A program made the position numbers and the translations under genes. The notes beneath the pieces are model-generated. The model did not search any database. It saw only the letters and a list, made by a program, of their open reading frames with translations, and was not told where the DNA came from. From Deltaproteobacteria bacterium (GTDB lineage: Bacteria > Desulfobacterota > GWC2-55-46 > JADFVP01): a DNA stretch of 64,000 bases. Shown piece after piece: positions 1 through 64,000 of the stretch; the stretch's first letter is position 1, and the number at the start of each line of letters is the position of its first letter. The DNA is taken from positions 19,615 through 83,614 of the forward strand of contig JAJRZX010000036.1 in assembly GCA_024275045.1 (NCBI GenBank), written 5' to 3'.

Positions 1-761
1 TGAGCCTCAGCGCCTATCACGAGGGCGGTCATGTGGCCATTGAGGTAAAAGACGACGGCAGCGGCATTGACCCTGAGGCTATATGCATGAGGGCCGTGAG
101 CAAGGGGCTTGTAGATAAAGGGGCGGCGCGGTCCATGAACAGGTCCGAGAAGCTGAACCTTATTTTCCTCCCCGGTTTTACCACTTCTGATGAGATAAGC
201 GCCACCTCGGGACGCGGCGTGGGCCTTGATGTGGTGAGAGAGAATATCGCACTCCTGAACGGCCTTGTAGAGATAGAGACCGTGCAGGGCAAGGGTACAA
301 GGTTTATACTTACCATACCTGTGACTCAATCCATGATAGGCGCCCTTATCTGCGAGGAGGGCGGCAACACCATGGCCATACCCGGCAGCCGCGTAATAGA
401 GATAATGCAGCTCTCTGATGAGGTATCCATAGAAGACGGTTTTATTTGTATTGATAATCTTAGAATGCGCGCAATAAGGCCATCCACATTATTCCATCCG
501 GCTACCTCTTCCAAGGCAGGTTACAGGTACGCTATTGTGACACGCGCGGGCAGGGAGAGGCTCTGCCTTGTCGTGGACAGGGTTATGACAGAGTTTAATA
601 TTATAATCAGACCTCTTCCGCTTGGGCACAAGATTAGCGGAGTTATGGGGCTGACCGAGGCAGATAATAACGACGCCGTGCTGGTCCTTGATGTTGCCGG
701 GATACTGGAGTCTTTATCCGCCGATCAAAAGGCCGGGGCTCTCTCAAAGCGCATAGTTTAG
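1..761 (+). CDS. cheA: Chemotaxis histidine kinase CheA, C-terminal part (HATPase + CheW-like domain). The 5' end lies upstream of the window.
   Basis: The frame is open from nt 3. HEGGHVAIEVKDDGSGID (the CheA ATP-binding box) is followed by a CheW-like domain. Stop at 759-761. Confidence 0.75.
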   Translation, partial: SLSAYHEGGHVAIEVKDDGSGIDPEAICMRAVSKGLVDKGAARSMNRSEKLNLIFLPGFTTSDEISATSGRGVGLDVVRENIALLNGLVEIETVQGKGTRFILTIPVTQSMIGALICEEGGNTMAIPGSRVIEIMQLSDEVSIEDGFICIDNLRMRAIRPSTLFHPATSSKAGYRYAIVTRAGRERLCLVVDRVMTEFNIIIRPLPLGHKISGVMGLTEADNNDAVLVLDVAGILESLSADQKAGALSKRIV

Positions 762-869
762 TTCTTGAGTCATGAGGCGTTCTATGTATATATAGAATAC
801 TCTCTGGTGAGTACGTGTCTGCAGGTGAGGGGATTTTCTCTCTTGTGAGGACATTTAAATAAATTTTTT

Positions 870-1682
870 ATGGTGAATTATAATATGCAAAAAAGACAAA
901 GCGATTTTCGTTGTTCAGGTTTAATATCAGTAAGGAAGTTTCGCCGCGTATCTATTGCGGTTGTCTTTCTTTTTTTTATCTTTACTGCCGGCTGCACCTC
1001 TTTAAGGATAGTGAAAGAGAGTTACAGAAATGCGGAGGAGATGTACAAGACCGGGGTGAGCCAGTATAACTCACTGCATTATGAGGATGCGGAAGGGACT
1101 TTTGAAAAACTCATGGAAAGGTATCCCCTCAGCTCCTATGCCCTTGAGGGCGAGATAATGCTTGCCGATGTCCTGTACATGGATGAAAAGTATGATGAGG
1201 CAAGGGTTTATTATACGGATTTCGTGGCCCTTCATCCTTCACACGCAAAGGCCTCGTACGCTTTATTTCAAAAAGGTATGTGTTATTTTCGTAATGTCCT
1301 TTCTCTTGACAGGGACCAGACCACTACGAGAAAGGCCATTATCGCCTTTGAAGACCTTACCAGGCAATTTCCATTCTCTTCGTATAATGAGAGGGCAGAG
1401 GAGCTTATAGCCTTTCTTAAGAGACGTCTTTCCGAGAGGGAGCTTTATGTGGGGATGTTTTATCTCAAGAAAAAGAACTACAAAGGCGCGCTGGCAAGAT
1501 TTAATACTATCTTGAAGGAGTATCCCGAGTCTGAGGAAATAGATGAGGTGCTTTTTTACATAGTTAAGTCTTATTCCAAGCTTGGCGAGGATGACCGTGC
1601 CCGTGACGTCTTCTCAACCCTTCAGGCGGATTATCCTTCAAGCTCATATACAAAGGCCGCAGGGAAGATAATCGGCGGTTAA
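870..1682 (+). CDS. bamD: Outer-membrane assembly lipoprotein BamD-like (TPR lipoprotein)
   Basis: A signal peptide with lipobox FTAGC is followed by TPR-like repeats typical of BamD/YfiO. Sequence similarity judged by eye only. Confidence 0.55.
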   Translation: MVNYNMQKRQSDFRCSGLISVRKFRRVSIAVVFLFFIFTAGCTSLRIVKESYRNAEEMYKTGVSQYNSLHYEDAEGTFEKLMERYPLSSYALEGEIMLADVLYMDEKYDEARVYYTDFVALHPSHAKASYALFQKGMCYFRNVLSLDRDQTTTRKAIIAFEDLTRQFPFSSYNERAEELIAFLKRRLSERELYVGMFYLKKKNYKGALARFNTILKEYPESEEIDEVLFYIVKSYSKLGEDDRARDVFSTLQADYPSSSYTKAAGKIIGG

Positions 1683-1704
1683 TGCCTATTTATAACATGG
1701 TTTA

Positions 1705-1793
1705 GTGGGCGGCTAATGCGTGCTTGAGTGTGTGTAAGCTCATCCCCCTATTGGTTTTCTTTGCTTACTTTCTTTTTTCCAAAAGAAAGTAAG
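1705..1793. repeat. Copy 1 of a ~90-bp dispersed repeat ending in a perfect 13-bp-stem hairpin (CTTACTTTCTTTT-ttcc-AAAAGAAAGTAAG).
   Basis: Shares ~80% identity over ~85 bp with each unit of the tandem array at 23075-23326. The hairpin half recurs at 35521-35562. It lies between the convergent bamD and alaS 3' ends. Confidence 0.7.
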
Positions 1794-1794
1794 A

Positions 1795-4437
1795 TTATGT
1801 GGAAAGGTTTTTTATCGTCTCATAGGCTTGTTCCAGGGCCTTGTTTATCTTTGTGCCATGGGGCCCGCCTGCTTGAGCAAGCTCGGCCCTGCCCCCGCCT
1901 CTGCCGCCTATAATCGGTGCGAGGTCTTTTATTATCTCACCTGCATTATATTTTTTCGTCAGGTCTCTTGTAACCGCCACAAGTAGTACGGCCTTGTCTT
2001 CTGAGGCGGCACCGATGACTACGATGCCTGAGCCAAGTTTTTGTCTGAGGTTATCGGCCATATCGCGGAGGATTTTCGCCTCTGTATCCTCGGCCTTGTA
2101 AGCAAGCACTTTTACACCGTTTATCTCACACACCTCACTCATGGTCTGGCCGCTCGCTTCTGCCGCGGCCTTTTTCTTAAGCGCCTCAATTTCTTTTTCC
2201 ATAACGCGCTGTCGGGTGAGCATGTTTTTTATTTTTTCACCAACCTCGGTCTTTGATACTTTGAGGGCTGCCGCAGCCTCTCGCAGCGCCTCTTCTTCGC
2301 TAAAGACTGTCTCAAGGGCACCTGTGCCGGTGGTAGCCTCAATGCGTCTAATGCCTGAAGCTACGGAGCTCTCTGCCGTAAGTTTTATAAGTCCGATATC
2401 TCCGGATCTCTGCACATGCGTGCCTCCGCAGAGCTCTTTACTTACCCCGGGCAGACTTACGAGACGTACATTGGCACCGTATTTATCATCAAAAAAAGCC
2501 AGAGCACCGGCCTTGACAGCCTCGTCATAGGCCATGACGGCTGTGTTTACCTTGATGTTTTTTAAAACTCCCTCATTTGCCTTTTTCTCTATTGCCTTAA
2601 TTTCCTCATATGTAAGGGCGGAAAAGTGGCTGAAATCAAATCTAAAGCCATCTGCGCTTACAAGGGAGCCGCGCTGGCGCACGTGATCGCCAATAAGCTC
2701 ACGAAGGGCCGCGTGTACAATGTGCGTGGCCGTATGGTTTCTGCGGATAGCGGAGCGGCGCTCTTCGTCGGGGTGCAGCACAACGCTATCGTCAACTTTC
2801 AACTCGCCTTTGTTTATACGGCAGTGGTGAACGATAATATCAGGCACGGGTTTTGTAGTGTTCATAACCTCTACTTCAAGCCCCTCTGCCATTATTACTC
2901 CAGTATCACCTACCTGACCGCCTGATTCGCCGTAAAAGGGCGTTTCCTCGGTAATTATATCCACCTCATCACCGGCAGCTGCGGATTCAAGGCTTTCTTG
3001 CCCCTTAAAGATGTGCAGAATTCTTGATGATGAGGAGTTTGAATCGTATCCGGTAAAGGCGGTCTTAACCCCTGCGGCTGCAAGGGCACGGTATTTATCA
3101 CTCTCATTAGAGCCCTCTCCGCCTTTCCACGCGAGGCGCGCTTTTTTTCTCTGCTCCTCCATGGCGGTCTTGAAACCAGCATCATCAACGGTAAGGCCGT
3201 CTCTATTTATAATATCCGCGGTAAGGTCAACGGGAAAGCCGTAGGTATCGTATAATTTAAAGGCAAATGGACCCGGCAGTACGGTCTTATTGCTTTTCTT
3301 AAGGTCCCTTACCTCTGTCTCAAGGATCTCCAGACCCCGTTCAAGGGTCTGTAAAAAACTCTCTTCTTCGGCCCTTGAGGCCCGCTGAATAAGACTCTCC
3401 TCTTCTTTTATCTCAGGGTATATGGGGCTCATTAGTTCAATAACAGTGGAGATAACCGGGCCGAGAAAGGGCTCTGTAAGGCCGAGAAAGCGGCCGTGAC
3501 GAAGGGCCCGTCTTATGATGCGGCGAAGTACGTAGTTTCTCCCTGTATTACCGGGCAGCACCCCCTCTGCCATTAAAAAAGTAATAGCTCTGCTGTGGTC
3601 GGCAATGGCCTTTAGCGATATATCGGCGTCAGGGTTTGAGAGGCTGGCCTCGGGGATAAGGTCTTTGATTGTATTGAGTATGGGTACAAAGAGGTCTGTC
3701 TCGTAATTTGAGGTAACGCCCTGCATTACGGCTGATAGCCTCTCAAGGCCCATGCCCGTATCAATGGAAGGTTTGCTGAGGGGTTTGAGCGTGCCGTCGC
3801 TGAGGCGGTTGGACTCCATGAATACGAGGTTCCATATCTCAAGGTAGCGGTCACACTCACAGCCTACGCGGCAATCCGGGGCCCCGCAGCCAAGTCCTTC
3901 GCCCTGGTCTATGAGTATCTCAGAGCAGGGGCCGCATGGACCGGTGCTGCCCATTGACCAGAAGTTGTCTTTTGCGCCAAGGCGCACAACTCTATCTGCA
4001 TTTACATTGCGGTTTTTTATCCATATATCCGCGGCATCGTCATCGTCCTTATATATGGTAACCCAGAGCTTATCAACGGGCAGACCCATGACAACCGTAA
4101 GAAAATCCCAGGCAAACTCCGTGGCCTCGTCCTTAAAGTAGTCGCCAAAGGAGAAGTTTCCAAGCATCTCAAAGAATGTATGATGGCGCGCGGTCTTGCC
4201 TACGTTCTCAAGGTCGTTATGCTTGCCGCCTGCGCGCATACACTTCTGGCTTGATACCGCCCTCTTGTAATCCCTACTCTCTTCGCCGAGAAATACTCCC
4301 TTGAACTGTACCATGCCCGCGTTGGTAAAGAGCAGAGTAGGGTCCTGCGCGGGAATAAGCCCTGATGACGGGACGTGGCAGTGCTCTCTTGCGGCAAAAT
4401 AATCAATAAACGCCTTTCTTATATCCGAACTTTTCAT
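1795..4437 (-). CDS. alaS: Alanyl-tRNA synthetase
   Basis: An 880 aa protein with the class II AlaRS N-terminus (MKSSDIRKAFIDYFAAREH...), an editing domain and a C-terminal DHHA1-like region. Confidence 0.95.
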   Translation of the reverse strand: MKSSDIRKAFIDYFAAREHCHVPSSGLIPAQDPTLLFTNAGMVQFKGVFLGEESRDYKRAVSSQKCMRAGGKHNDLENVGKTARHHTFFEMLGNFSFGDYFKDEATEFAWDFLTVVMGLPVDKLWVTIYKDDDDAADIWIKNRNVNADRVVRLGAKDNFWSMGSTGPCGPCSEILIDQGEGLGCGAPDCRVGCECDRYLEIWNLVFMESNRLSDGTLKPLSKPSIDTGMGLERLSAVMQGVTSNYETDLFVPILNTIKDLIPEASLSNPDADISLKAIADHSRAITFLMAEGVLPGNTGRNYVLRRIIRRALRHGRFLGLTEPFLGPVISTVIELMSPIYPEIKEEESLIQRASRAEEESFLQTLERGLEILETEVRDLKKSNKTVLPGPFAFKLYDTYGFPVDLTADIINRDGLTVDDAGFKTAMEEQRKKARLAWKGGEGSNESDKYRALAAAGVKTAFTGYDSNSSSSRILHIFKGQESLESAAAGDEVDIITEETPFYGESGGQVGDTGVIMAEGLEVEVMNTTKPVPDIIVHHCRINKGELKVDDSVVLHPDEERRSAIRRNHTATHIVHAALRELIGDHVRQRGSLVSADGFRFDFSHFSALTYEEIKAIEKKANEGVLKNIKVNTAVMAYDEAVKAGALAFFDDKYGANVRLVSLPGVSKELCGGTHVQRSGDIGLIKLTAESSVASGIRRIEATTGTGALETVFSEEEALREAAAALKVSKTEVGEKIKNMLTRQRVMEKEIEALKKKAAAEASGQTMSEVCEINGVKVLAYKAEDTEAKILRDMADNLRQKLGSGIVVIGAASEDKAVLLVAVTRDLTKKYNAGEIIKDLAPIIGGRGGGRAELAQAGGPHGTKINKALEQAYETIKNLST

Positions 4438-4470
4438 AGATGATTACCCTTAAAACCCGGTGCGGGCCTC

Positions 4471-4965
4471 TTATTCGACTTCTGTGTTATGGCTCTCTTT
4501 TAAAGGGTAGAGGAGCTTTAGTGCCAGTCCTCCTGTGAAACCACGCGCCTCAAGGTGCCGATATGCGCTTGCAAACTCTTTTTTGTTAAGGCCGCGTTTA
4601 TCTATGCCCCTCTTAAGCATCCACTTTCTAAGGGCCTCTTTAGCGCATTTGGCCACGGTCTCATCGCTTATTTCACTGAGGACGCTCTCTACAATCTCAG
4701 CTGGTATGCCTTTACGGCGCAGATCAAGGGCGATTTTTCGCGGTCCCCAGTTCTTGTTTTTTATCCTTGAGGCCGCAAGCTCCGCTGCAAAGCGGCTGTC
4801 ATTAATAAGCCCCTCTCCCAGAAGGGTCTCTATGGCAGAGGCGATATCCTGAGAGGCAAAACCCTTTTCTTCGAGTTTATCCTCCATGGCGCTCCTGCTT
4901 CTGTCCCTGTAGTAGAGCAGCCTCAGCGCGGCGGCAAGGGCCTTTTCTTTTGTTGACTCACTCAT
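4471..4965 (-). CDS. recX: RecA regulator RecX
   Basis: A 164 aa helical-repeat protein in the conserved position between recA and alaS. Confidence 0.75.
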   Translation of the reverse strand: MSESTKEKALAAALRLLYYRDRSRSAMEDKLEEKGFASQDIASAIETLLGEGLINDSRFAAELAASRIKNKNWGPRKIALDLRRKGIPAEIVESVLSEISDETVAKCAKEALRKWMLKRGIDKRGLNKKEFASAYRHLEARGFTGGLALKLLYPLKESHNTEVE

Positions 4966-4976
4966 GCTCTACGGGC

Positions 4977-6143
4977 TTAGAATCTCTCTATGCCGTTGTC
5001 CTTTTCTTTTGCCTCTGCCTCCTCGGTACTGCTCTCAAAGTCTTCCCACTCAACATCTCCTGTGGAAGTAATGCCCTGGACCTTGAGCTCAAAGTCAGCT
5101 GGGTTGGAGGATTGTCTCAGGGCCTCTTCATAGGAGATAAAGCCTTTTTTCATAAGCGAGAGTATGGACTGGTCAAAGGTCTGCATCCCGTATGTGGAGT
5201 GCCCCTTGGAGATAGCATCGAATAGTCCTTTTGTCTTTTCCTTATCCTCAATGCATTCGCGTACCCTTGCCGTGGTTCTAAGTATCTCCATGGCCGGTAC
5301 CCGCGTGGTGCCGTCGCTTGTGGCAATAAGGCGCTGTGATATTATGCCCCGTACAACGCTTGCGAGCTGAATACGAATTTGCTTTTGCTGGTAAGGCGGG
5401 AAGGTGGTGACAATTCTGTTAATAGTCTCTACGGCGTCAATGGTATGAAGGGTGGAGAGCACAAGATGACCTGTCTCGGCGGCTGTGAGGGCCGTCTCAA
5501 TAGTCTCTTTGTCCCTCATCTCGCCAACCATTATGATATCAGGGTCCTGGCGCAGGGCCCCGCGCAGGGCCTCGGCAAAACCTATGGTATCAAAACCCAC
5601 CTCACGCTGGTTAATGAGGCAGAACTTGTCCTTATGAAGAAACTCTATGGGGTCTTCAATGGAAATTATATGGGCGGAGCGTTTGTTGTTTATGTAATCA
5701 ATGATGGAGGCGAGGGTAGTGGATTTGCCGCTCCCTGTTACGCCTGTCACAAGTATAAGTCCGCGAATCTCCTCGGCTATTGTATGGAATATGGGGGGCA
5801 GGTGAAGCTCCTCAAAGGAGAGTATCTTCATGGGGATGACCCTGAAGACTATGCCGGCGGCGCCTCTCTGGTTGAATATATTTACCCTGAATCTGCCAAG
5901 GCCGGGGACGCTGTACGCAAGGTCCACCTGATGGGTGGTCCTGAAGGTCTCCTTCTGCGTCTCGTTCATGATGGCAAGGGCGGTATTGGCCACCTCCACG
6001 GGCAGCAGACGCTCGTGGTTCTTAATAGGCGCGAGCTGGCCGTTAAGGCGCAGTATGGGAGGCATGCCCGCCTTAAGGTGTACATCAGATGCCTTTTGTT
6101 TAAGTGCAAAGGCGAGTACGCTTGAGAGATCAAGTCCGGCCAT
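4977..6143 (-). CDS. pilT: Type IV pilus retraction ATPase PilT (twitching motility)
   Basis: Walker A GVTGSGKST and the PilT/PilU family signature. 388 aa. Confidence 0.85.
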   Translation of the reverse strand: MAGLDLSSVLAFALKQKASDVHLKAGMPPILRLNGQLAPIKNHERLLPVEVANTALAIMNETQKETFRTTHQVDLAYSVPGLGRFRVNIFNQRGAAGIVFRVIPMKILSFEELHLPPIFHTIAEEIRGLILVTGVTGSGKSTTLASIIDYINNKRSAHIISIEDPIEFLHKDKFCLINQREVGFDTIGFAEALRGALRQDPDIIMVGEMRDKETIETALTAAETGHLVLSTLHTIDAVETINRIVTTFPPYQQKQIRIQLASVVRGIISQRLIATSDGTTRVPAMEILRTTARVRECIEDKEKTKGLFDAISKGHSTYGMQTFDQSILSLMKKGFISYEEALRQSSNPADFELKVQGITSTGDVEWEDFESSTEEAEAKEKDNGIERF

Positions 6144-6146
6144 GAA

Positions 6147-7187
6147 TTACACCTCTTCTGTAGTTGAGTCATCTGTTTTCAGATGGTACTGCTTGAATAC
6201 AGCTTCCTCAATCTCGTCACTAATGGAAGGGTTGTCCCTTAGAAATTTCCTTACGGCCTCTCTGCCCTGACCAAGTCTGTTGCCGTTATAAGAGAACCAG
6301 GAGCCGCTCTTGTCTACGATATCGGATTTTACGGCAAGGTCCAGCAGGTCGCCTTCGCGTGAGATACCCTCATTAAAGAGTATATCAAACTCGGCAATCT
6401 TAAAGGGAGGCGCCATCTTGTTTTTCACCACTTTTACCTTAATCCTGTTGCCTATTATGGCCTCGCCCTGCTTAATCTGCCCAATTCTTCTAATGTCCAT
6501 GCGTACTGAGGCGTAGAACTTCAGCGCGTTGCCTCCCGTGGTGGTCTCGGGGCTGCCGAAGAAGACGCCTATCTTGTGGCGTATCTGGTTGATGAATATA
6601 ACGCAGGTCTTGGATTTACTGATGGTGGATGTGAGTTTTCTAAGGGCCTGGCTCATGAGCCTGGCCTGAAGACCCATATGAGCGTCTCCCATGTCGCCTT
6701 CAAGCTCGGCGCGCGGTACAAGGGCCGCTACGGAGTCCACTACGATAAGGTCTACGCCTCCGCTTCTTATGAGGATATCCGTTATCTCAAGTGCCTGCTC
6801 CCCTGTATCGGGCTGAGAGAGCAGGAGCTCATCAGTGTCTACGCCTATGAGGCGGGCATAGTTCAGGTCAAGGGCGTGCTCTGCGTCTACAAAGGCCACG
6901 GAGCCCCCGCTCTTTTGCGCCTCTGCTGCTATGTGAAGCGATAGCGTTGTCTTGCCTGATGACTCGGGGCCGTATATCTCCACAACACGGCCTCTTGGAA
7001 CACCGCCAATGCCAAGGGCTATGTCCAGAGAGGGCGAGCCCGTGGAGATGGAGGGCGCGTTGGCAGTGGATATGTCTTTACCAAGGCGCATGATGGCGCC
7101 TTTGCCGAACTGCTTCTCTATCTGACTTATGGCAAGGTCAACGGCCTTGTCCTTGTTACTGTCTTTGCTGTTCTTACTCTCCGCCAT
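6147..7187 (-). CDS. recA: Recombinase RecA
   Basis: Walker [10 protein letters not shown], the L1/L2 loops and high overall conservation. Confidence 0.97.
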
Positions 7188-7222
7188 TGGTAACTCCTCC
7201 TGAGTATTATAAAATTCTCTTA

Positions 7223-7792
7223 TTAGGTCCCTGTAAGAGGGAATTCTCTTATCAGACTGTGCACTGCCCCTTGTGGGGCAAGAATACTCTTATATAATAC
7301 GAAGCGCTTTACAACAAAAGCAACCTTTTTTTCAACCTTTAAGCCCCTGGCTGCCTGTGAAATAGCACGTGAAGACTCTCTTGAACGTAACCTGCATAGC
7401 GTAAGGTGCGGGTTGAAGTTTTTTTTCTCTCTCTGCAGACCGATATTAAAGAGCGCTCTCTCCATCTGCGCTCTAAGCGAGTGGAGCTCTGCCGAGCTTT
7501 CCAGACCCAGCCACAGCGAGCGCGGTGCTCTCATGGATGGAAAGGCGCCGAGATTACCGGAGATTAGTCTGAACGGTGCCGCTGCTGAAGAGACCTCCTC
7601 AAGGGCTCGGCAGAGGGCCGGTATATCACTCTCATTAACCTCACCTATGAACCTCAGCGTCAGGTGCATGGTCTTTGGCCTTACCCACGAGGCGCGTATC
7701 TTAGCGCAGCTGCTCTGTAATTTTAACCTCAAATCCCCAAGAAGTACCTTTAGCTCACGGGGCAGCTCTATGGCGATAAATACTCTTATTAT
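7223..7792 (-). CDS. thpR: RNA 2',3'-cyclic phosphodiesterase (2H family, LigT/ThpR)
   Basis: Two H-x-T-x motifs (HLTLRF and HLTLCR). The ORF-track start (TTG at 7732) would cut off a conserved N-terminus ([13 protein letters not shown]), which continues in frame up to a stop at 7793-7795. The true start is therefore probably a non-ATG codon near 7780-7792. Confidence 0.7.
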
Positions 7793-7809
7793 TCACCTCA
7801 TTAGCGCTA

Positions 7810-8289
7810 TTACTTAATAGCGTCTATTAGAAGTCTCATGGCGGCCTCAACGGATTGTCTTCTTATCTCATCGCGGCTGCCCTTAAAGTGAAACTCCTCT
7901 GTAACGGTCTTTTCATCCATGACCGAGAGGGCGATAAAGACCGTTCCAAGGGGTTTATCTGCCGTACCGCCGCCGGGCCCTGCTATGCCTGTTATAGATA
8001 GCGAGACTGTGCTGAAGAGGGCCTTTCGTACTCCCTCGGCCATCTCTGCCGCTGTATTTGCGGAGACTGCCCCGAATTCTCTGAGCGTGTCCGCAGAGAC
8101 CTTGAGTACCTCTATCTTCACCTCATTGGAGTACGATACAACTGCCCCGCGGTAGTACCTTGAGGCTCCTGCCGCTGAGGTTATATGGCTTGATAGGAGC
8201 CCGCCTGTACAGGACTCTGCAAGAGCAAGGGTTAGCCCTTTCTTTGTAAGCGCCTCTCCCAGGTCTTTTGCCGCTCTTAATGTATTCAT
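7810..8289 (-). CDS. cinA: CinA C-terminal domain protein (nicotinamide-nucleotide amidohydrolase PncC-like)
   Basis: A 159 aa CinA_C fold (LALAESCTGGLL motif). Its position next to pgpA and recA is conserved. Confidence 0.8.
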   Translation of the reverse strand: MNTLRAAKDLGEALTKKGLTLALAESCTGGLLSSHITSAAGASRYYRGAVVSYSNEVKIEVLKVSADTLREFGAVSANTAAEMAEGVRKALFSTVSLSITGIAGPGGGTADKPLGTVFIALSVMDEKTVTEEFHFKGSRDEIRRQSVEAAMRLLIDAIK

Positions 8290-8741
8290 CTCAGTAAGTA
8301 CAGTATAATCTGGCCGGTTATATTGGCGTAAATTCCCGCCATAATATCGTCAAGCACCACTCCTGCGCCGCCGGGCACGGTTCTGTCTATATATGAGACG
8401 GGGTATGGTTTTACAATATCAAAAATACGGAAGAGAATAAAGACCAATATGGCGTTAAAGAGCGTGAATGGTATGAGAAAAAACGCAACAAGGTATCCCG
8501 CCACCTCGTCGCAGACCACGGCTGAGGGGTCTTTTGAGGCGAATATTTTTACGGCCTTATGGGATAGAAATATTGAGATTAAGGTGACGAGTATTATTAG
8601 CGCTGCGTGAACCCCTGTGCCTGCGGTGCGGAAGAAAAAGGCGATTATTACCCCCCAGAGCGTGCCGAATGTTCCCGGGGCAAAGGGAATAAGGCCAAGG
8701 TATGTGCCTGTTGCTAAAAAAACTATGATTTTTTTACCCAT
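8286..8741 (-). CDS. pgpA: Phosphatidylglycerophosphatase A
   Basis: A 151 aa membrane protein of the PgpA family. It overlaps cinA by 4 bp. Confidence 0.75.
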   Translation of the reverse strand: MGKKIIVFLATGTYLGLIPFAPGTFGTLWGVIIAFFFRTAGTGVHAALIILVTLISIFLSHKAVKIFASKDPSAVVCDEVAGYLVAFFLIPFTLFNAILVFILFRIFDIVKPYPVSYIDRTVPGGAGVVLDDIMAGIYANITGQIILYLLR

Positions 8742-8816
8742 TTTCTTATCTCTGTCTATACTTTAATAATGCAGGTACGGGTGAGGGGGCCTCAGGCGCA
8801 CCCCTATTAATGGTAT

Positions 8817-9920
8817 TTAAAATATAAACCTTCGCATCCGTATGTTGATAATAAGCCCCATGGAGGTCATGATTACGGCGAGAAAGGAGCCTCCGTAGCT
8901 GATAAAGGGCAGAGGTACGCCCACTACGGGCAGGAGCCCCGTTACCATGGCTATGTTTATCACCACGTGCCAGAAAAGCATGGCAGAGATGCCGAAGGCA
9001 AGTAAAAAACCGAATCTGTCTTTTGATGAGGCCGCGGCGCCAAGCCCCTTGAGTATAAGGGCAAAGAATATGAAGATAACAATAGAGGCACCGATAAAAC
9101 CCCACTCCTCGGCCAGTATGGAGAAGATAAAGTCCGTGTGGTGCTCGGGCAGGAACATGAGTTTGCCTTGCGTGCCTCCGGTGTAACCTTTACCTAAAAA
9201 GCCCCCTGAGCCAATGGCAATCTTGGACTGCAGCAAGTGATATCCTGAGCCAAATGGGTCACGCCCGGGGTTTAAGAAGCTCGTAAGTCGCGCCTTCTGG
9301 TAATCCTTGAGGCTCATCCACGCAAAGGGCATTATGGCCGATAAGGCCACCCCGATGGCTATAATGGTTCTCAGCCTTATGCCTACCACAAGGGTCATTG
9401 AGCAGAAGATGGAGAGCAGGATAATAGAGGTGCCGAGATCAGGCTGTTTCATTATAAGAAAAAAGGGTGCGATGAAGATAAGCCCCGGCACGATGAGGTC
9501 TTTTATATCAAGGCCGCGGCCTGCGAGGTTTTTAAGGCTGAAGTGCCGTGCAAGCATTATGATAAGGGCTATCTTGGCGGTCTCCGAGGGCTGAAGTGAG
9601 AGAAAACCAAGGTCAAGCCACCTCTGCGCACCGCCGCTTGATTTACCTATGGCAAATACAAGGAGCAGCAGCACAATGGAGCCTCCGTAGATAATATAGG
9701 CGTAACGCTCAAGGAAGTGATAGTTTACCACCACGGCCCCTGTAAGCAGGACCAGGCTGATAATAAACCAGTACTGGGCCCGTGTGTATGTAGCGGGGTT
9801 ATTGGAGTACGTGGCGCTGTATATGGAGATTAGTCCGATGATGGCCAGTGTTATGGTAAGGCCAAGTACGGCAAAATCTATGTGCGTAAGCAGTCTCTTG
9901 TCAATACCTGTAAATCTCAT
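8817..9920 (-). CDS. rodA: Peptidoglycan glycosyltransferase RodA (SEDS family)
   Basis: A polytopic protein of the FtsW/RodA/SpoVE family. It overlaps mrdA by 4 bp. Confidence 0.85.
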   Translation of the reverse strand: MRFTGIDKRLLTHIDFAVLGLTITLAIIGLISIYSATYSNNPATYTRAQYWFIISLVLLTGAVVVNYHFLERYAYIIYGGSIVLLLLVFAIGKSSGGAQRWLDLGFLSLQPSETAKIALIIMLARHFSLKNLAGRGLDIKDLIVPGLIFIAPFFLIMKQPDLGTSIILLSIFCSMTLVVGIRLRTIIAIGVALSAIMPFAWMSLKDYQKARLTSFLNPGRDPFGSGYHLLQSKIAIGSGGFLGKGYTGGTQGKLMFLPEHHTDFIFSILAEEWGFIGASIVIFIFFALILKGLGAAASSKDRFGFLLAFGISAMLFWHVVINIAMVTGLLPVVGVPLPFISYGGSFLAVIMTSMGLIINIRMRRFIF

Positions 9921-11824
9921 GGCCTGTCTCCGGGAAAAAGGTCTGCTCTATGCCCTGAAGGCGATGCGGCAGAGGGAGGAGGCGAGGGGGCTTTCTGCAG
10001 CCCTTCTCTGTTGGTAAGGTACGCTTTAATGACTTTTTTTGCTATAGGGGCGGCGGCCCTTGCGCCGAAACCGCCGTGCTCTACGAGCACGGCTACCACT
10101 ATCTTGGGGTCGTCATAAGGCGCAAATCCCACGAACCAGGCGTGGTCGCGGAGTTTATATTTTATCTTCTCAAGGTCGCGCTCTCTCTCAACCATATGAG
10201 CCACCTGTGCGGTGCCGGTCTTACCGGCTATTTTAAGTGTCTTGTCCCTGAGGGTACGCGCTGTACCGGCCTTGTCCGTGACAACACCTCTCATGGCGTT
10301 TCGTATCAACTTAAGAATATGTGCAGGAATATCCACTCTGCCCTTTATCTCCGGTGTAAAGCTCTTCAGTACCTCGCCATTGGAGTCGGTTATCTTTTCC
10401 ACAAAGGACGGCCTGTATACCGTGCCCCCGTTGGCAATGGCGGCAAATGCGCTTGCCATCTGAATGGGGGTTGCCAGCATAAAACCCTGTCCAACTGCTA
10501 TGGAGATGGTCTCGCCCTGATACCACCGTTCTTTTTTTACTCTTTTTTTCCAGGCCGAGCTTGGCACGAGCCCTGGTTTTTCTCCGCCGAGATTTATCCC
10601 CGTGGCACTGCCGAGGCCAAAGGACTTTGAGTGTTTTGCCAGCGTATCAACGCCAAGCAGGAGCCCGAGCTGATAGAAAAAGGTATCAGATGACTCTATT
10701 ATGGCTCTTTTGTAGTTGATAATGCCATGACCCGCTTCTTTCCAGTCTCTGTATCCTCTGCCGGCAAAGCGGAATACAGGGCCGGAGTCAATGAGGGTAT
10801 TGGTTTGAATGACTTTTTCCGTAAGCCCGGAGGCCGCCACAATGGGCTTGAAGGTGGATGCAGGTGGGTACTGGCCCTGAATCACCCTGTTGGTCATGGG
10901 GTGGAGGGGGTCTCTTATGAGGCTGTTCCAGTCTTTGTGCGTAATGCCCGCTGAGATTTTATTGGGGTCAAAGGACGGAGAGCTCAGCATGGCAAGCACT
11001 CTGCCTGTCTTTGGCTCAAGGGCTACAATGGCCCCGGCATTCGCGCCCATGGCCTGCCACGCGGCAAGCTGAGTCTTAATGTCTATTGTAAGGGTTACTT
11101 CATGACCGGGAAAAGGCGGGGTCCAGCCAAGGACGTTTATCTTACGGCCAAGAGCGTCTACCTCAAGGTCCTTAAATCCGTCCGTGCCGCGAAGGTACTC
11201 CTCGATGCTCTTTTCAAGACCGTATTTGCCAAGGTAGTCTCCCGCGTCGTAGCCGCTGGATTTGAGTTTTTTAAGCTCCTCAATATTCAGCTCTCCAAGA
11301 TACCCTATAAGGTGTGAGAGCGCTCTGCCGTAGATGTACTCTCTCTTTGGCGTTACATCAAGCATGACTCCGTTCATCTCGAAGTTAAAGGACTCTATCT
11401 TTACGGTCTCTTCCCAGGAGAGGTCTTCTTTGAGTTTTACGGCTCTAAACGGCGGCCGTCCGCTTGCCCTTTTTAGCCTCTCGTTTATGGTCTGCTCTGT
11501 AAGTCCCGTGAGTTTATTAAGCATGGACTTTGTCCCGGGCCAGTCCGTAACATCCTCGGGGATTATGTACAGATCAAAGCCGGGTCGATTTATCACGAGT
11601 TTAATGCCGTTGCGGTCATAGATAATGCCGCGCGGGGCCTGAGACTTTACTGTACGGGTTTTGTTGTGCCGTGACTGCAGGCCGTAGTACGAGCCTTTCA
11701 TTATCTGAAGGTGCCAGAGCCGTACTATGAGGACGAAGAAGAGTATGGCTGCCAGTATGGTTGCCAGATAAACTCTTTTTTTAAACTGAAGAGGTTCTTT
11801 TTCCTGAAAGTATCTCTCACCCAT
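9917..11824 (-). CDS. mrdA: Penicillin-binding protein 2 (elongasome transpeptidase)
   Basis: An N-terminal TM anchor followed by a PBP dimerisation domain and a transpeptidase domain (SxxK, SxN, KTG motifs). Confidence 0.9.
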   Translation of the reverse strand: MGERYFQEKEPLQFKKRVYLATILAAILFFVLIVRLWHLQIMKGSYYGLQSRHNKTRTVKSQAPRGIIYDRNGIKLVINRPGFDLYIIPEDVTDWPGTKSMLNKLTGLTEQTINERLKRASGRPPFRAVKLKEDLSWEETVKIESFNFEMNGVMLDVTPKREYIYGRALSHLIGYLGELNIEELKKLKSSGYDAGDYLGKYGLEKSIEEYLRGTDGFKDLEVDALGRKINVLGWTPPFPGHEVTLTIDIKTQLAAWQAMGANAGAIVALEPKTGRVLAMLSSPSFDPNKISAGITHKDWNSLIRDPLHPMTNRVIQGQYPPASTFKPIVAASGLTEKVIQTNTLIDSGPVFRFAGRGYRDWKEAGHGIINYKRAIIESSDTFFYQLGLLLGVDTLAKHSKSFGLGSATGINLGGEKPGLVPSSAWKKRVKKERWYQGETISIAVGQGFMLATPIQMASAFAAIANGGTVYRPSFVEKITDSNGEVLKSFTPEIKGRVDIPAHILKLIRNAMRGVVTDKAGTARTLRDKTLKIAGKTGTAQVAHMVERERDLEKIKYKLRDHAWFVGFAPYDDPKIVVAVLVEHGGFGARAAAPIAKKVIKAYLTNREGLQKAPSPPPSAASPSGHRADLFPGDRP

Positions 11825-11833
11825 GTATGGTTC

Positions 11834-12313
11834 TTACCTCTCGAAGGCATGGGTGGATACATGTGACTCAAGGCGCTCGAGAAGGTTCATTACAAAGGGG
11901 GCGAAGACAGCGGTAAGGACGACCTGAACAAGGGTTACGGAGCTGAGCCAGAGGTCGCTGTTAATGGAGGTCATGATGGCGTAGATAAGAAAGACCTTCA
12001 TGGAGGCAAGGCAGAGGGCCGTAAGGGCTCTGACGGCAGGGGCGTTGAAGTGGAGCCTCTTTGTCAGCAGGTATACGGCCACAAATACGGCCATAAAAGA
12101 GAAGGAGGTGGAGCCTATGACACCGCCGATTAATATGTCCTCAAGGTAGCCCATGGCAAAACACACAAACACCCCGGCTGTAGATGGTTTTTTTGCCGCT
12201 ATGTAGAATACGATGATAAGGAGCACATCAGGCAGCGGCACAGAGGGCATTATGGTGCTCTCTATAATGAGATAGAGAATAGATATGAGAAAGAGGCTGA
12301 TGTAATCCCGCAT
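11834..12313 (-). CDS. mreD: Rod shape-determining protein MreD
   Basis: A small polytopic membrane protein sitting between mreC and mrdA. Confidence 0.6.
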   Translation of the reverse strand: MRDYISLFLISILYLIIESTIMPSVPLPDVLLIIVFYIAAKKPSTAGVFVCFAMGYLEDILIGGVIGSTSFSFMAVFVAVYLLTKRLHFNAPAVRALTALCLASMKVFLIYAIMTSINSDLWLSSVTLVQVVLTAVFAPFVMNLLERLESHVSTHAFER

Positions 12314-12359
12314 AATAGTAGTTTCGCTTCTTAAAAGTCTGAGACCCCTCCGGGTGGGC

Positions 12360-13190
12360 CTATTGTTTTGTTCCCGATGGTTTCAGTACTACAAGGACGT
12401 CCTCAATGCTCTTGAAATCAACCTGAGGGGTAACCTCAATGTAGTTAAAGAAGTTGTCTCTGCCTTTTTTAACTGTTGTTACCTCGCCTATTATAAGGCC
12501 CTTTGGAAAGAGACCTGAGAAACCCGAGGTAATGACCTTGTCTCCGGCTCTCACATCATCAAGCTCGCGAACGTATTTTAAGACTATCATGCCTTTGCCG
12601 TTGCCCTCGGCTATGGCCTTTACCCTGGTGCGTTCAACCATGGACTCGATATTGGAGCGCGGATCGGTATTAAGCAGAACCGTTGCCGTTGAGGGAGTGA
12701 CCTCTATAATGCGCCCTACGATGCCCGTTGGACTCAATACTGCCATGTTAGACTCCAGCCCGTCTGCCGAGCCTTTGTTAATCACAGCCGTACTTGTCCA
12801 TTTTGCCGTGTTGTAGGCTATGATGCCGGCAGAGGTAGTCTTAAGGGCGCTCTGCTCTTTATACTGGAGCAGTTCCTTTAACCTGCCAGATAATTTAAGC
12901 TCTTCTTTCAGGCGCTGATTCTCTCCTGCCATGGCCACAAGTGCCTTACGGTACCGCTCGTTCTCTTTTTTAGTGCCAACTACTGCGACGTAATTGTCTA
13001 CCGCGCCCGAACCTGTTCTGTATATGGATAGGATAGAGTTCTGCAGAGGGGTAAGCGTAACTGCAAGAAGCCTTTTTATCACATAACCTCTCTCACCTAC
13101 GCTCGTGTCCGTAAGGGCAAGGTGAAGAGAGAAGAGGGCGAGAAGCCCGGATATGATGATAATATGATTTTTTCTTATAAAGGCGTTCAT
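12360..13190 (-). CDS. mreC: Rod shape-determining protein MreC
   Basis: An N-terminal TM segment, a coiled coil and the MreC beta domain. Confidence 0.85.
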   Translation of the reverse strand: MNAFIRKNHIIIISGLLALFSLHLALTDTSVGERGYVIKRLLAVTLTPLQNSILSIYRTGSGAVDNYVAVVGTKKENERYRKALVAMAGENQRLKEELKLSGRLKELLQYKEQSALKTTSAGIIAYNTAKWTSTAVINKGSADGLESNMAVLSPTGIVGRIIEVTPSTATVLLNTDPRSNIESMVERTRVKAIAEGNGKGMIVLKYVRELDDVRAGDKVITSGFSGLFPKGLIIGEVTTVKKGRDNFFNYIEVTPQVDFKSIEDVLVVLKPSGTKQ

Positions 13191-13486
13191 GACGTATTTT
13201 ACCTGTGAGCGGAGTAGTTGTTTAATCTCTGTCTGAGTGATGCCGCGGGCAGCGCCCGGCTGAGTGAGAGTGTGGATGAAAACCGCAAGCGTGAAGCGGT
13301 AGTTTTTTACAGCGGGCCCTGATTCTCTGTCAATGCCCAGGGGGTTTTATTTTTTGAGCCGTACCCAATATGCCTTGGCCGCCCTTTTAGTGCCTTCGTG
13401 CCCCTCTTGTGCCTTTGTGCCATCCTGCTTCCCATCTGCCCCTTAGCCGAGTATTGCCCCTTTATACCATTTTGCTTCCCACTTGC

Positions 13487-13620
13487 CCCTCTCGCCCTTT
13501 CGCCCAATTACTCTCTCTCCCACTTGCCCCCTCTCGCCCTTTCGCCCCATTACTCTCTTTCCCACACGCCCCTCGCCCTTTCGCCCCATTACTCTCTTTC
13601 CCACACGCCCCTCGCCCCTT
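13487..13620. repeat. About 3.5 tandem copies of a ~40-bp C-rich unit (G-rich on the mre coding strand) in the mreB-mreC intergenic region.
   Basis: The unit is ctcgccctttcgccccattactctctttcccacacgcccc. Copies fall at ~13491, 13533 and 13573, with degenerate copies flanking. The ORF-track ORFs 13398..13703 and 13409..13630 are translations of this repeat. Confidence 0.8.
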
Positions 13621-13626
13621 GGTGCC

Positions 13627-14658
13627 TTAGTTGGGCAGGGTTACTTCTTTTAAGAGGGTTATCTCGTCAAGGAGTCTGCCCGCGCCTTTTACAACGCATG
13701 TGAGAGGGTCCTCGGCAATGGTTACGGGGAGCATGGTCTCTTCGCGAAGTATTACATCAAGGTTTTTTATAAGCGCCCCTCCGCCGGCAAGTACAAGACC
13801 TTTGTCAACAAGGTCTGCGGCAAGCTCCGGAGGAGTGGTCTCAAGTACGTGTTTTATGGCGTCAATGAGTGCGCTGATAGGTTCGTTCATGGCCTCGCGT
13901 ATCTCCTGACCGCCTATCTCCAGTGTGGTGGGTATGCCTGTGATGAGGTTGGAACCCTTTATCTCCATTCTGGCGGTATCGTCATCAGGCAGCGGCAGCC
14001 CGAAACGCATCTTTATGTTCTCGGCGATACCTGTGCCCACGGCAAGGTTGTATTTTCTTTTAATGTACTGCGAGATTACCTGATCAAGCATGTCTCCGCC
14101 AACGCGTATTGACTTTGAGCGCACTATGCCCGCAAGTGAGATAACGGCTATCTCCGAGGTGCCGCCGCCGATGTCCACTATCATGTTGCCCGAGGGCTCT
14201 GTGATTGGAAGACCCGCTCCAATGGCCGCGGCCATTGGTTCCTCGATAAGGTAGACCTCTGAGGCCCCGGCGGAGTAGGCTGATTCTTTAACTGCTCGTT
14301 TCTCCACCTGCGTAATGCCCGAGGGTACGCCTACGATGATGCGGGGGCGCACAAAGAACTTTCTGTTGTGAACCTTGGCGATAAAATATTTCAGCATCTC
14401 TTCGGTTATCTCAAAGTCGGCTATGACGCCGTCTTTTAAGGGCCGTATGGCTGAGATATTGCCCGGGGTCTTGCCGAGCATGGCCTTGGCGTCTTTGCCT
14501 ACAGCAAGAACGCGCTGACTCCCGCCGTCGCGTTTTACGGCAACCACTGAGGGCTCGTTGGTTACTATGCCTTTGCCTTTTACGTATATAAGGGTGCTTG
14601 CCGTGCCAAGGTCTATGGCAAGGTCATTTGAGAATATATTCAGAAATTTGTTAAGCAT
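13627..14658 (-). CDS. mreB: Actin-like rod shape-determining protein MreB
   Basis: A highly conserved actin/Hsp70 fold (DLGTASTLIYV..., DIGGGTSEIAVISL). Confidence 0.95.
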   Translation of the reverse strand: MLNKFLNIFSNDLAIDLGTASTLIYVKGKGIVTNEPSVVAVKRDGGSQRVLAVGKDAKAMLGKTPGNISAIRPLKDGVIADFEITEEMLKYFIAKVHNRKFFVRPRIIVGVPSGITQVEKRAVKESAYSAGASEVYLIEEPMAAAIGAGLPITEPSGNMIVDIGGGTSEIAVISLAGIVRSKSIRVGGDMLDQVISQYIKRKYNLAVGTGIAENIKMRFGLPLPDDDTARMEIKGSNLITGIPTTLEIGGQEIREAMNEPISALIDAIKHVLETTPPELAADLVDKGLVLAGGGALIKNLDVILREETMLPVTIAEDPLTCVVKGAGRLLDEITLLKEVTLPN

Positions 14659-14734
14659 GGTCTCTCCAAGGTAAATTTTTATAACTTTATCAGAAGGATG
14701 TGTCTTTTGGCAAGGATAAAAAACAATAAAAAGG

Positions 14735-14763
14735 TTGCACTGAGAGAGAATATTCCTTAATAT
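14735..14763 (+). promoter_or_regulatory. Putative sigma70-type promoter for ppiD (-35 TTGCAC, 17 bp spacer, -10 TAATAT)
   Basis: A sequence match in the mreB/ppiD divergent intergenic region. Confidence 0.35.
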
Positions 14764-14837
14764 TTAACACTAATACAGGTGCTCAAATATGTGACACTTA
14801 TTACAAACGCCGTTGTAACTGGAGGAAAAACAACTTT

Positions 14838-16763
14838 ATGCTTGAGAGTATACGTCAAAAGACAAAATCAATCTATGTTTTGTTTGTTTTCGCCGCCATT
14901 ATTCTGGTCTTTGTCTTCTGGGGAGTTGGCCCGGGAGGCGGAGGGCGTTCGGGTAACGCCGTGGCAGTCGTTAATGGAGATTCCATAGATATGAAGGAGT
15001 ATCTGGGACTTCATAAGAGGCTAACAAATTATTACCGAAATATGCTGAAGGGTAATTTTACCCCTGAGGTTGAGAAGAGCCTTAACCTTAAGGATAGCGC
15101 CGTATCTATCCTTATAGACAGGCGTCTGGCTGTTATGGCGGCGAAGAGCGAGGGGGTGAATGTCTCCAAGCAGGAGATTCAGGACGCCATAGGTTCAATG
15201 GAGGCCTTTCAGAAGAACGGCACCTTTGATCAGGATACTTATTTTAAGGCCCTAAACGGTGAGCGTATAAAACCCGCGGAGTTTGAGGAGGATGTTCGCA
15301 GAGACATTCTCGTGGACAAGGTGAGGGCAAAGGTTGTTAAAGACGTCACTGTTACCGAGAGTGATGTGAAGAATGCCTTTATGAAGGAGAATAGAGAGAT
15401 AAACTTTTCCTATGCCCTTATAAACGCCTCGGATTTGAAGGGGGCAGTGAAGGTTACGGATGAAGAGGCCCGGCAGTACCTTATGGAACACTCCACGGAT
15501 TTTGTCCTTCCCGCCAAGGTGAAGGCTGTATACGTCTATGGCGAGTTCAAGGCATTTAAAAAGGCTGCGGCCGTAAGCGATAAAGATATAAAGGAGTATT
15601 ACGAGAAACACAAGGAGTCTTTTACGGTTCCGGAAGAGATACACGCGCGCCATATTCTGATACGCCCTGACATAAAAAAAGGTACGGACCGCGATGCCGC
15701 CCGTAAGGCCGCCAGAGAAAAGGCCGAGGGTTTACTTAAGAGAATAAAGGCAGGTGAGGACTTTATTGAGCTTGCCAAGAAGTACTCAGGGGACCCCGGT
15801 TCCGCAAAAAAAGGCGGAGATCTTGGCTGGTTTCCACGGGGTGTAATGATGAAGGAGTTTGAGAAGGCTGCTTTTGTTTTAAAGAAGGGTGAGGTGAGTG
15901 AGATTGTTGATACTCCCTTTGGCTCTCATATCATCAGGCTGGAGGGGCGAAAGCCTGCGGTTGCAAAACCCTTGAGTGCTGAGCGTGATTCAATTAAAAA
16001 GATACTTGCCGTTGATAAAGCAAAGGAAAGGGCTCATAGCGCCATAGAGTCCATTGAAGGTGCTTTTATGAAGAGCAATGACGTAAAGGTACTGGAGCAG
16101 GCCGTTAAGAAGACAAAAGGTCTGACCTTTCATGAGACAGAGCTCTTTGACGCCAGGCATTTTGAGCCTACCCTTGCAGGATTGGCGCAGGTAAAGGACT
16201 CGCTCTTTCTCATGAACATGGGTGACGTGAGCGAGACTATAAAGACCCCTGAGGGGTATTACCTTGTAAAGGTCGTTGAGAGAGTGGACGCAAGGATACC
16301 TCAGTTCGAAGAGGTGAAAGACAAGGTCACGGCTAAGCTTATTGCGATTAAATCCGTAAGCGCAGCCAGGAGAGAGGCCGAGGCAGTGCTTAAGGCATTG
16401 AAAGAGGGCAAGAAGCTCAAGGACGTGGCCGCCGAGAAGGGGCTGAAGGTGGATGAGACAGGGTTCTTTGCCATTACCAACGCAGGTATACCCGGCACAA
16501 AGCTCTCTACCGCTGCCTACAGCGGGCTCTTTGACCTTAACGCCGAGAAGCCCGTATTTGAGAAAACCCTCTCAGCCGGTGACAAATTCTATGTCATGGT
16601 CTGGAAGGCATCAAAAGAGGCGGATATAAGCAAGTTGACCGGCGACTTGAAGAAGGCTTTTACAGAGAGGCTTCAGGCGTCTAAAGAAGATGAGGCGATA
16701 AATAAGTGGATAGGTACACTTAGAAAAAAAGCAGACATACAGGTATTCCAGGACCGTATGTAG
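14838..16763 (+). CDS. ppiD: Periplasmic chaperone and peptidyl-prolyl isomerase PpiD (parvulin domain)
   Basis: An N-terminal TM anchor, a SurA-like N-domain and a parvulin PPIase motif (HILI...GGDLGWF). Confidence 0.75.
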   Translation: MLESIRQKTKSIYVLFVFAAIILVFVFWGVGPGGGGRSGNAVAVVNGDSIDMKEYLGLHKRLTNYYRNMLKGNFTPEVEKSLNLKDSAVSILIDRRLAVMAAKSEGVNVSKQEIQDAIGSMEAFQKNGTFDQDTYFKALNGERIKPAEFEEDVRRDILVDKVRAKVVKDVTVTESDVKNAFMKENREINFSYALINASDLKGAVKVTDEEARQYLMEHSTDFVLPAKVKAVYVYGEFKAFKKAAAVSDKDIKEYYEKHKESFTVPEEIHARHILIRPDIKKGTDRDAARKAAREKAEGLLKRIKAGEDFIELAKKYSGDPGSAKKGGDLGWFPRGVMMKEFEKAAFVLKKGEVSEIVDTPFGSHIIRLEGRKPAVAKPLSAERDSIKKILAVDKAKERAHSAIESIEGAFMKSNDVKVLEQAVKKTKGLTFHETELFDARHFEPTLAGLAQVKDSLFLMNMGDVSETIKTPEGYYLVKVVERVDARIPQFEEVKDKVTAKLIAIKSVSAARREAEAVLKALKEGKKLKDVAAEKGLKVDETGFFAITNAGIPGTKLSTAAYSGLFDLNAEKPVFEKTLSAGDKFYVMVWKASKEADISKLTGDLKKAFTERLQASKEDEAINKWIGTLRKKADIQVFQDRM

Positions 16764-16793
16764 CCTGCTGTTGCCGGGAGATAAAAAAAGAAT

Positions 16794-18512
16794 ATGCGTT
16801 TTTCAAGGATGCTCCTGCCCACGTTAAAGGAGTCGCCCGCTGATGCCGAGGTTATGAGCCAGCGTCTCATGGTACGTGCGGGTATGATAAAAAAAGTCGC
16901 TGCCGGGATTTACGAGATACTTCCCCTTGGTCTGCGTGTGCTTAGAAAGGTAGAGAACATCGTGCGCCAGGAGATGGACAGGGCAGGGGCCGCAGAGGTG
17001 AGCCTTCCTGTTGTCATACCCTCTGAGCTCTGGAAAGAGAGCGGCAGATGGGATAAGTACGGTCCTGAGCTGCTGCGTGTAAGAGATCGTCATAACCGTG
17101 AGTTCTGCATAGGCCCAACGCACGAGGAGGTTATCACCGATATGGTGCGCGGCTCGGTGCGTTCATACCGTCAGCTCCCTCTTAACCTCTATCAGATACA
17201 GACCAAGTTCCGTGATGAGATACGCCCGCGTTTTGGACTTATGCGCGGCAGAGAATTTGTCATGAAGGACGCCTATTCCTTTCATGCTGATGAGCGGTGC
17301 GCTGAGGCTGAGTATAAAAACATGCTCGAGGCATATACACGGATATTTCAGCGCTGCGGCCTTGAGTTTCGCGCCGTGGAGGCTGAGTCCGGGGCCATTG
17401 GCGGGAGCTTTTCACATGAGTTCATGGTCCTTACCGATACAGGCGAGGACGAGGTGGCGGCCTGCGGGTCCTGTGAGTACGCAGCAAACGTGGAGCGTGC
17501 CGAGGTGCGCCCTCCGGTTGATAAAGAGCCATCTCTATCGGAAAAAAGCATAAACCCAATAGAGTCCGTAAGCACACCGGGAAAAAAGACCGTTGAGCAA
17601 GTGAGCGCATTTCTCGGCGTAGAACCTGCGGCTCTTATAAAAACCCTTATCTACGATACCGACAAGGGCCCTGTAGCGGCCCTTGTGCGCGGAGACCTTG
17701 AGCTCAATGAGATGAAGCTCGCAAGGGTTTTTGATGTCTCTGATGTGGCGCTTGCCGATGAGGAGACTGTCAGCGATGTAACAGGCGCGCCCTCGGGTTT
17801 CGCAGGTCCCGTGGGGCTGAAGATTCCCATATATGCTGATTACAGTCTGCTGGGGATGTGCGGTGCCGTAACAGGCGGTAATGAAGCGGATACTCATATT
17901 CGGAACGTCTTGCCGGGCAGAGATTTTGAGGCTACATACTGCGACCTTGCCTTTGCGCGCACAGGTGACGGCTGTCCGCGATGTGAGGGAACTCTTACGC
18001 TTAGAAGGGGCATAGAGGTTGGCCACGTCTTTAAGCTTGGCACAAAGTACAGCGAGTCCATGGGAGCCACTATTCTTGATGCCAATGGTAAGGAGCGACC
18101 CATGATAATGGGGTGTTACGGCATTGGCATCGGCAGGACAGCGGCGGCTGCCATTGAGCAGAACCATGACGAGGCGGGTATAATATGGCCCCCGGGGCTT
18201 GCCCCCTTTGCCGTAGAGGTCCTTGTGATTAAGGTGAAGGACGAGACCTCCATGAGCGCTGCCGAGGGTATTTATAATGAGCTTACAGAGGCCGGTGTTG
18301 AGACGCTCTTTGATGAGAGGAACGTAAGGGCGGGGATAAAATTCAAGGACGCGGATCTAATCGGTATACCCGTAAGAATTACCATAGGGGAGAGAAACCT
18401 TGCCGAGGGCCTTGTTGAGGTAAAGGTGAGGGCCACGGGCGAAGAGAACAAAGTCAAGGTGGAAGATACCGTTACCGAGGTGCAGAGGCTTTTGAAGGAG
18501 CTTGGCGGGTAG
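16794..18512 (+). CDS. proS: Prolyl-tRNA synthetase (bacterial type with editing insertion)
   Basis: A 572 aa class II aaRS with motifs 1-3, an INS editing domain and a C-terminal anticodon-binding domain. Confidence 0.95.
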   Translation: MRFSRMLLPTLKESPADAEVMSQRLMVRAGMIKKVAAGIYEILPLGLRVLRKVENIVRQEMDRAGAAEVSLPVVIPSELWKESGRWDKYGPELLRVRDRHNREFCIGPTHEEVITDMVRGSVRSYRQLPLNLYQIQTKFRDEIRPRFGLMRGREFVMKDAYSFHADERCAEAEYKNMLEAYTRIFQRCGLEFRAVEAESGAIGGSFSHEFMVLTDTGEDEVAACGSCEYAANVERAEVRPPVDKEPSLSEKSINPIESVSTPGKKTVEQVSAFLGVEPAALIKTLIYDTDKGPVAALVRGDLELNEMKLARVFDVSDVALADEETVSDVTGAPSGFAGPVGLKIPIYADYSLLGMCGAVTGGNEADTHIRNVLPGRDFEATYCDLAFARTGDGCPRCEGTLTLRRGIEVGHVFKLGTKYSESMGATILDANGKERPMIMGCYGIGIGRTAAAAIEQNHDEAGIIWPPGLAPFAVEVLVIKVKDETSMSAAEGIYNELTEAGVETLFDERNVRAGIKFKDADLIGIPVRITIGERNLAEGLVEVKVRATGEENKVKVEDTVTEVQRLLKELGG

Positions 18513-18663
18513 AGGGGGCCGCGGTTTGTTGTTTTTCGCTTACGCTCTACCCAACCTCTTTTGGCTTGACAGCCAAGACTGTATCTGCAGGGCTGATCTT
18601 ATTACCTGGATTTTTAAGAGAAGAAGAAAACTCTGCGAGAAGGGGGAGGAGCTTTTAAATTAA

Positions 18664-19092
18664 TTAATCACCATAAACAGTATATCCATTACGCCTTAAC
18701 CATCCGTGTTGATCGAAGCTGAGGCGTCTCGTTGAGCTGTAGTTATTGCAACCAAAAATCCTGGCCCAACCAGTTGTTTCCAGTTTATCCACCTTAATAC
18801 CGAGCACATAGGCGGCTAACTTGTCATGATAGTAGGCCGGGCATCCGTAGAACCGGCCCTCACGTGAGAGCCATCCGGCCTTATATTCACTGTTGTAGAG
18901 CGGAGTTCTGGACCAGTCAAGATCTGTTATCTCGTCAATATCCACTTTCTTGGAGATTATATCCAAGGCATCTTTTGCGGGATATTTGCCCTTTACGAAG
19001 TTCTCCCATTTATCTCCACTGTCTCTCATCCAGAAGAACGGCCGTTGCGTCATGTCTTTGTCTTCCGCAAGCGAGACAAGATAATAGACCAT
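18664..19092 (-). CDS. Hypothetical protein (142 aa when started at MVYYLVSL... behind an AAGGGGG RBS). No recognisable domain.
   Basis: An ORF in the low-GC island, divergent from the transglutaminase-like gene. The longer ORF-track start at 19146 lacks an RBS. Confidence 0.4.
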   Translation of the reverse strand: MVYYLVSLAEDKDMTQRPFFWMRDSGDKWENFVKGKYPAKDALDIISKKVDIDEITDLDWSRTPLYNSEYKAGWLSREGRFYGCPAYYHDKLAAYVLGIKVDKLETTGWARIFGCNNYSSTRRLSFDQHGWLRRNGYTVYGD

Positions 19093-19120
19093 GACAATAC
19101 CCCCCCCCCTTAAAAGTAAT

Positions 19121-19144
19121 TTCGCAGGGTGAGCATGGCCCACC
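19121..19144 (+). repeat. 24-bp direct repeat R1 (AGGGTGAGCATGGCCCACCAATAC)
   Basis: Matches R2 at 19965-19988 at 22 of 24 positions. Together they bracket the transglutaminase-like gene. Confidence 0.7.
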
Positions 19145-19269
19145 AATACTAAATTTAGATGAGAATGGATTTATTCTACCTTAATTTTCAGAAAGATACA
19201 ATAAACCTTTTTTACTAACCTTCTTTTTCTCGTTTTTATCAGCCGCGCAGGCTTGATTGTACTCTTAAC

Positions 19270-19863
19270 TTGAAAACAATTATGGAAAAATACCTTAAAT
19301 CAACAGAGATTATTGATTGGACTAACCCTTCAATAATGGAATTAGCTGAAAAGCCGTCTCATGGCGCTGTCTCTGATGAAGTGGTTGCAAAGAGGACCTT
19401 TGAATGGGTGAGGGATAATATCAGGCATAGCCTTGATTTTAAGCTGAACCCCGTAACCTGCAAAGCTTCTGAAGTCCTATTACATAAGACAGGTTATTGT
19501 TACGCAAAGAGCCACCTTCTTGCCGCCTTGCTTCGTGCCAACGGCATTCCAGCCGGTCTATGTTATCAAAGGTTAAGTATTGACGGCCATGGAAGCCAAT
19601 ACTCACTTCACGGCCTTAATGCGGTGCATTTGAAGAATTATGGATGGTACCGTATTGACGCGCGCGGCAACAAAGCGGGTGTTGACGCCCAATTCTGCCC
19701 TCCTCAGGAACAGCTGGCCTTTACAACAGATATGAGGCTTGAGGCGGACCTGCCTGAGATATGGGATGAGCCTTTAAAGGTTGTTGTTGAGACGCTATCA
19801 AGGTGTAAGACATATCTTGAGGTATATAAAAATCTGCCTGATATGGCGGTTATAAAACCGTAG
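19270..19863 (+). CDS. Transglutaminase-like cysteine protease superfamily protein (TGc)
   Basis: A Cys-His-Asp triad in the right context: GYCYAKSHLLAALLRANGIPA ... HGLNAVHL ... YRIDARGN. Confidence 0.6.
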   Translation: MKTIMEKYLKSTEIIDWTNPSIMELAEKPSHGAVSDEVVAKRTFEWVRDNIRHSLDFKLNPVTCKASEVLLHKTGYCYAKSHLLAALLRANGIPAGLCYQRLSIDGHGSQYSLHGLNAVHLKNYGWYRIDARGNKAGVDAQFCPPQEQLAFTTDMRLEADLPEIWDEPLKVVVETLSRCKTYLEVYKNLPDMAVIKP

Positions 19864-19964
19864 TTTTGTAGGATGGGTGAAGTGAAACGTAACCCATCAA
19901 ATCATGATCTTCCAAATCAACCTCTCTTGCTCTTTCGCCCAATCGTTTTATTAATTGTTTTGTA

Positions 19965-19988
19965 TAGGGTGGGCATTGCCCACCAATA
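19965..19988 (+). repeat. 24-bp direct repeat R2 (AGGGTGGGCATTGCCCACCAATAC), containing the palindrome TGGGCA-T-TGCCCA.
   Basis: See R1. Confidence 0.7.
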
Positions 19989-20057
19989 CAAATGATTCTC
20001 CCGCCATAAATCAGTACCCGCTCCGCATGGCAAATAAAACTCTGATATAATAAAATT

Positions 20058-20615
20058 ATGACAATATCCATCCTTCACAGGGATGACCTGCCACTTGGCG
20101 GCTTTGCCGGGCTTAAAGAACATCGCCTTGTTACTGACCCTAAACTTTTTGGCGAATACGCGGCCACAGGCGCGTGGTCGGGGCTTGGCAGGTTCGTTTA
20201 TCTGGCTGACGCGCGTTTTAACCCAAAGGGTGAGACGCATATGCATGACCATAAAGAGATTGATGTTATCTCCGTAATCGTGAAGGGTCGTATCGCACAC
20301 GAGGGCACGCTGGAGCACGGGCAGGGTCTTGCCGCCAATGACGTGCAGGTTCAGCGCGCAGGCGGGGAGGGTTTTTCACATAATGAGATAAACCCCGATG
20401 ATACAAAGAACCGCATGATTCAGATATGGGTCTTGCCTGAAAAAAAGGGAGAGCTCTCAGGGTACAAGGTATATAAACCGGGCCCAGGTCTTACCCGCGT
20501 ATACGGCGGTGCGGTCGGGCAGAGTGATACCTTTGCCGCCAAAACCGTAGTGGAGGTTGCACACCTTTCCGTAGGCGAGAATGTGGCTGTAAAGGTCCTT
20601 TCATGGCCTATATGA
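20058..20615 (+). CDS. Pirin-like cupin protein
   Basis: Cupin metal-binding residues HMHDH...E and a pirin N-domain-like sequence. 185 aa. Confidence 0.55.
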   Translation: MTISILHRDDLPLGGFAGLKEHRLVTDPKLFGEYAATGAWSGLGRFVYLADARFNPKGETHMHDHKEIDVISVIVKGRIAHEGTLEHGQGLAANDVQVQRAGGEGFSHNEINPDDTKNRMIQIWVLPEKKGELSGYKVYKPGPGLTRVYGGAVGQSDTFAAKTVVEVAHLSVGENVAVKVLSWPI

Positions 20616-20845
20616 CCGTAGGCAGGGCAAAGGCAGGTGAGCTTGAGGTGAGAGACGGCGACCTTTTAAGAGGCGAAGACCTTGAACTCAGGGCACTTGA
20701 AGATGCGCAGGTAATTCTAATACATACCCTCTAAGAGAAGAACCTGGCCTAGCATATTTCCCGTAGGTCTCTTCTATAATCTCTCTATCAAGAAATAGAA
20801 TAAAATATTTTCTCGGTATTGCCGACCTGCGTGGTTATGGTTTTT

Positions 20846-22000
20846 TTAACCAACTCCTTTACTCAGGCTTTTACTGAGGATTTTGTTTCTGTAATTCATG
20901 GCCGGCCTGTCAATAACTCGATAGACAAGGGCGGAGATGAGTAATACGGCACCAAAATATACGACAAAACTTATTATGAAACCAGTGATGCTTGGTTGAA
21001 ATCCAAAATATTTATGGACCTTGATTATAATCTCTCCAACAGGGAAGATGAATATCAAGTGGTAGAGGTACATAGTATAACTCAGCCTGGCTACAAGGGT
21101 GAAAAACTTCTTAAGGTATCTGTGTATATATAAATCAAAGGAGCTGATGACTAAGGATAAGGTTAAGGCGGCAAAGCCAAAACCCGTAAAAGAAAAGAAC
21201 CAGCAGGTATTAAAGTAACCATTAGTCTCATTATCTACAGCCATGAAGACCACTATGGCAGCAAAAGAACTTAAAAAAAGCATAACTCTGACTAAAGATG
21301 AATCTTTAAGTTTTCGATTATAAAATATAAAAAGATATGCCGCCAGTACTCCAAATAAGAGGCTGTCAAATCGTGTTTGAAATGGAAACCTTATATCGTA
21401 TAACCAGTTTACACTCGGAGTATAGAGTAAGAATCTTATGGTCATGGCCAGTAGTATCAGCCCAGTTAGAATCAGGGTGAAAAAGGGCTTGAAGTATCGC
21501 CATACTATATAAAGAAGCACGGGAGCCAGTATGTAGAACTGTTCCTCAAGAGCAAGGGACCAGTAGAGACCTGCCTGCAAAATAGGTGGTTGGATATAGT
21601 TTTGCAGATAAAACACATGATATAGAAGTGCTCGCAGGATAATCGGAGTCTCTTTTGTTGACTGTATGACGTTGTTATCTGCTAAACCGATGAAGTATAT
21701 TATTATAACTATGAGAAGAGAAAAGTAGTATGGAGGGAATATGCGCCAGAAGCGTTTAATATAGAATATTTTAAAGCTGAAAGAGTCTCTCTGCAGCGCC
21801 TCTATTATCTGCCCCCCTATTAGAAAACCGCTTAAAGCAAAGAAAAGCCCAACGCCGTTCCAACCCTTGGAGACAAAAAGCTGAAAAAAACCTGTTTTAG
21901 GCAGGGGGTATAGTTTTGCGTTAAAGTGCGCGAGCATGACAAGAGTAATGGCGATTGAGCGCAGCATATCAAGGCAGGGATAGTGTTTGTTGAAGAACAT
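20846..22000 (-). CDS. Membrane O-acyltransferase, acyltransferase-3 (OafA/YrhL) family
   Basis: About 10 TM helices and an N-terminal LRSIAITLVMLAHF motif. GC is roughly 38% against ~55% for the flanking DNA. Confidence 0.75.
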   Translation of the reverse strand: MFFNKHYPCLDMLRSIAITLVMLAHFNAKLYPLPKTGFFQLFVSKGWNGVGLFFALSGFLIGGQIIEALQRDSFSFKIFYIKRFWRIFPPYYFSLLIVIIIYFIGLADNNVIQSTKETPIILRALLYHVFYLQNYIQPPILQAGLYWSLALEEQFYILAPVLLYIVWRYFKPFFTLILTGLILLAMTIRFLLYTPSVNWLYDIRFPFQTRFDSLLFGVLAAYLFIFYNRKLKDSSLVRVMLFLSSFAAIVVFMAVDNETNGYFNTCWFFSFTGFGFAALTLSLVISSFDLYIHRYLKKFFTLVARLSYTMYLYHLIFIFPVGEIIIKVHKYFGFQPSITGFIISFVVYFGAVLLISALVYRVIDRPAMNYRNKILSKSLSKGVG

Positions 22001-22318
22001 GGAATATTATCCATCTTTGTATAGAGTTATTCCCTGCATCCGGATCTCATTTGAGATAAGAGAAGGGTATATGCTTTGAGAGAGGGGGGTAGTATCCTGG
22101 CCTGTAACATTTTATTGATCCAGGCATGTCCTCTCGTGTCCCGTAGATTTTACGATGGACTTGTACTTTTTTCAAGCTTCCTACAAAAAAGTATGCGAAA
22201 GAGTATCTGTCTGTTTTTTAGCCCCAAACCAGCTTTTCTCCCGTATACAGGCTAATTGAGGCAGGCTTTATACGGCACTGTTTTTGCCTTTGTTTGCTTA
22301 AAAAAACCTAAAAACACC

Positions 22319-22347
22319 TTGACACCCCTTGATAAATGAAATAATAT
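22319..22347 (+). promoter_or_regulatory. Putative sigma70-type promoter for rplU-rpmA (-35 TTGACA, 17 bp spacer, -10 TAATAT)
   Basis: A consensus-like match 32 bp upstream of the rplU start. Confidence 0.45.
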
Positions 22348-22378
22348 ATAAAATTCCAATAATAACGGAGGCATAACA

Positions 22379-22690
22379 ATGAAAGCGGTAGTCAAGACAG
22401 GCGGCAAACAGTATACAATTACAGAGGGCGATACCTTAAGGGTAGAAAAACTTTCAGGCGAGGTTGGCGCCACCATAAATCTCGAAGAGGTTCTCTCCGT
22501 GGGAGAGGGTAAAGACTTCAAGCTTGGTTCTCCCGTAGTGGAAGGGGCCAGCGTAAAGGCCGAGATAGTGGAGCACGGCAGGGGTAAGAAAATTATAGTC
22601 TTCAAGAAAAAGAGAAGAAAAGGTTATAAGAAAAAACAGGGTCACAGGCAGGATTTTACGGGAATAAAGATAGAGGAAATAAAGTACTAA
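22379..22690 (+). CDS. rplU: 50S ribosomal protein L21
   Basis: [12 protein letters not shown]... Confidence 0.95.
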
Positions 22691-22709
22691 TACGAGGGAG
22701 GCTACAGAG

Positions 22710-22961
22710 GTGGCTCATAAAAAAGCAGGCGGAAGCTCAAGAAACGGCAGGGACAGTAACGGGCAGAGAAGAGGAGTAAAGTGCTTTTCAGGGCAGACGG
22801 TACCTGCGGGTTCCATTATAATAAGACAGCTCGGCACCAGGGTGCATCCCGGTGATAACGTGGGAATGGGCAGAGATTACACTATTTTCGCCCGTGTTAA
22901 CGGTACTGTTCAGTTTGTTGATAAGGGTAAGAGAAAGTTCGTAAACATATTACCCGTATAA
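22710..22961 (+). CDS. rpmA: 50S ribosomal protein L27
   Basis: [16 protein letters not shown]... Confidence 0.95.
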
Positions 22962-23018
22962 TATCAGGGTTTTATTAAGGTTACGGGGCGGAGTAAGGGG
23001 AGTTTAATATCAAAGCCG

Positions 23019-23070
23019 GGCGGAGTAAGAGGAGATAGTGAACCTCTTAATATTCCGCCCTTTTTTATTT
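23019..23070 (+). terminator. Rho-independent terminator after rpmA
   Basis: An imperfect GC-rich stem (GGGCGGAGTAAGAGG ... CCTCTTAATATTCCGCCC) followed by TTTTTTATTT. Confidence 0.5.
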
Positions 23071-23074
23071 GTGA

Positions 23075-23326
23075 GTCCTGTGGGCAGATAATGTATCGTT
23101 AGCCGGTTGTAAGCTTCTCCCTTTGGTTTTCTTTATCTTACTTTCTTATATAAGGTCCTGTGGGCAGATAATATATCGTTTGCCGGCTGTAAGCTTCTCC
23201 CTTTGGTTTTCTTTGTCTTACTTTCTTATATAAGGTCCTGTGGGCAGATAATGTATCGTTAGCCGGCTGTAAGCTTCTCCCTTTGGTTTTCTTTGTCTTA
23301 CTTTCTTTTTTCCAAAAGAAAGTAAG
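23075..23326. repeat. Three tandem 80-bp units (period 80: starts 23075, 23155, 23235). The last unit ends in the 13-bp-stem hairpin of the dispersed repeat family, which abuts and overlaps the obg RBS.
   Basis: The unit is gtcctgtgggcagataatgtatcgttagccggctgtaagcttctccctttggttttctttgtcttactttcttatataag. Units differ by 2-4 substitutions. The hairpin is at 23297-23326 and the AAGGAGG RBS at 23324-23330. Confidence 0.85.
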
Positions 23327-23340
23327 GAGGTTTTTAAAAG

Positions 23341-24372
23341 ATGAGATTTATAGATGAGGCTGTAATTACAATATGCTCAGGGGACGGCGGCAGCGGCTGT
23401 GTAAGTTTTCGCCGTGAAAAGTTCATTCCCAGAGGCGGTCCTGACGGCGGTGACGGCGGCCGCGGCGGCGCAGTGATTATGCGTGCCGATCCTAACCTTG
23501 CGAGTTTGTTGGATTTTCGATACAAGCGCAGTTATGCGGCGGATTCGGGAAAGAGCGGCATGGGCGGTAATAAGTCAGGTAAAAAGGGTGAGGATATAGT
23601 GCTTGGCGTCCCTTGCGGCACATTGATATTAGACGCGGCCTCAGGTGTTGTTATCGCCGATATTACGGACCTTGATGATGAGATACGTATTCTTGAGGGC
23701 GGCAGAGGCGGCAAGGGTAACGCGCACTTTAAGAGTTCAAGGCAGCAGGCCCCGAAGTTTGCCCAGCCAGGTGAAGAGGGTCAGGAGTTGGATATAAGGC
23801 TTGAGCTCAAGCTGCTTGCTGATGTGGCTATTATAGGGCTGCCAAACGCCGGTAAATCCACGTTAATATCTCGTATCTCGGCGGCCAAACCTCGCATTGC
23901 CGATTATCCCTTTACCACGCTTACGCCCATGCTGGGTGTGGTAAAAAAAGACAATTTTTCCGAGTTCATCATCGTGGATGTGCCCGGCCTTGTAGAGGGT
24001 GCCCATAGCGGCAAAGGGCTTGGCATAAGGTTTTTAAAGCATGTTGAGAGGACGAGTTTTCTGCTCCACCTTCTTGACCTATCTCCTTTTACGGGCAGGG
24101 ACCCCAAGGAAGATTTTTTCATGATAAACAAGGAGCTTGCGTCCTTTAACGAGTCGCTCTCAAAGCGGCCTCAGGTTGTTGTACTTAATAAAACCGATAT
24201 TACCGGCACAGAGGAGCTGGAGGAAGAACTCTTGAGTTTTTTCCATGCTTCAGGTATAAAGGTTTTTTCAATCTCAGCTGTAACAGGCAAGGGTGTTGAA
24301 GTGCTTGTAAAGTTCGTAGGCGCCGAGCTTGAGAGGATGAAGCAGGGAGAAGGGGGGCTGGCAGGGCGGTGA
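23341..24372 (+). CDS. obg: GTPase Obg/CgtA
   Basis: An Obg fold with a glycine-rich N-domain and G1-G5 motifs (GLPNAGKST, DVPGL, NKTD). Confidence 0.95.
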   Translation: MRFIDEAVITICSGDGGSGCVSFRREKFIPRGGPDGGDGGRGGAVIMRADPNLASLLDFRYKRSYAADSGKSGMGGNKSGKKGEDIVLGVPCGTLILDAASGVVIADITDLDDEIRILEGGRGGKGNAHFKSSRQQAPKFAQPGEEGQELDIRLELKLLADVAIIGLPNAGKSTLISRISAAKPRIADYPFTTLTPMLGVVKKDNFSEFIIVDVPGLVEGAHSGKGLGIRFLKHVERTSFLLHLLDLSPFTGRDPKEDFFMINKELASFNESLSKRPQVVVLNKTDITGTEELEEELLSFFHASGIKVFSISAVTGKGVEVLVKFVGAELERMKQGEGGLAGR

Positions 24373-24405
24373 TTCTCTGCCTTAGCCGGATAAGGGGTAT
24401 AAAGA

Positions 24406-25509
24406 GTGGAAAAGATAGTTAAGGGCGCCAGGCGCCTTGTATTAAAGATAGGCAGCGCTGTCTTGGCCGGGGACTGCGATATTTTTCGTAGAATCGCGGC
24501 TGATGTGAGAGGCCTTAAGGCCGGGGGCAGGGAAGTTGTCATTGTGTCCAGCGGAGCCGTTGCCATAGGCATGAAGGTGCTGGGCCTTGGCGCAAGACCC
24601 GCTACCATTCCGGAGACTCAGGCCGTTGCATCTGCCGGTCAGCTGAACCTCATGCTGAACTACAAAAAGGCCTTTTCCGCAGAGGGCCTTCTCATGGGGC
24701 AGATACTTCTTACTCATGATGATTTAAAAGACCGAAAGAGGTTTCTGAACGCCCGTAATACCATCAGCACGCTCCTTAAGATGGGCATTGTTCCCGTTAT
24801 AAACGAGAACGATACCGTGGCCACAGAAGAGATAAAACTTGGCGATAATGACGAGTTATCGGCCCTTGTTACAAACCTGGTTAACGCTGATCTGCTTATA
24901 ATTCTTACTGATATCAACGGGTTGTATGATAGTGACCCGAGAGCTAATCCAAGGGCCAGGAGGATAGCGGTTGTTCGTGACGTAGGGGAGACCATACCTG
25001 AGTCTGCCGGGGATGTTGCGGGCCCGTTGGGTTCCGGGGGAATGCGGAGCAAGATGCTGGCCGCGAGTATGGCCGCGCATTTTGGCGTTGCTACTATTGT
25101 GGCAAGCGGCCTTAATAGCGATGTTATCAAGAAAATTTTTAAGGGTGAGTCTATTGGCACGCTTTTTCTGCCCGCCAAACAGAGGCTTACGAGCCGCAAG
25201 CACTGGATAGCCTTTTCCACGCGCCCTACAGGCAGGGTTATTATAGACGAAGGCGGGCGCAGGGCACTGCTTGATGGTAAAAAAAGCCTTCTGCCCTCAG
25301 GTATTCTGGAGGTGGATGGTGTCTTTGAGTCAGGCGAGGTCATACACTGCGTAGATGCCGAGGGTATGGAGTTCGCCAGAGGGCTTACCAATTACAGCTC
25401 AGAGGAAATAAAACTAATCAAGGGCTTTAACAGCCGTGAGATTAAGGATAAACTCGGTTATAAGGTCTACGACGAGGTTATCCACAGGGATAATCTGGTG
25501 GTGCTGTAA
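24406..25509 (+). CDS. proB: Glutamate 5-kinase with C-terminal PUA domain
   Basis: An amino-acid-kinase fold followed by a PUA domain. Confidence 0.95.
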   Translation: MEKIVKGARRLVLKIGSAVLAGDCDIFRRIAADVRGLKAGGREVVIVSSGAVAIGMKVLGLGARPATIPETQAVASAGQLNLMLNYKKAFSAEGLLMGQILLTHDDLKDRKRFLNARNTISTLLKMGIVPVINENDTVATEEIKLGDNDELSALVTNLVNADLLIILTDINGLYDSDPRANPRARRIAVVRDVGETIPESAGDVAGPLGSGGMRSKMLAASMAAHFGVATIVASGLNSDVIKKIFKGESIGTLFLPAKQRLTSRKHWIAFSTRPTGRVIIDEGGRRALLDGKKSLLPSGILEVDGVFESGEVIHCVDAEGMEFARGLTNYSSEEIKLIKGFNSREIKDKLGYKVYDEVIHRDNLVVL

Positions 25510-25539
25510 TAACTTTAAAAGTTAGAGAGGGACAAGACA

Positions 25540-26796
25540 ATGAGCATTACTGAAGAGCTTACTGCCCTTGGCAGAAGAGCGAGAGCAGCGGGACGTATTG
25601 TGGCCAGGCTCTCTACAACGGTGAAAAACAACGCGCTTCTGGCCATGGCCGATGGCATCCTGAGTAAAACGGACTTTTTGCAGGCAGAGAACGAGAAAGA
25701 TCTTGCTGCGGGAAGGGAAAAGGGCTTAAGTGATGCCATGATAGACAGGCTGAGGCTCTCGGATAAGGTCCTGAACTCCATGGCAGTAAGTTTACGTGAG
25801 GTGGCGGCATTGGCTGACCCCATAGGCGAGGTTACGGGGATGTGGAAAAGGCCAAACGGGCTTCTTGTAGGCAAGCAGCGCATTCCTCTTGGCGTAGTGG
25901 GCATAATATACGAGAGTAGGCCCAATGTAACAAGCGATGCCGCTGCGCTATGCCTTAAATCAGGTAACGCCGTAGTACTTCGAGGCGGCTCCGAGGCCAT
26001 TCACTCAAACCTTGCCGTAGCCTCTGTGCTTCATGAGGCATGCGAGAGGGTTGGTGTGCCAAAGGCGGCAATTCAGGTTGTTGAGACAACAGATAGAGAG
26101 GCCGTGCTGGCCATGCTGCGCCTTGAGGACTATATTGATGTTATTATCCCCCGCGGCGGCGAGGGGCTTATACGTTTTGTGGTAGAGAACTCCAAGATAC
26201 CCGTAATCAAACACTACAAGGGCGTATGTCATGTATATGTAGATGAACACGCTGATATGGAGATGGCACTGGATATTGCCTTTAACGCCAAGGTCTCACG
26301 CCCAGGGGTCTGTAACGCAATGGAGACCCTTCTGGTGCATAAATCCGTTGCAGGTGAGTTTTTGCCCTTATTGTATAAAAGGCTCAGCGCCTCAGGTGTT
26401 GAGGTACGGGGCTGCACGGAGACATGCCGTATTCTGGATGGTGTAAAAGAGGCCGCTGAAGAGGACTGGGCAACCGAGTTTCTCGGCCTTGTACTGGCGG
26501 TAAAGGTAGTTGATGATTTTTCCGCTGCTGTTACGCATATAGAGGAGTACGGCTCTCTCCATACGGAGTCCATTGTTACCAAAGACTATGCCACTGCGCA
26601 GAGGTTTTTACGGGAGGTCAACTCCTCCACTGTCATGGTTAATGCATCAACAAGGTTCTCTGACGGCTTTGAGCTTGGCCTCGGCGCGGAGATAGGCATA
26701 TCCACCACCAAGATACACGCCTTTGGCCCCATGGGGTTAGAGGAGCTTACAACACGTAAATTCATTGTCTACGGCGAGGGCCAGATTAGAGAGTAG
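25540..26796 (+). CDS. proA: Gamma-glutamyl phosphate reductase
   Basis: An ALDH-like fold characteristic of ProA. 418 aa. Confidence 0.95.
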   Translation: MSITEELTALGRRARAAGRIVARLSTTVKNNALLAMADGILSKTDFLQAENEKDLAAGREKGLSDAMIDRLRLSDKVLNSMAVSLREVAALADPIGEVTGMWKRPNGLLVGKQRIPLGVVGIIYESRPNVTSDAAALCLKSGNAVVLRGGSEAIHSNLAVASVLHEACERVGVPKAAIQVVETTDREAVLAMLRLEDYIDVIIPRGGEGLIRFVVENSKIPVIKHYKGVCHVYVDEHADMEMALDIAFNAKVSRPGVCNAMETLLVHKSVAGEFLPLLYKRLSASGVEVRGCTETCRILDGVKEAAEEDWATEFLGLVLAVKVVDDFSAAVTHIEEYGSLHTESIVTKDYATAQRFLREVNSSTVMVNASTRFSDGFELGLGAEIGISTTKIHAFGPMGLEELTTRKFIVYGEGQIRE

Positions 26797-27076
26797 GCAT
26801 GAGTTCAGCGGTAATTCTTTAACCTCCACTCAACCTCCGTGGTCGTGACATTGGCCTTGGAGGTCTTGGTTTTAGTTATGTGTTTTTATGCCTCCCAAGT
26901 ACCCTCTGATATGACAAAAGTTACAGAAGTATGAAAAAAGTGCGTTTTTATTCACACCCCTCTCTCTTAAAACCCATATAAAACAAGCACTTGACTTTGG
27001 CATATCTTTTGCATCTTATACTCTCATGATTAGTTAGATGCCTGTTGTACTCCACACAAAAAAAAGATTTTAAGTA

Positions 27077-27493
27077 TTGATTCAAGAGGATGTTATGAGC
27101 GTAAAAGGCAGACTTGCCGATATAAGACCACGGGATATCCTGGAGATATTTGTGGCCGAGCACAGGACCGCGGCCGTACACCTTACCTCGCCCCTTGGTT
27201 TCGGTCATATATATATAAGCGACGGCGTAATTGTTCATACTGTTTACCGTGATAAGACCGGGCGTGAAGCGCTGCGCGAGCTTTTATCATGGAAGGACGG
27301 AGAGTTCGAGGTCGAGCCAGACGCGCCGGCACCGGAGCACTCCATTGATGAAGATGTCTCTGCCGAGATTCTTGATGAGAGTGGAAGCGGGTTTTCCGAG
27401 GGCATTGATAAGGCGGGGCTTATGGATTACGCCGATGATTCGGTAAGCCTTTTTGATAAGCTCCTTAAGCTCAATATACTGGAGAGGATTTAG
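27077..27493 (+). CDS. DUF4388 (PATAN-like) domain protein
   Basis: Matches the DUF4388 pattern: DILEIF...HRTAAVHL...GHIYISDGVIVHTVY...GREALRELLSWKDGEFE. It ends 3 bp before the next gene. Confidence 0.5.
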   Translation: MIQEDVMSVKGRLADIRPRDILEIFVAEHRTAAVHLTSPLGFGHIYISDGVIVHTVYRDKTGREALRELLSWKDGEFEVEPDAPAPEHSIDEDVSAEILDESGSGFSEGIDKAGLMDYADDSVSLFDKLLKLNILERI

Positions 27494-27495
27494 AG

Positions 27496-29805
27496 ATGGG
27501 TAAGAAACATGTAGCCATCATAGGCGCCAACAAAGAGGCTCTGCGCCTTCTGCCCATACTCCTTGCGGACAGTGATACTGATATACGCATTATCGCTGAC
27601 AGCAACAGGGATGCCATGATATTCAAGCTCAACGAGCTGGGGTACAGGTTATCGCCGCGTTTAAATATTACTACTACATACAACCTCTCGGATATTAAGG
27701 TTGATACTGAGGTCAACGCCATTATAGATACTCAGCAGGATAGCGAGAGTATTGAGTTCTTGAAGTCCCCGCATTTTGTTGAGATGGAAAAATTCGGTCC
27801 CCTTAGCGCAAGGCTCCTCTGGGAGGTGCGCGGCTCATTTGAGCAGGGCAAGGAGGGCGGCAACAAGGGCGCTATATTTACCTCTCTAAGAGAGATAGTG
27901 AACGCTCTGTATCTTATTACCGACAGAAAAGAGCTTACCTCCGTAATATTAAAGCTTGTAGTTGAGTTTACCGGTGCCCAGCGCGCCTCCATGATGCTTG
28001 TCAATGAGGCTGAGAACAACCTGCGCGTTGATTCGGCATGCGGCATGGATGAAGAAGTGATAAGAAAGATACGCGTACCCATTGGCTCCGGAGTATCCGG
28101 TTATGTGGCGGGCAGCGGCCATGCCGTTATTATATCAGGCAAGGCAGATCCCGTGCAGTACGTAAGGCCAATGGAGAGGGATGACGCCAAGAGCGCCATG
28201 AGCGTGCCTCTTAAGATTGAGAATAAGGTCATAGGGGTGATAAACGTAAGCTCCAGTGAGTCCTCGTCCCTGTATTCCAATGAGGATCTGGACTTTTTAT
28301 CTGGTTTTGCCGTACTTGCGGCAAAGGTAATATATAAATCCCTTGAGTACGAAGAGATTCGTTCAGACGCGGCCAAGTTCTCCTTCTGGAAAGAGATTGA
28401 CGGCATGATGTCCTCTGAGAGGCCCGGAGAAAAAGACCTTACAGCCATAGTTAAGAGGATAGCCCGTGAGGTTCCCGGGCTTACATGCCTGCTTTATCTC
28501 TATAATGAGAAGACAAAGAGCCTCATACTGAAGGCATCAAGCACAGGCGGTACGGGCGGGCTCGGGCTCTTTGGCGGCATCAGGCAGGGCCACGGCATTG
28601 AGGGTTTTGCCATGGATACGAAAAAAGACGTCTTTCTCGTAGACAGAACAGAGGAAGACAATCTGAAAAAACTGTATATCTCACTCCCAATGGTCTGTAA
28701 CGGCCATTTTGTAGGTACTCTCAGCGGTCAGGTTGTCTCCGCAGAGGGGTTATCCACGTATCATGAGTCTTTTCTAAAAGACATCAGAACGCTTGTGGCC
28801 GAGAGCGTGTACAGGTCCATGCATGTGGATATGGAGAATCGCCGTGAGAAGAAAGTATCAAGCATAGATGATTTCGGTCTTGAGCTTATTACGGTTACCG
28901 ATAAGGTAAAGCTCACGCGCCTTATAGCCAGAAAGGCCGCGGATGCCGTTGCAGCGGACGGCGCTCTGCTGAGACTTGAGCAAGATGACAGGCGTTATCA
29001 GACAGCCGCCTCTTACGGCCTTGATGAGTCCGGGCTGAGACAGGAGTTTCATTACATTGAGAAAGAGACCGTACTTGAGGTTCTGCGTAAAAAAGAACCT
29101 GTCTCACGCGAGTTCTCTGAGTCTGCTTCGCCTTCCATTAAATGCGTTTTTTCCGTACCCCTTTATATTGATGGTGAGATAAAAGGCGTACTGACGCTCT
29201 TTCACAAGACATATGAGGATACAATGTACTCGGGGGCCTTCTCTGATGAGGACGCCACTATACTGCAGAGATTCCTCCTCTTTGCCGAGCGCGCACTTGA
29301 TGTAACCGTATTCAGGGCCCTTGGTGAGGGCAGAGACGGGCACAAGGAGCGCGAAGTGGCGCCAATGGCCGCACTGGAGATTAAAGTTGAAGAAGAGCTT
29401 AACAGGGCAAGACGTATGGATAAGCAGTTTATCCTCTCCACTCTGCGTATTGTGGGGCCTGAGGATATATCAAAGAATAAGATGAAGGCCATATCGGCAA
29501 AGTTCTTTGAAATAGTAAAAGACGAGTCGAGAAATTTTGATTATGTAGTAAGGCTTAGTGATGATGTCTTCGGATTAATCTATCCGCAGACTGCCGGTGA
29601 TGTAAGGCGTGTTATTGAGGCCGTTGTCACCGCCATAAAAGACACACCTCTGCTCAACAAATCCTTCCTCGAAGAAAACCTTCAAGCCTACTATGGCTCC
29701 GCCCAATTCCCTACCGATGGAGATTCCTTTACCGCACTCTTTGCAAAGGCCGCGAGACGTGATATTATAAATCTTGACAGGACCTTTGACCACAAGGTGA
29801 AGTGA
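27496..29805 (+). CDS. Multi-GAF-domain regulator with a C-terminal degenerate GGDEF-like domain
   Basis: Three GAF-like segments at ~aa 140-290, 300-460 and 470-610. The C-terminus aligns to the GGDEF fold, but the signature is RLSDDVF instead of R-x-GG-D/E-EF. Confidence 0.65.
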   Translation: MGKKHVAIIGANKEALRLLPILLADSDTDIRIIADSNRDAMIFKLNELGYRLSPRLNITTTYNLSDIKVDTEVNAIIDTQQDSESIEFLKSPHFVEMEKFGPLSARLLWEVRGSFEQGKEGGNKGAIFTSLREIVNALYLITDRKELTSVILKLVVEFTGAQRASMMLVNEAENNLRVDSACGMDEEVIRKIRVPIGSGVSGYVAGSGHAVIISGKADPVQYVRPMERDDAKSAMSVPLKIENKVIGVINVSSSESSSLYSNEDLDFLSGFAVLAAKVIYKSLEYEEIRSDAAKFSFWKEIDGMMSSERPGEKDLTAIVKRIAREVPGLTCLLYLYNEKTKSLILKASSTGGTGGLGLFGGIRQGHGIEGFAMDTKKDVFLVDRTEEDNLKKLYISLPMVCNGHFVGTLSGQVVSAEGLSTYHESFLKDIRTLVAESVYRSMHVDMENRREKKVSSIDDFGLELITVTDKVKLTRLIARKAADAVAADGALLRLEQDDRRYQTAASYGLDESGLRQEFHYIEKETVLEVLRKKEPVSREFSESASPSIKCVFSVPLYIDGEIKGVLTLFHKTYEDTMYSGAFSDEDATILQRFLLFAERALDVTVFRALGEGRDGHKEREVAPMAALEIKVEEELNRARRMDKQFILSTLRIVGPEDISKNKMKAISAKFFEIVKDESRNFDYVVRLSDDVFGLIYPQTAGDVRRVIEAVVTAIKDTPLLNKSFLEENLQAYYGSAQFPTDGDSFTALFAKAARRDIINLDRTFDHKVK

Positions 29806-29920
29806 GAGGTAAAGGAATCTCTACCCTTCTTTTCTTGTTCTTTTTATCTTTGATGAAGTTGCCGCAGGTGTGCTTTTTGATACCTCATAAACCTCAGATG
29901 TTTGGAGATATTATTCTTTT

Positions 29921-30169
29921 ATGATTGAGGTACGGTTTTTTGCCATGCTGAAAAAGCTCTCCGGTACCGGCGCCAGGCAGTACGAGGTGAGTGAGCCCAT
30001 TACTGTGCTTGAGCTTAAACAGTTGCTAAAAGAAGACATGCCCGCGCTTTCAGAGGTCCTTGATTCGCGCTCTGTGCTGGTCTCGGTAAACGAGGAGTTC
30101 GCAAGAGATGATGAGCTTGTGGCAGACGGCGATGTGGTGGGGCTTTTGCCGCCTTTTTCAGGCGGTTAA
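29921..30169 (+). CDS. moaD: Molybdopterin synthase sulfur-carrier subunit MoaD
   Basis: An 82 aa ThiS/MoaD fold ending ...FSGG-stop, immediately upstream of moaE. Confidence 0.8.
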   Translation: MIEVRFFAMLKKLSGTGARQYEVSEPITVLELKQLLKEDMPALSEVLDSRSVLVSVNEEFARDDELVADGDVVGLLPPFSGG

Positions 30170-30202
30170 TATTATTTAAAAACAGATACTTAGGGTAAAA
30201 AT

Positions 30203-30628
30203 ATGAGTACGCTTATTGCGATTCAGGAAGGTCCTTTTTCAGTAGATACGCTTCAGGCCGAGGTTAAGAAAACCTCAAAAGGCATTGGCGCGCTGGTGAG
30301 TTTTACAGGCACCGGCAGAGACCTCTCAAAGGGCGTAGATATTAAGGGCCTTGATTTTGAGCACTACCCGGGCATGGCCGAGAAAAAGCTCATGGATATA
30401 AGAAAGCGTGCCCTTCTGAACTTTGACATTATAGAGATGGCCATAATTCACAGAGTGGGTCACATTGATATAGGCGAGGATATTGTGCTTATTGTAGCTG
30501 CCTCTGCCCATCGAAATGATGCCTTTATGGCCTGCGAGTGGGCTATTACGGAGTTAAAGCGCACCACCCCAATATGGAAGAGCGAGACTACTGCCACAGG
30601 TGATGTCTGGGTTACGGACACCCCTTGA
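30203..30628 (+). CDS. moaE: Molybdopterin synthase catalytic subunit MoaE
   Basis: A MoaE family protein of 141 aa. Confidence 0.85.
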   Translation: MSTLIAIQEGPFSVDTLQAEVKKTSKGIGALVSFTGTGRDLSKGVDIKGLDFEHYPGMAEKKLMDIRKRALLNFDIIEMAIIHRVGHIDIGEDIVLIVAASAHRNDAFMACEWAITELKRTTPIWKSETTATGDVWVTDTP

Positions 30629-30634
30629 TAGCGT

Positions 30635-31156
30635 GTGAATATGAGTGATGTAAGAGATAAGTCCATTATAACCGCGGCCATACTTACTGTCAGCGACAAA
30701 GGTTCCATTGGTGAGCGTGAGGATAAGAGCGGACCGGAGGTTGCGTCCCTCATAATAGATCTGCCGGCGAAGATAGTGGCTCGTGATATTGTTGCCGATG
30801 AAGTCTCTCTTATCAGTGAGAAACTCATTGATTATATAGATAATCAGGGAATAGACCTTGTGATTACCACCGGCGGTACGGGAGTTACGCCAAGGGATGT
30901 AACGCCTGAGGCCACAAGGGCGGTCCTTGAGAGGGAGCTGCCGGGCATGAGCGAGGCCATGCGCGCCGAGAGCCTTAAAAAAACCCCTTATGCCATGGTA
31001 TCACGGGCGCTCTGCGGTGTACGCGGCACTTCTCTTATCATAAACCTGCCGGGCAGCCCCCGCGCGGTGCGGGAAAACCTGGCAGTGGTTATACCTGCCA
31101 TATGGCACACTGTGCTGAAGATAAAAGGCTCGTCTGAGGACTGCGGCGCAAATTAA
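30635..31156 (+). CDS. mog: Molybdenum cofactor biosynthesis protein MogA/MoaB
   Basis: A MoCF_biosynth fold with the GGTG motif. Confidence 0.8.
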   Translation: MNMSDVRDKSIITAAILTVSDKGSIGEREDKSGPEVASLIIDLPAKIVARDIVADEVSLISEKLIDYIDNQGIDLVITTGGTGVTPRDVTPEATRAVLERELPGMSEAMRAESLKKTPYAMVSRALCGVRGTSLIINLPGSPRAVRENLAVVIPAIWHTVLKIKGSSEDCGAN

Positions 31157-31214
31157 AGCGCTGTTTCGCCACTCTGATAAGCTCTTTTTTTAAAACCTCT
31201 TTTAAGTGCCGCAC

Positions 31215-32063
31215 TCAGTCCAGCAGGTTTCTTACCACAAAGTAAATATTCTCTTTTCTCTCCCTTAGACGGCGCAGTACATAGGCGAACCAGTCTTTGC
31301 CGTAGGGCACATATATCCGCACCTTATAACCCTCATCTGCCAGGGTTTTTTGCTGTCTGCGTTTTATGCCGAGAAGCATCTGAAACTCAAAACTCTCTCT
31401 GCTGATATTGTGTTTCTGCGTAAAGTCTTTGGCCGCCTCTATCATGGCCTCATCGTGTGTTGCCACTGCCGTGTTTTTGCCTTCAAGAAGCAGACGTTCC
31501 ATGAGGGAGATATAATTTACGTCAACGAGTTTTTTCTCCTGAAAACCAATACCCGGGGGCTCCATGTATGCGCCCTTTACAAGGCGAACGCCTGCGCCGG
31601 CCTTGATAAGTCTTTTTACATCCTCACTGCTTCGTACAAGGGCGCTCTGGATGGCAATGCCGGAGTCTGGAAAATCCTCATGCACTTTAAGAAAGAGATT
31701 TATCGTATCCTCTGTGTACTTCGAGCGCTCCATATCAAGGCGAGTAAAAATATTCAGTACATAGGCTTTTTTAAGGATTTTTCTAAGGTTGCTCTCAGTA
31801 AGCTCACGGGAGATATCAAGGCCAAGGTGAGTTAGTTTTAAGGAAATGGAGGCCTCTATGCCGGTACTGCGTATATCATCAAGAAGTGCAAGGTACTCTT
31901 GTACTGCCTCTGATGCGTGCTCTTCATCAGTAACGCCTTCGCCAAGTACGTCAATGGTAGCCAGGAGCCCGAGTTTATTAAGTTCGCGGCAGACCTTGAC
32001 GGCATGCTCTCGTTCTGTTCCCGCAATGTATCTGTGTGCAAGGTATTCGGTAAAACCTCTCAT
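31215..32063 (-). CDS. Proline dehydrogenase (monofunctional PutB-like)
   Basis: Aligns with bacterial ProDH: RLVKGAY, FEFQML.G, Y.PYG.DW..Y..RRL.ER. 282 aa. Confidence 0.8.
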   Translation of the reverse strand: MRGFTEYLAHRYIAGTEREHAVKVCRELNKLGLLATIDVLGEGVTDEEHASEAVQEYLALLDDIRSTGIEASISLKLTHLGLDISRELTESNLRKILKKAYVLNIFTRLDMERSKYTEDTINLFLKVHEDFPDSGIAIQSALVRSSEDVKRLIKAGAGVRLVKGAYMEPPGIGFQEKKLVDVNYISLMERLLLEGKNTAVATHDEAMIEAAKDFTQKHNISRESFEFQMLLGIKRRQQKTLADEGYKVRIYVPYGKDWFAYVLRRLRERKENIYFVVRNLLD

Positions 32064-33391
32064 GATGGTCTCTTTGCCGTGGTTTTTAGAAACTCATTAA
32101 TACGCTCCTTTAGGCCGTGTTCCTGAAAATCGTCTATCTCATAAGTGATTCTTAAACACGGTTTTTTTATCTCTATAATCTTTGTCAGGTCTATGGGGGT
32201 GGCGATAAGCACGGCATCACATGGCGTGGCGTTTATGGTCTCACGAAGGTCTCTTACCTGTGAGGCGGAGTATCCGATGGCAGGGAGCAGGTTTTTTATA
32301 TGCGGGTATTTTGTAAAAGTATCCTTGATGGTGCCGCAGGCATAGGCGCGCGCATCAACAGGAACCCATCCGTGTTTTTTTGCGGCCGCCCCACCAGCGC
32401 CAAAGGCCATGCCCCCGTGCGTCAGCGTTGGGCCGTCCTCAATTACAAGTACTCTTTTGCCCTCTGCCAGGTCTCCGTCTACATGAAGGGCAAAGGCCGT
32501 TTCTATTATGGGGGCCTCAGGGTTAAGCTCTCTGAGACTTGCTGTAAGGGTCTTAAGGGTACTCGCATCTGCGGAGCGGGCCTTGTTTATTATTATAAGA
32601 CCGGCGCGTCTTATATTTGTCTCTCCCGGATAGTAGGAACGCTCGTCTCCCGGACGCAGGGGGTCGGCTATGGCTATCTCAAGGTCTGCTTTATAAAAAG
32701 GCGTATCATTATTCCCGCCGTCCCATATTATAATATCAGCCTCTTCCTCGGCTTTTTTTAGTATGTTTTCGTAGTCCGTGCCTGCGTAAACTACGAAACC
32801 CTCGGCCACAATAGGCTCGTACTCCTCCATCTCTTCTATGGTGCATTTTTCACGTTTAATATCATCAAGGCTTGCGAACCTCTGAACGCTTCTTGCGCTG
32901 TTAAGGACACCGTATGGCATGGGGTGGCGTATGGCAACGGGACGTAAGCCTGCTTTTTTTATAATGCGTGCCGTAAAACGTGTCAGCGCGCTCTTGCCGC
33001 ACCCTGTTCTTACGGCGCATATGGAGATTAGGGGGAGGCTTGAGGGCAGCATTGTTTTCTCGCTTCCAGGGAGTATGAAGTCGGCTCCAAGTGAGTTCAC
33101 AAGGGCGGCCATACTCATAAGCGCCTTATATGAGATATCGCTGTATGAGAATATGACCTCGTCTATGGAATGTTTTTTTATAAGTTCAGGCAGCCGATCT
33201 TCAAGGTATATGGGTATGCCGTGAGGGTAGAGAGTGCCGGCAAGCTCGGCCGAGTAAGACCTTGAATCTATAAAAGGTATCTGCGTTGCCGTAAAGGCCG
33301 CCACCTCATACTCGGGGTTATCCCTGAAGAGCACGTTGAAATTATGAAAATCTCTTCCCGCTGCGCCCATGATTATTATTTTTTTCTTCAT
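32060..33391 (-). CDS. P-loop NTPase family protein (Walker A RTGCGKS). Possibly related to cyclic 2,3-diphosphoglycerate synthetase/DUF1611-type proteins.
   Basis: 443 aa, overlapping the ProDH gene by 4 bp. The product name is a tentative recollection of an architecture, not an alignment. Confidence 0.35.
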   Translation of the reverse strand: MKKKIIIMGAAGRDFHNFNVLFRDNPEYEVAAFTATQIPFIDSRSYSAELAGTLYPHGIPIYLEDRLPELIKKHSIDEVIFSYSDISYKALMSMAALVNSLGADFILPGSEKTMLPSSLPLISICAVRTGCGKSALTRFTARIIKKAGLRPVAIRHPMPYGVLNSARSVQRFASLDDIKREKCTIEEMEEYEPIVAEGFVVYAGTDYENILKKAEEEADIIIWDGGNNDTPFYKADLEIAIADPLRPGDERSYYPGETNIRRAGLIIINKARSADASTLKTLTASLRELNPEAPIIETAFALHVDGDLAEGKRVLVIEDGPTLTHGGMAFGAGGAAAKKHGWVPVDARAYACGTIKDTFTKYPHIKNLLPAIGYSASQVRDLRETINATPCDAVLIATPIDLTKIIEIKKPCLRITYEIDDFQEHGLKERINEFLKTTAKRPS

Positions 33392-33733
33392 AAAAAGAGG
33401 ATAGCCCTATTAAGGGTGAAAATCAAGCATGAGTACAGGCAGGCAAGGGCAGGGGGAGGCCGAGCGGCCTGTGATTTGACAATTTTTATGATTGGATGTA
33501 ATATATTTATACGCAATACAAAAACATAGAGACTCTTCATTAAAGATCATCAGCACCTGATATGAGTAGTCTTTTTGTCTAAGCAGTCTCGCTGCGAGCG
33601 CATGCCTTAGCCAGGTGATGCAGGTATTTGTCTGCGCTCCGTACTCTTTAAACACCTAACACCCCTGTCTTCTGAGGGGTTGGAGTACATGTATATCTTT
33701 TCATCAAGCAACTCTCAACCGGAGGTTATCGTC

Positions 33734-35458
33734 ATGAATCGATTATCAAACTTCTTGAAGTTCTCAGCGGTATTCTTATTTACGGTTTTTGTATTTGCCT
33801 CCCTCAGCACGGCGGCGGTCTTTCCCGTGCCGGGACTTGAGTGGAGGTGGAACAGCACCCTTGCGGAACCAACATACATTCAGGTAATGATGTCTCCCGA
33901 GTCCGCTGACCTTGACGGTGATGGAATACCGGAGGTAATTTTTATTTCATATCAGCATCGCGCCTGGCAGGCCGATGGTATACTGCGTGCCCTTCACGGC
34001 GCCGACGGCACGGAGTACTTTAACGTACTTGACCCGGCGTTAAGAGCGGCTCCTGGTTCCGACCTTGCCGTAGGGGATATTGATAATGACGGCCTGCCCG
34101 AGATACTGGCCATTAAACAGACGGGCGAGGTGATGTGTTTTGATAATGACGGCACTTGGAAGTGGACGAGCAAGGTGATAGTGGGCATCAGAAAGGCCGT
34201 GGCAATAGCCGATATTGACAACGACGGCGTGCCCGAGGTTATAGCAGGCCGCACTGTACTTAATAACGACGGAAGCATGCGCTGGGTGGGAACGGCAGGC
34301 TCAGGATACGACTCTGTTGTAGCGGACCTTGATCTTGACGGAGTACCGGAGATTGTATCCAGTAATGCGGCATACAGAAACGACGGGACTATCTACTGGT
34401 CCGCTGTAATGGGTACGCGTCACGCAGTGGCAAATTTCAATAAAGACCCTTTTCCAGAGGTGGTTGGAGTTGGTTCACAGGGTGTATATATGGTAGCTCA
34501 TGACGGCACGCCCATCTGGGGCCCCATCGCCTTACCCTCGGCCGCAGGCGGCATAGGCCCTCCTCTGGTAGCTGATTTTGACGGAGATGGTCTGCTTGAT
34601 ATAGGCGTTGCAGGGTACGATTTATACACTGTATTTAACCAAGACGGAACCTACAAGTGGAAGGCCCAAATTCATGACCTCAGCTCCGGTGGCGCCGGCG
34701 CAACGGCCTTTGATTTTGACGGCGACGGGGCCTCTGAGATTGTGTACAGCGATGAGCAGTTTCTGCGCATATTCAGCGGTGTGGACGGCTCGGTGCTCTT
34801 TCAGACCGAAGGCCCCTCGGCTACGCTCTTGGAGCAACCCATAGTACTTGACGTGGACAACGATGGTTTTGCCGAGATAGTAACCGCGCTTAACAACTCA
34901 GACAGGCCCAACCTTAACACGGGCATCGAGGTCTATGGGACTATCCAGCGCTGGCCTCCCTCCAGAACCATCTGGAACCAGTACACATATCACGTCACTA
35001 ACATCAACGACAACGCCACGATACCCATTGCTGAGAAGAATAACTGGGGGGTTTTCAATGACTTCAGGGCCCAGACCTATCAGGGCATTGACCCTGTGCC
35101 GGATCTAAAGGCAAACGGCTCTGATGTCCCTGTTACCGTAACCGCGGGTAACCTTGTCTCTGTAGACGGGGGCATGATACCGAGTATTTATTTTGGTGAT
35201 AATGCTGACTGGTGGGTATGGGCGGATTCTATATTTGGCTCATACTGGTATACGCTGAGTTCAGGGTGGGTGCCTTCGGTTACGCCTGTAATTACCTATG
35301 CCGGGCCGCTCGTGCCTCTTGCTACACGTAATATATTCTCCAGCTCCACTCTTCCCGTAGGCGCTTATGCTGTTCACTTTGATTTAGACATGAACATGAA
35401 CGGGGTTATGGATTTCCCCATGTTCTCTGATAGCGTCCTTATCGATGTTACGCCATGA
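33734..35458 (+). CDS. Secreted FG-GAP/VCBS-repeat beta-propeller protein
   Basis: A signal peptide and at least 7 D-x-D-x-DG-x-x-E calcium-binding FG-GAP motifs (DLDGDGIPE, DIDNDGLPE, DIDNDGVPE, DLDLDGVPE, DFDGDGLLD, DFDGDGASE, DVDNDGFAE). The start is placed at the ATG 7 nt after GGAGG; the ORF-track start at 33680 is upstream and lacks an RBS. Confidence 0.75.
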   Translation: MNRLSNFLKFSAVFLFTVFVFASLSTAAVFPVPGLEWRWNSTLAEPTYIQVMMSPESADLDGDGIPEVIFISYQHRAWQADGILRALHGADGTEYFNVLDPALRAAPGSDLAVGDIDNDGLPEILAIKQTGEVMCFDNDGTWKWTSKVIVGIRKAVAIADIDNDGVPEVIAGRTVLNNDGSMRWVGTAGSGYDSVVADLDLDGVPEIVSSNAAYRNDGTIYWSAVMGTRHAVANFNKDPFPEVVGVGSQGVYMVAHDGTPIWGPIALPSAAGGIGPPLVADFDGDGLLDIGVAGYDLYTVFNQDGTYKWKAQIHDLSSGGAGATAFDFDGDGASEIVYSDEQFLRIFSGVDGSVLFQTEGPSATLLEQPIVLDVDNDGFAEIVTALNNSDRPNLNTGIEVYGTIQRWPPSRTIWNQYTYHVTNINDNATIPIAEKNNWGVFNDFRAQTYQGIDPVPDLKANGSDVPVTVTAGNLVSVDGGMIPSIYFGDNADWWVWADSIFGSYWYTLSSGWVPSVTPVITYAGPLVPLATRNIFSSSTLPVGAYAVHFDLDMNMNGVMDFPMFSDSVLIDVTP

Positions 35459-35489
35459 GTTGCAGCATTAACCTGTACATGTGAAAAAA

Positions 35490-35526
35490 GGGGCGGCCAT
35501 GTAAGAGAGGCCGCCCCTTTTTGATT
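35490..35526. terminator. Bidirectional Rho-independent terminator between the convergent FG-GAP and PAP2-GT genes
   Basis: A 9-bp GC stem (GGGGCGGCC / GGCCGCCCC) with an A6 tract upstream and T5GATTTT downstream. Confidence 0.6.
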
Positions 35527-35562
35527 TTCTTTGCTAACTTTCTTTTTTCCAAAAGAAAGTGG
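35521..35562. repeat. Partial copy (distal ~42 bp) of the dispersed hairpin repeat family
   Basis: ttgattttctttgctaactttcttttttccaaaagaaagtgg aligns with 1751-1793 and 23283-23326. Confidence 0.6.
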
Positions 35563-35566
35563 AGGT

Positions 35567-37726
35567 TTATTCTTTCCTCAGCAGCGCGAAGTCATGCCCT
35601 TTATCTATAAGAGTAAAATCAGGCAGCTGTGTTATGCGTTCTGTTTTTGTAATGAGAAGTAAGGTTTTATTCTTATCCACGTGCAGTTTTTCAAGTGTAC
35701 TGCCTTCGAGTTTTAGTATCTTTTCTCCCGCGTAATAAAAAGCAATAGAGGGCTGGTTTATCTCGTATGTAGCAAGGGCTGCTCCCGTGTTTTTCGCGTA
35801 TGTTGCGAATTCATAGAGGTCTCGCTGCATAAAGGAGTTTACAGGAGGGATGGCGTTGAGGCGCAAGAACACAAGAAGCGCTACAGAGGCGGCTGCGATA
35901 AGAGGGGCGAACCTGCGTGGATTTTTAATGGAGAGCGCGGAAAAAACACCTGTTAGGAGAAAGATTACTCCAAGGCCCGTAAAGAGAGTTGAGGGAAGGG
36001 GTATCTCCATTTTTACGCCAAGGTGCGGTGTTAAAAAGGCGGCGGCAGAGAGTATAAAAGCAAGAATCGCAGCACCTGTAAAAGCAAAACCCCTGCCATT
36101 GCCGCGCTCTAAGGCCCTTGCCACGAGCAGACCTGCAAGTACGGAGCAGGCAGGTATGGCAGGGAAGATGTAGTTTGGTAGTTTTGTTTTTGAGATTGAG
36201 AAGAAGATAAATATGAATAAAAACCATATCGCTGTAAATAGAAAAATATCTTTATTCTCACGCCCTTTGCGTGCCCCTTTAATTCCTTTTATTACGGCAC
36301 CGGGAAGAAACGTAACCCATGGAAAAAATCCGATGAGCAGTATAAGCACGTAAAAATACGGGGGCCCTCCGTGGCTTGAGATAACTCCGGTAAAGCGGTG
36401 AATATGGTGTTTTATAATAAAGGCGTCTATGAATTCCCAGCCCCGCGCGTTGTACTCAAGGAGAAACCAGGGCATGGAGATAAGGAGAAATAATAGTATG
36501 TACAGTGGGTTGCAGAAGCGTTTTATAGAGGAAAAATCTCTTATTACAAGGAGGTAAATAAATGTTATGGAGACGGGAAATAGCAGTCCTATGGCCCCTT
36601 TTGTAAGCATGGCAAGGGCCGAAGAGGCCCAGAACCCCATGTAGAGCCACTTGTTCCCTGTTTTTATCGCACCGTAGGCTGAAAATAAAGCCCCTGAGAT
36701 AAAAAAGGCCAGCGTCATGTCTGTTACCGCGGAGTGTGAGTATACAAAGAACTCAAGGTTCAGCAATAGCACGAGGCTGCTCCAGAGCGCCGCGTTAAAA
36801 CCCTTGAAGCGTCTCACAAATACAAAGGTTAAGAGGACAAGCAATGCTACAAAGGCGGCAGAAGGAAACCTTGCCGAGAACTCCGAGGTACCAAAGAGTT
36901 TAAAGGCCCCGGACATGGCCCAGTAAAAGAGTATGGGTTTGTCATATCGAGGCTCGAAGTTATATGAGGGGGTAATGAGGTCGCCTGTTACCACCATCTC
37001 ACGCGAGGCCTCGGAGAATACGGCCTCGTCCACGTCAAATACAAGGTAGCCCCCGAGCTTGAAAAAGCATATTGAGATGACAAGGAGCGCAAGGGCAGCC
37101 TTAACCCACTTTTTTTTATCAAAATCAGCACCCCTCCCTCTGGTTAGCAGCCAGCCCACGGCCAGGCCCAGCACCGCGCCGCCAACTACGTCTGAGGCGT
37201 AGTGAGAGCCCAGCGCGATTCTGCTCAGCCCGATGAGTACGGCCGTAAGGTACAGAGGAGGGCGAAGGCGCGGGTATCGCCTGCCAAGCACCACGGAGAT
37301 GGCAAAGGCCGTTGCGGTGTGTCCTGATGGAAAGGAGTTGAACCTGCCGGTAAGATCAAAAAAAGACGGGTGCGAGAGGGCGTGAAGTATGTACTCTGAA
37401 ACATGCGCTAAACGGGGCCTCTCAAATACTGCCTTTAGCAGCTGCGCAATAACCCCGGAGAGCAGTATGGCGTAGAGGGCCTCTTTTCCTGCGGCGGCAA
37501 GATGAGTGTTTTTAAGCTTTCGGCCAATACCCATTAGTATGAGACTTACGGGTATTAAGACTCCGCCGTTACCAAGGAGGCTGAAGAACTCGGCAACAGA
37601 GGATGTAAGGGTGCCCGGGTTAAGGGAGGCGAGTCTTGAGTCAAATGCGGCCGATATCAGAAGGACCGTAAGCGCACCGGTAAGGGCTAAAAAGACCTGC
37701 CTTGAAGAAGGCTTTTCGGCTATCAA
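35567..37726 (-). CDS. Fusion membrane protein: an N-terminal PAP2 (acid phosphatase/undecaprenyl-PP phosphatase-like) domain plus a GT-C glycosyltransferase of the ArnT/PMT (GT39/GT83) type
   Basis: PAP2 motifs are PSGH and SR-x5-H-x3-D (SFPSGHTATAFAI...SRIALGSHYASDV). The GT-C module has the DE-x-x-F/Y signature (DEAVFSEASREMV...KPILFYW). 719 aa with ~14 TM helices. Confidence 0.65.
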   Translation of the reverse strand: MIAEKPSSRQVFLALTGALTVLLISAAFDSRLASLNPGTLTSSVAEFFSLLGNGGVLIPVSLILMGIGRKLKNTHLAAAGKEALYAILLSGVIAQLLKAVFERPRLAHVSEYILHALSHPSFFDLTGRFNSFPSGHTATAFAISVVLGRRYPRLRPPLYLTAVLIGLSRIALGSHYASDVVGGAVLGLAVGWLLTRGRGADFDKKKWVKAALALLVISICFFKLGGYLVFDVDEAVFSEASREMVVTGDLITPSYNFEPRYDKPILFYWAMSGAFKLFGTSEFSARFPSAAFVALLVLLTFVFVRRFKGFNAALWSSLVLLLNLEFFVYSHSAVTDMTLAFFISGALFSAYGAIKTGNKWLYMGFWASSALAMLTKGAIGLLFPVSITFIYLLVIRDFSSIKRFCNPLYILLFLLISMPWFLLEYNARGWEFIDAFIIKHHIHRFTGVISSHGGPPYFYVLILLIGFFPWVTFLPGAVIKGIKGARKGRENKDIFLFTAIWFLFIFIFFSISKTKLPNYIFPAIPACSVLAGLLVARALERGNGRGFAFTGAAILAFILSAAAFLTPHLGVKMEIPLPSTLFTGLGVIFLLTGVFSALSIKNPRRFAPLIAAASVALLVFLRLNAIPPVNSFMQRDLYEFATYAKNTGAALATYEINQPSIAFYYAGEKILKLEGSTLEKLHVDKNKTLLLITKTERITQLPDFTLIDKGHDFALLRKE

Positions 37727-39000
37727 GTGAGGGCCTCTTTGAATATCTCGATAGCAAGCAGGAGCTCGGCCTTTGTTATATTAAGTGGAGGGATAAGGCG
37801 GGCTACGTTTTTATTTACCCCGCAGTCAATAATTATAAGCCCTTTATCAAGGCATTTGGCCATGACCTCCTGAAGGAGAGGCGCATCGGCTGTGCCGTCT
37901 TTCCTTATAAACTCAACGCCTATCATCAGCCCCATGCCGCGCACGTCGCCAATGCATGGGTGTGAGCGGGCTATTTTTCTCAGCTCTCTAAGAGCGACTT
38001 TGCCGAGTTTTTGCGTGTTTTGTAAGAGCCCCTCGCTCTCAATGACGTTAATGGTGGCAAGTGAGGCGGCGCAGGAAATGGGGTTGCCGCCAAAGGTGGT
38101 GCCGTGGGCGCCGGGGGGCCATTTGGACATGATTTTTTTTGATGCGCCAATGGCTGAGAGGGGCAAACCCGAGGCTATGCCCTTTGCCATGGTGAGAATG
38201 TCCGGGTTTACGTCGTAGCTTTGTGCGGCAAACCACTCTCCGGTTCTGCCAAAACCGCTCTGCACCTCATCGAATATGAGCATGATGCCGTGTCTTGTAC
38301 AGAGCTCTCTTAACTTTACGAGAAACTCTTTTGGGGCAGGGCAGTATCCGCCCTCTCCCAGCACAGGCTCGATTATCATGCAGGCCACCTCTTCGGGGGT
38401 AATCTCACGAGTGAGCATGGTCTCAAGGTAGGTAAAGCACTGCACGCTGCATTTTTTCGGGGTATCGCCAAGGGGACAGCGGTAGCAGTAAGGATAGGGG
38501 GCATGATAAACGCCCGGCAGCAGAGGGTGGCAGCCTCTGCTGTATCTCGCGCTTGAGGTGGTAAGTGTTATGGCCCCGAAGGTGCGGCCATGAAAACCTC
38601 CGAGAAAGGATATGATCCCCTGTCGTCCGGTGGTGATTCTCGCAAGTTTTATGGCCCCCTCAACAGCCTCTGCACCGCTGTTTGAGAAGAAAAACTTGTC
38701 AATACCCTTCGGGGTTATGGAGGCAAGCCTCTCTGCAAGGTCCACGATGCTATCGTAGTGGAAGATACAGCCCGAGTGGATAAGGTTCTGCGCCTGCTCT
38801 GTAATGGCGCGGACGACCTCGGGGTGCGCGTGTCCGATATTGGAAACAGCAAGCCCTGAGGCAAGGTCCATGTAAGTACGTCCGTCCGATGCCTCCACAT
38901 AAAGGCCGTGGGCTGATAGGGCCTTAACCGGTGTGTGAAAGACAAGGGCGGAGGTTAGAAAATTTTTGGCTTTTTTGAGATGCGATTTGGAGTTGGCCAC
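37723..39000 (-). CDS. Class III PLP aminotransferase (ornithine/acetylornithine/GABA aminotransferase family)
   Basis: The AT-III fold with the PLP lysine in the TMAKG context. It overlaps the PAP2-GT gene by 4 bp. Confidence 0.8.
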   Translation of the reverse strand: MANSKSHLKKAKNFLTSALVFHTPVKALSAHGLYVEASDGRTYMDLASGLAVSNIGHAHPEVVRAITEQAQNLIHSGCIFHYDSIVDLAERLASITPKGIDKFFFSNSGAEAVEGAIKLARITTGRQGIISFLGGFHGRTFGAITLTTSSARYSRGCHPLLPGVYHAPYPYCYRCPLGDTPKKCSVQCFTYLETMLTREITPEEVACMIIEPVLGEGGYCPAPKEFLVKLRELCTRHGIMLIFDEVQSGFGRTGEWFAAQSYDVNPDILTMAKGIASGLPLSAIGASKKIMSKWPPGAHGTTFGGNPISCAASLATINVIESEGLLQNTQKLGKVALRELRKIARSHPCIGDVRGMGLMIGVEFIRKDGTADAPLLQEVMAKCLDKGLIIIDCGVNKNVARLIPPLNITKAELLLAIEIFKEALT

Positions 39001-39107
39001 TTTAACTCAGTTAGATGGGGGGTTATATGAGTAAGGAGGTCAGGTATAACTTCCCCTCTGTCTTTATCTCTGTTGAGTAAACATAAGAATAACAGGTATG
39101 AAAAAGC

Positions 39108-39356
39108 TCAGTCCGCGTCAACAGGCACAGGCTCGCAGAGCATGGTATCGTATATGGCAAGCCTTCCGCATTTTTTGCAGATATACTCTATCTTGTCCAG
39201 CATGGCGCCGCAGACATGGCGCGCATCATCTATGGTCTTATCGCAGAACTCGCAGGTAAAGGGCATGGCCTCGGTCCTGGGGTGGCAAAGGTGTCCACGG
39301 CCGCTGGCAAGTCCGTCGCATGTAGGACAGTGGTATGTCTTGACGTATTCGGTCAT
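39108..39356 (-). CDS. Small Cys-rich metal-binding protein (9 Cys, several CxxC pairs). Possibly a rubredoxin/zinc-ribbon-like partner of the adjacent ferritin-like protein.
   Basis: 82 aa containing CPTC, CEFC and CKKC pairs. It is well placed between same-strand genes. Confidence 0.4.
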   Translation of the reverse strand: MTEYVKTYHCPTCDGLASGRGHLCHPRTEAMPFTCEFCDKTIDDARHVCGAMLDKIEYICKKCGRLAIYDTMLCEPVPVDAD

Positions 39357-39393
39357 GATATATCAACTCCTGGGTTATTGAAGCGCGCCGGCC

Positions 39394-39885
39394 TCAGCTG
39401 TACTCTTTTCTGAGCTCAATGAGTGTCTCAAGGTGCTCTTCTTCCTGCTTTATAAGGGCCGCGAGCACGGGTCTGTCTTTTTCCACTATTACCTTCTCGT
39501 ACTCGCCGTAAAAAACAAGAGAATCCTTTTCCATGCCTATGGCAAAGTCAAGCACCTCGGCGGGGTTAGCTATCTCACCGGCAAACTTTCCGCCGTCTTC
39601 GGGGCTCTTAAAGACCTCGCTGTCTGCCATGGAGCGAAGGTACTCAGAGGCCTCGGTGATGTAAGGGTCAAAACCCTGGGATACGTACTCATCGGATACG
39701 AGTTCTTTCATATCAGCGAATATTTTTATATGGTGCCCTTCTTCTATGGCAAGTCTCTTAAAGAGGGCTTTTGTAGTCTCGTCTTTAGCGGCCTTAAAGG
39801 CGTCCGTGTAGAATTTCAGACCGTTTTCTTCTATTTTTAAGGCCATTTCTATGACCTCGCTACCAGTGAACTTTACAGAGCTCAT
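39394..39885 (-). CDS. Rubrerythrin-family ferritin-like diiron protein
   Basis: Two E-x-x-H-containing helical halves (EEGHH and EEEH). 163 aa. It has no rubredoxin domain of its own. Confidence 0.5.
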   Translation of the reverse strand: MSSVKFTGSEVIEMALKIEENGLKFYTDAFKAAKDETTKALFKRLAIEEGHHIKIFADMKELVSDEYVSQGFDPYITEASEYLRSMADSEVFKSPEDGGKFAGEIANPAEVLDFAIGMEKDSLVFYGEYEKVIVEKDRPVLAALIKQEEEHLETLIELRKEYS

Positions 39886-40032
39886 GGCGACCTCCTATGT
39901 GATTTTGTGGCGATTATATCATCGGCCAAATCCTTTTGCAAATATCTTTGCCTTTTATATTACTTATTTCCCTTTGTTTTCATCTTACTGGCTGTGCGGG
40001 GCAGCAGGGCCGAGGGCTTATTACATAACCCC

Positions 40033-41529
40033 TTAATCAATCTGAGCCTTCTGCAGCGCTCCGCTGTAGTCTCTGTATACCACCTTCATTCGGGTAAACA
40101 TATCAATGGCCCCGCAGCGGCCACCGGCCTCTTTGCGTCCAAGTCCGCTCCTGCCGGTGCCGCCAAAGGGCAGGTGTATCTCAGCTCCGATAGTGGGGGC
40201 GTTGATGTAGACAATGCCTGCCGTAAGGTCCCGTTCGGCTACGGCAGAGGAGTTTACGTTATTAGTGTATATGGCCGAGGATAACCCGTACTCCACGTTA
40301 TTGGCGATATTAATGGCATGTGTGAGTGAATCTGCCTTGATTACGGATACAAAGGGGCCGAATATCTCTTCTCTGGCTATGCGCATCTCAGGGGTGACGT
40401 CGCCAAATATTGTTGGCTCCATGAAGAATCCGTCTTTAAGATCCCCATCAGTAAGGGCGCGGCCTCCAAGCACAAGGGTTGCCCCCTCGTCCAGCCCCAC
40501 CTTGACGTAGGAGAGGGCCTTGTTGAGCTGGTCTTTATTTATAAGGGGGCCTACATCTACGGCGGGGGTGAGGCCGTTGCCAATGGTCAGTTTTTGCGTG
40601 GCCGCTTTGAGCATACCGAGAAACTCATCATAGACCTTTTCATGGACAATGAGCCTGCTTGCAGCCGTGCAGCGCTGACCCGTAGTGCCGAACCCCCCCC
40701 AGAGCGCCCCTTCCAGTGCAAGGTCAAGGTTGGCGTCCTCCATGATGATTATGGGGTTCTTGCCGCCCATCTCGCAGGAGACTTGTTTCTTTGGCCCGGC
40801 GCAGAGCCGCGCGAGTTTCTCTCCAACGGCAGATGAGCCTGTAAAGGAGAGACCGTTTACACCCCGGTGAGTGGCAAGGTACTCTCCAACGGTACGCCCG
40901 TTACCGTGCACAAGGTTAAGCACCCCCGGCGGAAGCCCGGCCTCAACAAGTATCTCCGCAAGGCGCGCCGCTGCCGCCGGGGTATAACTTGAGGGTTTAA
41001 ATACCACGGTGTTGCCTGCGATAAGGGCGGGAAATATCTTCCACGCGGGTATGGCCGTTGGAAAGTTCCATGGCGTAATAAGGGCGAATACCCCTATGGG
41101 TTCTCGAAAGGTCTTGCAGTCCTTTGACGGCAGCTCCGAGGGCATGGTCTCGCCGGTGAGGCGTCGGCCTTCGCCTGCCATGTAAAAGGCCATGTCAATG
41201 GCCTCCTGCACATCTCCAAGACCCTCGGCGAGAATCTTGCCCATCTCACGGGTAACAAGGGCGCCAAGGGTTTTTTTGTTTTCCTGCAGTAACTCGGCTG
41301 CGCGAAAGAGTATCTCTCCCCTTACTGGAGCAGGGGTGAGGCGCCACCCCTCATATGCCTCCTCAGCGGCATGTACCGCCTCATCCACCTCTGCCTCTGT
41401 GGAGACAGGTACGTGCGCCACAACATCTGAGGTATCCGCGGGGTTAAGGTCCTTGATAAAAGAGCCTCTGCTCTCCAGCCATTTTCCATTTATGTGATTT
41501 CTGAGTTTTTTCGTGCTCGCCGGAGTCAT
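40033..41529 (-). CDS. NAD(P)-dependent aldehyde dehydrogenase, plausibly 1-pyrroline-5-carboxylate/semialdehyde dehydrogenase given the neighbours
   Basis: An ALDH fold with a catalytic Cys and a Glu in ELGGKNP-like contexts. 498 aa. Confidence 0.8.
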
Positions 41530-41681
41530 CTTTGGCCTCCTCTTAGAGGTAAGCAGCCCGTGGAAATGGGCCTTATAACGGATTTCGAGTATATAGAAAA
41601 TATACCATTATTCCCGTTAATTGCAAGGACGGCTTATGCGCATGCGTTGGGGCGGAAGATTGTATTCTTGGAAAAAGTCAG

Positions 41682-41755
41682 TGGAGCGGGCGATGGGAAT
41701 CGAACCCACGTGTGCAGCTTGGGAAGCTGCCATTCTACCATTGAATCACGCCCGC
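41682..41755 (-). tRNA. tRNA-Gly (anticodon CCC) with encoded CCA
   Basis: The reverse complement folds as a cloverleaf: acceptor GCGGGCG/CGCCCGC, D-arm ATTC..GAAT, anticodon stem GCAGC/GCTGC with loop TTCCCAA, T-arm GTGGG-TTCGATT-CCCAT. Confidence 0.85.
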
Positions 41756-42034
41756 ACGGGATAACCTCTGTAACTGCCGCCTGTAGAAAAGGCGGTGACC
41801 TGTGAAGAGTACCTTATACTATATTTGCCTTACCTCAGTCAAGGGCTCGTGAGGGTGCCGGTTATAAGATGCGCGACAGGAGGCGGCGCGGGGCAGGGCT
41901 CTGCGGTAAAAGAAAAAATTTTGGAGGCTTACCGGTTTTTCTGTTATTCTATAAAGATATGATTTTAACATCTTAACTTTAATTATGTTTAATCCGCGTC
42001 TTGATTTTGTAAGTGCACGGAAAGAGGTGGTTTA

Positions 42035-43087
42035 TTGAAGGTCCTTAAAAAAGTCTTACCCATTATTGCAATACTTGTCATCCTTGGCCTTGTATTTCTT
42101 TATCTTGGAAGGAGTAAAGACAGTGGCACGGCCAATGCCATGAGCGGCACCGGGACTATAGAGGCCACGGAAGTGGCCCTCTCGCCAAAGATAGCCGAGA
42201 CCATAGACTGGCTCTGCTGTAATGTAGGCGAGAGGGTTACCGCTAATCAGGTTGTGGCGCGTCTTGACAAGAGAGAGCTGGAGGCCCTTGCGGCAGAGGC
42301 CCATGCCACTGTTGCGGCCTCTGCCGTTGGCGTAAGAGAGGCCCGTGTGGCACTTGAGAGCAGGCGCGTGGCCGTAGAGACCGTGGGTTTTGAACTTGAG
42401 TCCGCACGCGCCGAGGTGGAGAGAGTAAGGTCTCTTGCCGCAGACGCAGAGAAGGAGTATAAACGCATCTCCGTTCTTGTAAAAAAAGGCTTTGTATCAA
42501 GCAGCGAGTTTGACAGCGCAAAGGCCGCGTATGAGTCTGCAGCGGCCTCTTTAAATTCGGCAGTCGCACGGGTAAAGGCAGAGGAGGCGCAGCTTAGAAG
42601 CGCCCGTGTGGCCGTAAAGAGTGCGGCAGCTGCCATTAGCGCGGCAGAGGCGGGGCGCGCCAAGGACGAGGCCACGGAGCAGGTCTTGCTGACAAGGCTC
42701 ACTTACGCCGTGCTTAAGAGCCCAATAAACGGAGTGGTTGCGTATAAGGCATTCGAGGCCGGTGAGATGAGTGTGCCCGGCAAGGCCATATATACCGTAT
42801 ATGACTTTCAGGATATGTGGGCAAGGGTGGATGTAGGGGAGACTGAGCTTGCGCGTGTAAGACTTGGTACCCGCGCGGAGGTAAGCGTGCCGGGTCTGCC
42901 CGATCGTGTCTTTAAGGGAGAGGTAAGCGAGATAGGGCAGATGGGAGAGTTTGCAACGCATAAAGACGTCATCAGGGTGAGCCACGATATTAAGACCTTC
43001 AGGATAAAGGTACGCCTCCTTGAGTCCAATGGTTTGTTAAAACCCGGCATGACGTGCAGGGTGAGGATTTTTTTTGGTGATAAGTAG
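42035..43087 (+). CDS. HlyD-family periplasmic adaptor (membrane fusion protein)
   Basis: An N-terminal TM segment, a long coiled coil and a beta-barrel domain. A TTG start is assumed. Confidence 0.75.
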   Translation: MKVLKKVLPIIAILVILGLVFLYLGRSKDSGTANAMSGTGTIEATEVALSPKIAETIDWLCCNVGERVTANQVVARLDKRELEALAAEAHATVAASAVGVREARVALESRRVAVETVGFELESARAEVERVRSLAADAEKEYKRISVLVKKGFVSSSEFDSAKAAYESAAASLNSAVARVKAEEAQLRSARVAVKSAAAAISAAEAGRAKDEATEQVLLTRLTYAVLKSPINGVVAYKAFEAGEMSVPGKAIYTVYDFQDMWARVDVGETELARVRLGTRAEVSVPGLPDRVFKGEVSEIGQMGEFATHKDVIRVSHDIKTFRIKVRLLESNGLLKPGMTCRVRIFFGDK

Positions 43088-43117
43088 AGCGGCTCTGCCT
43101 CTTAGTGGGGCTTTTAT

Positions 43118-44119
43118 ATGAGCCTTGCCATAGAGACGCGAAGTCTTAAAAGAGTGTATGGAAAGAAAACCGCCCTTGACGGCGTGGATTTATCCGTGCC
43201 AATGGGTGATTTTTTTGGCCTCTTAGGGCCTAACGGTGCAGGCAAGACCACGCTTATAAGGATACTCTCCACGCTTATTAAACCCTCAAGCGGCAGCGCC
43301 GCTGTAGCGGGTTTTGATGTAGTCAAGTCCTGTAATGACGTGCGCAGGCAGATAGGCGTGGTGCCTCAGGCCATGACCACGGATCTTGACCTTACGGCGC
43401 GTGAGGTCCTTGATATATACGCAAGGTTCTACGGTTTATCGGGTAAAAAAAGACGCGCGCGTATTGATGAGCTCCTTGAGCTCGTGGGGCTCACGCAGCG
43501 ATCCGCTGACCTTGTGGCTACTTTCTCAGGAGGCATGCGTCGCCGTCTTGAGATAGCCCGCGGTCTTGTTCATATGCCCACGCTCCTTATCCTTGACGAG
43601 CCCACTCTGGGCCTTGACCCTCAGACACGCCATGTTGTATGGGATATCCTCCGTAAATTCAGAGAGGAGTCCGGCCTTACCGTGCTCCTTACCACTCATT
43701 ACATGGAAGAGGCCGAGTCGCTCTGCGACCATGTGGCTATTATTGATAACGGCAATATCGTGGCCCTTGATACCGTAGCCGGGCTTAAGGCCATGATACC
43801 CAGTGAGGATGTTATTGAGTTAAGCCTCTCGGGTATAACTCCGGGTGAGGCAGAGTCCTGGATAACCTCCATAGAGATGGTGCATTCATGCACAGCGCGC
43901 GGAGACGACTTCGTAGTATCCGTGGCAGACGCCGTAAGTGTTCTGCCCGTGCTTCTCGAGGGCCTCAAGACCCGCGGGGCCACGGTATCGAGGATGGTGC
44001 TTAAAGAGCAGACCCTTGAGGATGTATTTATCCACTTTACGGGGCGTTCCATCAGGGAGGAAGGGGCAAAGAAGGTGAGCTTTTTTATCGGCGCAGGTGT
44101 TCCAAGAAAAATGTCATAA
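43118..44119 (+). CDS. ABC transporter ATP-binding protein (ABC-2/DrrA-like)
   Basis: Walker A GPNGAGKTT, the signature SGGMRRRL, and Walker B ILDEPT. Confidence 0.9.
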   Translation: MSLAIETRSLKRVYGKKTALDGVDLSVPMGDFFGLLGPNGAGKTTLIRILSTLIKPSSGSAAVAGFDVVKSCNDVRRQIGVVPQAMTTDLDLTAREVLDIYARFYGLSGKKRRARIDELLELVGLTQRSADLVATFSGGMRRRLEIARGLVHMPTLLILDEPTLGLDPQTRHVVWDILRKFREESGLTVLLTTHYMEEAESLCDHVAIIDNGNIVALDTVAGLKAMIPSEDVIELSLSGITPGEAESWITSIEMVHSCTARGDDFVVSVADAVSVLPVLLEGLKTRGATVSRMVLKEQTLEDVFIHFTGRSIREEGAKKVSFFIGAGVPRKMS

Positions 44120-44172
44120 GTCTAAACCTCTGTTCTTTATAAAAGCAGGGCAGGGGATTAAGAGGCCGTCTC

Positions 44173-45294
44173 ATGCATCGTATATACGCCTTAATAGAGA
44201 GAGATCTCAGGAAATTTATCCGCAACCCCTTTGTGGTTGGCGTATCCATAGCCATGCCCATAGTGTATCTCATTATCATGGGTTCGAGCTTTCAGGGAGA
44301 GCTGAAGAGTCTCTCCGTAGCAGTGGTGGATCAGGATAACGGCGAGTACGGGCGCAGTATCCTCAGTAACCTTCGCGCCGTGCAGCATGGCCCCGCCACT
44401 ATACGCGTTCTTACCGTAACAGACAAGTCCTCTGCCATGGAGGCCCTTGCCGACGGCACCTTCAAGGCCGTGCTTATCATCCCCCGTGATTTTTCAAAGA
44501 AGGTCATACGCGGCGAGACCGCTGATGTGGGGTTATTTCTTGATAACGTGGAGACTATATCCTCGGCTACCATTGAAAAAGCCGTAAGAGGGGCCGTGGG
44601 AGAGGTCTCCGTGGACTTTATTCCCGTTAGAGAGGGCCGTGGTCATGTCTTTGTACGGGCCATAAACACCTACGGCAAGATTGACTACGACCAGGGCCTT
44701 ATACCCGGCGTTGTGATTATGGCCATCTTCATAGGGGCCATGACAACAGGGGTCTTTAACGTGGTGATGGACAGATTTCTGGGTATTGACGAGAGTTATT
44801 TTCTAACCCCCTTATCCAAACTCGATATAGTCGTGGCCCTTGTTATAAGCGGGCTTATGGTCACTACCGTCCTTGCCGTTATCGTGCTCTTTTTAAGCAC
44901 ATTGACGGCAGGCATGTATCTCTGGGAGCTGCTGAGCCTTACGGGTTTTTTCTCTGTTCTTGCCGTATTCATCCTCTCGGCCTTATCGCTTCAGGGCTTG
45001 ATGTTCCTTGTCATGGGACGGGCCACTCACCCGAGGATTCTTGGCATTATGGGAGGGTTTCTTAACGTCATATTTTTCTTTCCAAGCGGGGCCATTTATC
45101 CGGTGGAGAGCTTTCCTCTGTGGCTGCAGTACTTTGCCGCCGTAAACCCCGAGACCTACTCCGTGCACGCCCTTAAGGCCGTAATATTCAAGGGCGCCGG
45201 GCTTGCCACCATTACCGGGGACCTGCTCTTTCTTGCTGGTTTTTCTTTTGTCGCCCTCACGGTAAGTATTATTTCATTTAAGCGAACGCTCTAA
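44173..45294 (+). CDS. ABC-2 type transporter permease
   Basis: Six TM segments and the ABC-2 membrane family pattern. It lies downstream of the ATPase. Confidence 0.8.
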   Translation: MHRIYALIERDLRKFIRNPFVVGVSIAMPIVYLIIMGSSFQGELKSLSVAVVDQDNGEYGRSILSNLRAVQHGPATIRVLTVTDKSSAMEALADGTFKAVLIIPRDFSKKVIRGETADVGLFLDNVETISSATIEKAVRGAVGEVSVDFIPVREGRGHVFVRAINTYGKIDYDQGLIPGVVIMAIFIGAMTTGVFNVVMDRFLGIDESYFLTPLSKLDIVVALVISGLMVTTVLAVIVLFLSTLTAGMYLWELLSLTGFFSVLAVFILSALSLQGLMFLVMGRATHPRILGIMGGFLNVIFFFPSGAIYPVESFPLWLQYFAAVNPETYSVHALKAVIFKGAGLATITGDLLFLAGFSFVALTVSIISFKRTL

Positions 45295-45420
45295 TGCGGC
45301 AGCATCTGAGAGAACCCTTCGGTATTTTTTACAGTAATAATTTTGAGAGGGCAAAGAAAAGTATACTCTGAGACAACGGTGCCTGAGGCGGTCTCTATTG
45401 AGATCTATTTAATAATAGTG

Positions 45421-45449
45421 TTGACAGGGTTATAAAAATATATTAGAGT
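45421..45449 (+). promoter_or_regulatory. Putative promoter (-35 TTGACA, 17 bp spacer, -10 TAGAGT) driving the S-box leader
   Basis: Sequence match about 25 nt upstream of riboswitch P1. Confidence 0.35.
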
Positions 45450-45473
45450 TATCAATACAATTGAATAATGGAT

Positions 45474-45632
45474 ATCTTATCCAGAGTGGCGGAGGGACTG
45501 GCCCGATGAAACCACAGCAACCGGTACCGTAAAAGGTATGACAGGTGCTAAATCCAGCAGAGACGGTTAAACGTCTCTGGAAGATAAGAAGAATTACTGG
45601 ACACTCTTCTTATTAAAGAAGGGTTTTTTTTT
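45474..45632 (+). ncRNA. SAM-I (S-box) riboswitch with intrinsic terminator
   Basis: P1 runs 5' ATCTTATCCAGAG to 3' CTCTGGAAGATAAGA. Conserved cores present are GGCGGAGGGACTGGCCCGATGAAACC, GCAACC and AGGTGCTAAATCCAGCAGAG. An 8-bp terminator stem with a T9 tract follows. The antiterminator is GATAAGAAG pairing with CTTCTTAT. Confidence 0.85.
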
Positions 45633-45733
45633 GCCCAAGACCGCTCTCTCAATGTGTGAACAGGGGGCGTGGATACAGGTGGTTTTGTAACTTTAAATAT
45701 TTAACGTAAAGTCATTCTACAGGAGATGTTTAT

Positions 45734-46987
45734 ATGAAGTACATGAAAGGATTAAAGTGCAGGGAGTGCGCAAAGACATATCCCCTGGACCCCATCCATG
45801 TCTGCGAGCTCTGTTTCGGCCCACTTGAGGTGGATTATGATTATGATAATATTGCCAAGGTGCTTACAAAAGACCTTATTACAGGCAGGGCGCCCAATAT
45901 GTGGAGATACAGAGAGCTTCTTCCCATAGACGCCGAGCCCTCGGTTGGCCTTAACTCGGGTTTTACGCCTCTTATACGGGCCTATAACCTCGGCGAGGCA
46001 CTTGGTGTAAAGGAGCTTTACATTAAGAACGACGCCGTGAACTTTCCCACGCTCTCCTTTAAGGACCGCGTGGTCTCCGTTGCCATTTCGCGTGCCATAG
46101 AGATGGGGTTTGACGTAATAGCCTGCGCCTCCACGGGCAACCTTGCCAACTCCGTTGCCGCAAATTCCGCTGCCTGCGGCCTTGACAGTTACGTCTTTGT
46201 GCCCTACGACCTTGAGCAGACCAAGATTACGGGCACCATTGTCTACGGCACCAACCTTGTTGGCATAAAAGGCACCTATGACGAGGTGAACAGGCTCTGC
46301 AGCGAGATAGGCGGTAAATACGGCTGGGCCTTTGTAAATATTAACATCAGGCCATTTTACGCAGAGGGTTCAAAGACCTTTGGTTACGAGATAGCCGAGC
46401 AGCTTGGGTGGAAGCTGCCGCAGCACGTTATCGTGCCAATGGCCGGGGGCTCTCTTATTACAAAGATATGGAAGGCATTTAAAGAGTTCAAGGCCCTGGG
46501 TTTTGTTGACAGCGCTCCTGCCAGGATATACGGAGCGCAGGCCACGGGCTGCGCCCCCATAGTAACTGCCGTAAAGGAAAAGAGCGAGCTTATACGTCCG
46601 GTAAAACCCGATACCATCGCAAAGTCTCTTGCTATCGGCAACCCCGCGGACGGCTTTTATTCAGCCCGTACCATTCGCGATAGCGGCGGCTGGGCAGAGG
46701 ACGTATCTGATGATGAGATAATCGAGGCAATGAAGCTCCTGGCCGAGACAGAGGGCATATTCGCCGAGACAGCAGGCGGCGTGACGGTAGGGGTGACAAA
46801 GAAACTCATTGAGCAGGGACGCATTGCCCGTGACGAGTCCATTGTTATCTCTGTTACGGGTAACGGCCTTAAGACTCAGGAGTGCCTTGCGGGCAAGATC
46901 TCAGAGCCTCCTGTAATAGAGGCGAAGCTGGCCGAGTTCGACGCACTTGTGGATGGCGGCAAGATGAAAAAAGCCGCTATCAAATAA
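45734..46987 (+). CDS. Threonine-synthase-family PLP enzyme with an N-terminal zinc ribbon. It may be a genuine threonine synthase or an O-phosphohomoserine-dependent homocysteine synthase (MetM-like).
   Basis: PLP lysine in the SFKDR context, a Trp-synthase-beta fold, and an N-terminal C-x2-C...C-x2-C. It sits directly behind the S-box. Confidence 0.75.
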   Translation: MKYMKGLKCRECAKTYPLDPIHVCELCFGPLEVDYDYDNIAKVLTKDLITGRAPNMWRYRELLPIDAEPSVGLNSGFTPLIRAYNLGEALGVKELYIKNDAVNFPTLSFKDRVVSVAISRAIEMGFDVIACASTGNLANSVAANSAACGLDSYVFVPYDLEQTKITGTIVYGTNLVGIKGTYDEVNRLCSEIGGKYGWAFVNINIRPFYAEGSKTFGYEIAEQLGWKLPQHVIVPMAGGSLITKIWKAFKEFKALGFVDSAPARIYGAQATGCAPIVTAVKEKSELIRPVKPDTIAKSLAIGNPADGFYSARTIRDSGGWAEDVSDDEIIEAMKLLAETEGIFAETAGGVTVGVTKKLIEQGRIARDESIVISVTGNGLKTQECLAGKISEPPVIEAKLAEFDALVDGGKMKKAAIK

Positions 46988-47207
46988 GACGGGCTCTTAA
47001 GCGGCGGCGGTAAAGTACAGCGGGGATTATTAAGTGAAGTCCTGAGGCGGCGGTTCTTTCTTGTCCTGTTATAGAGGGGCGAAGTTCTCTTTTACCGCTG
47101 CTTTTGTTGTAATCAAAGGCCCTACTCTGTTATAATAAAAAAATTAACCTCATAATGCTACTTCTTCCCCTTTAAGTACGAGGGGCTTATTCAAGGAGGC
47201 CACTTAG

Positions 47208-48194
47208 ATGACGGACCATTACATAGAGGATAAGACTAACAGGGTTGACCTTGACCTTGAGAAACTCAAAGGAAAGGTTAACTTCAATGACCTTAAATCC
47301 GGGGGGTTTATAAAGCAGAAGCAGAAAGACCTCTTTACCGTGAGGCTGCGCTGTCCGGGCGGCATGATGACCACGGATAAGCTTATTGAGATTTCAAAGC
47401 TTGCCAAAAAATACAGCAAAGAAGGCATGGTGCATTTCAGCTACCGTCAATCCTTTGAGATACTCTATGTGGATTACAGGGACTTTCACGCACTGGTTTC
47501 GGAGCTTGAGGCGCTGGGGCAGAAGGTTGCCTCTTGCGGCCCCCGTGTCAGGGTGCCTACTGCCTGCGGTGGATGCGAGTACAACCCCAACGGACTTATA
47601 GACGCGCAGGCCATGGCCCGTATGGTGGACAAAGAATTCTTCGGCACAAATACGCCCCATAAGTTCAAGACCTCTTTCTCGGGCTGTCCCATTGATTGCT
47701 CAAGAACCGTTGAGATGGACCTTGGTTTTCAGGGCGTTGTAGACCCCGAGTGGGTGCAGGACCTCTGCACGGGCTGCACCATCTGCTCTGAAGCATGTAA
47801 GGAAGGCGCCATTGAGGCCCATCCCGATACAGGTGAACCAATATTCGATGTTAATAAATGCCTCTACTGCGCTGACTGCATTCGCGCCTGCCCAACAGAG
47901 GCTTGGAAGCCCAGGCGTCACGGATTTATCGTACGCATAGGCGGTAAACACGGCCGTCACCCCCTCGAGGGCGTTGAGGTATGCCGCTTTCTCCCTGAAG
48001 ACAAGGTAAGTCATGCCATTGATATGACCGTAAAGTGGTACAAGGCAAACGGCAAGAGTTTCGAGAGGATAGGAAGCACGCTTCAGAGGCTTGGCATGGA
48101 TAGTTATGTTAAGCACATGGCCCCGGTATTTGGAGACATGGCCGTGGTTCCAGAGCATCCGCCTACTGACAGGCCCCTTATAGACCAGGGCTGA
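47208..48194 (+). CDS. Small dissimilatory-type sulfite-reductase-like protein (Dsr-LP/alSir-like) with an inserted 2x[4Fe-4S] ferredoxin domain
   Basis: Putative siroheme/Fe-S Cys cluster ...TACGGCEY...SGCPIDC, followed by two ferredoxin motifs CTGCTICSEAC and CLYCADCIRACP. 328 aa. Confidence 0.55.
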   Translation: MTDHYIEDKTNRVDLDLEKLKGKVNFNDLKSGGFIKQKQKDLFTVRLRCPGGMMTTDKLIEISKLAKKYSKEGMVHFSYRQSFEILYVDYRDFHALVSELEALGQKVASCGPRVRVPTACGGCEYNPNGLIDAQAMARMVDKEFFGTNTPHKFKTSFSGCPIDCSRTVEMDLGFQGVVDPEWVQDLCTGCTICSEACKEGAIEAHPDTGEPIFDVNKCLYCADCIRACPTEAWKPRRHGFIVRIGGKHGRHPLEGVEVCRFLPEDKVSHAIDMTVKWYKANGKSFERIGSTLQRLGMDSYVKHMAPVFGDMAVVPEHPPTDRPLIDQG

Positions 48195-48359
48195 TATTAG
48201 TAGGGGCCGGTCTGGTAAAGACAGCTTATAAGCAGGTGGTACTTAAGAGAAACGTTAAAAGAATCAAGAGCGCCAAGACCGCGGTCGGCTTTATGTACCG
48301 CTTAGCGAGATGATATAACCTCCCTCAGGGATAACGATTAAGAAGAGCAGTGATAAAAG

Positions 48360-48605
48360 GTGGATATGGACGATATAACGGCAAAAGAGAGCATTGATCT
48401 ACGGGGCGTAATGTGCCCCACCAACTTTGTAAAGACAAAGCTTAAGCTTGAGGCCATGGACCCCGGGGATATTCTTGAGGTGGTTCTTGATGCAGGCGAA
48501 CCCATTGCCAACGTGCCAAAGAGCGTCAAGGAAGAGGGACATAAGATTGTCAAGGTAATTAAAGACGACGGCTCATTCAGGATTATGATAGAAGTCTCTG
48601 AGTAG
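48360..48605 (+). CDS. TusA/SirA-like sulfurtransferase (two-layered alpha/beta sandwich)
   Basis: 81 aa with the conserved Cys in LRGVMCPTNFVKTK (TusA CPxP-like position) and a DILEVV-type pattern. Confidence 0.55.
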   Translation: MDMDDITAKESIDLRGVMCPTNFVKTKLKLEAMDPGDILEVVLDAGEPIANVPKSVKEEGHKIVKVIKDDGSFRIMIEVSE

Positions 48606-48634
48606 CCTGTAATTCAACTTTTAAGGAGGCCGAA

Positions 48635-48919
48635 ATGCCAGTAAAGGTAAGGATACCAACACCGCTCAGAAAGATAACAAAGGACAACGATGAGGTTCTG
48701 GCCGAGGGGACTACTGTTACCGAGGTTATAGAGGACCTTGAGAAGAACTACCCCGGCCTCAAAGAGAGGATCTGCGAGGACGACGGCAACCTCCGCCGTT
48801 TTGTAAATCTTTATCTCAATGACGAGGACATACGTTTTAAGGATAACCTCAATACCAGCGTCTCTGATAATGACGAGTTATCCATTATCCCGGCCATAGC
48901 CGGCGGAGGTGCGGGTTGA
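48635..48919 (+). CDS. ThiS/MoaD-family sulfur-carrier protein with the C-terminal extension ...AGGG-AG
   Basis: 94 aa with a beta-grasp pattern. A Gly-Gly is followed by two extra residues (AG) before the stop. The stop overlaps the TTG start of the next gene (GTTGA). Confidence 0.6.
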   Translation: MPVKVRIPTPLRKITKDNDEVLAEGTTVTEVIEDLEKNYPGLKERICEDDGNLRRFVNLYLNDEDIRFKDNLNTSVSDNDELSIIPAIAGGGAG

Positions 48920-49152
48920 AAAAAAAGGTCTATCTTACTTATCCCTCCGATAAGGTTAAGGAGCCTCTTCTTTGCCTGTGTTCGCGCAAATTCAAGGTCT
49001 TAACCAATATCAGGCAGGCTTCTGTAACGGATAAGATTGGAATAGTTGCCCTTGAGCTTGAGGGCGAGGCCTCTGAGATAGAGAAGGCCATGGACTTTTT
49101 TACGGAAAACGGTGTAATGGTCGAGCCTATTGAGATGGATATTATAGTTTAG
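48916..49152 (+). CDS. NIL-domain (MetN C-terminal-like, ACT-fold) small protein
   Basis: 78 aa. RKFKVLTNIRQASVTDKIGIVALELEGE...GVMVEPI parallels E. coli MetN C2 ([30 protein letters not shown]...VKVEVLGYV). It is translationally coupled to the carrier gene. Confidence 0.5.
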   Translation: MKKKVYLTYPSDKVKEPLLCLCSRKFKVLTNIRQASVTDKIGIVALELEGEASEIEKAMDFFTENGVMVEPIEMDIIV

Positions 49153-49178
49153 CTCCGTTCTGGTCTGTATGTTTTCTG

Positions 49179-49230
49179 CCCGCTCTTGAGACCATCTGAA
49201 CACATGGCCGAGAGCGGGTATTTTGTATTC
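49179..49230 (+). terminator. Putative terminator after the NIL gene (stem CCCGCTCT...AGAGCGGG followed by TATTTTGTATT)
   Basis: An 8-bp GC-rich stem with a large loop and a U-rich tail. A promoter-like TTGACA follows at 49271. Confidence 0.35.
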
Positions 49231-49402
49231 ATCAGCCTTCTTTTTTCCCGTAAATTCGCTGAAATTATTCTTGACAAATGCGGTAGGGTATTATAAATTT
49301 ATATACTTGATATTTTTACTAAGGTAATAGAAATACCTTATAAAAAAAGGGGTTTTACATGGACTCTCTATTATTGGTCCAATACCGCGGAAGAGGTCTT
49401 GA

Positions 49403-50362
49403 ATGAGAAAAAACAATACACTGGAGAGTTTTGAGGCAGAGAAAGGACCCTCGGCAGGCAAGGCACGGTTCTCGGCCCTTGAGCTTGTTGGTAATACGCC
49501 TCTTGTGAGGATAAACAGGATTACAAAAGACCTGCCGAGCGGTGTTGAGGTATACGCCAAGCTTGAGTCCGCCAACCACGGCGGCTCTGTAAAAGACAGA
49601 CCCGCGCTGCGCATGATTGAAGACGCGGAGAAGAGCGGGCGGCTTACAAAGGAAAAGATAATACTGGACTCCACATCAGGCAACACGGGCATTGCCTATG
49701 CCTGGATAGGCGCCGTAAAGCAACACCGCGTGGAGCTTGTGGTGCCGGAGAACGTAAGCTCAGAGCGAAAAAAGATACTTGACGCATTTGGGGCGAGGGT
49801 GATTTTCTCAAGCCCTTTTGAGGGCTCTGACGGGGCCATACGCCTTGCGTGGAAGCTATACGTGGCTAACCCCGAAAAGTACTGCAAGCTTGACCAGTAC
49901 AACAACCCCTCAAACCCCCTGGCCCATTACTACGGCACAGGGCTTGAGATTATAGAGCAGACAGGCGGGGCCATTACCCACTTTGTCACTACCATCGGCA
50001 CAGGGGGAACCATAATGGGCACCATGCGCAGGCTAAAGGAATTTAACAGCAATATTCAGGTCATCGCTGTAGAGCCTGATAACCCCATGCACGGCCTTGA
50101 GGGTCTTAAACACATGGCCTCATCAATAGTGCCGGGCATATATCACGAGGACTCTCTTGACGGCAAGGTCCCTGCCTCAACAGAGGAGTCTTATGAGATG
50201 ACCAAGAGGCTCGCGAGAGAAGAGGGGCTTCTTGTGGGCCAGTCTTCAGGGGCGGCCATGCTTGGAGCCCTTAAGGTGGCAAGCGGCCTTACCGAGGGAG
50301 TGGTGGTAACCATCTTTCCCGATGGCGGAGACAAATACCTCTCCACACGTCTCTGGGAGTAG
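49403..50362 (+). CDS. Cysteine synthase (CysK/CysM family; possibly thiocarboxylate-dependent, CysM-like)
   Basis: PLP lysine in the SVKDR context, and GNTGIA, GTGGT motifs. 319 aa. Confidence 0.85.
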   Translation: MRKNNTLESFEAEKGPSAGKARFSALELVGNTPLVRINRITKDLPSGVEVYAKLESANHGGSVKDRPALRMIEDAEKSGRLTKEKIILDSTSGNTGIAYAWIGAVKQHRVELVVPENVSSERKKILDAFGARVIFSSPFEGSDGAIRLAWKLYVANPEKYCKLDQYNNPSNPLAHYYGTGLEIIEQTGGAITHFVTTIGTGGTIMGTMRRLKEFNSNIQVIAVEPDNPMHGLEGLKHMASSIVPGIYHEDSLDGKVPASTEESYEMTKRLAREEGLLVGQSSGAAMLGALKVASGLTEGVVVTIFPDGGDKYLSTRLWE

Positions 50363-50695
50363 GGTACATAGGGCGGCAGGGGGGACGTGCGCAGGGGCAA
50401 GTGGGTGCCGGGGTGAGATAACCGGGGTAGTGCGGAGTTTATATGTAGTGGTGCTTTGGGTCCAATAGGAAGTAAGTACCCCATGACGCACGATTTAATT
50501 GTTTTCATTACGTATTGATTTACAAGACCTTCTTAACTTTAAAATTTAAAATCTGAGATTTTTTTAAAGGGCCTTTGCGAGACCCTTTTAGAGTTTTTGC
50601 AGGTAAGAGCATTTTTTTCTACAGACAGATACGCGTAAGAAGAATATGGGGGCAAAGAGCCCTCTTAACTTAAAAATAAACTTAAGGGGTAAGTC

Positions 50696-51163
50696 ATGGG
50701 TCTGCTCTCAAAGTTCAGGAAAAAAGAAAAATTGTATGTTCCAAAGGAATTTTATGACGATATGATTGAGCACGCCAAGCTGGAGTATCCGCATGAGTGC
50801 TGCGGCGTTCTTATAGGCAACTCCATGATGGGGGACAGGAAGATATTTCACACCGAGAGGTGCACTAACCTCAATAAAGAGCGCGCCCATGACAGGTATC
50901 TCATGGACCCCAGAGAGATAAACCTCGCTGATAAGGGTGCACGCGCGCAGTCCCTTGAGATTATGGGGTTTTACCACTCGCACCCGGATCATCCCGACAG
51001 GCCCTCGGAGTACGACCGTGAGGTGGCCCACCCCGGGTACTCGTACATAATACTCTCGGTAAAGGACGGCAAAGAGGTTACGGCAAAGTCCTGGACATTT
51101 GCCGAGCTTGATGAGCCCTTTGTGGAAGAGGCCATTGAGGTAACAGTATCAAAGTGGAAGTAA
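50696..51163 (+). CDS. JAMM/MPN+ zinc metalloprotease (Mec+/HcyD/QbsD-like)
   Basis: The complete JAMM motif E...HSH-x7-S-x2-D (HECCG ... HSHPDHPDRPSEYD). Confidence 0.75.
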   Translation: MGLLSKFRKKEKLYVPKEFYDDMIEHAKLEYPHECCGVLIGNSMMGDRKIFHTERCTNLNKERAHDRYLMDPREINLADKGARAQSLEIMGFYHSHPDHPDRPSEYDREVAHPGYSYIILSVKDGKEVTAKSWTFAELDEPFVEEAIEVTVSKWK

Positions 51164-51286
51164 GAGTTTCTTTTAAGGTATAAATAAAGGTTGTATTTAT
51201 CTTATCATAAAGCTTTTTTGCGGTAGGGTTACATCTATAACCGTGAAATAACTTTTTCTCTTTTTTTTAAGGGGGTAGTTCATAAG

Positions 51287-52096
51287 ATGGACTTTACAGA
51301 TGAGCAGATAGAGCGTTACTCAAGACACATTATACTGCCCGAGGTAGGGGGAAAAGGTCAGACAAAACTCCTTGAGTCCAAGGTCTTTGTCCTTGGAGCA
51401 GGAGGGCTTGGCTCACCGGCGCTTCTGTACCTTGCAGCCGCGGGTGTTGGCACAATAGGCATCGCAGACGGCGATGTGGTGGATGTAAGTAACCTGCAGC
51501 GTCAGATAATCCATGACAACAATACAGTGGGCATGGCAAAGGTGGAGAGCGCTCGTAAATCCATCGAGGCCCTTAACCCCGATGTGGTGGTTAATACCTT
51601 TAACAGCCGTCTTGGTATAGAGAATATCCGCGAGGTGCTCCGTGACTACGATGTTGTGCTTGACGGCTCTGATAACTTTCCAACGCGTTACCTTATGAAC
51701 GACGCCTCCTTTTTTGAGGGCAAGACCCTTATCTCGGGCAGCATGTTCAGGTTTGACGGACAGGTCTCTGTCTTTAAGCCGGCTGATGGGTACCCCTGCT
51801 ACAGGTGCCTCTATCCCGAGCCGCCGCCAAAGGGCATGGTACCGTCCTGTCAGGAGGCCGGTGTGCTTGGCGCTCTTGCCGGTGTTATCGGTGTGCTGCA
51901 GGCTGTTGAGGCAATTAAAGAGATACTCTCCATAGGCAAGGTCCTTGCAGGAGAGCTCTTGATATTTGACGCCCTTGGTATGAGCTTTCGTAAAGTCAAG
52001 GTGCGGCGCGACCCTGATTGCGCGCTCTGCGGCGAAAATGCCACTATAAAGGAACTCTCGCTCTATGAGCAGGCACCCTGTGAGCTGCGTACCTGA
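51287..52096 (+). CDS. ThiF/MoeB-family E1-like adenylyltransferase (no rhodanese domain)
   Basis: Nucleotide loop GAGGLGSP, an RQ motif, and Zn-binding C-x2-C...C-x2-C (PCYRC, DCALCG). Confidence 0.85.
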   Translation: MDFTDEQIERYSRHIILPEVGGKGQTKLLESKVFVLGAGGLGSPALLYLAAAGVGTIGIADGDVVDVSNLQRQIIHDNNTVGMAKVESARKSIEALNPDVVVNTFNSRLGIENIREVLRDYDVVLDGSDNFPTRYLMNDASFFEGKTLISGSMFRFDGQVSVFKPADGYPCYRCLYPEPPPKGMVPSCQEAGVLGALAGVIGVLQAVEAIKEILSIGKVLAGELLIFDALGMSFRKVKVRRDPDCALCGENATIKELSLYEQAPCELRT

Positions 52097-52235
52097 TACG
52101 TTCTGACGGGTCTTTTCCGGTGATAGAAAAGAGGCGTAAAGAGGTCTTACTTTAAAGGCAGGTCATCTTGCCTCTTAAGGTAAACCCTTAACTCCGCTGA
52201 GGGGAGCCGCACCTGCAAGAGGCAGTTGAACTGTT

Positions 52236-53462
52236 GTGATAAGAAAAAATTACTTTAAGAACCCCGGTGCGTTGAAGATAGACCTTATGCTGAGGGGGGC
52301 GGCCATTGAAGACCCTGTTGCCAAGGCGCGGGCCTGCGGGGCCACCGGCATAGACATACTCCTGCCTAAAAAAATACTTGTAAACATACCCTGCGAAGAC
52401 TGGTTTACCGTGCGCTCGCCTTACGTGATTAAAAAATCCGCCGGTAAAAAGGGGTATATCCTTACCAACGGCAGTGACAGCGTACCTGTAAGCATACTTG
52501 ATAGACCGGAGTTTTACAGCCGCAAGACCGCTACCGGGGTGCCTTTTGGTGATATTGCCGTAACGCACGGCAGTTACACCGTTATAACGCCTGATAAGAG
52601 GTGCGGTTTTTTTAAATCCAGCGCCCAGTGCAGGTACTGCGCCGGGAACTTCAGCACCGATGCCGCTGAGAATGGCGGACGCGTCTATACCGTAGAAGAG
52701 GTCCTTGAGACAGTTAAGGCCGTGCTCAAGGAAAAGGCGTCAGGCATAATATACCTCTCCATAGGTTTTAGCGATGGCGATGACGGGGGCATTAAGTTTC
52801 TCGAACCCTATGTAAAGGCGATTAAGTCCCATTTTAACTGCCTTGTCGCGGTAGAGGCCCTGCCCCCTGCCAGTAACGAGTGGATAGACAGGGCATACGC
52901 CTTTGGCGTTGACTCAATACTTTATAATCTGGATATCTTTGATAAGGAGCTTTTTTCTGTAATATGCCCGGGCAGGGCCGGCCTTATAGGAAGACAGCGT
53001 ACTCTTGATGCCCTTAAATACGCCGCTGGTATCTTTGCAAACGGCACAGTGGCCTCGCACCTCATAGTTGGCCTTGAACCCCCGGGCTCTACGATTATGG
53101 GCATTGATTTTCTTACGGACTCAGGTGTTGTGCCTATACTGCCCATATTCCGCCCCTCAAAGGACAGGCCCCTTGATGTGACGGACCTTGATGCAGAGGT
53201 GATAATACCGGTGTACCGGCACCTGTACAAGACGCTTAAGAAAAAAGGCATCAACTTCAACTGGGTCCGTGATATAAGCATGGTTACTACCCCTGTTGAG
53301 GGCAGATATCTTTTAAATGACGAGAAGAGCTCATCGCCGTTTCTTGATAATTTTTACGAGTCCAGGCTTGGCATGAAAACAGCCTGGGGGCTAAGCGCAA
53401 TCAGAAGACGGCTAAGGGTTAAAAAAATTAAAAAAGAGGACCCCCCCGAGGGTTCTCCGTAG
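52236..53462 (+). CDS. Hypothetical protein with a C-x9-C-x2-C cysteine cluster followed by a TIM-barrel-like region. Possibly a non-canonical radical-SAM/Fe-S enzyme.
   Basis: 408 aa containing CGFFKSSAQCRYCAGNF. No canonical C-x3-C-x2-C is present. Glycine-rich (GGG-like) segments follow. Confidence 0.35.
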   Translation: MIRKNYFKNPGALKIDLMLRGAAIEDPVAKARACGATGIDILLPKKILVNIPCEDWFTVRSPYVIKKSAGKKGYILTNGSDSVPVSILDRPEFYSRKTATGVPFGDIAVTHGSYTVITPDKRCGFFKSSAQCRYCAGNFSTDAAENGGRVYTVEEVLETVKAVLKEKASGIIYLSIGFSDGDDGGIKFLEPYVKAIKSHFNCLVAVEALPPASNEWIDRAYAFGVDSILYNLDIFDKELFSVICPGRAGLIGRQRTLDALKYAAGIFANGTVASHLIVGLEPPGSTIMGIDFLTDSGVVPILPIFRPSKDRPLDVTDLDAEVIIPVYRHLYKTLKKKGINFNWVRDISMVTTPVEGRYLLNDEKSSSPFLDNFYESRLGMKTAWGLSAIRRRLRVKKIKKEDPPEGSP

Positions 53463-53480
53463 CAGCAGTGGAGTTGTCCC

Positions 53481-54905
53481 GTGAGAGTAGAGATTGACAG
53501 AAGACCGATATGGGTAATTCTCGCCGGCAAGGCGCTGAGACCTGTTTTCTTTCTCTTGCTTGCACTGGGGTTTATCCTCTTTCTTCAGCTTCCCGTGCCT
53601 GAGGGCCTTGGGACAGGGGGGATGAGGGCAATAGCTGTTTTTTTGCTATGCCTCGTGCTCTGGGTCTCAAACGCAGTGCCCGTGGCTATTACCGGGCTCT
53701 TTGCCATAGTGCTTGTCCCGCTCCTCGGGGTGCTGCCGCGCGGGGCCACGTACTCGCTATTTGGCAATGAGGCAGTGTTTTTTATACTGGGGGCCTTTAT
53801 ACTCTCAGGCGCGGTCATGCAGTCAGGGCTCTCGAACAGAGTGGCCCTGCGCCTCATGGAGAAGCACGGCGGGTCTCCGAAACGCCTTATAATAAGCATT
53901 TTTTTGCTTGCAGCGGCCCTCTCGTTTGTTATGAGCGAGCATGCCGTTGCGGCCATGCTCTTTCCCATTGTGCTTGAGATATCAAAGAGTCTGAAACTCA
54001 GGCCCGGCGAGTCCAATTACGGAAAGCTCCTCTTCTTCGCCCTTGCCTGGGGTTCTGTCATAGGCGGGGTTGGGACTTTTCTTGGCGGAGCGCGTGTGCC
54101 GCTGGCAATGGGAATACTCAAAGAAACAACGGGCTCTACCATAGGTTTTTTGGATTATACCGTGGCCGTGGCGCCCCTTGTGGTGGTCCTCTTAATCGTG
54201 GGGTATATCGTGCTGACGAGGTTTTTTCCCGTTGATATCGATGGTGTGGAGAACGCCCACAAGGTAATCGTGAGGCGCGCGCGGGCCCTTGGAAAGGTAC
54301 GCCCAAGAGAGTACGCCGTTGGTTTAATACTTGGCATTACCATATTGCTCTGGATAACAATCGGCAAGACCGTAGGGCTTGCCGCCATTGCCATGTTATC
54401 TGTTATGGCCCTATTTGTCCTTAAACTCGTAAAATGGCGCGAGATTGAGGAGTACGTGAACTGGGGCATAATACTCATGTACGGCGGCGCCATTATACTC
54501 GGCACTGCCCTTGACAGGAGCGGCGCCGCAAAGTGGATGGTAGACGCCATTATGACGCAGTGGGCTCAGACGCCCATAACGGTTATAGCCCTCTTCTCGC
54601 TCCTGGCAATACTGCTAACAGAGTCCATGAGCAACGCCGCGGTTATCGCTGTTCTGCTGCCCGTGAGCATTGGCATGGCGGGCCGTACCAATATGAGCCC
54701 CGAGGTCCTTACCTATGTGGTGGCCATTCCCGCGGGGCTGGCCTTTATGCTGCCCATGAGTACCCCGGCTAACGCCATTGCCGTATCAAGCGATTACATA
54801 TCGGTTCGTGATATGGCAAAGGGCGGGGTGATAATGTTTTTAACCTCCTGGGTTACATTTAACCTCATGGCGCACTTTTATTGGCCCCTCATAGGGCTGA
54901 GATAG
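53481..54905 (+). CDS. DASS/SLC13-family (ArsB/NhaD-fold) anion transporter, plausibly a sulfate permease
   Basis: 474 aa with about 12-14 TM helices and an internal-repeat architecture typical of CitT/SLC13. It sits in the sulfate-assimilation context. Confidence 0.7.
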   Translation: MRVEIDRRPIWVILAGKALRPVFFLLLALGFILFLQLPVPEGLGTGGMRAIAVFLLCLVLWVSNAVPVAITGLFAIVLVPLLGVLPRGATYSLFGNEAVFFILGAFILSGAVMQSGLSNRVALRLMEKHGGSPKRLIISIFLLAAALSFVMSEHAVAAMLFPIVLEISKSLKLRPGESNYGKLLFFALAWGSVIGGVGTFLGGARVPLAMGILKETTGSTIGFLDYTVAVAPLVVVLLIVGYIVLTRFFPVDIDGVENAHKVIVRRARALGKVRPREYAVGLILGITILLWITIGKTVGLAAIAMLSVMALFVLKLVKWREIEEYVNWGIILMYGGAIILGTALDRSGAAKWMVDAIMTQWAQTPITVIALFSLLAILLTESMSNAAVIAVLLPVSIGMAGRTNMSPEVLTYVVAIPAGLAFMLPMSTPANAIAVSSDYISVRDMAKGGVIMFLTSWVTFNLMAHFYWPLIGLR

Positions 54906-54988
54906 GTCTGTACTTTAAATAGGCGGGTTTATGCAAAATAATGGTAATAAACCCGCCATTTTGGTTTACGAACTCATTTAATTAGGTT

Positions 54989-55459
54989 ATGATGACCAAT
55001 ACTAAGATACTGCTTGTTTTATCCACTCATGTGTACTCTGATAAGGCCATTGAGTACGCCGTCAGGCGGGCCAGGGAGGAAGAGAGGCAGCTTGTAGCTT
55101 TTTTTCTTCTTGAGTCTGAGCTTGCCGAGGAGGCGTCTGAGAGGTTCTCGGACATTGGTTTTACAGGCGACAGGCCCTCGGCCACATTATCTGAGTCTCT
55201 TATGCGCGAGTACCGGCAGAGGGGGTATGAGGCCCTTGGCAGGGCGCAGATAAAGGCCATGGAGGATGGTGTGGACTTTGAGCCTCTGTTAAAAGAGGGG
55301 CCTTATGTATCTACCATACTTGAGGTAATAAGGGCACACGGTATAGGTCTTACCGTTATACAGAGGCGAAAGGAGAGGTCCTTTCTGCATTACTTTAAAA
55401 AAGGTTTATCCGTAAAGGTTAAAGAGGCGGCTTCATGCGAGGTCGTTATCATCGAGTAA
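54989..55459 (+). CDS. UspA-like alpha/beta domain protein (ATP-motif-less)
   Basis: 156 aa with weak USP-like periodicity. No glycine-rich ATP loop. Confidence 0.3.
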   Translation: MMTNTKILLVLSTHVYSDKAIEYAVRRAREEERQLVAFFLLESELAEEASERFSDIGFTGDRPSATLSESLMREYRQRGYEALGRAQIKAMEDGVDFEPLLKEGPYVSTILEVIRAHGIGLTVIQRRKERSFLHYFKKGLSVKVKEAASCEVVIIE

Positions 55460-55486
55460 ATACAAGCTGAATAAAGGGAGGTAGAG

Positions 55487-56191
55487 ATGGCAGGAAAGCA
55501 GTGGAGTGAAGAAGAACTTAAGGCAGTATCCGATGAGCTTGAAGATAAGGGACCCCAGGCCGCCATTCAATGGGCTGTGGATAATTTCGATACACAGGAC
55601 TTATCTCTTGCCTGTAGTTTCGGCGCCGAGGACGTTGCTCTTGTGGATATGCTTGTGAAGATAAAACCTGATGCAAGGATTTTTTATCTTGATACAAATA
55701 AGCTCTTCAAGGAGACCATTGATGTAATGGAGCGCCTTAAAGAGAGGTACAATATTAACCCTGAGAAGTATACCTCAAAGATGAGCCTTGCCGAGCAGGC
55801 CGCCGAGTTCGGCGATGAGCTCTGGGCAAAGGATCCGAAGAAGTGCTGCGACATAAGAAAGATAACACCTCTTAAAGAAGCTCTCTCAGGGCTTAGTGCC
55901 TGGATTACCGGTATAAGAAGGGATCAGGCACCGGCAAGGGCCAACGCCCCTGTAGTTGGCTGGGACGCCATGTTCAACCTTGTGAAGATAAACCCGCTGG
56001 TAAAGTGGACGAGCGAGGATGTGTGGGATTATATCCGCGCCAATAACGTGCCTTACAATGAGCTTCATGACAAGAATTACCCCTCAATAGGCTGTGAGCC
56101 ATGCACCAATGAGGTGAAGCCAGGCGAGGACCCAAGGGCCGGAAGATGGGCCGGATTTAAGAAGACAGAGTGCGGACTTCACGACAAGTAA
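55487..56191 (+). CDS. cysH: Assimilatory adenylyl-sulfate (APS) reductase, Fe-S type (CysH family)
   Basis: The PAPS_reduct fold plus a Cys-Cys pair (KKCCDIRK) and C-x2-C (GCEPCT) for the [4Fe-4S] cluster. The C-terminal ECGLH carries the catalytic Cys. Confidence 0.85.
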   Translation: MAGKQWSEEELKAVSDELEDKGPQAAIQWAVDNFDTQDLSLACSFGAEDVALVDMLVKIKPDARIFYLDTNKLFKETIDVMERLKERYNINPEKYTSKMSLAEQAAEFGDELWAKDPKKCCDIRKITPLKEALSGLSAWITGIRRDQAPARANAPVVGWDAMFNLVKINPLVKWTSEDVWDYIRANNVPYNELHDKNYPSIGCEPCTNEVKPGEDPRAGRWAGFKKTECGLHDK

Positions 56192-56284
56192 TCGTAAGAA
56201 CGCCTGTGAGGTAATTGCGGAAGCATAGTGATTAATATAACTTTATCTCTTGCAACTAAACAGTCTTAGGGAGGATTTTCAAAG

Positions 56285-57448
56285 GTGGATACATTAATCG
56301 CCCCTCATGGCGGGGTGCTTATAAACAGGGTCGTAGAGGGTAAGGCCCGTCTTGATCTGGAAAAAGCCTCGATAAATATGAACACCCTTGTTCTTAATGA
56401 GAGGGAGATCTCAGACCTTGAGATGATAGCAACAGGCGGTTTCAGCCCTCTTGCCGGTTTTATGTGTCACGATGATTATCACTCTGTGATGGATACCATG
56501 ACGCTCACTAATGGTCTGCCCTGGACCATACCTGTTACTCTCTCTGCCACAGAGGCAGAGGCGGCTGAGCTGAGAGAGGGTACGGACGTGGCCCTTAATA
56601 ACGAGAACGGCGAGCTTCTGGCCATCCTTCATCTTGAGCAGATATTCAAGCACGACCCTGAGAAAGAGGCCCTTCGCGTTTACGGAACCCCTGATGAGGC
56701 ACACCCAGGTGTGAAAAACGTCTATGCAATGGGCTCCCAACTCCTTGGCGGCAAGATATCTCTGCTTGAGCGTACCGAGTATGACCAGTTTAACGAGTAC
56801 CGCAGAGACCCCATTGAGACAAGGCAGCTCTTTAAGAAGAACGGCTGGCGCCGCGTTGTGGGTTTTCAGACCAGAAACCCCATACACAGGGCCCATGAGT
56901 ACATTCAAAAATGCGCGCTTGAGACAGTTGACGGTCTGATGATACATCCTCTTGTAGGCGAGACAAAGTCCGATGATATACCCGCGGATGTGCGTATGAA
57001 CTGCTACGAGACGCTTATGGCCAAGTACTATCCAGCCGACAGGGTGGTGCTCTCCGTATATCCCGCGGCCATGCGCTACGCAGGGCCCCGCGAGGCTGTC
57101 TTTCACGCACTTATACGCAAGAACTACGGATGCACCCACTTTATCGTTGGCAGAGACCATGCTGGCGTAGGCGGCTACTACGGAACCTTTGACGCTCATC
57201 TTATATTTAACAAGTTTGAGCCCGAGGCCATAGGCATAGCCCCCATGTTCTTTGATTATACCTTTCACTGCAAGAGTTGCGGCGGCATGGCCTCGTACAA
57301 GACATGCCCCCATGATTCGTCTGAGCACATTACCTTATCAGGCACAAAGGTGCGGGAGATGCTGAGGGCCGGCACGTGTCCGCCGCCCGAGTTCTCAAGG
57401 CCCGAGGTTGCAGAGGTCCTTATTAAGGCCATGAAATCCGGCGCATAA
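56285..57448 (+). CDS. sat: Sulfate adenylyltransferase (ATP sulfurylase)
   Basis: QTRN...H motif ([13 protein letters not shown]), a PUA-like N-domain and GRDHAG. A GTG start is assumed. Confidence 0.9.
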
Positions 57449-57608
57449 GGGAGTTCATGCCGTGGTACCCGGCAGCTCCCCCGTGGGGCTGCCAGTGGTA
57501 TTGCACAAGCTGAGAGAATACCTGCAGGCAAGCGGTGCCGAGAGGCAAATAAAGTGATTGCCTGCTCCGTTACCGGCAGTTCAGCGAGCACAATTCAATA
57601 TATGTGAG

Positions 57609-57643
57609 AGGAGGGGGGTGATTAGCCCCCTTCCTTTTTTTTT
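57609..57643 (+). terminator. Rho-independent terminator downstream of sat
   Basis: A G/C stem (GGAGGGGGG...GCCCCCTTCC) followed by T9. Confidence 0.6.
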
Positions 57644-57987
57644 ACCCTTTTAAACTCATCCCTGGGGTTTTTTTGTGGATTTTCTCTCTCATCTATTACC
57701 CTCAGATGAGCCGCTCCCGCGTAAAAACCTTCTTTTTTCTTTAACTTATTGTTTTCCTCTTAATTTTGCTGTTAATATTACTCTTATGTTATATGATAAG
57801 TTATATTTGTTCTTCTATCTGAAGGCGGAACCTTATTTATATGGTTTTAAGGCTCTATGGGACCTCATGGGAAGAGGGGGGGAAGCAGGCAGGCAGAGAA
57901 TTTTTGTATATGATTCAGAGAGAGCAGAGGGGGGCATATGGCGGCAGTGCGCTCACATTTTTATAAGTCAGGGGCATATTATCTCTT

Positions 57988-58761
57988 ATGATTCGAGATG
58001 GTCTCCGCCTCCTTGGGCTTATACTCATTTCACTGCTTTTGTTCACGGGCTGCGGCGCTACACACGGGGCATATTATATCTCTCCAAACCCCTACTCACC
58101 GATTCGTACTGTTGCCGTATTGCCCATATATAATGCCACTAATGACGTAGGCGGCGCAGAGCTGATACGAAAACAGGTATACGGCGAGTTTGTTTACAGG
58201 CATTACACTGTTATGCCCTTAGAGGACTCTGACCGCTTGCTTCGAGAGAAGATGGGCATTACGCTTGGCGGTCAATTAGGGTACACCACACCTCAGGCCG
58301 TGGCAAAAGCCCTTGGCGTAGATGGGCTTGTGTACGGGTATCTGCTGAATTTTGATGACATTATCACAGGTGTATATAATGTCAAAGAGGTGAGGGCGGG
58401 TTTTAAACTGATTGAGGGTACTACGGGAGATGTGCTCTGGGCCAGAGGGGCCGGTGTTAAGAGCTTTTATGTGGGCGGCAAAGCAGGTACGGCCCTTACC
58501 TTACTTAAGGAGATTGGTTCAGGGTCTGAAGTGCCATCGGGCATGAAGGGGATTTCAGATATACCCGGCCTTGACCGCTGGTATATAATCAGGGTAATAC
58601 CGCTTAGAAAGCTGGAGGAGGCCGCTGTACTCTCCATTGGAGAGGAAATTATAACAAGTATATTCCGCGCTCATCTGAAGTTTGAGACTAACGCCTTACT
58701 GCGGAGAATTTTAAGAGCTCTGCCCGCAGGGCCGGGTAACCGTCCACGGGCCAGCGGCTGA
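57988..58761 (+). CDS. Lipoprotein of the CsgG/LpoB/DUF799 (TolB-N-like) superfamily
   Basis: Lipobox LFTGC, then VAVLPIYNATND...VDGLVYGYL...TGDVLW, the pattern of this superfamily. Confidence 0.45.
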   Translation: MIRDGLRLLGLILISLLLFTGCGATHGAYYISPNPYSPIRTVAVLPIYNATNDVGGAELIRKQVYGEFVYRHYTVMPLEDSDRLLREKMGITLGGQLGYTTPQAVAKALGVDGLVYGYLLNFDDIITGVYNVKEVRAGFKLIEGTTGDVLWARGAGVKSFYVGGKAGTALTLLKEIGSGSEVPSGMKGISDIPGLDRWYIIRVIPLRKLEEAAVLSIGEEIITSIFRAHLKFETNALLRRILRALPAGPGNRPRASG

Positions 58762-58803
58762 GAGTAGAGAGAGACGCAGTTTTATTAAAAAGGAGATTCC
58801 GCC

Positions 58804-59790
58804 ATGACTAATAGAAGATTAGGGACTTTTAAGGGGGCAGCCGTACCGGCGCTGCTCATCTTTGCCTTGTTTTTTATCCTTTCCGGGTGCAGCCCCAGTA
58901 TAAAGGGTTCAGTAAAGGACGATATCAGCCGTACAGGAGAGAGCGGGAGGCTTGAAAAAGAGGGTATTGATTACAGAGGCCCTGCGTATAACGTGGCTAT
59001 TATCGCTTTTAGGGACAAGACCCCGGGTAAGGCCCTTGGTGTTGCCAAGGCTGCCACGGAGATTCTGAGGACGCTTGTTAAACACGCTGGTCTTGAGCCT
59101 GTTGTGCTGCTGAAAGAAGACCTCCGTGAGCAAAAGGCTCTCACGCGTCTTCAGGACAAGGGACTGCTGAAAAAAGGCAAAAAAGACGTACGCGCGGGCT
59201 TTGAGGATGTGGATTTTAGAATCTCCGGCGCTGTTACCTCTTACTCCGAGGTTGAGGAGTCAAGCAACGTGCTGCTTACGCAGTCCAAGACCGTTATCTC
59301 AAGGGTTCAGGTGGATTACGCGCTTATAGACGTTGAGACAGGTAAAAGCCTTGTGGCTGATTCAGGGGCAGGGGAGTACAGAAAAAAAACAGGGGGCTTT
59401 CTTGGTCTTGGCTCAAAGTCTACCTTTGATATGAGCCTTCGTGACGGTGCGCTTCGAGATGCACTTACAAAGGCAATGACAAATATAGTGGCAAAGTTAA
59501 ACTCTCTGCCCTTTAGAGGCAGAGTGCTTGCCGTAGAGGGCGATACCCTCTATGTACGGGCAGGGACAAAGAGCAGGTTAAGCAAGGGTACGGTTCTGTC
59601 CGTATACAGCAGCGGTAAAGAGCTTGTAGACCCGGACACAGGCAGGGTTATCGGTCACGCGGAGTCTAAGATAGGCGAGGTCGTACTCGCATCGCATCAG
59701 GATGAGTCAATATCGCGCGCCACCATAAAAACAGGGAGCGGATTTAAGGTTGGTGATATTATCAGGACCGCTGATAAGGGCTCACGTTGA
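58804..59790 (+). CDS. CsgG-like outer-membrane lipoprotein (curli-type secretion channel family)
   Basis: Lipobox LSGC, then VAIIAFRDKT...DFRISGAVTSY...IDVETGKSLVA and a Gly-rich TM-hairpin-like segment (KTGGFLGLGSK). Confidence 0.55.
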   Translation: MTNRRLGTFKGAAVPALLIFALFFILSGCSPSIKGSVKDDISRTGESGRLEKEGIDYRGPAYNVAIIAFRDKTPGKALGVAKAATEILRTLVKHAGLEPVVLLKEDLREQKALTRLQDKGLLKKGKKDVRAGFEDVDFRISGAVTSYSEVEESSNVLLTQSKTVISRVQVDYALIDVETGKSLVADSGAGEYRKKTGGFLGLGSKSTFDMSLRDGALRDALTKAMTNIVAKLNSLPFRGRVLAVEGDTLYVRAGTKSRLSKGTVLSVYSSGKELVDPDTGRVIGHAESKIGEVVLASHQDESISRATIKTGSGFKVGDIIRTADKGSR

Positions 59791-59818
59791 GACCAAAAAA
59801 CGCGAAAAAGGGTAACTT

Positions 59819-61024
59819 ATGAACCTTATTAAGCCGGGGAGATATTTTTTTGTGCCTGCTCTGCTTCTTATAGCGGTACTTGTTTTTGCGGGCTGCGGGG
59901 GGCCGTCAAGGAAGTGCCTCTTGAAAGAGAGTAATATAAGCACAGAGTATTTTAACGGCATGGTTCATCTGGAGGAAAACAAGCCCGGTCTCGCAACAGG
60001 TATCTTCAATGGCATACTTGCCTGCGATAACCATTATTCCCCTGCCTATAGCGGACTTGCGGTTGCTTACGCGCAGGTAGCCGCCGCCGGGTTTAACCTA
60101 AACAACAAGTCCATTAACGCCTCATTAAGGGCACTTTATTACGCCAAAAAATATGCCTCAGGCAATGAGGATGATTTTAGGCGCAGCATTGCTGCTATTC
60201 GTGCCTATACAACTTATAAATCACCGGGCTGGTTCAGGAAGGTTGAGAACGAGTTCAGGCATGCCATGAAGACACGGGTTGAGCAGAGCAAGCTTGTCTA
60301 TTACGAGAGCAGCGATGCGGCATCGTACTTTATCGGTAATGCCTACTTTGATTCAGGGCGTATAGAGAACGCAATGGCAGAGTATAAGTCCCTGATTGAG
60401 GTGGATAAAGACGGCAGGTGGGGGCGCCTTGCACAGATCGCCTATAACAGGAGCGCTCTGATTTTAAGCAACATAGAACGGGCCGAGGGAGAGCCAAAGG
60501 TAGTGGTCCTTGCCTTTCGCAGTCGTCTTACAAGGGCCGAGGTTGCCGCTATACTCATCGGTGAGTTAAGGGTAGACAGGCTCCTGCAGTCCCATGAGGT
60601 GCAGCTGGGTGTGAGAGGTACGCCTGTGCCTGTTGATATACTTAAGAGCCCTTACAGGGCCGAGATAATGAAGATATTGAAATTAGGTATAAAGGGCCTT
60701 ACCTCCACCTATTCACGCCCCTCGTCTTCGTATCTTTTCAGACCCTTAAAGGTGGTCACCAGAAAAGACTATGCAATTATAATCGATGACATACAGCGCA
60801 GGCTCGCTGCCGGGCCTTCGGCCTTTTCCTTAATGGAGCGCAAGAAGCGGACCTTTGCCGATGTGCCACCAAAGGCGCCGTGGTATGAGGCGGTTATGAA
60901 TATTACAAGCCTTAATATTCTGGTCCCCCTTGACGGCAGAGAGTTCAGACCTTATGACAATCTTGACGGCCCTGATGCATTTAGCGCTGTAATGGGCCTG
61001 AAAGATGGTCTTGAGCCGCAGTAA
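59819..61024 (+). CDS. Lipoprotein with an N-terminal TPR-like region and C-terminal S-layer-homology (SLH) domains
   Basis: Lipobox FAGC. SLH signatures are ...LTRAEVAAIL..., ...F.P...VTRKDYA... and FADVPPKAPWYEAVMNITSLNILVPLDGREFRP. Confidence 0.5.
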   Translation: MNLIKPGRYFFVPALLLIAVLVFAGCGGPSRKCLLKESNISTEYFNGMVHLEENKPGLATGIFNGILACDNHYSPAYSGLAVAYAQVAAAGFNLNNKSINASLRALYYAKKYASGNEDDFRRSIAAIRAYTTYKSPGWFRKVENEFRHAMKTRVEQSKLVYYESSDAASYFIGNAYFDSGRIENAMAEYKSLIEVDKDGRWGRLAQIAYNRSALILSNIERAEGEPKVVVLAFRSRLTRAEVAAILIGELRVDRLLQSHEVQLGVRGTPVPVDILKSPYRAEIMKILKLGIKGLTSTYSRPSSSYLFRPLKVVTRKDYAIIIDDIQRRLAAGPSAFSLMERKKRTFADVPPKAPWYEAVMNITSLNILVPLDGREFRPYDNLDGPDAFSAVMGLKDGLEPQ

Positions 61025-61240
61025 AACCTGTTTTTCACCTCTATAACGGACTTTTTTCCTCTAAAACTCACTTACACCGTGTTTTTCTTCAGGTTTTTTA
61101 CAACCTCATGAAAAAAACAGTCTTTTCATGCCCTTATGGTGACCGTGGTCACACCGTGACTCTGTGCTTTTCAGTATACTTAGGCTGTCCGTTAGAGTAA
61201 GAGTTGTTCGTATTGAACTCACTACAGGAGGCAGGGAAGA

Positions 61241-61996
61241 ATGCGCAGACTTTTTACGGCAATCTTTGTCTTGGCAGCCACGTTTTTTATCAGTTCACAG
61301 GCTTACGCCCTTGTTGACATTGAGGCGAGATACTGGTTTACAAACCTTGACTCAAACGTAACTGCAACGAGCGGCACCGTAGTTGGAACGGACCTTAACC
61401 TTGTGAGCGACCTTGGTTTAGACGACCATGAGAGCTTCCCGGAGGCGCGCATAACCCTTGAACTTGGCAATCACAGCTTTCGTTACGCCTACCTTCCGCT
61501 CTCATGGAGCGGTGAGACCGTTACAGATACCACTATAACCTTTGCAGGCAAGACCTATCCCGTCTTCTCAGCCGTCTCCACTGACGTGCAGGTAGATTAT
61601 CACCGCTTCAGCTACAGGTACGATCTTATCAACAAACTCAATAACCGCCTTGGCATTATCGTTGAGGTAAAATACCTTGACGGCAGGGTGAACCTTAAGG
61701 ACGCTGCCTTTGGTCTTGATGAGTCCACGCGTTTACAGATACCCATACCTGCCGTTGGCATCGGCGGACAGCTGGCCATACCTTTTCTTGCCAATATCAG
61801 GGCTGAGATTACAGGTATGAGCCTTGGGTCAATGGCCTATGTTGTTGACGGTGAGGCTAATGTGGGCTTTCACCCGCTGCCATTTATAAACGTCTCAGCA
61901 GGGTACAGGTACTTGAAGTTTCATGTTGAGCAGAATGATGATACAGGAAGCGTAGCCTTAAGAGGCCCCTTTGTTACTGTATCCGCCAATTTTTAA
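61241..61996 (+). CDS. Outer-membrane beta-barrel protein (OmpW/OmpA-like small barrel)
   Basis: A signal peptide with AYA cleavage site, alternating amphipathic beta strands, and a C-terminal Phe. Confidence 0.5.
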   Translation: MRRLFTAIFVLAATFFISSQAYALVDIEARYWFTNLDSNVTATSGTVVGTDLNLVSDLGLDDHESFPEARITLELGNHSFRYAYLPLSWSGETVTDTTITFAGKTYPVFSAVSTDVQVDYHRFSYRYDLINKLNNRLGIIVEVKYLDGRVNLKDAAFGLDESTRLQIPIPAVGIGGQLAIPFLANIRAEITGMSLGSMAYVVDGEANVGFHPLPFINVSAGYRYLKFHVEQNDDTGSVALRGPFVTVSANF

Positions 61997-62115
61997 TCCC
62001 TTAACGCGGTTAATCTCGTCTTTACTTTTTACTTTCCCCCTCCTTCCATCACACACGGCACAGATTAATTCTCATAATTCTAAGACTCCAATAAGCGCCC
62101 CTCTTATTTTGCTTT

Positions 62116-63240
62116 ATGAGAGCGCATTGTTATGTTAAGTTTTTTTATAGTTTATCTTTCCTCATCCGGCGGATTTACGGTGAGGATTTTTTTCATAAGC
62201 ACAAAGGCGGTCTTGTCACGGCTTTGAAGGTGGTAAAAATTTTTAGGTTAAGAAAATGTTTTATACGTATTAAGTTTATACTTATTAAAAAGCCCTCTCG
62301 CTTTGGCAGGGTATTAACACTCTTTGTTCTTGTTCTTGTGCCCATGTTTTTTAACGGGTGTACGGTTTCAGAAAAAACTTCGGTAATAGAGGACTCTTTT
62401 TTTATAAAAAGAGCTGCTACAATAAGAGAGAGCGGTCATCTGGCCTATCTTGAGGGTGATTATCTAAGGTCTCTTTTAATGTACCGTGATGCATATGTGA
62501 TTGACAGCTCTTCCGGTACTCCGGGTGTACAGGTGGCAGACCTTATTGGCATGGGCAGGGCTTATACCGGTCTTGGCCGCATGAGTGAGGCGGAGCGTTT
62601 TATTACGAGATCCGTACAACTTGCTTTTGCCTCAAGAGATGAGAATAAGCTTGCAGATGCCTATGGTGCTCTTGCGGATTTTTACCTTAAAAAGGGTAAT
62701 ATCTCTCTTGCCGCTCTGAATATCAATGACGCGATACGTCTTCATGATTCACACTCAGCAGGGTACGCAGAGCTGTTAAACCTTGGGGGGCTTATTTATA
62801 TTAAAGCGGAGAGGATTGATGAGGCTGAGGCTGCTGTGCAGAAGGCCATTACCATAATCGGAAGAGCCGAAGGTAAACCATCTCATGTGCTGGCGGATTC
62901 CTACAGGGCCATGGGCAAGGTGCTTGCGGCAAAAGGTGAGAACAGAGAGGCCGGGCTTTATTTTACCAGGGCTTATGATATGGACACGTGGCTGGGTAAT
63001 GATAGAAAAAGGGCCCTTGACCTCTTTGGTCACGCAGTGATGCTCTTTGATTCGCAGCGTTACGGAGAGGCCGCTGAGAAGCTGAAGCTTTCATACAGGC
63101 TTAATATGAAGAGCGCTTTTATTGAGGGAGCAATCAGGGATATTGATAAACTTGTTGAAGTTTACATCGCCATGGGTGATAAAAGAAGTGAGTCTTATTA
63201 CCGCACCATGAGAGAGGCGGTACTCCGAGACAGCAGATGA
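62116..63240 (+). CDS. TPR-repeat protein, probably a lipoprotein. The true start is likely downstream of the ORF-track start, near ...LVLVPMFFNGC.
   Basis: Multiple TPR-like helical repeats (AYTGLGRMSEAERF, LADFYLKKGNISLA, etc.). Confidence 0.45.
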   Translation: MRAHCYVKFFYSLSFLIRRIYGEDFFHKHKGGLVTALKVVKIFRLRKCFIRIKFILIKKPSRFGRVLTLFVLVLVPMFFNGCTVSEKTSVIEDSFFIKRAATIRESGHLAYLEGDYLRSLLMYRDAYVIDSSSGTPGVQVADLIGMGRAYTGLGRMSEAERFITRSVQLAFASRDENKLADAYGALADFYLKKGNISLAALNINDAIRLHDSHSAGYAELLNLGGLIYIKAERIDEAEAAVQKAITIIGRAEGKPSHVLADSYRAMGKVLAAKGENREAGLYFTRAYDMDTWLGNDRKRALDLFGHAVMLFDSQRYGEAAEKLKLSYRLNMKSAFIEGAIRDIDKLVEVYIAMGDKRSESYYRTMREAVLRDSR

Positions 63241-63255
63241 GGTTACGTGTAGAGT

Positions 63256-64000
63256 GAAACCAACTATACTTATCGTAGATGATGATGACAGGAATGTAGT
63301 CCTTCTTACCGTGAAGATGGAGCGGGAGGGGTACATTGTGGAGAGCGCCTCTAACGGCGTCGACGCACTGGAGCGTGTTGCAGCTCTAAATCCAGATGTC
63401 ATACTCATGGACGTGATGATGCCGCGTATGAACGGGTACGAGGTCTTAAAGGTCTTGAAGGCCGATGAGAAGACGCGTTATATACCTGTAATCATGCTCA
63501 CGGGCCTTGGCGAGGTGGAGAACAAGGTGCAGGGTTTTGATGTTGGGGCCGAGGACTATATTACAAAACCATTTAGTCTGCGTGAGGTCTCGGCCAGGGT
63601 GCGCTCCCTGCTGCGCATGCGCGCACTGCAGAAACGTATCAGGGAGAGCGATAAGATGGCTGCCCTTGGCGGCATGGCCGATGGCATCGCACATGAGATA
63701 CGCAACCCTCTTATGGTCATAGGGGGGCTGGCAAGGCGTCTCTGTGACGGCGCGGATGAGGAGAAGTGCAAAAAATACGCCTCTGCAATCTTGAAGTGCG
63801 TGAACAGGCTTGAGAAGATGATAGAGAGGGTTGATGATTATAAAGGCATACTCCTCTCTACATTAAGGCCGGGGGAGATTAACAGAGTAGTAGAGGATGC
63901 GCTGAGGGATGCCGCCTTTCTCTTTGAAAAAAAGGACATAGAGGTAAAGGTATCCTGTATGAAACCATCGCCTGTTGTTAATATGGATTACATTAACTTA
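63256..64000 (+). CDS. Hybrid response regulator/histidine kinase (REC domain then HisKA). The 3' end lies beyond the window.
   Basis: A GTG start gives REC motifs (ILIVDDDD, D...LMDVMMP, T, K) followed by an H-box (ADGIAHEIRNPL). Confidence 0.75.

Follow-up and report, generated by a model that had tools for sequence, protein, structure and literature searches.

A dispersed intergenic repeat of uncultured Thermodesulfobacteriota with a core predicted to fold into three strands

Three sites in the window, a 64,000-nt stretch of contig JAJRZX010000036.1 from a Deltaproteobacteria bacterium, belong to a REP/BIME-like intergenic repeat family that proliferates to high copy number in a clade of uncultured, sulfate-reducer-like Thermodesulfobacteriota and in some Nitrospirota. 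The selected part of the repeat is a core of ~50 nt, 5'-AYTGG-UUUUCUUU-G(U)-(13-bp stem with a pyrimidine 5' arm, a purine 3' arm and a UUCC loop)-3'. On the strength of sequence comparison, this core is predicted to form an intrastrand pyrimidine-motif triplex of the 'class IV' order, closed as a small H-type pseudoknot. The best explanation as a whole, to which we assign a probability of about 0.5, would be a selected REP/BIME-like repeat whose triplex pseudoknot core acts as a roadblock in RNA.

Window copies and spread of the family

The 89-nt repeat that a preliminary description of this DNA had placed at 1705-1793 of the plus strand (site 1) is present as described, and the flanking genes named there are right by Pfam (BamD/YfiO, AlaS, L21, L27, Obg, FG-GAP, PAP2+PMT_2). 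Every window copy lies on the plus strand, and a same-strand gene is located upstream of each of the three (Table 1). The 30-nt palindrome CTTACTTTCTTTTTTCCAAAAGAAAGTAAG occurs exactly twice in the window, at 1764-1793 and 23297-23326, with 0 occurrences expected from 100 shuffles. A covariance model of the family detected full matches at 23278-23329 (76 bits), 1746-1796 (73 bits) and 35516-35566 (58 bits), together with truncated matches at 23118-23157 and 23198-23237. The site 1 hairpin has a stability of ~-14 kcal/mol (centroid structure) in ViennaRNA, which models the hairpin only and cannot model a triplex; the stop codon of alaS (1795-1797, minus strand) lies 1 nt from its end.

Tandem Repeats Finder described the array as 23075-23307, with a period of 80, 2.9 copies and 96% matches. 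All of its units share parts of the element, in line with the claim that the repeat recurs in each unit, but the complete palindrome is found in the last one only: units 1 and 2 retain GTGGGCAG...TTGGTTTTCTTTRTCTTACTTTCTT and carry ATATAAG in place of the upper stem and the purine arm. The last three stem bases of unit 3 are the first three of the obg Shine-Dalgarno sequence AAGGAGG. On the upstream side, the array is adjoined by the likely rpmA terminator, which belongs to the context and lies outside the repeat. A CRISPR-like array was ruled out, the window array's 'spacers' being 96% identical; a sigma-54 promoter in TTGGTTTTCTTTGC was ruled out by hand (GG-to-GC spacing of 10 vs 12), and a consensus scan of 22900-23400 found no sigma-70 promoter.

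At site 3, the stem comprises 10 bp (35537-35546 with 35551-35560) and the outer pairs are degenerate. The hairpin core had been called identical at all sites, which is true of the inner 10 bp and the loop (24 nt, 35537-35560) but not of the outer three pairs, which are lost here. The terminator at 35490-35522 stands where the 5' module would be, in the spacer between the FG-GAP and PAP2/PMT_2 genes.

Table 1. Positions of the repeat copies and adjoining signals in the window
Feature	Position	Strand	Description
Site 1, 5' module (long form)	1705-1748	+	GTGGGCGG...CCCCC; short G-rich/C-rich closing helix enclosing a variable interior hairpin
Site 1, AYTGG linker (TATTGG)	1749-1754	+	Conserved; GG 1753-1754 proposed to pair with loop bases as the 5' strand of pseudoknot helix S1
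Site 1, third strand	1755-1763	+	TTTTCTTT plus conserved G; near-invariant (n = 103 copies); mirror relation kept in variant families
Site 1, 13-bp hairpin	1764-1793	+	5' arm 1764-1776, TTCC loop 1777-1780, purine arm 1781-1793; outer pairs covary
rpmA terminator (likely)	23018-23066	+	GGGCGGA...TCCGCCC plus TTTTTT; G+C-rich hairpin and T6 read from the sequence
Array units 1 and 2 (80 bp each)	23075-23239	+	5' module, third strands 23127-23134 and 23207-23214, truncated 5' arm, no purine arm (CTTACTTTCTT-ATA-TAAG)
Array unit 3 (complete long form)	23240-23326	+	5' module 23240-23281, GG 23285-23286, third strand 23287-23294; hairpin with 5' arm 23297-23309, loop 23310-23313 and purine arm 23314-23326
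obg ribosome-binding site and start	23324-23343	+	AAGGAGG 23324-23330, ATG 23341; Obg by Pfam domains GTP1_OBG and MMR_HSR1
Classical G+C-rich terminator hairpin	35490-35522	+	GGGGCGGCC...GGCCGCCCC plus T5; -38 kcal/mol, z = -4.1 (ViennaRNA)
Site 3, core-only copy	35523-35560	+	GA, third strand TTTTCTTT 35525-35532, G, CTA, stem, TTCC loop

Outside the window, the 24-nt hairpin core was found in at least 95 stretches from at least 14 MAGs, mostly Thermodesulfobacteriota and 4 Nitrospirota, with at least 108 exact 24-mer cores within these stretches. In 643 kb, the covariance model scored ~155 sense-strand matches at 36 bits or more, ~50 of them without the exact 24-mer that had served as the query. 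The presence of the core in so many stretches and MAGs, in two phyla and at non-homologous loci upholds the earlier proposal of a functional dispersed element rather than chance, and it contradicts a local duplication confined to the window sites. Among related stretches, blastn against the window recovered the repeat itself and one coding match (68% identity over 630 nt, window 14008-14637 vs stretch L026). Rfam searches of the window and 15 related loci returned no family at the gathering score, and at E values up to 10 returned chance miRNA-type hairpins only. Viral contigs gave 0 matches to the 24-mer core, and thus no link to phages.

Conservation, covariation and the predicted triplex

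The repeat had been viewed as a palindrome with divergent flanks. The palindrome is indeed conserved, but the upstream GGTTTTCTTTG is conserved to the same degree and is mirror-related to it: the conserved core reads GG-TTTTCTTT-G(T)-(13-bp stem, TTCC loop), of which the palindrome is only a part. TTTTCTTT mirrors the 5' arm and so repeats the purine arm AAAAGAAA in parallel, as a pyrimidine copy. This mirror symmetry between GGTTTTCTTTG and the palindrome indicates a three-stranded fold, in which Hoogsteen U/T·A and C+·G triples are predicted between the site 1 tract and the purine arm. The class IV blocks in the window, each of at least 8 nt and the first parallel to the third, are TTTTCTTT, CTTTCTTTT and AAAAGAAAG. 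In the flank, both G of the GG are conserved in 95-98% of copies and the A at -5 in 76%. Loop 2 measures 4 nt, and the third strand is separated from the matching part of the 5' arm by G, 0-2 nt and the 4-5 nt that form the paired stem base. The link of only 1-2 nt from the third strand to the stem base counts against the triplex, although loop 1 of pseudoknots would make it plausible by analogy. Downstream of the core stem are three purines and then a T-rich stretch. The long form (28 copies, 88-93 nt) begins with GYGGGRCG, and the closing helix of its 5' module keeps GGGG/CCCC pairs, with G-U at some positions; RNAalifold found no conserved structure in the interior of the module beyond these closing pairs.

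The covariance analysis that the preliminary description had suggested bears out a selected hairpin. Of 171 copies, 153-167 have a Watson-Crick pair at each of the outer four stem positions, where 3-4 pair types occur. A perfect palindrome of 24-30 bp with a strictly conserved inner sequence might also be expected of an operator for a dimeric DNA-binding protein, or be put down to chance or local duplication. However, the symmetric outer positions covary as base pairs instead of staying fixed, which makes the protein recognition site put forward earlier unlikely; the element is asymmetric, with its conserved tract on the 5' side only; and hundreds of copies beside unrelated genes in two phyla stand against 0 matches expected by chance. 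We regard this explanation as extremely improbable.

Covariation extends to the upstream tract. When only the hairpin was used as the query, the canonical core was preceded by TTTTCTTTG in 99 dereplicated cases and by TTTCTTTTG in 0. Conversely, the variant stem ACTTTTCTTTC/GAAAGAAAAGT was found with [C/T/G]TTTCTTTTG at 120 metagenome loci; after dereplication, 59 carried [C/T/G]TTTCTTTTG and 0 the canonical tract. The lengths of the T-runs equal those of the A-runs in parallel order in 138 of 160 dereplicated pyrimidine/purine hairpins, spanning nine run-length classes, and in reversed order in 0; these covariation counts are of sequences, not of independent events. Single variants also obey the mirror rule, as in stretch L141, where an extra G is matched by an extra C. 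Furthermore, the dinucleotide flanking the third strand on its 5' side covaries with loop positions 2-3: within one third-strand type, the pairs are CG:CG (12), GG:CC (11) and UG:CA (3), with 4 non-complementary, and a further combination is UGGC:GCCA. Since no copying process makes mirror repeats, selection on a fold is the simplest cause of the mirror relation. Attenuator-type Watson-Crick pairing between tract and purine arm would require the tract to repeat the 5' arm directly; it was rejected as the main constraint, exact direct copies numbering 0 of 74 in the canonical family, 3 vs 39 in the main variant and 0 of 160 in the run-length matrix.

Which strand folds is not told apart by the counts of stem-base wobbles (12 G-T vs 9 A-C). 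G-U pairs are implied in S1, where GG faces UUCU or UUCA loops. The pyrimidine motif is the triplex type known to form in RNA (PMC4666352, PMC7583470). Against the triplex, the one C+·G-C triple requires a protonated C.

Genomic context and competing readings of function

Genes around the copies were called with a codon-usage score and a Pfam check. By our own calls, 98 of 131 copies lie between genes; the calls that put a copy inside a gene are mostly spurious ORFs across repeats. Co-directional spacers hold 28 copies in sense and 20 in antisense, and the orientation bias relative to neighbouring genes is not significant; antisense copies occur within real operons (trpF-x-trpB and bioB-x-aminotransferase). 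On the whole, we infer a REP/BIME-like dispersed repeat of the 'potential intrastrand triplex' kind that would function as a roadblock in either RNA or single-stranded DNA.

For RNA, we propose the following mechanism, whose first three steps are drawn from covariation. The pyrimidine-tailed strand would fold on itself into the hairpin. The upstream pyrimidine tract would lie in the major groove of the upper 8-10 bp, parallel to the purine arm, forming U·A-U triples and one C+·G-C triple. A helix of 2-4 bp between the two pre-tract bases and the loop would then close the fold into an H-type pseudoknot. In most copies, the pyrimidine-tailed strand would be part of a neighbouring gene's transcript, where its compact three-stranded fold would be a very stable, exonuclease-resistant roadblock that shapes ribosome access. 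Such a roadblock could mark off mRNA segments between tightly packed genes and make them more stable, like REP hairpins, and beside a Shine-Dalgarno sequence, as at obg, it may set the context of translation initiation. The family would copy itself within genomes, with the 5' module as a variable accessory hairpin. We give this mechanism slightly less than even odds. The leaning towards RNA derives from the compatibility of the pyrimidine motif with RNA, the G-U pairs in S1 and the 5' module, the same-strand upstream genes and the ORF starts in Nitrospirota, where the five canonical copies each lie 11-22 nt upstream of a same-strand ORF start. Four of these five ORFs are Pfam-confirmed (atpD, mreB, and aconitase-family small and large subunits); the fifth (L065) has no Pfam match and an uncertain TTG start. 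Antisense copies in operon mRNAs could provide a hairpin only, without a pyrimidine-motif triplex; like the lack of a significant orientation bias, they count against the RNA mechanism.

The position of many copies at gene 3' ends raises the question of a plain hairpin signal, either a bidirectional intrinsic terminator or a stabiliser of mRNA 3' ends, with the pyrimidine tract as the U-tract of a preceding G+C-rich hairpin. Convergent spacers hold 24 copies and divergent ones 7, a convergent stop codon lies 1-25 nt from the hairpin in 36 of 131 copies, a G+C-rich hairpin is often found upstream of the T-rich tract, and one site was scored as terminator-like. This reading, however, leaves unexplained both the mirroring of tract and stem over nine run-length classes and the covariation of flank and loop. 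The stem is A/U-rich, lacks an adjacent U-run and is followed by three purines, and the tract opens with AYTGG and does not directly follow the G+C stem. The bidirectional terminator proposed earlier fares no better: the core stem has 3 G-C pairs out of 13 and no adjacent U-run on the minus strand, and the terminator scan flags 23296-23327 but not 1764-1793. The definition of an intrinsic terminator applies to the separate G+C hairpins at 23018-23066 and 35490-35522, not to the core stem. A plain hairpin signal is thus very unlikely.

We also consider a cis-regulatory leader, whether riboswitch-like, pH-sensing or thermosensing, that would hide or expose the Shine-Dalgarno sequence at the foot of the stem. 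Many hairpins abut GGAGG-type sequences with start codons 5-35 nt downstream, and the obg Shine-Dalgarno sequence overlaps the stem. The cores with which SAM-II and preQ1-II riboswitches sense are triple-helix pseudoknots (PMC13541005). A same-strand ORF start lies within 60 nt of 53 of 93 copies vs 18 of 93 in the reverse-direction control, but this excess, and with it a strict 5'-leader reading, was weakened by the codon-usage gene calls and the Pfam check, and the antisense copies in operons are real. Further arguments against a leader are the unrelated housekeeping genes downstream (atpD, mreB, leuCD-like, argH, E2, PGM and obg), the dozens of copies per genome, the many copies in convergent spacers or in antisense, the lack of an Rfam match and the presence of an SD-like motif within 9 nt in only 21 of 123 copies. 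Collectively, these observations make a regulatory leader unlikely.

Alternatively, the element may act at the level of DNA, folding where DNA is transiently single-stranded (in replication, transcription bubbles or transfer), as a PIT repeat like BoxC/TM_ECO of E. coli, with incidental effects on genes. One strand would adopt class IV (T·A-T) and the other class II (A·A-T), and the fold would serve propagation, through HUH/RAYT-like recognition or through polymerase stalling and template switching, or would modulate local DNA dynamics. In favour of this possibility, orientation is independent of neighbouring transcription, as in the precedent of abundant intrastrand triplex repeats without a gene-orientation bias (PMC4666352). 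One genome (CAZSAY: L005, L035 and twice in L058) holds identical copies that share the same imperfect stem base, pointing to recent copying, and tandem arrays exist. Doublets are head-to-head in 19 cases (17-21 nt spacers) and tail-to-tail in 1, as in REPINs, with 10 tandem pairs, and the sense strand is in weak excess on the G-rich strand (69 vs 47 loci-copies).

Several points weigh against a DNA-level element. The implied G-T wobbles are ill tolerated in DNA, where neutral pH also disfavours the C+ triple. Two species share an orthologous ABC permease-ATPase spacer in which the SD-proximal core is far better kept (49 of 50 positions identical) than the genes (81%) and its own 5' module (51%), a pattern more in keeping with selection at the level of the host than with a selfish copy in decay; gene conversion among copies, rather than local function, could also account for so high a core identity. 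Neither target-site duplications nor terminal inverted repeats are evident. The 5' end GYGGGRCG is not complementary to the 3' end ...AAAGTAAG(G), which removes the inverted repeats expected of a MITE, and the longest word shared by the 14-nt flanks of 26 long-form copies is not above that in shuffled pairings. Consequently, the REP/MITE-like mobile repeat of the preliminary description stands in its REP/BIME-like half (intergenic copies, arrays, inverted doublets) and loses the hallmarks of a MITE. We hold the DNA-level reading to be a real possibility, well short of even odds.

Relation to known systems and meaning

Potential intrastrand triplex (PIT) repeats, exemplified by BoxC/TM_ECO of E. 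coli, were reportedly described by Hoyne and Maher in 2000. The BoxC/TM_ECO consensus is CCCTCNCCC-N3-6-GGGNGAGGG-N3-GGGNGAGGG, a G/C-rich purine motif (C-G·G) of Proteobacteria, and A/T-rich matches in the ITxF catalogue of Holder et al. (2015) were regarded as largely chance (PMC4666352). Like PIT repeats, the present elements are short, dispersed and intergenic, have many copies per genome and no clear tie to the orientation or function of neighbouring genes, and comprise three consecutive homopurine/homopyrimidine blocks on one strand that can fold back twice into a triplex. Their sense strand shows the class IV order of the ITxF scheme (Hoogsteen pyrimidine, Watson-Crick pyrimidine, purine), and the other strand the class II order of TM_ECO. 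Unlike TM_ECO, they are A/T-rich, of unrelated sequence and outside its consensus, and their pyrimidine-motif strand can form in RNA. They add a 4-5 bp stem base, a loop-flank helix and an accessory 5' module, and they occur in Thermodesulfobacteriota and Nitrospirota. In contrast to the A/T-rich matches of the Holder et al. survey, their triplex relation is backed by covariation across families.

Repetitive extragenic palindromes (REP, BIME and REPIN) are mobilised by RAYT transposases and have a known role as stabilisers of mRNA 3' ends. They resemble the present repeat in being short palindromes with tens to hundreds of intergenic copies at gene 3' ends and in operons, in either orientation, clustered with other motifs and in inverted doublets. 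Their GTAG-type tetranucleotide is absent here, and they have no counterpart of the asymmetric conserved pyrimidine tract, which appears in the flank AYTGG-TTTTCTTT-G on the 5' side only. In addition, doublet partners are inverted copies in REPs, whereas here they are mirror types, (a,b) with (b,a).

Among RNAs, the predicted topology is that of the H-type triplex pseudoknots of telomerase RNA, SAM-II/SAM-V and preQ1-II, and we infer for the core the same crossing of two helices, with a U-rich loop 1 parallel to the purine strand of stem 2 in U·A-U triples and a second helix made with the hairpin loop. The K. lactis telomerase RNA pseudoknot includes C+·G-C. Those functional RNAs exist in single copy, have ligand or protein partners and contain 3-5 triples; the present repeat, by comparison, is multi-copy, with 8-10 predicted triples, a stem 1 of 2-4 bp and no match to an Rfam model. 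A second parallel is offered by ENE and MALAT1-type helices, found in PAN RNA, MALAT1, and plant and fungal transposable-element RNAs, which shield RNA from exonucleolytic decay. In these, too, two U-rich strands clamp an A-rich tract through ~10 U·A-U triples with an interrupting C+·G-C. ENEs are known from eukaryotes and their viruses and combine a U-rich internal loop with a 3'-terminal A-tract or poly(A) tail, whereas the purine tract described here comes from bacteria and is supplied by the 3' arm of the hairpin itself.

Dispersed palindromic repeats are common and usually uninformative. Unlike the usual repeats, this one comes with comparative data that directly support a three-stranded fold, the third strand tracking the stem through insertions and base changes. 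To our knowledge, earlier surveys of intrastrand triplexes in bacteria drew on counts of pattern matches and on a single G/C-rich example. Should the core fold in RNA, the small set of natural RNA triplexes would gain a long, ligand-free member, a bacterial analogue of the eukaryotic and viral ENE stability elements; should it fold in DNA, the repeat would be a defined, evolutionarily constrained model of how non-B DNA repeats spread and persist. More speculatively, and we think this rather doubtful, the core could represent a naturally occurring triple helix of bacterial RNA, with 8-10 U·A-U/C+·G-C triples in succession inside a minimal pseudoknot: a modular copy-and-paste 'clamp' with which many environmental bacteria would protect or insulate mRNA segments. 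If true, its triple helix would match that of MALAT1 in length, and bacteria would have a first RNA stability module of the ENE kind, one able to spread like a repeat. Where copies are arrayed or paired as mirror-type doublets, several pyrimidine clamps would then vie for a single purine tract, with alternative folds as the outcome. At 50 nt, the core is short enough to be tested directly by biophysical and reporter assays, and the repeat marks a large share of the intergenic spacers in poorly known lineages of Thermodesulfobacteriota and Nitrospirota.

Architecture of the element and its copies in the window

As stated in the preliminary description, an 89-nt copy of the repeat lies between bamD and alaS on the + strand, and its last 30 nt form an exact palindrome, CTTACTTTCTTTT-TTCC-AAAAGAAAGTAAG, that recurs at the end of the tandem array next to obg, with 0 occurrences expected by chance. 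The array is flanked by the rpmA terminator on one side and obg on the other, and its final unit is a full element whose stem runs into the Shine-Dalgarno sequence (SD) of obg. The palindrome had been assigned to every array unit; it is complete in the last unit, but the purine arm is missing from units 1 and 2. Likewise, the hairpin core described as identical at all sites is so over the inner 24 nt, but not beyond them at the third, core-only site.

Positions of the element and of other features in the window; L-numbered entries are fetched stretches carrying copies
Feature	Position	Strand	Remark
Element site 1, 89 nt	1705-1793	+	between bamD and alaS
bamD	870-1682	+	neighbour of site 1, Pfam-confirmed
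alaS	1795-4437	-	neighbour of site 1, Pfam-confirmed
30-nt palindrome	1764-1793; 23297-23326	+	exact
80-bp tandem array	23075-23307	+	2.9 copies (Tandem Repeats Finder)
G+C-rich terminator	35490-35522		
Core-only copy	35523-35560	+	directly after the G+C-rich terminator
Array unit junctions	23137-23160; 23217-23240		
Motif pair 3' of rpmA	22985-23066		
Hairpin upstream of rplU	22163-22193		
C-rich tandem repeat	13476-13617		period 39-42, 3.2-3.3 copies, unit TTCCCACTTGCCCCCTCTCGCCCTTTCGCCCCATTACTCTCT; + strand around it likewise pyrimidine-rich
tRNA gene	41685-41755	-	RF00005, 66 bits
SAM-I riboswitch	45474-45590	+	RF00162, 85.6 bits, full length
Element 5' of kinase-family gene	L006 1722; L039 3140; L041 966		
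Head-to-head doublets	L026 649-754, 5652-5747; L098 1229-1326; L112 362-457; L197 313-411, 2868-2966; L209 2541-2641; others		

Immediately 5' of the stem, every copy carries AYTGG-TTTTCTTT-G(T). The nine inner stem pairs do not vary. The four outer pairs change freely yet remain paired (CTT/AAG, TCC/GGA, CCT/AGG, CCC/GGG, GTT/AAC, CAA/TTG, with A-T, G-C or C-G as the fourth), and comparison across copies, as the preliminary description had proposed, found them Watson-Crick in 153-167 of 171; the hairpin is therefore a fold of one strand. The long form (88-93 nt, for example site 1) adds to the core a 5' module, GYGGGRCG...CCCC, with variable interior, which in the short form is replaced by a different G+C-rich hairpin.

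Three further features lie within the array or 5' of it. At the unit junctions, loss of the purine arm yields CTTATATAAGG, which with an upstream TTGGTT gives TTGGTT-N18-TATATA, a weak sigma-70-like layout ahead of obg that a consensus promoter scan did not flag. The motif GGGGCGGAGTAAGGGGAG 3' of rpmA is followed by a near-copy, GGGCGGAGTAAGAGGAG, from which the terminator hairpin (GGGCGGA...TCCGCCC plus T6) draws its 5' arm; the pair is a small local duplication. Upstream of rplU, a separate pyrimidine/purine hairpin, GTACTTTTTT-N12-AAAAAAGTA, matched the family covariance model weakly (14.5 bits, E = 0.39); no mirror third strand was found there, and it is therefore probably unrelated.

Mirror third strand and predicted fold

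The tract TTTTCTTT is the mirror image of the 5' arm CTTTCTTTT, not a copy of it. In the same 5'-to-3' direction it equals the purine arm AAAAGAAA with A replaced by T and G by C, as a parallel pyrimidine-motif (Hoogsteen) third strand must. This relation was tested with the hairpin alone as query, the upstream tract being kept out of the search. Canonical hairpins, the type found in the window, carried TTTTCTTTG upstream in 99 dereplicated copies and TTTCTTTTG in 0. Conversely, the variant hairpin ACTTTTCTTTC/GAAAGAAAAGT, first found at a Nitrospirota locus and then fetched from 120 metagenome loci, carried [C/T/G]TTTCTTTTG in 59 dereplicated copies and the canonical tract in 0. When every pyrimidine/purine hairpin of the fetched DNA is counted, T-run lengths in the tract match the A-run lengths of the purine arm read in parallel in 138/160 dereplicated copies and read in reverse in 0/160, over nine run-length classes (2/3, 3/2, 3/3, 3/4, 3/5, 4/3, 4/4, 4/5 and 5/4). 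Moreover, an additional G-C pair at the top of the stem is accompanied by an additional C in the tract, and a G inserted within the purine arm (GAAAGAGAAAG) by the tract CTTTCTC. Copying of DNA gives rise to direct and inverted repeats but does not generate mirror ones; thus, selection on a three-stranded fold is the simplest explanation.

Positions 2-3 of the 4-nt loop covary with the dinucleotide that immediately precedes the tract. Among canonical copies, flank GG accompanies loops UUCC, UUCU or UCCC; within third-strand type CTTTCTTTT, flank:loop combinations are CG:CG (12), GG:CC (11), UG:CA (3) and non-complementary (4); one subfamily shows UGGC:GCCA pairing. Because this covariation occurs together with the mirror third strand, we predict an H-type pseudoknot with a stem 1 of 2-4 bp and a stem 2 of 12-15 bp, in which loop 1, the pyrimidine third strand of 8-10 nt, would occupy the major groove of stem 2. 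By analogy with loop 1 of pseudoknots, the tract would run parallel to the purine arm, with 1-2 nt spanning the deep groove to the stem base. The predicted fold, an intrastrand triplex of the pyrimidine motif with a closing pseudoknot helix, is well supported by sequence comparison.

Spread, copying and genomic context

Scanned against one genome per species, the inner 24-mer occurs in at least 95 stretches; those listed include about nine Thermodesulfobacteriota MAGs (at most 24 stretches from one), four Nitrospirota MAGs, several unclassified MAGs and two probably mis-binned contigs. DNA flanking the fetched copies is unrelated to the window, in agreement with a dispersed family rather than a local duplication. 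Lone canonical copies appear in unrelated phyla, in an Anaerolineaceae MAG (L023) and a Clostridia MAG (L055); mis-binning of L023 is likely, as it shares a co-assembly with the copy-rich MAG CAYOVP. A covariance model built on 103 copies gave about 155 sense-strand matches (the strand with the pyrimidine tract) in 643 kb of fetched stretches, about 50 of them not identical to the query 24-mer. The core was absent from viral contigs, and no Rfam family matches the element.

Neither TSD nor TIR was found at the copies, so the MITE half of the proposed REP/MITE-like character is not supported; a REP/BIME-like, proliferating intergenic repeat is well supported. Four sequence-identical copies in MAG CAZSAY (L005, L035 and two in L058) share one imperfect stem base, which indicates recent copying, and tandem arrays occur repeatedly, in the window and at fetched loci. 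Variant families commonly form head-to-head doublets (19, versus 1 tail-to-tail) of about 95-100 nt, ordered as hairpin, purine tail, spacer of 17-21 nt (often palindromic), pyrimidine third strand and hairpin; this architecture is identical on both DNA strands. Since the partners are mostly mirror types, such as 4/3 with 3/4 (A4GA3 with A3GA4), the first member's purine tail is identical to the second member's purine arm, which would allow alternative clamping.

Other repeats accompany some cores. One variant subfamily is embedded in a conserved composite repeat of greater length, ...GGAGTCGCCGTGCCGCTGG-[triplex hairpin]-AGCGCCCCATGGGACGGCAAGTCCC...CGCGCCGGAGTCGGCGCGTCA, which has no Rfam match (L097, L105, L120, L125, L130, L146, L153, L171, L180, L195 and some 20 further loci from metagenomes); many contigs break off within this repeat, which fits a multi-copy element. 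In MAGs CAYOVP and CAYYJQ, other G+C-rich palindromic families adjoin cores in a BIME-like mosaic (L014, L018, L025, L036, L038, L042, L046, L083 and others), with CCAGCGGCC-N4-GGCCGCTGG immediately 5' of the core and GGCGGGCAGTGCCCGCC close by.

Gene calls rested on a sense/antisense codon score for which the loci themselves served as training set. Intergenic copies lie in co-directional spacers in sense (28) or antisense (20) orientation, in convergent spacers (24) and in divergent spacers (7), indicating avoidance of divergent (promoter) spacers and no significant orientation preference. According to Pfam, sense copies lie just 5' of atpD, mreB, leuCD-like, argH, E2, phosphoglycerate mutase, obg and ABC ATPase genes, and antisense copies inside trpF-trpB and bioB-aminotransferase spacers. 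The element usually fills its spacer, with 1-25 nt left between the hairpin end and a start codon or convergent stop codon. In three species-level MAGs it precedes the same amino-acid-kinase-family gene (MKKVIISIGGNALIR), so spacer occupancy is conserved across species. For canonical copies on loci of at least 4 kb, which are non-independent, the sense strand is the G-rich strand in 69 versus 47 (mean skew +0.017), a weak hint of replication-related orientation, and does not follow the local coding strand (62 versus 54). In an ABC permease-ATPase spacer orthologous in two related species, the SD-proximal core is 49/50 (98%) identical, compared with 81% for the flanking genes, 51% for the 5' module and 65% for a second copy further upstream, whose stem is lost in one species. 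The core at this site is either under purifying selection or homogenised with other copies.

Level of action and relation to known triplex motifs

We favour action of the triplex fold as RNA, with a probability of roughly 45-50%. Of the triplex motifs, it is the pyrimidine type that forms in RNA (PMC4666352, PMC7583470). G-U pairing is implied both for stem 1 and for the 5' module helix, and sense-orientation co-transcription is possible for most copies. Supporting this reading, all three window copies lie after a same-strand gene, each of the five canonical Nitrospirota copies lies shortly before the start of an ORF on its own strand (Pfam confirms four of these as genes), and conservation is strong in the SD-proximal copy of the orthologous spacer. 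The RNA fold would then be a block resisting nucleases and ribosomes, which may mark off mRNA segments and frame the ribosome-binding site of the downstream gene. The main rival reading, in which single-stranded DNA folds in the way suggested for BoxC/TM_ECO, would account for orientation independence, doublets and copying, and the class II purine-motif version on the opposite strand would be possible in DNA only; we regard it as a tentative alternative. The plain-terminator, riboswitch-like and operator readings are a poor match to the data, as is the earlier suggestion of a bidirectional transcription stop signal or protein recognition site.

Abundant intrastrand triplex motifs have been described in prokaryotes (Hoyne and Maher 2000; Holder et al. 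2015, PMC4666352), and the element fits their class IV/II scheme of block orders. Compared with the characterised, G/C-rich BoxC/TM_ECO, its composition, motif type and taxa are different, and it has an extra stem base, a pseudoknot helix and a 5' module. No bacterial multi-copy triplex repeat appears in reviews of RNA triple helices, where the entries are riboswitches, group II introns and telomerase/ENE-type elements. What is new here is direct comparative support for the triplex, via three-way covariation.

Follow-up and report, generated by a model that had tools for sequence, protein, structure and literature searches.

The spacer between mreB and mreC in the 64-kb stretch of DNA analysed here (the window), which comes from an uncultured relative of sulfate-reducing bacteria, holds a G-rich tandem repeat. 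This raises the questions of how such a repeat arose between two genes of one operon, and whether it influences the expression of the genes on either side of it.

The mreB–mreC locus

Pfam searches confirmed the minus-strand gene order mreB, mreC, mreD and PBP2 for four of four genes. The mreB gene occupies positions 13627–14658 (minus strand; Pfam MreB_Mbl, E 6e-143), mreC positions 12360–13190 (minus; Pfam MreC, E 5e-46), mreD positions 11834–12313 (minus) and the PBP2 gene positions 9917–11824 (minus). The latter is followed by a 367-residue ORF (8817–9920), the counterpart of which in relatives has an FtsW/RodA/SpoVE domain. Both the Pfam assignments and the ORF list thus bear out that the repeat-bearing spacer is flanked by mreB and mreC, as had been stated in an earlier note on this DNA. 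The spacer comprises 436 nt (13191–13626), which is long compared with the gap after mreB in 79 other genomes (median 42 nt, interquartile range 17–80 nt), and its G-rich tract directly adjoins the TAA stop codon of mreB (13627–13629).

The mreC-proximal leader (13191–13281, minus strand) is C-rich and G-poor and is partly conserved with relatives, with the motifs TCACTCA and AGGCAAAAGACGCG-ATG in common. In the alignment with the relatives (window 13191–13215), AGGCAAAAGACGCG stands directly before the mreC ATG. A good Shine-Dalgarno sequence was not found in this leader. Promoter matches in the spacer occurred only at the chance rate, and the scan detected neither a promoter of its own nor an antisense promoter. 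A TAAACA-17-TAAAAT match at 13224–13196 was rejected as an mreC promoter, since such matches arise at the chance rate and this one is not conserved in relatives; it would leave mreC nearly leaderless, and in this genome only. Two small hairpins (13282–13300 and 13314–13338) have T-runs on their plus-strand side, and were likewise rejected as plus-strand terminators, with matches at chance level and no conservation among relatives. On the minus strand, a scan of 12800–15000 revealed no sense-strand terminator, i.e., a GC-rich hairpin followed by a U-tract.

Architecture of the repeat array

TRF places a tandem array at 13476–13617, with a period of 39/42 nt, 3.2–3.3 copies, 86–92% matches and a score of about 200. 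The 40-mer given in the earlier note has two exact matches, at 13533 and 13572 (0 expected by chance), and since these start 39 nt apart and thereby share 1 nt, the period is in fact 39. Units were delimited on the minus strand by anchoring on GGGGCNNNTGGG, which resolved five of them, three clean (39–42 nt) and two older and degenerate, covering the mreB-proximal ~230 nt of the spacer. The earlier description, about 3.5 copies of a 40-bp unit, therefore stands as to the presence of a tandem repeat, and is corrected as to the period (39) and the number of units, the array being longer because five are resolved.

Counted from mreB on the minus strand, the array opens with the junction segment GGCACCAAGGGGCGA (13612–13626; read from the sequence), which is a partial unit, as it resembles the 3' end of the repeat unit. 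Unit u0 (13573–13611; 39 nt, GGGGCGTGTGGGAAAGAGAGTAATGGGGCGAAAGGGCGA) is identical over 39 nt to unit u1 (13531–13572; 42 nt, with GAG inserted at the 3' end), and both are followed by unit u2 (13490–13530; 41 nt, nhmmer E 2e-6), with about five substitutions relative to u0 and all four G-tracts kept at three or more G. The degenerate units are u3 (13443–13489, minus; 47 nt, beginning with GGGGCAAGTGGGAAGCAAAATGG; nhmmer E 8e-5) and u4 (13395–13442, minus; 48 nt), the first 12 nt of which are GGGGCAGATGGG. Unit u4 bears AAGGCAC iterations, which read GTGCC on the plus strand; the plus-strand iterations reported earlier near 13380–13440 were indeed seen, at 13390, 13398, 13409 and 13417, and belong to this unit. 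In the tail of the G-rich zone (13360–13394, minus), with AAGGCAC, AAGGGCGG and AAGGCAT, the G>C skew drops toward zero. The divergence of the units rises toward mreC, and therefore the newest copies are those that abut mreB. As the contig appears to be metagenome-assembled, the number of identical copies could be mis-assembled.

No further copies of the repeat were found in the rest of the 64-kb window, nor by nhmmer in 102 fetched loci; an exact-pattern scan of metagenome and viral collections gave 0 matches, and blastn against plasmids and phages gave none. A scan of metagenome contigs with the MreC protein yielded two loci only and was uninformative. The idea of a dispersed repeat was rejected, as there is a single locus in the 64 kb and a 12-nt match at 19.9 kb is most likely due to chance. 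Rfam searches of the array, at gathering and at permissive thresholds (E up to 10), returned only a chance snoRNA match (E 9). Elsewhere in the window, a SAM riboswitch (RF00162; 45474–45590, plus strand, 85.6 bits) lies in a 439-nt gap upstream of a gene at 45734–46987.

A second intergenic tandem array is present at 23075–23307 (plus strand; 80-nt unit, 2.9 copies, 96% matches), between the L27 gene (22710–22961) and an ORF that starts at 23341 and is obg-like by its first residues. Its unit is unrelated to the mreB–mreC repeat, and terminates in one half of a palindrome. The palindromic 24-nt element ACTTTCTTTTGGAAAAAAGAAAGT has three exact copies in the window (1767–1790, 23300–23323 and 35537–35560; 0 expected by chance), all intergenic, and has the look of a dispersed hairpin, either REP-like or terminator-like.

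Units of 39 and 42 nt are divisible by three, no stop interrupts the frame past the mreB TAA for 54 codons, and a second frame holds a 53-codon ORF with a GTG start, all of which would suit an array that codes for a short repetitive protein or extends MreB by read-through. Two of the three frames are open, however, because the strand is T-poor, and in the relatives L083 and L085 a stop ends the frame past mreB within 7–9 codons. The small ORFs of the array have no Pfam match to any protein family and no ribosome-binding site. We therefore reject the coding explanation, which is effectively refuted.

G-tracts and predicted RNA folding

On the sense strand of 13430–13626 (197 nt), G occurs in runs of three or more 18 times, where the average over the window would predict 2.4; the base composition there is 0.49 G, 0.10 C and 0.80 purines. 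Each repeat unit contributes four such runs, in agreement with the G-tracts that the earlier note had assigned to the transcribed minus strand, four per unit. A regular-expression search identified three non-overlapping canonical G3+N1-7 motifs across the unit junctions (13478–13505, 13519–13548 and 13561–13587, minus strand), and these are the only such motifs on the minus strand in the 64 kb. A candidate quadruplex-forming sequence is GGGGCGAAAGGGCGAGGGGCGUGUGGG. With a G4Hunter threshold of 1.2 and a 25-nt window, 108 windows in the array reach 1.2 and ten reach 1.7. The stretch 13467–13632 (166 nt, mean 1.23) is the longest positive one in the 64-kb window, so that the minus-strand G4Hunter check proposed earlier came out positive. 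The spacer thus combines at least four G-runs and loops of 1–7 nt with G4Hunter scores of at least 1.2, which are the canonical properties of G-quadruplex-forming sequences. The window as a whole has 62 G4Hunter-positive regions in 64 kb, a frequency near the average for bacteria, 1.34 per kb (PMC6539912).

Another G-rich tract was observed on the sense strand at 50363–50435 (plus), where it immediately follows the stop of a cysteine-synthase-like PALP-family gene (49403–50362) and has a G4Hunter score of 1.36 over 81 nt. The 12-mer GGGGCAAGTGGG of the mreB–mreC repeat recurs once, at 50394, within this tract. This is a hint that the genome may repeatedly carry G-rich tracts behind its stop codons.

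By Watson-Crick pairing alone, the repeat RNA is predicted to have almost no structure (-24 kcal/mol over 191 nt, near-empty centroid, z +0.9), and the fold of the whole spacer is weaker than those of shuffled sequences (z +2.2). With the quadruplex term of ViennaRNA, the isolated repeat is predicted to form three three-layer quadruplexes that span the unit junctions, of the form GGG-N5-GGG-N3/4-GGG-N5/6-GGG. They belong to the fold of lowest energy, in which they gain 3.9 kcal/mol in what is a crude model; for growing transcripts the same crude model gives a gain of 1–3 kcal/mol at 37 °C, which disappears at 50 °C. In the full spacer, with the C-rich mreC-proximal part, the minimum-energy fold contains no quadruplex and the gain is nil. 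Pairing at long range between the G-rich 5' half and the C-rich 3' half was considered and rejected, as duplex energies equal those of shuffled controls in six of six genomes. The IVYWREL fraction of the window's ORFs is 0.409 (18.8k residues), which suggests, as a rough estimate, a growth optimum near 48 °C; the organism may thus be a moderate thermophile.

The essentially unstructured RNA and its repeated GGGAAAG, GGGAGAG, CAGGATGG and AAGGCAC motifs would also be compatible with a single-stranded purine-rich platform without quadruplexes, which would bind a CsrA-, Hfq- or S1-like protein, or 30S subunits through its Shine-Dalgarno-like GAGG/AAGG motifs, and would modulate the translation of mreC or the decay of the message. 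However, the motifs are not conserved in relatives, the array stops ~200 nt short of the mreC start, and we found no hairpin-presented GGA motifs in it, besides the lack of an Rfam match and of a promoter or terminator of its own. We consider such a platform very unlikely.

The mreB–mreC spacer in related genomes

Searches with MreB and MreC yielded eleven species-level relatives, all uncultured Thermodesulfobacteriota. The mreB–mreC spacer measures 355 nt in L081 (MreC 89% identical to that of the window), 138 nt in L098 (87%), 295 nt in L099 (86%), 334 nt in L083 (84%), 187 nt in L001/L101 (79%), 111 nt in L085 (79%), 283 nt in L088 (76%), 106 nt in L090 (73%), 107 nt in L092 (71%) and 51 nt in L094 (65%), and 2 nt in L002, for which the MreB identity is 82%. 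The 39/42-nt repeat is absent from all eleven, whose spacers span 2 to 355 nt. The comparison of spacer lengths that the earlier note had offered as a check thus yielded the first part of one outcome that the note would take as a refutation, namely a repeat that is absent or variable: the repeat is private to this genome, and the spacer varies from 2 to 436 nt.

A G-rich, C-poor tract directly 3' of the mreB stop is nevertheless strong in L081, L083, L001/L101 and L085, and weak in L099. These relatives lie in the two closest clades in the MreC tree, and their tract sequences differ to the point that they no longer align; the window has only short seeds in common with them, namely the first 12 nt of u4, also present in L001, and GCAAGTGTGGGGAAAGCAG in L099. 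In L098, which falls inside the window's own clade, the tract has been lost. The polarity of composition is inherited, with G>C beside mreB and C>G beside mreC. Over the 80 nt that follow mreB, the G4Hunter score in 79 more distant genomes is -0.04 ± 0.23 (maximum 0.64), against 1.27 in the window, so that the clade is truly peculiar in its G-rich flank.

The G-rich tracts of L081, L083 and L001 carry small tandem duplications of their own, with periods of 9, 10, 16 and 15 nt. In L001, a perfect G4-N5-G4-N5-G4-N5-G4 is predicted to form a four-layer quadruplex worth -18.7 kcal/mol. Clustering of G-runs beyond composition was not detected in the relatives, where the counts equal those of mono- and dinucleotide shuffles of each tract. 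What is conserved is consequently G-richness and not quadruplex geometry, and the excess of G-runs in the window arises because its copies are not independent.

In a sister clade (L090 and L092), GC hairpins of 7 and 10 bp lie 2 nt past the mreB stop, one of them followed by UUUU. In L079, an unrelated delta-proteobacterial MAG, the mreB–mreC spacer (189 nt) opens with short repeats of the GCGGGTTAC type, and these seem to form a long imperfect hairpin with a complementary, C/A-rich arm downstream (positions 5036–5150 of L079), a different solution at the same position.

Origin of the array

The feature is an intercistronic minisatellite, in which an inherited G-rich flank was enlarged by successive tandem duplications of a 39–42-nt unit, at a site prone to duplication in several lineages. 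In the two closest clades, the G-rich 3' flank of mreB turns over fast through small, lineage-specific tandem duplications. The duplications that built the array are most simply explained by replication slippage, for which selection is not required.

The array could be a neutral minisatellite in a slippage-prone and weakly constrained spacer, its G-richness a by-product of local duplication. The private repeat with its two identical copies, the hypervariable spacer, the loss of the tract in L098, the independent small duplications in L081, L083 and L001, the G-runs at the level of composition in the relatives, and the second, unrelated array (80 nt × 2.9) in another operon spacer of the window all point in this direction. 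Moreover, G-richness could persist by copying rather than by selection, because the tracts of the relatives carry their own duplications. Against neutrality, G-richness right after mreB persists across two clades in sequences that do not align, exceeds the 79 background genomes by more than 5 SD, and occupies the position of the sister clade's hairpin, and a similar sense-strand tract follows another gene of the window (50363–50435). We regard a neutral origin as almost as likely as the barrier role discussed below, which is slightly preferred.

Potential role of the array in the mre operon

We propose, with a probability of about 0.4, that the array may act as a non-hairpin barrier, composed of RNA quadruplexes or of G4/R-loop structures, that raises mreB relative to mreCD. 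If the array has any function, this is the most likely one. It would be transcribed within the mreBCD-mrdA-rodA message, in which a segment of ~230 nt with dense G-tracts and no competing hairpins could form up to three or four three-tetrad RNA quadruplexes; G4 or R-loop structures would likewise be possible on the G-rich non-template DNA strand. The array would then take the role that the GC hairpin after mreB may have in the sister clade, pausing or terminating some polymerases, blocking 3'-to-5' exonucleases, or both, so that mreB-only message would accumulate above mreCD message.

The dense sense-strand G-runs, the near-absence of Watson-Crick structure, the quadruplexes predicted for the isolated repeat and for L001, and the G-rich flank shared by the two closest clades are in favour of such a barrier. 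So is the position, at which other genomes have a 3'-end element that would yield an mreB-only transcript, as with the hairpins of L090 and L092. Legionella has a terminator after mreB and a monocistronic mreB mRNA of 1.1 kb (PMC4630621), and Anabaena has a 1.3-kb mreB transcript in addition to 3-kb mreBCD transcripts (PMC7593598). On the other hand, the private repeat, the range of spacer lengths (2–436 nt), the loss in L098, the composition-level G-runs, the possible persistence of G-richness by copying, the small gain in the folding model, which is nil at 50 °C and thus near the roughly estimated growth optimum, and the failure of rG4-seq to detect three-tetrad RNA quadruplexes in E. coli (PMC6974567) all count against it. 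From the comparison of genomes, a regulatory role seems plausible but unproven, with close relatives that do without the repeat. The suggestion of the earlier note that a structured spacer could set operon polarity is partly supported, by the G4 potential and the position, whereas the comparative evidence for it is weak.

A related possibility places the action at the level of the DNA or of antisense transcription, with a G-loop or R-loop on the non-template strand that blocks polymerases, or a rut-like Rho site on the plus strand that silences antisense transcription into mreB. The composition of the array fits the published rules for both R-loop-forming sequences and rut sites, with G at 0.46–0.54 over 142–267 nt on the non-template strand and C at 0.49–0.54 on the plus strand. 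Both versions share the comparative predictions of the main explanation, and the scan found no antisense promoter; we consider them improbable to a similar degree as the protein-binding platform. It is also unlikely, though somewhat less remote, that throughout this moderately thermophilic Thermodesulfobacteriota lineage G-tract arrays after stop codons, as RNA quadruplexes or G-loops, replaced hairpins as general 3'-end or operon-decoupling elements. The mreB:mreCD ratio would in that case depend on the array behind mreB, with the number of its copies as an evolvable dial.

Should the barrier exist, and the array attenuate or stabilise the message, it would represent a natural array of three-tetrad RNA quadruplexes that controls gene ratios in an operon essential to a bacterium. 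Three-tetrad RNA quadruplexes seem to be avoided by model bacteria (PMC6974567). In E. coli, rG4-seq detected no canonical three-quartet RNA quadruplex, and the rG4-seq sites of model bacteria lie without exception in coding regions and, with few exceptions, have two quartets (PMC6974567), so that tandem canonical motifs in an operon spacer are unusual for bacteria. A regulatory array would, in addition, be an element that evolves through changes in copy number. If the array is neutral, it still shows that several hundred untranslated nucleotides can be accommodated between mreB and mreC, and that intergenic minisatellites arise readily in this lineage.

Comparison with known systems

The terminator or stabiliser hairpins associated with mreB in Legionella, Anabaena, L090 and L092 have the same position as the array, 3' of the mreB stop and before mreC. 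The array differs from them in having neither a GC hairpin nor a U-tract. Its RNA is unstructured and does not combine a GC-rich hairpin with a U-tract as intrinsic terminators and attenuators do, and any barrier formed by it would have to be non-Watson-Crick. With sponge RNAs of the CsrB/RsmY type the array has in common repeated purine-rich motifs with GGA or GGG, and it differs from these RNAs by the absence of GGA hairpin loops, of its own promoter and terminator, and of an Rfam match.

Mycobacterial interspersed repetitive units (MIRU/VNTR) are intercistronic minisatellites. They resemble the array in their tandem units of ~40 nt between genes of one operon and in a unit length that is a multiple of three, and the five copies of 39–48 nt found here agree with the MIRU-type arrangement of tandem units of 40–100 nt between operon genes. 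MIRU/VNTR are, however, dispersed at many loci, whereas the array was found at a single locus in the 64 kb of genome, the 102 loci and the metagenome scan. A MIRU-type unit ORF bridging the mreB stop and the mreC start is also absent, as the open frames end ~250 nt before mreC.

Canonical quadruplex-forming sequences are like the array in their G3+N1-7 motifs, their G4Hunter scores above 1.2 and their location on the transcribed strand. The rG4-seq sites of model bacteria, in contrast, are coding and mostly two-quartet, while the array has three to four tandem motifs in an operon spacer and its folding is predicted. Overall, the array belongs to two known kinds of element, as it is both a quadruplex-prone sequence and an intergenic minisatellite.

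Follow-up and report, generated by a model that had tools for sequence, protein, structure and literature searches.

The rpmA-obg spacer

The spacer between rpmA and obg occupies positions 22962-23340 of the window (the whole 64,000-nt stretch of DNA analysed here) and contains, in order, the rpmA terminator, a tandem array, a terminal hairpin and the obg ribosome-binding site. Upstream lie rplU (22379-22690, an ORF call) and rpmA, the gene of ribosomal protein L27 (ORF 22710-22961, + strand), the orthologues of which in relatives carry PF01016; downstream is the gene of the GTPase Obg (23341-24372, + strand; PF01018 and PF01926), with its start ATG at 23341. The intrinsic terminator of rpmA was found on the + strand by inverted-repeat search and is formed by a hairpin (23018-23060) and a T-run (23061-23066); its sequence is kept in all close relatives. 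The 5' arm of this hairpin, GGGCGGAGTAAGAGGAG (23018-23034), is duplicated 32 nt upstream on the same strand as GGGCGGAGTAAGGGGAG (22986-23002; repeat search), a duplicate that is kept in the relatives L006 and L167; either copy of the 5' arm is able to pair with the single 3' arm, which gives two alternative hairpins.

A preliminary description of this DNA placed a tandem array of three 80-bp units between the two genes, and the array is present as described; Tandem Repeats Finder (23075-23307, period 80, 96% matches, score 438) and a repeat search agree on it, the former giving 2.9 copies, a number that comes from one short-read MAG assembly and may be too low. Units 1 (23075-23154) and 2 (23155-23234) are full, while the third is partial and has a divergent end; the segments 23155-23234 and 23235-23314 are 95% and 91% identical to unit 1. 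Unit 1 comprises a weakly structured body, a U-rich box (the U-box, here in the variant TGGTTTTCTTTA at 23124-23135), the 5' arm of a hairpin and the junction ATATAAG. The U-boxes of units 2 and 3 are found at 23204-23215 and 23284-23295. The internal units terminate in CTTACTTTCTT-ATATAAG and thus hold the hairpin 5' arm only; the body of unit 3 (23235-23296) runs on into the complete hairpin, which is why its last 7 nt diverge. All units are on the + strand and each has two private substitutions; a 47-nt piece of the unit has three matches in the window against 0.00 expected by chance.

The array is closed by the hairpin SL2, CTTACTTTCTTTT-TTCC-AAAAGAAAGTAAG (23297-23326, + strand), which was recovered as an inverted repeat, by alignment and by folding. 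The perfect 13-bp stem with a TTCC loop of the preliminary description is thus found, with arms at 23297-23309 and 23314-23326 that are 100% complementary over 13 nt and a fold energy of -13.6 kcal/mol at 37 °C; a perfect complement to 11 nt of the 3' arm is contained in both unit 1 and unit 2. Next comes AAGGAGG, the Shine-Dalgarno (SD) sequence of obg, at 23324-23330 (+ strand), with a 10-nt U/A spacer to 23340. The hairpin had also been said to lie over the ribosome-binding site; it does overlap the AAG, but only one of the five core GGAGG bases is inside the hairpin proper.

The mini-ORF ATG-TAT-CGT-TAG attributed to every unit is present in units 1 and 3 only, as unit 2 reads ATA TAT CGT TTG; with this mini-ORF in two of the three units, no SD and no conservation in relatives, it was rejected as a functional feature and is treated as chance.

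Further copies of the element in the window

The preliminary description raised the question of copies of the unit elsewhere in the genome, and its core does occur at two further loci of the 64-kb window. This core consists of the U-box (TGGTTTTCTTTG) followed by the hairpin CTTTCTTTT-TTCC-AAAAGAAAG and recurs at 1745-1794 and 35515-35566; the U-box TGGTTTTCTTTG and the upper hairpin CTTTCTTTTTTCNAAAAGAAAG are each found at 1752-1789 and 35522-35559, both on the + strand, where chance would give 0.4 U-boxes and 0.00 upper SL2 hairpins per window. Profile searches with nhmmer and a covariance model run with filters off return exactly three element loci in the 64 kb. The dispersal of the element is an observation, and neither of the two further copies has a downstream gene.

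The second copy (1700-1794, + strand) has a body about 70% identical to the 80-bp unit, alignable with it over about 50 nt, followed by the U-box and SL2; it sits in the convergent spacer of bamD (870-1682, + strand; BamD Pfam domains found) and alaS (1795-4437, - strand). The third copy (35515-35566, + strand) is a short form made up of the U-box variant TGATTTTCTTTG, SL2 and GGAGG. It lies directly 3' of the GC-rich terminator of an FG-GAP-repeat gene (ORF 33680-35458); on its other side it borders immediately on the stop codon of a PAP2/PMT gene in convergent orientation (ORF 35567-37726, - strand). The window copies are all single and lie on the + strand. Over positions 1-64000 of the window, 15 of 16 4-kb bins have a positive GC skew, which makes the + strand the probable leading strand along the whole length; the three window copies are on this strand, and the relative L169 has one copy on each strand.

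The element in related genomes

The Obg protein encoded in the window assigns it to an uncultured lineage of Thermodesulfobacteriota, and rpmA-obg spacers were compared from relatives with Obg proteins 68-87% identical to it. The preliminary description had asked whether array copy number varies, and at this site it does; the spacers of relatives hold 0, 1, 2, 3.3 or 9.1 units (2.9 in the window), with periods of 80, 82, 89 or 158 bp. One element is present in L006 and two copies 158 bp apart in L003; L167 (= L070) has 3.3 units of 89 bp and L004 (= L005/L007) has 9.1 units of 82 bp. L169 and L172 each have one element, located 100 nt and 60 nt upstream of the ATG respectively, with two tandem hairpins in L172. 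The hairpin adjoins the obg SD in five lineages (the window, L003, L004, L006 and L167); the units of L004 and L167 are without the hairpin 5' arm, and the first unit of L004 starts inside a U-box-like T-stretch.

The element is absent from the rpmA-obg spacers of L008/L166 and L168, where the T-run of the terminator is followed by 2-4 nt and then ATGAGA; these sites (L008 2985-3006; L166 990-1013; L168 2480-2506) have no SD and are too short for a promoter. With the terminator T-run abutting the obg ATG in these relatives, the array is, as had been suggested, an insertion into an otherwise minimal spacer. The essential obg gene of L008, L166 and L168 seems to depend on terminator read-through and SD-less initiation.

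Presence and absence also vary at a second locus, as L175 carries an element in its bamD-alaS spacer and L176, from the same MAG as L004 with its nine-unit obg array, has an empty bamD-alaS spacer of 20 nt. A further locus is found in L169, with an element at 1098-1147 on the minus strand in an acyltransferase/rplU spacer; the element loci examined amount to five independent genomic loci only. Filled sites have T-runs on both flanks. Contigs of five independent assemblies end within or beside the element, as expected for a repeat; one contig with the same Obg as L169 (L170, 1-165) turns to unrelated sequence exactly in the hairpin loop, which is probably a chimeric assembly join at the repeat.

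Model searches return no element copy in about 430 kb around obg of relatives with Obg at most 62% identical, and collections of viral contigs, phages and plasmids have no match to the element; an origin from such a mobile genetic element was set aside. Rfam 15, ribosomal-protein leaders included, gives chance matches only (to a lncRNA and a plant microRNA, with scores well short of the gathering threshold), and a literature search found nothing specific to the element. Among the matches listed from one metagenome scan with a generic GTPase peptide pattern there were distant Obg loci only, and an exact look-up of the Obg of the window matched no contig. In a neighbour-joining tree of Obg, basal as well as internal lineages carry the element, and those without it are nested among them; this pattern suggests that the element was inserted once, long ago, that it was then lost in places, and that it expanded independently with unit boundaries that differ.

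Conservation and secondary structure

Eleven independent copies of the element were aligned, and in all of them the U-box and the upper 9 bp of SL2 are invariant. The lower four to five pairs of SL2 change on both sides of the stem (UUA/UAA, CUC/GAG, CCA/UGG and CCG/CGG); five lower-stem pairs have compensatory changes, with 14 double-change cells and 92% of cells paired. The covariation score was reached by none of 500 shuffles, and slid controls were much lower. Covariation in the lower stem indicates that a folded single strand is under selection. The structured leader envisaged in the preliminary description is supported in part: the hairpin structure is selected, but it is not dedicated to obg, as the core is found elsewhere with no following gene. 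The U-box is separated from the hairpin by 4 or 5 nt across relatives. A purine-rich tail, which reads GGAGG, GAAGG or GGGAGG, stands between SL2 and a U-run in 9 of the 11 copies, some of them remote from start codons.

Between most lineages the unit bodies do not align. A conserved body hairpin ("SL1") had appeared suggestive from single-sequence folds but was rejected, as RNAalifold on the alignable bodies retains six pairs, those of a GGG/CCC clamp only, and the unit body of the window folds no better than shuffles (z = +0.9); in several other copies a good hairpin closes just before the U-box (0-3 nt). The strict invariance of U-box and upper stem in old copies with diverged bodies points to a sequence-specific function or partner, as judged from the aligned sequences, and is explained well by none of the readings considered below.

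A leader peptide or hydrophobic type I toxin translated from TTG codons of the U-box was also considered and rejected; the TTG-initiated ORFs of the window (23123-23233 and 23283-23357) have no SD, and they change frame between relatives according to whether U-box and hairpin are 4 or 5 nt apart.

Expression of obg

No sigma-70-like promoter was found in the arrays of the window, L003, L004 and L167, and a promoter array was rejected as a reading of these four. Two further promoter candidates were discarded: a sigma-54 -24/-12 element in the U-box, which has GG-N8-GC rather than GG-N10-GC spacing, and a -10 element at the junction CTTATATAAG, which lacks the final T and has no -35. The small-RNA locus suggested earlier finds no support either, as no array tested contains a sigma-70-like promoter and no Rfam family matches; the growth-rate control of Obg that was suggested with it is purely speculative. 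From the arrays without a promoter and the empty sites without room for one, we infer that obg is transcribed by read-through of the rpmA terminator; the array would then be part of the obg leader.

Since the relatives with empty sites have no SD, the element appears to have donated the obg ribosome-binding site; in the window its 3' end appears, by position, to supply the SD AAGGAGG at 10 nt from the ATG. When the 110 nt before the obg ATG are folded by partition function, the predicted structure has the U-box CUUU stacked beneath SL2 and paired with the GAGG of the SD; with this stacking, the predicted probability that SD bases are free of pairing is at most 0.1 at 37 °C and rises to about 0.3 at 60 °C. 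The occlusion of the SD by the hairpin, as put forward in the preliminary description, is thus a reasonable idea for this genome according to the folding model, and an effect on obg translation is plausible; full masking, however, would require pairing of the U-box CUUU with GAGG and not the hairpin by itself. Predicted masking is similar in L003 and weaker in L004, L167 and L006. In L169 and L172 it is impossible, with the hairpin 60-100 nt from the ATG. SD masking cannot be the reason for conservation of the element, because identical cores occur where nothing is translated. In L003 (2954-2987) the 5' arm of the hairpin reads CCUCCUUUCU, which we take to be the common 3' tail of bacterial 16S rRNA, and the 3' arm reads AGAAAGGAGG, presumably the matching extended SD.

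Comparison with known repeats and RNA elements

The element occurs at several unlinked loci and its copy number differs between genomes, which are the properties of a variable-tandem interspersed intergenic repeat. The mycobacterial interspersed repetitive units (MIRU) of Mycobacterium tuberculosis are 40-100 bp in length, intergenic within operons and co-oriented with genes, and form tandem arrays that vary between lineages; their small ORFs overlap the stop and start codons of flanking genes. The element shares this layout as a dispersed, co-oriented intergenic unit within an operon that has a variable tandem copy number. It differs in that its small ORFs are not conserved in frame and do not overlap stop and start codons, in its invariant terminal hairpin and U-box, in the amplification of its 5' part only, and in belonging to an unrelated phylum. 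The BOX elements of Streptococcus pneumoniae are arranged as boxA-boxB(n)-boxC with a repeated middle module, have a predicted RNA fold and can alter the expression of neighbouring genes; the likeness is again one of layout, in a modular interspersed repeat with one module of variable tandem number, whereas here the repeated module is the 5' one and a single 3' hairpin module closes the array.

As in REP, BIME and REPIN sequences, a conserved extragenic palindrome that forms a hairpin is found in multiple copies at gene 3' ends and between convergent genes. Unlike REP and REPIN sequences, the element has no RAYT among the 56 ORFs of the window, is flanked by the U-box rather than GTAG, and occurs in single rather than paired copies; its core is conserved over genus-level divergence, whereas REP sequences are species-specific. 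FourU RNA thermometers resemble the predicted pairing of CUUU and hairpin with the GGAGG before the start codon, which loosens with heat, although the sequence of the element is also found without a start codon and its distance to the ATG is not conserved among relatives. The order of direct repeats, hairpin and ORF recalls the arrays of ToxI-type III antitoxins; the ORF, however, encodes no endoribonuclease toxin but the housekeeping GTPase Obg, each repeat measures 80 nt where those of ToxI have 34-40 nt, and the element is also found without any downstream gene. A type III toxin-antitoxin system was rejected on the identity of the downstream gene as obg (PF01018, PF01926).

Several other classes were tried and dropped. 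For a miniature inverted-repeat transposable element (MITE) there are no terminal inverted repeats between the element ends, and the flanks are T-rich without being identical or forming a target-site duplication. DnaA-box iterons would have to contain a 4-nt insertion (TGTGG-GCAG-ATAA) that is not conserved in relatives. A word of the kind found in DNA-uptake sequences was sought in AAAAGAAAG, which occurs just once outside the hairpins.

Origin and role of the array

The array is probably, although far from certainly, a local amplification of a clade-specific interspersed intergenic repeat that was inserted long ago, expanded independently in different lineages and is carried by read-through transcription. 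The repeat would be confined to one clade of uncultured Thermodesulfobacteriota and would be made up of a quickly evolving body (about 50 nt), a U-rich box (UGGUUUUCUUUG) and an A/U-rich hairpin, both of them invariant apart from the covarying lower stem, a purine-rich GGAGG tail and a U-run, the array of the window being a variable-number-type amplification of its 5' part. In an ancestor of the clade, a single copy may have been inserted into the T-rich stretch that separates the obg ATG from the rpmA terminator. Body and U-box would then have expanded separately in several lineages, by slipped-strand or unequal recombination, and been deleted again in others. Slippage between T-tract and U-box in particular was rejected, because the two T-rich boxes are 64 bp apart rather than 80 and such slippage gives neither the 80-bp period nor the junction ATATAAG. 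With obg lacking its own promoter and transcribed through the rpmA terminator, the array is likely to be a passive passenger in the 5' leader of obg. The element's 3' end may give obg a strong SD at the correct 10-nt spacing, and the hairpin as extended by the U-box may fold over this SD and limit translation initiation, with melting as a possible relief; extra units probably add just leader length and weak terminator-like U-tracts.

That the array is a dedicated cis-regulatory leader of obg (an attenuator or RNA thermometer), in which the repeated 5' arms tune expression by alternative pairing, is thought distinctly unlikely. The hairpin beside the SD in the window, L003, L004, L006 and L167, the covarying stem, the predicted rise in unpaired SD bases between 37 and 60 °C and the 11-nt complements of the 3' arm in units 1 and 2 would all suit such a leader; it is contradicted by the identical cores with no following ORF, by hairpins 60-100 nt off in L169 and L172 and absent in L008/L166 and L168, and by the units of L004 and L167, the missing 5' arm of which means that alternative pairing is not a conserved property. 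A selfish mobile element (REP/RAYT-like, or a mover of single-stranded DNA hairpins) that targets T-tracts behind terminators, with array and SD as accidents, is an unlikely explanation, for which may be cited the dispersed intergenic copies, presence/absence polymorphism at two loci, the T-runs flanking filled sites, the copy at 35.5 kb within a terminator T-tract, the L169 spacer that gathers several other repeats, and a hairpin that is a recognisable conserved module as in REP elements. It would have to do without terminal inverted repeats, a clean target-site duplication, a GTAG-type flank, inverted pairs, a transposase or RAYT among the 56 window ORFs and any match in the viral, phage and plasmid collections; moreover, old and diverged bodies around a core that is invariant down to 68% Obg identity look like purifying selection rather than recent spread.

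A terminator or RNA-processing cassette recognised by a host factor (with an upstream hairpin and U-box, then SL2 and U-run, as tandem intrinsic terminators, or with an RNase E-type site between protective hairpins), the number of units setting read-through into obg, is considered quite improbable. SL2 and the U-run are flagged as terminator-like in the window, L003 and L004, and the U-run is 0-4 nt from the extended stem in 9 of 11 copies; every copy is co-oriented with an upstream or downstream gene, and convergent spacers, which call for terminators, hold two of the window's three copies. The hairpin that closes before the U-box in several copies is richer in G-U pairs on the + strand (summed energy -167 against -138 kcal/mol for the reverse complement), and the invariant sequence suggests a specific partner. 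This upstream hairpin is nevertheless inconsistent, given the shuffle z-score of the window body and the six pairs kept by RNAalifold; SL2 itself is A/U-rich, with 3-4 G-C pairs in its stem, and is separated from the U-run by GGAGG. Stacked terminators before a promoterless essential gene would be hard to reconcile with obg expression, and the analysis yielded no candidate factor. The possibility of an assembly artefact, either a wrongly expanded repeat or a chimeric MAG join, was weighed because the window comes from one assembly, related assemblies break at this spot and L170 has its probable chimeric join exactly in the hairpin loop; it is very improbable, as the private substitutions make the units resolvable, arrays were assembled independently (with no difference between L004 and L005 over 234 nt and with agreement of L167 and L070) and the flanks are collinear with relatives.

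As an amplified clade-specific repeat the array is an ordinary kind of object in an unstudied lineage, although it fits no named repeat family. Should this reading be right, the lesson would be mostly one of caution, as a striking repeat before an essential gene would be a copy of a clade-wide repeat and not a bespoke regulator; the repeat would also be the donor of the SD of an essential gene, the start codon of which would otherwise follow a terminator by 2-4 nt. The family is undescribed and belongs to uncultured Thermodesulfobacteriota, with a 22-nt hairpin core invariant down to 68% Obg identity, and its variable-number locus, at which assemblies from short reads break, might be used to mark strains. 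Only the invariance of the core holds out the prospect of a novelty, such as a new host factor or mechanism. The U-box and hairpin might, for instance, be recognised by a conserved host factor such as the 30S subunit, an RNase or a factor for termination or anti-termination, with unit number as a heritable dial on the share of very strong ribosomal-protein transcription that gets to obg; this is a speculative suggestion that is held to be unlikely, and if true it would define a new sequence-specific, terminator-proximal RNA module in this clade of Thermodesulfobacteriota.

Other intergenic repeats and gene clusters

The acyltransferase/rplU spacer of L169 (1160-1330, minus strand) also contains CCCTTCGACGGGCT twice, a palindrome GTCACCCTGAGC...CGAAGGGTGAC and GC-rich hairpins, and appears to collect repetitive DNA. 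In the window, the 436-nt spacer of mreB and mreC (13191-13626) has a 39-42-nt tandem repeat in 3.3 copies (array 13476-13617), which is G-rich (GGGGCGAAAGGGCGAGGGGCGUGUGGGAAAGAGAGUAAU) on the transcribed minus strand. Similar runs of GGGGCGTA or GGGGCAG are found between the rpmA stop codon and the terminator in L006, L008/L166, L167, L168 and L169, in the rplU-rpmA spacer of L016 and in the bamD-alaS spacer of L175; the G-rich runs look like a second, separate intergenic repeat family of the clade.

A gene cluster at 45734-52096 of the window encodes PLP-dependent enzymes (two with PALP domains), a sulfite/nitrite reductase-like protein, ThiS, a JAB protease and ThiF, and resembles the sulfur-carrier-protein pathway of cysteine synthesis (CysO/CysM/Mec-type); it is followed by genes for PAPS reductase and ATP sulfurylase at 55487-57448.

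Follow-up and report, generated by a model that had tools for sequence, protein, structure and literature searches.

The main parts of the locus studied here have close counterparts in published systems. Iyer, Burroughs, and Aravind (2006; PMC1779556, Table 1, row 4e) described neighborhoods in which a ThiS/MoaD carrier occurs with a JAB protease, an E1 enzyme that "always lacks" a rhodanese domain, and an obligatory SirA (i.e., TusA) protein. Sulfate assimilation genes are also found in these neighborhoods, which provide the precedent for the logic of the cluster as a whole. Group III Dsr-like proteins of bacteria were catalogued in 2012 (PMC3448663). In Streptomyces, a SAM riboswitch lies upstream of metM, which occurs together with metO (Hasebe 2024, cited both by PMC12172450 and by the GapMind preprint). 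With these parts published in 2006, 2012, and 2024, the claim of an earlier note on this DNA to have found a new combination is not supported as worded. We conclude that the cluster is a new arrangement of modules mostly described already, plus two small lineage-specific genes. Its new elements are the presence of MetM instead of MetY in such a cluster, the single carrier gene beside two pyridoxal phosphate (PLP) enzymes, the TusA gene adjoining a sulfite reductase gene (in three phyla), and the lineage-restricted radical SAM and NIL genes.

Within the window (the whole stretch of DNA analyzed, 64,000 nucleotides), about 12 kb form a genuine gene cluster that is kept in many uncultured relatives (Table 1). 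Block 1 comprises the S-box riboswitch, the genes for the MetM-like ThrC family enzyme, the Fsr-C-like sulfite reductase, TusA, the CysO-like carrier, and the NIL protein, and a terminator; block 2 comprises a conserved sigma-70 promoter followed by cysM and the genes for JAMM, E1, the radical SAM protein, the DASS symporter, and the Usp protein, then cysH and sat. A neighborhood comparison across genomes found the 13 genes colinear in 22 species-level metagenome-assembled genomes of uncultured Thermodesulfobacteriota/"Deltaproteobacteria." These complete loci come from species-representative genomes and have all 13 genes in identical order; another 28 loci, counted apart, are colinear as far as the contig end. 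The same order of 13 genes in 22 genomes is far beyond what chance can account for. What is established here is which domains and catalytic motifs the proteins have, where the riboswitch, promoters, and terminators lie, and that the order of the genes is conserved. The genes, the SAM-I riboswitch, and the flanking terminators all lie where the earlier note had placed them, and HMM searches assigned domains to the listed proteins.

Table 1. Features of the sulfur assimilation cluster, with positions in the window.
Feature	Position	Strand	Evidence
Sigma-70-like promoter, block 1	45421..45449	+	TTGACA-17-TAGAGT; consensus scan, 10/12 matches
SAM-I (S-box) riboswitch aptamer	45474..45590	+	RF00162, 85.6 bits (gathering score, 44.4), E=7.5e-19, full model length
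Antiterminator alternative	45583-45592 paired with 45606-45615	+	-8.8 kcal/mol
Riboswitch expression platform, terminator hairpin with U-run	45603..45633	+	-9.2 kcal/mol
MetM-like ThrC family PLP enzyme	45734..46987	+	PALP, 231 bits; thrC HMMs also match
Candidate internal promoter before sulfite reductase gene	47107..47136	+	TTGTAA-18-TATAAT, extended -10 TG
Fsr-C-like/group III Dsr-like siroheme sulfite reductase	47208..48194	+	NIR_SIR_ferr, NIR_SIR, and Fer4 domains
TusA/SirA family sulfur transfer protein	48360..48605	+	PF01206, 75.8 bits; Cys in GVMCPT
CysO/MetO-like ThiS family sulfur carrier	48635..48919	+	ThiS, 67 bits
Stand-alone NIL domain protein, 78 aa	48916..49152	+	PF09383, 49.7 bits
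Intrinsic terminator, end of block 1 (after NIL)	49177..49229	+	-25.7 kcal/mol, z=-5.07, U-rich tail
Conserved sigma-70 promoter, block 2	49271..49299	+	Consensus scan; conservation in relatives
Inverted repeat in cysM leader	49320..49340	+	TAAGGTA-N7-TACCTTA; candidate operator or RNA hairpin
CysM-like cysteine synthase (PLP)	49403..50362	+	PALP, 230 bits
JAMM/Mec+-type metalloprotease	50696..51163	+	Prok-JAB, 89 bits; HSHPDHPDRPSEYD motif; desampylase HMM, 79 bits
MoeB/ThiF-type E1 adenylyltransferase	51287..52096	+	ThiF, 264 bits, residues 11-246 of 269
Variant radical SAM protein	52236..53462	+	NF045502, 169.7 bits (cut-off, 125); Cx8CxxC
DASS family anion symporter	53481..54905	+	TIGR00785, 260 bits; Na_sulph_symp, 205 bits
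Usp family protein	54989..55459	+	PF00582, 34 bits
Thioredoxin-dependent APS reductase (CysH)	55487..56191	+	TIGR02055, 249 bits (cut-off, 235.3)
ATP sulfurylase (Sat)	56285..57448	+	NF003166, 570 bits; PUA_2 and ATP-sulfurylase domains
Intrinsic terminator, end of block 2	57606..57647	+	14-bp stem, U9 run, -24.6 kcal/mol, z=-4.2

The locus is probably a modular cluster for sulfur assimilation that leads from sulfate to both homocysteine and cysteine by way of a small carrier protein. We infer all of the substrates and transfer steps that follow, and also that the two PLP enzymes share a single carrier. Sulfate, a substrate guessed from context, would be imported by the DASS permease, converted to APS by Sat, reduced to sulfite by CysH, which has Fe-S cysteines (CC...CxxC; KKCCDIRK, GCEPC, and ECGLH are seen in its sequence), and brought to the level of sulfide by the sulfite reductase. 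The JAMM protease would cut off the variable C-terminal extension of the carrier, and the Gly-Gly so exposed would be adenylated by the E1 enzyme. The adenylate would become a thiocarboxylate via sulfide, or via a TusA persulfide that replaces the missing rhodanese. From the thiocarboxylate and O-phosphohomoserine, the MetM-like enzyme would form homocysteine, and from the thiocarboxylate (or free sulfide) and activated serine, the CysM-like enzyme would form cysteine. JAMM may in addition free the amino acid from its carrier adduct, a feature of Mec+ and HcyD. A route from sulfate uptake and activation through Dsr-like sulfite reduction and a carrier to the two amino acids had been proposed in the earlier note, and it is backed by the domains, characterized relatives, and gene context; the overall interpretation given there is partly supported. 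Counting against the pathway, the cluster lacks genes for a homoserine kinase, for a protein that would supply the sulfite reductase with electrons, and for siroheme synthesis.

The 328-aa protein is a sulfite reductase relative, as had been proposed. Its top match among solved structures is Fsr (7npa), specifically the C-terminal half of this F420-dependent sulfite reductase (140 bits), and it has a ferredoxin insert with two [4Fe-4S] motifs. According to PMC9295563, the Fsr family includes a nitrite reductase, and NIR_SIR domains fit either substrate. The protein might thus be a nitrite reductase or a sulfite detoxifier, comparable to group II Fsr of ANME archaea, rather than an assimilatory enzyme. 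We regard this as quite unlikely, given that the four sulfite-binding basic residues (R46, R80, K152, and K154), along with all Fe-S cysteines, are invariant, that the gene sits among sulfate assimilation genes (sat, cysH, and cysDN) in three phyla, and that there is no second sulfite reductase in the cluster to finish the pathway. In Nitrospinota, its neighbors are cysD, cysNC, cysH, and a PiT permease gene, and in anammox Planctomycetes, they are genes for siroheme synthase, which adjoins it, DsrE, CysM, and JAMM. In 78 loci, the gene for the sulfite reductase is followed by that for TusA (median gap, 31.5 nt). One homologue of the reductase is labeled "sulfite reductase, GSU1351 type" in a source.

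The carrier aligns with CysO of Mycobacterium tuberculosis (3dwg_C; ~49% identity), the terminal GG falling at residues 90-91. Its tail, earlier described as GG-AG, is actually AGG followed by GAG, the latter being extra relative to CysO. Across some 58 orthologues, PAIAGG is invariant and is followed by a hypervariable extension of 0 to 6 residues, a pattern that marks a cleaved propeptide; the mature carrier would end in ...PAIAGG, with GAG as a putative three-residue propeptide. The E1 protein has no rhodanese domain and matches only the C-terminal positions 120-382 of the rhodanese-containing PRK08762.

The ThrC-like enzyme is a predicted homocysteine synthase that would use O-phosphohomoserine and a carrier thiocarboxylate. 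A homologue from Nonomuraea shares 55% identity with it, and the products of annotated thrC genes share only 33-41%. Directly upstream of the Nonomuraea gene is a SAM-I riboswitch (68.7 bits) and directly downstream is a gene for a 91-aa, GG-ending CysO-like carrier, a layout that agrees with the published riboswitch-metM-metO locus of S. albulus. No adjoining carrier gene was present in the neighborhoods inspected for ThrC homologues at 36-40% identity. Counting against our reading, assignment to the MetM group depends on an actinomycete orthologue that is itself uncharacterized. If the enzyme were a true threonine synthase, the S-box would only balance O-phosphohomoserine between threonine and methionine. 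The protein exceeds the cut-off of the TIGR00260 thrC model (290 bits) and barely exceeds that of PRK08197 threonine synthase (312.7 bits; cut-off, 303), which counts against our reading, and its nearest solved structures are threonine synthases. However, the latter do not have its N-terminal CxxC...CxxC zinc ribbon (the alignments begin at residue 52-58), and a SAM riboswitch and an adjoining GG carrier are common to this locus and the actinomycete one. Moreover, the GapMind curators state that MetM is routinely misannotated under the name of threonine synthase. We therefore think it very improbable that this is a threonine synthase, in agreement with the earlier note.

Less clear is how the CysM-like enzyme obtains sulfur. 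The E. coli enzyme uses free sulfide or thiosulfate, and the protein is closer to CysM of E. coli and Salmonella (~231 bits, the top solved matches) than to that of M. tuberculosis (203 bits), a difference that counts against a shared carrier, as does a TIGR01138 cysM score of 367.6 bits, under the cut-off of 394.2. Possibly, then, the carrier, TusA, and E1 serve the MetM-like enzyme only, and an ordinary O-acetylserine sulfhydrylase takes free sulfide from the sulfite reductase, or thiosulfate. The locus would in that case combine a classical sulfate-to-cysteine pathway with a MetM/MetO module, and would not be a two-product thiocarboxylate system. The carrier gene belongs to the metM block, about 8 genomes have this block on its own, with no cysM nearby, and CysO and MetO are separate carriers in actinomycetes. 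Against this, JAMM and E1 genes directly follow cysM in every complete locus, and JAMM also follows cysM in anammox bacteria, which is the CysO/CysM/Mec+ signature; the carrier, for its part, is as near to the Nonomuraea MetO-like protein (48% identity) as it is to CysO. On balance, we consider divided sulfur use rather unlikely and favor a carrier shared by both enzymes.

The cluster comprises two transcription units, possibly three. When SAM is plentiful, the SAM-I riboswitch would stop transcription of block 1; how far it reaches within this block is again something that we infer. It begins 25 nt downstream of the promoter, its terminator hairpin competes with an antiterminator of similar stability, and all 7 of the 7 scanned relatives likewise have it ahead of their ThrC-like gene (the core motif is present in 36 loci). 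The proposal of an S-box-gated sulfur carrier operon is uncertain, as the riboswitch that precedes the ThrC-like gene is the only one in the cluster, a promoter-like element precedes the sulfite reductase gene, and the genes from cysM to sat have a promoter of their own. The gap 5' of the sulfite reductase gene (median, 191 nt across loci) holds a promoter-like element that is positionally conserved in close relatives, whereas the remainder of the gap is not. The conserved promoter, together with the terminator between the blocks, which in relatives is another GC-rich hairpin at the same position, makes cysM to sat a separate unit. The elements ATTATTCTTGACAA...GGTATTAT-AAT of this promoter are near-invariant in 8 genomes, and the spacer around them is unalignable. 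The inverted repeat in the cysM leader occurs in close relatives only (0.04 expected by chance in the window). With the sole carrier gene in the riboswitch-headed block and the E1 and JAMM genes in the other, which counts against our reading, the regulatory logic is not self-evident.

The protein described earlier as an unknown Cys-motif TIM barrel is identified by NF045502 and an invariant Cx8CxxC motif as a variant radical SAM protein. It has 232 homologues; C123, C132, C135, and C244 are invariant, and an AlphaFold2 model (pLDDT 70) has LipA, PylB, ThiH, HydE, and BioB as top fold matches. Sets of ThiS, E1, and JAMM proteins elsewhere make thiolated products, with thioquinolobactin, 2-thiosugars, and thiamin-like compounds as precedents. 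The second-best solved match of the carrier is 4n6e, a ThiS/MoaD carrier, and the radical SAM core resembles those of ThiH, LipA, and BioB, so the system could conceivably make a thiolated cofactor or natural product, and not amino acids, with the radical SAM enzyme taking part. This seems most unlikely, as the cluster offers no partner enzymes besides two amino acid-forming PLP enzymes, control is by a SAM riboswitch, and no ThiG, glycosyltransferase, or NRPS/PKS gene is nearby. The NIL gene is translationally coupled to the carrier gene, which it overlaps by 4 nt (also the median over 58 loci). Its product has 135 homologues; among the 120 matches listed, all are 78 aa long, and every named one is from the same lineage. 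The usp gene keeps its position in 31 loci.

We conclude that the genes at 45421-57650 probably carry sulfur from sulfate to a thiocarboxylated carrier protein and from there into both homocysteine and cysteine. The content that the earlier note described for this region was recovered with Rfam, Pfam, and NCBIfam models: a riboswitch, 13 plus-strand open reading frames, and terminators. We infer all of the chemical steps from homology and genomic context. Sulfate would be imported by a DASS-family symporter, converted to sulfite by ATP sulfurylase (Sat) and an Fe-S APS reductase (CysH), and the sulfite reduced by an enzyme resembling the C-terminal half of F420-dependent sulfite reductase (Fsr). 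A JAMM protease would bare the Gly-Gly end of the carrier, and an E1 enzyme would adenylate it, after which the thiocarboxylate would form either from sulfide or from a TusA persulfide in place of the missing rhodanese. A threonine synthase (ThrC)-like, MetM-like enzyme would then convert O-phosphohomoserine to homocysteine, and a CysM-like enzyme would make cysteine, taking its sulfur either from that carrier or from free sulfide.

The arrangement is not peculiar to this contig. Using the sulfite reductase family alignment, we fetched 80 loci (numbered with the prefix L) from species-representative genomes and mapped the 13 window proteins onto all of them. All 13 genes occur in the same order in 22 genomes, and 28 further loci keep that order as far as the contig end; this marks the cluster as a conserved lineage trait. 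The colinear loci all come from uncultured MAGs titled Thermodesulfobacteriota or Deltaproteobacteria, and their proteins share about 90% identity with the window at the high end and about 40-65% at the low end. Block 1 (riboswitch, metM-like gene, reductase, tusA, carrier, and NIL) stands alone in about eight genomes, where block 2 (cysM to sat) must lie elsewhere or be absent. Blocks 1 and 2 are separable modules. The loci with block 1 alone include L039 (12863-20577), L018, L042, L044, L054, L056, and L060, and in L039 the block is followed by the housekeeping genes leuS, lptE, holA, murJ, and mazG. In other loci (L011, L015, L016, L027-L029, L034, and L045), Sat is only 38-41% and CysH 53-60% identical to the window proteins, and some of these have extra sequence between usp, cysH, and sat. 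These differences point to replacement by other isoforms or to inserted genes (e.g., APS kinase).

Regulatory features of the cluster (window positions; blank cells, not given)
Feature	Position	Strand	Score or energy	Remark
Sigma-70-like promoter, block 1	45421-45449	+		upstream of riboswitch
SAM-I riboswitch aptamer	45474-45590		RF00162, 85.6 bits, E=7.5e-19	full length, model positions 1-108
Riboswitch terminator hairpin and U-run	45603-45633		-9.2 kcal/mol	
Promoter-like TTGTAA-18-TG-TATAAT, extended -10	47107-47136			spacer before sulfite reductase; positionally conserved
Sigma-70 promoter, block 2	49271-49299			the conserved ATTATTCTTGACAA-N-GGTATTATAAT block

The SAM-I aptamer scores above the RF00162 gathering score of 44.4. 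The 5' arm of the terminator can pair instead with the P1 3' strand (-8.8 kcal/mol, against -9.2 for the terminator itself), the mutually exclusive alternative of a classical S-box off-switch. The riboswitch certainly controls the first gene, and SAM turns off at least this ThrC-like gene. There is only one riboswitch per cluster in the window and in the relatives scanned, and no known RNA emerged when the intergenic sequence in 46900-52300 was scanned permissively with Rfam.

A strong hairpin with a U-tail follows NIL (-25.7 kcal/mol, z=-5.1), and a second such hairpin follows sat (-24.6 kcal/mol, z=-4.2). The NIL-cysM spacer is consistently long (median 250 nt, never less than 101 nt) and, when the spacers of eight genomes were aligned, proved unalignable except for a near-invariant ATTATTCTTGACAA-N-GGTATTATAAT block, which is the promoter of block 2. 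On its 5' side each of the eight genomes has its own GC-rich hairpin, so the position of the terminator is kept while its sequence is not. From this conserved promoter and positionally conserved terminator it follows that block 2 is an independent transcription unit, which bears out the earlier guess of a separate unit. The spacer between the ThrC-like and sulfite reductase genes is also consistently long (median 191 nt across loci) and holds a promoter-like sequence; no convincing terminator was found 3' of the ThrC-like gene. A small C-rich/G-rich hairpin lies just 5' of the reductase ribosome-binding site (47167-47185), and relatives have one of different sequence in the same place. We dropped an attenuator reading because, in the window, the stability of this hairpin does not exceed that of shuffled sequence (z=-0.74).

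Two further noncoding features belong to block 2. A perfect inverted repeat, TAAGGTA-N7-TACCTTA (49320-49340), lies about 20 nt 3' of the block 2 promoter in the window, is present in the close relatives L002, L003, L004, and L007, and is missing from distant relatives; candidate roles are operator of some regulator or leader hairpin. Between cysM and the JAMM gene, 333 nt (50363-50695) are noncoding, compared to a median gap of 64 nt in relatives; this stretch contains no plausible ORF, no second carrier ORF, and no Rfam match.

The identity of the first enzyme is central to the proposed route. No Cys/Met-metabolism PLP enzyme of the MetY type is encoded in the cluster; a ThrC-family enzyme is found instead. 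Its best match in the annotated collection is a gene of Nonomuraea gerenzanensis (55% identity over 406 residues), compared to 33-41% identity with annotated thrC genes. It carries an N-terminal CxxC...CxxC zinc ribbon, absent from solved threonine synthases. The Nonomuraea gene has a SAM-I riboswitch directly 5' (68.7 bits) and a 91-aa carrier ending in AVAGG directly 3'; the window and its relatives likewise have a SAM riboswitch upstream of the ThrC-like gene and, in the same block, a ThiS-family carrier with a conserved Gly-Gly. According to PMC12172450 and the GapMind 2026 preprint, on the work of Hasebe et al. (2024, Appl Environ Microbiol 90:e01247-24), a SAM riboswitch lies upstream of metM in Streptomyces albulus, and S. 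albulus MetM was shown to convert O-phosphohomoserine and MetO-thiocarboxylate to homocysteine, aided by Mec and MoeZ. The Nonomuraea locus has the metM-metO layout so reported. Placement of the window protein in the MetM clade is strongly suggested, short of proof. That it is a real threonine synthase, as its family membership would allow, is highly improbable beside the riboswitch and the carrier gene of the same block.

The Nonomuraea replicon (L081, NZ_LT559118.1, 11.85 Mb) is filed among plasmids as "plasmid I" and almost unannotated but is evidently a chromosome; it has three ThrC-like places, one of which is the riboswitch-metM-metO-like locus, followed by groEL. ThrC homologues of a haloarchaeon and of Chlorohelix (36-40% identity) have no neighboring carrier gene, and for that reason we did not treat them as MetM. 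Within the window protein, residues 8-32 (45734-45830), in the zinc ribbon, match the phage family "NinF" of Pfam at 27.7 bits (cut-off, 27.5); this is almost certainly a zinc-ribbon look-alike rather than a phage relationship.

The carrier is aligned end to end with its best solved match, Mycobacterium tuberculosis CysO (3dwg_C, about 49% identity, E=2e-22), and is 48% identical to the MetO-like protein of Nonomuraea. The alignment with CysO places the Gly-Gly at residues 90-91, followed by GAG, so the tail had been misread as GG-AG. Across roughly 58 carrier orthologues, PAIAGG is invariant and is followed by zero to six hypervariable residues. This pattern is the hallmark of a propeptide that would be cut off by the co-encoded JAMM protease. 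Such removal has precedent in the HcyS/HcyD and QbsE/QbsD pairs. The protease itself matches Prok-JAB (89 bits) with an intact HxHx7SxxD motif, seen as HSHPDHPDRPSEYD together with an upstream Glu. The E1 (269 aa) consists of a ThiF domain only, with no rhodanese domain, and a TusA gene is present instead.

The CysM-like enzyme falls in the CysM/CysK family, at 367.6 bits, below the cysM equivalog cut-off of 394.2. Like M. tuberculosis CysO-CysM-Mec+ (with MoeZ), the cluster combines a carrier, a CysM-family PLP enzyme, a JAMM protease, and an E1. It differs in that its CysM-like protein scores higher against enterobacterial (Escherichia coli) CysM than against the M. tuberculosis enzyme, rhodanese is missing from its E1, and the carrier gene is not beside cysM. 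The main rival to our scheme is the same in all respects except for the sharing of the carrier: the CysM-like enzyme would take free sulfide. We consider this possible but doubtful and tentatively favor a carrier that would serve both enzymes.

The predicted APS reductase passes the APS-specific model and has the CC...CxxC Fe-S cysteines, and ATP sulfurylase, DASS symporter, and Usp proteins were likewise identified with Pfam and NCBIfam; as family assignments, those of Sat and the Fe-S CysH are secure. The cluster has no APS kinase gene, which fits the APS route. For the cluster as a whole, a role in a cofactor or natural-product pathway is a very remote prospect.

The sulfite reductase has an NIR_SIR sulfite/nitrite reductase domain with an inserted two-cluster ferredoxin (Pfam/NCBIfam). 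Among solved structures it matches best the C-terminal half of F420-dependent sulfite reductase (7npa, 140 bits), its residues 9-304 being aligned to Fsr residues 315-611. Among 13 diverse homologues, the basic sulfite ligands (R46, R80, K152, and K154), the siroheme-cluster cysteines (C120/C123 and C160/C164), and both ferredoxin motifs (C187/C190/C193/C197 and C218/C221/C224/C228) are invariant. The first siroheme-cluster motif is CxxC (C120, C123), where Fsr aligns a Cx5C. The 328-aa protein is a group III Dsr-like protein sensu Susanti and Mukhopadhyay, who had already described such proteins from Geobacter, Desulfovibrio, and Syntrophus (2012; PMC3448663); a Dsr-like assimilatory reductase, put forward in the earlier note as new, is known. 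One homologue carries the SEED label "sulfite reductase, GSU1351 type." Like the Fsr C-terminal domain, AsrC, and group III Dsr-like proteins in general, it is a small polypeptide with a siroheme-[4Fe-4S] center, four Arg/Lys ligands, and a two-cluster ferredoxin; unlike Fsr and AsrC, it stands alone, with neither the F420H2 dehydrogenase half nor AsrAB, and is always accompanied by a TusA gene. The genomic context argues for an assimilatory role. Nitrite reduction, which the domain name would also cover, we regard as a most improbable function for a protein encoded among sulfate-assimilation genes.

The pairing with TusA extends beyond this lineage. In Nitrospinota (L069, 6732-13283, and L072) the order is cysD, a cysN/cysC fusion, reductase, tusA, cysH, a PHO4/PiT-family permease, and a second tusA. 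Carrier, E1, and JAMM genes were not detected in these two loci (in L069, within about 10 kb on each side of the reductase); thus, TusA tracks the reductase and permease, not the Ubl system. In anammox Planctomycetes (L071 of Candidatus Loosdrechtia, 9238-15572; also L067, L070, L073, L075-L077, L079, and L080) the order is siroheme synthase, reductase, a DsrE-like gene, cysM, JAMM, tusA, a Rieske protein, and a GltD-like NAD(P)H oxidoreductase with Fe-S domains, which may be the electron donor. These nine loci yielded neither a ThiS nor an E1 gene. One way to read the pairing is a protein-bound relay in which the reductase would release no free sulfide and would instead pass sulfur to the adjacent TusA, then to the E1-activated carrier, and finally into homocysteine and cysteine; in anammox bacteria the DsrE-like protein may assist transfer to TusA. 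We think such a relay unlikely. If it does exist, it would parallel, on the assimilatory side, the DsrAB-DsrC and TusA-DsrE relays, and the variant radical SAM and carrier-coupled NIL proteins would be previously unrecognized components. Why a TusA gene accompanies this sulfite reductase in three phyla is a question that our survey raises.

So is the job of those two accessory proteins. The "unknown Cys-motif TIM-barrel" protein of the earlier note matches the NCBIfam variant radical SAM family NF045502 above its cut-off. Its motif is an invariant Cx8CxxC (C123, C132, and C135), not CxxxCxxC. Only 232 homologues of it could be detected in 5.8 billion sequences, and all of the 120 matches listed share at least 57% identity. 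Sequence searching against solved structures gave no match, and an AlphaFold2 model (pLDDT 70) is a partial barrel with LipA, PylB, ThiH, HydE, and BioB as its nearest neighbors. As the fold search returned only generic radical SAM cores (TM 0.4-0.6), we assign no function. The NIL protein has 135 homologues; among the 120 matches listed, all are 78 residues long and the named ones belong to the same lineage. As a rule its gene overlaps the carrier stop codon by 4 nt. One homologue is labeled "L-aspartate semialdehyde sulfurtransferase ferredoxin" at its source, and the DUF39/NIL-ferredoxin pathway of methanogens and Desulfovibrio also ties a NIL domain genetically to homocysteine formation. 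There the domain comes with a ferredoxin module, whereas here it is a bare 78-aa domain. We rejected the DUF39 pathway for this cluster because neither a DUF39 nor a COG2122 gene is present.

The closest description of the cluster is a neighborhood class of Iyer, Burroughs & Aravind (2006, Genome Biol 7:R60; PMC1779556, Table 1 row 4e), with ThiS/MoaD, JAB, an E1 that "always lacks" the rhodanese domain, and an ever-present SirA (TusA). Members include Geobacter metallireducens, Wolinella succinogenes (HcyS/HcyD/HcyF/MetY), several Firmicutes, and others, and those authors concluded that sulfate-derived sulfur ends on the carrier, the same logic as here (PMC1779556). Shared are the carrier, JAMM protease, rhodanese-less E1, TusA, a homocysteine-forming PLP enzyme, a sulfate transporter, (P)APS reductase, ATP sulfurylase, and sulfite reductase. 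The cluster has the features of that class except two: O-acetylhomoserine sulfhydrylase (MetY) is replaced by the MetM-type enzyme of the ThrC family, and the ABC transporter by DASS. It also lacks APS kinase, and CysM, NIL, Usp, the variant radical SAM protein, and the SAM-I riboswitch heading block 1 are additions. With the MetM/MetO system of S. albulus, as described in PMC12172450 and the GapMind preprint, the cluster shares a riboswitch-headed ThrC homologue with a ThiS-family carrier gene in the same block, and each depends on a Mec/JAMM protease and a MoeZ/MoeB-type E1. In the actinomycete (Nonomuraea) locus, a carrier with a free Gly-Gly lies directly 3' of metM, whereas here the reductase and TusA genes intervene and the carrier has a cleavable tail. 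In contrast to MoeZ, the E1 here has no rhodanese domain, and the sulfate activation genes adjoin.

Full-text literature searching found no description of this cluster and no match to "GSU1351." What is new is narrower than first supposed. TusA with ThiS was known from Iyer et al. (2006), leaving NIL as the addition, and the ThrC-like route in place of MetY has been known since 2024, although it is new inside this cluster type. New are the fusion of a MetM module with a sulfate-assimilation/Ubl neighborhood, a single carrier gene beside two PLP enzymes, the strict TusA-reductase pairing in three phyla even without a carrier or E1 nearby, and two lineage-restricted accessory genes.

If our reading is right, an uncultured Thermodesulfobacteriota lineage makes methionine via an O-phosphohomoserine/thiocarboxylate route, most of its members may also make cysteine this way, and the sulfur comes from a small Fsr-like sulfite reductase, not CysJI/Sir. 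Automated annotation would then score homocysteine synthesis as missing and report a spare "threonine synthase," and auxotrophy predictions for these genomes would consequently be wrong. As a compact and self-contained gene set, the cluster also lends itself to reconstitution of sulfate-to-homocysteine chemistry. Elsewhere in the window, no met, thr, or cys genes turned up in the part surveyed, which includes obg, proB, and proA, among others. A tRNA gene lies about 4 kb 5' of the cluster (41685-41755, minus strand, 66.4 bits), with an ABC-2 transporter pair (43118-45294) between the two, and the related locus L007 likewise has a tRNA gene upstream.
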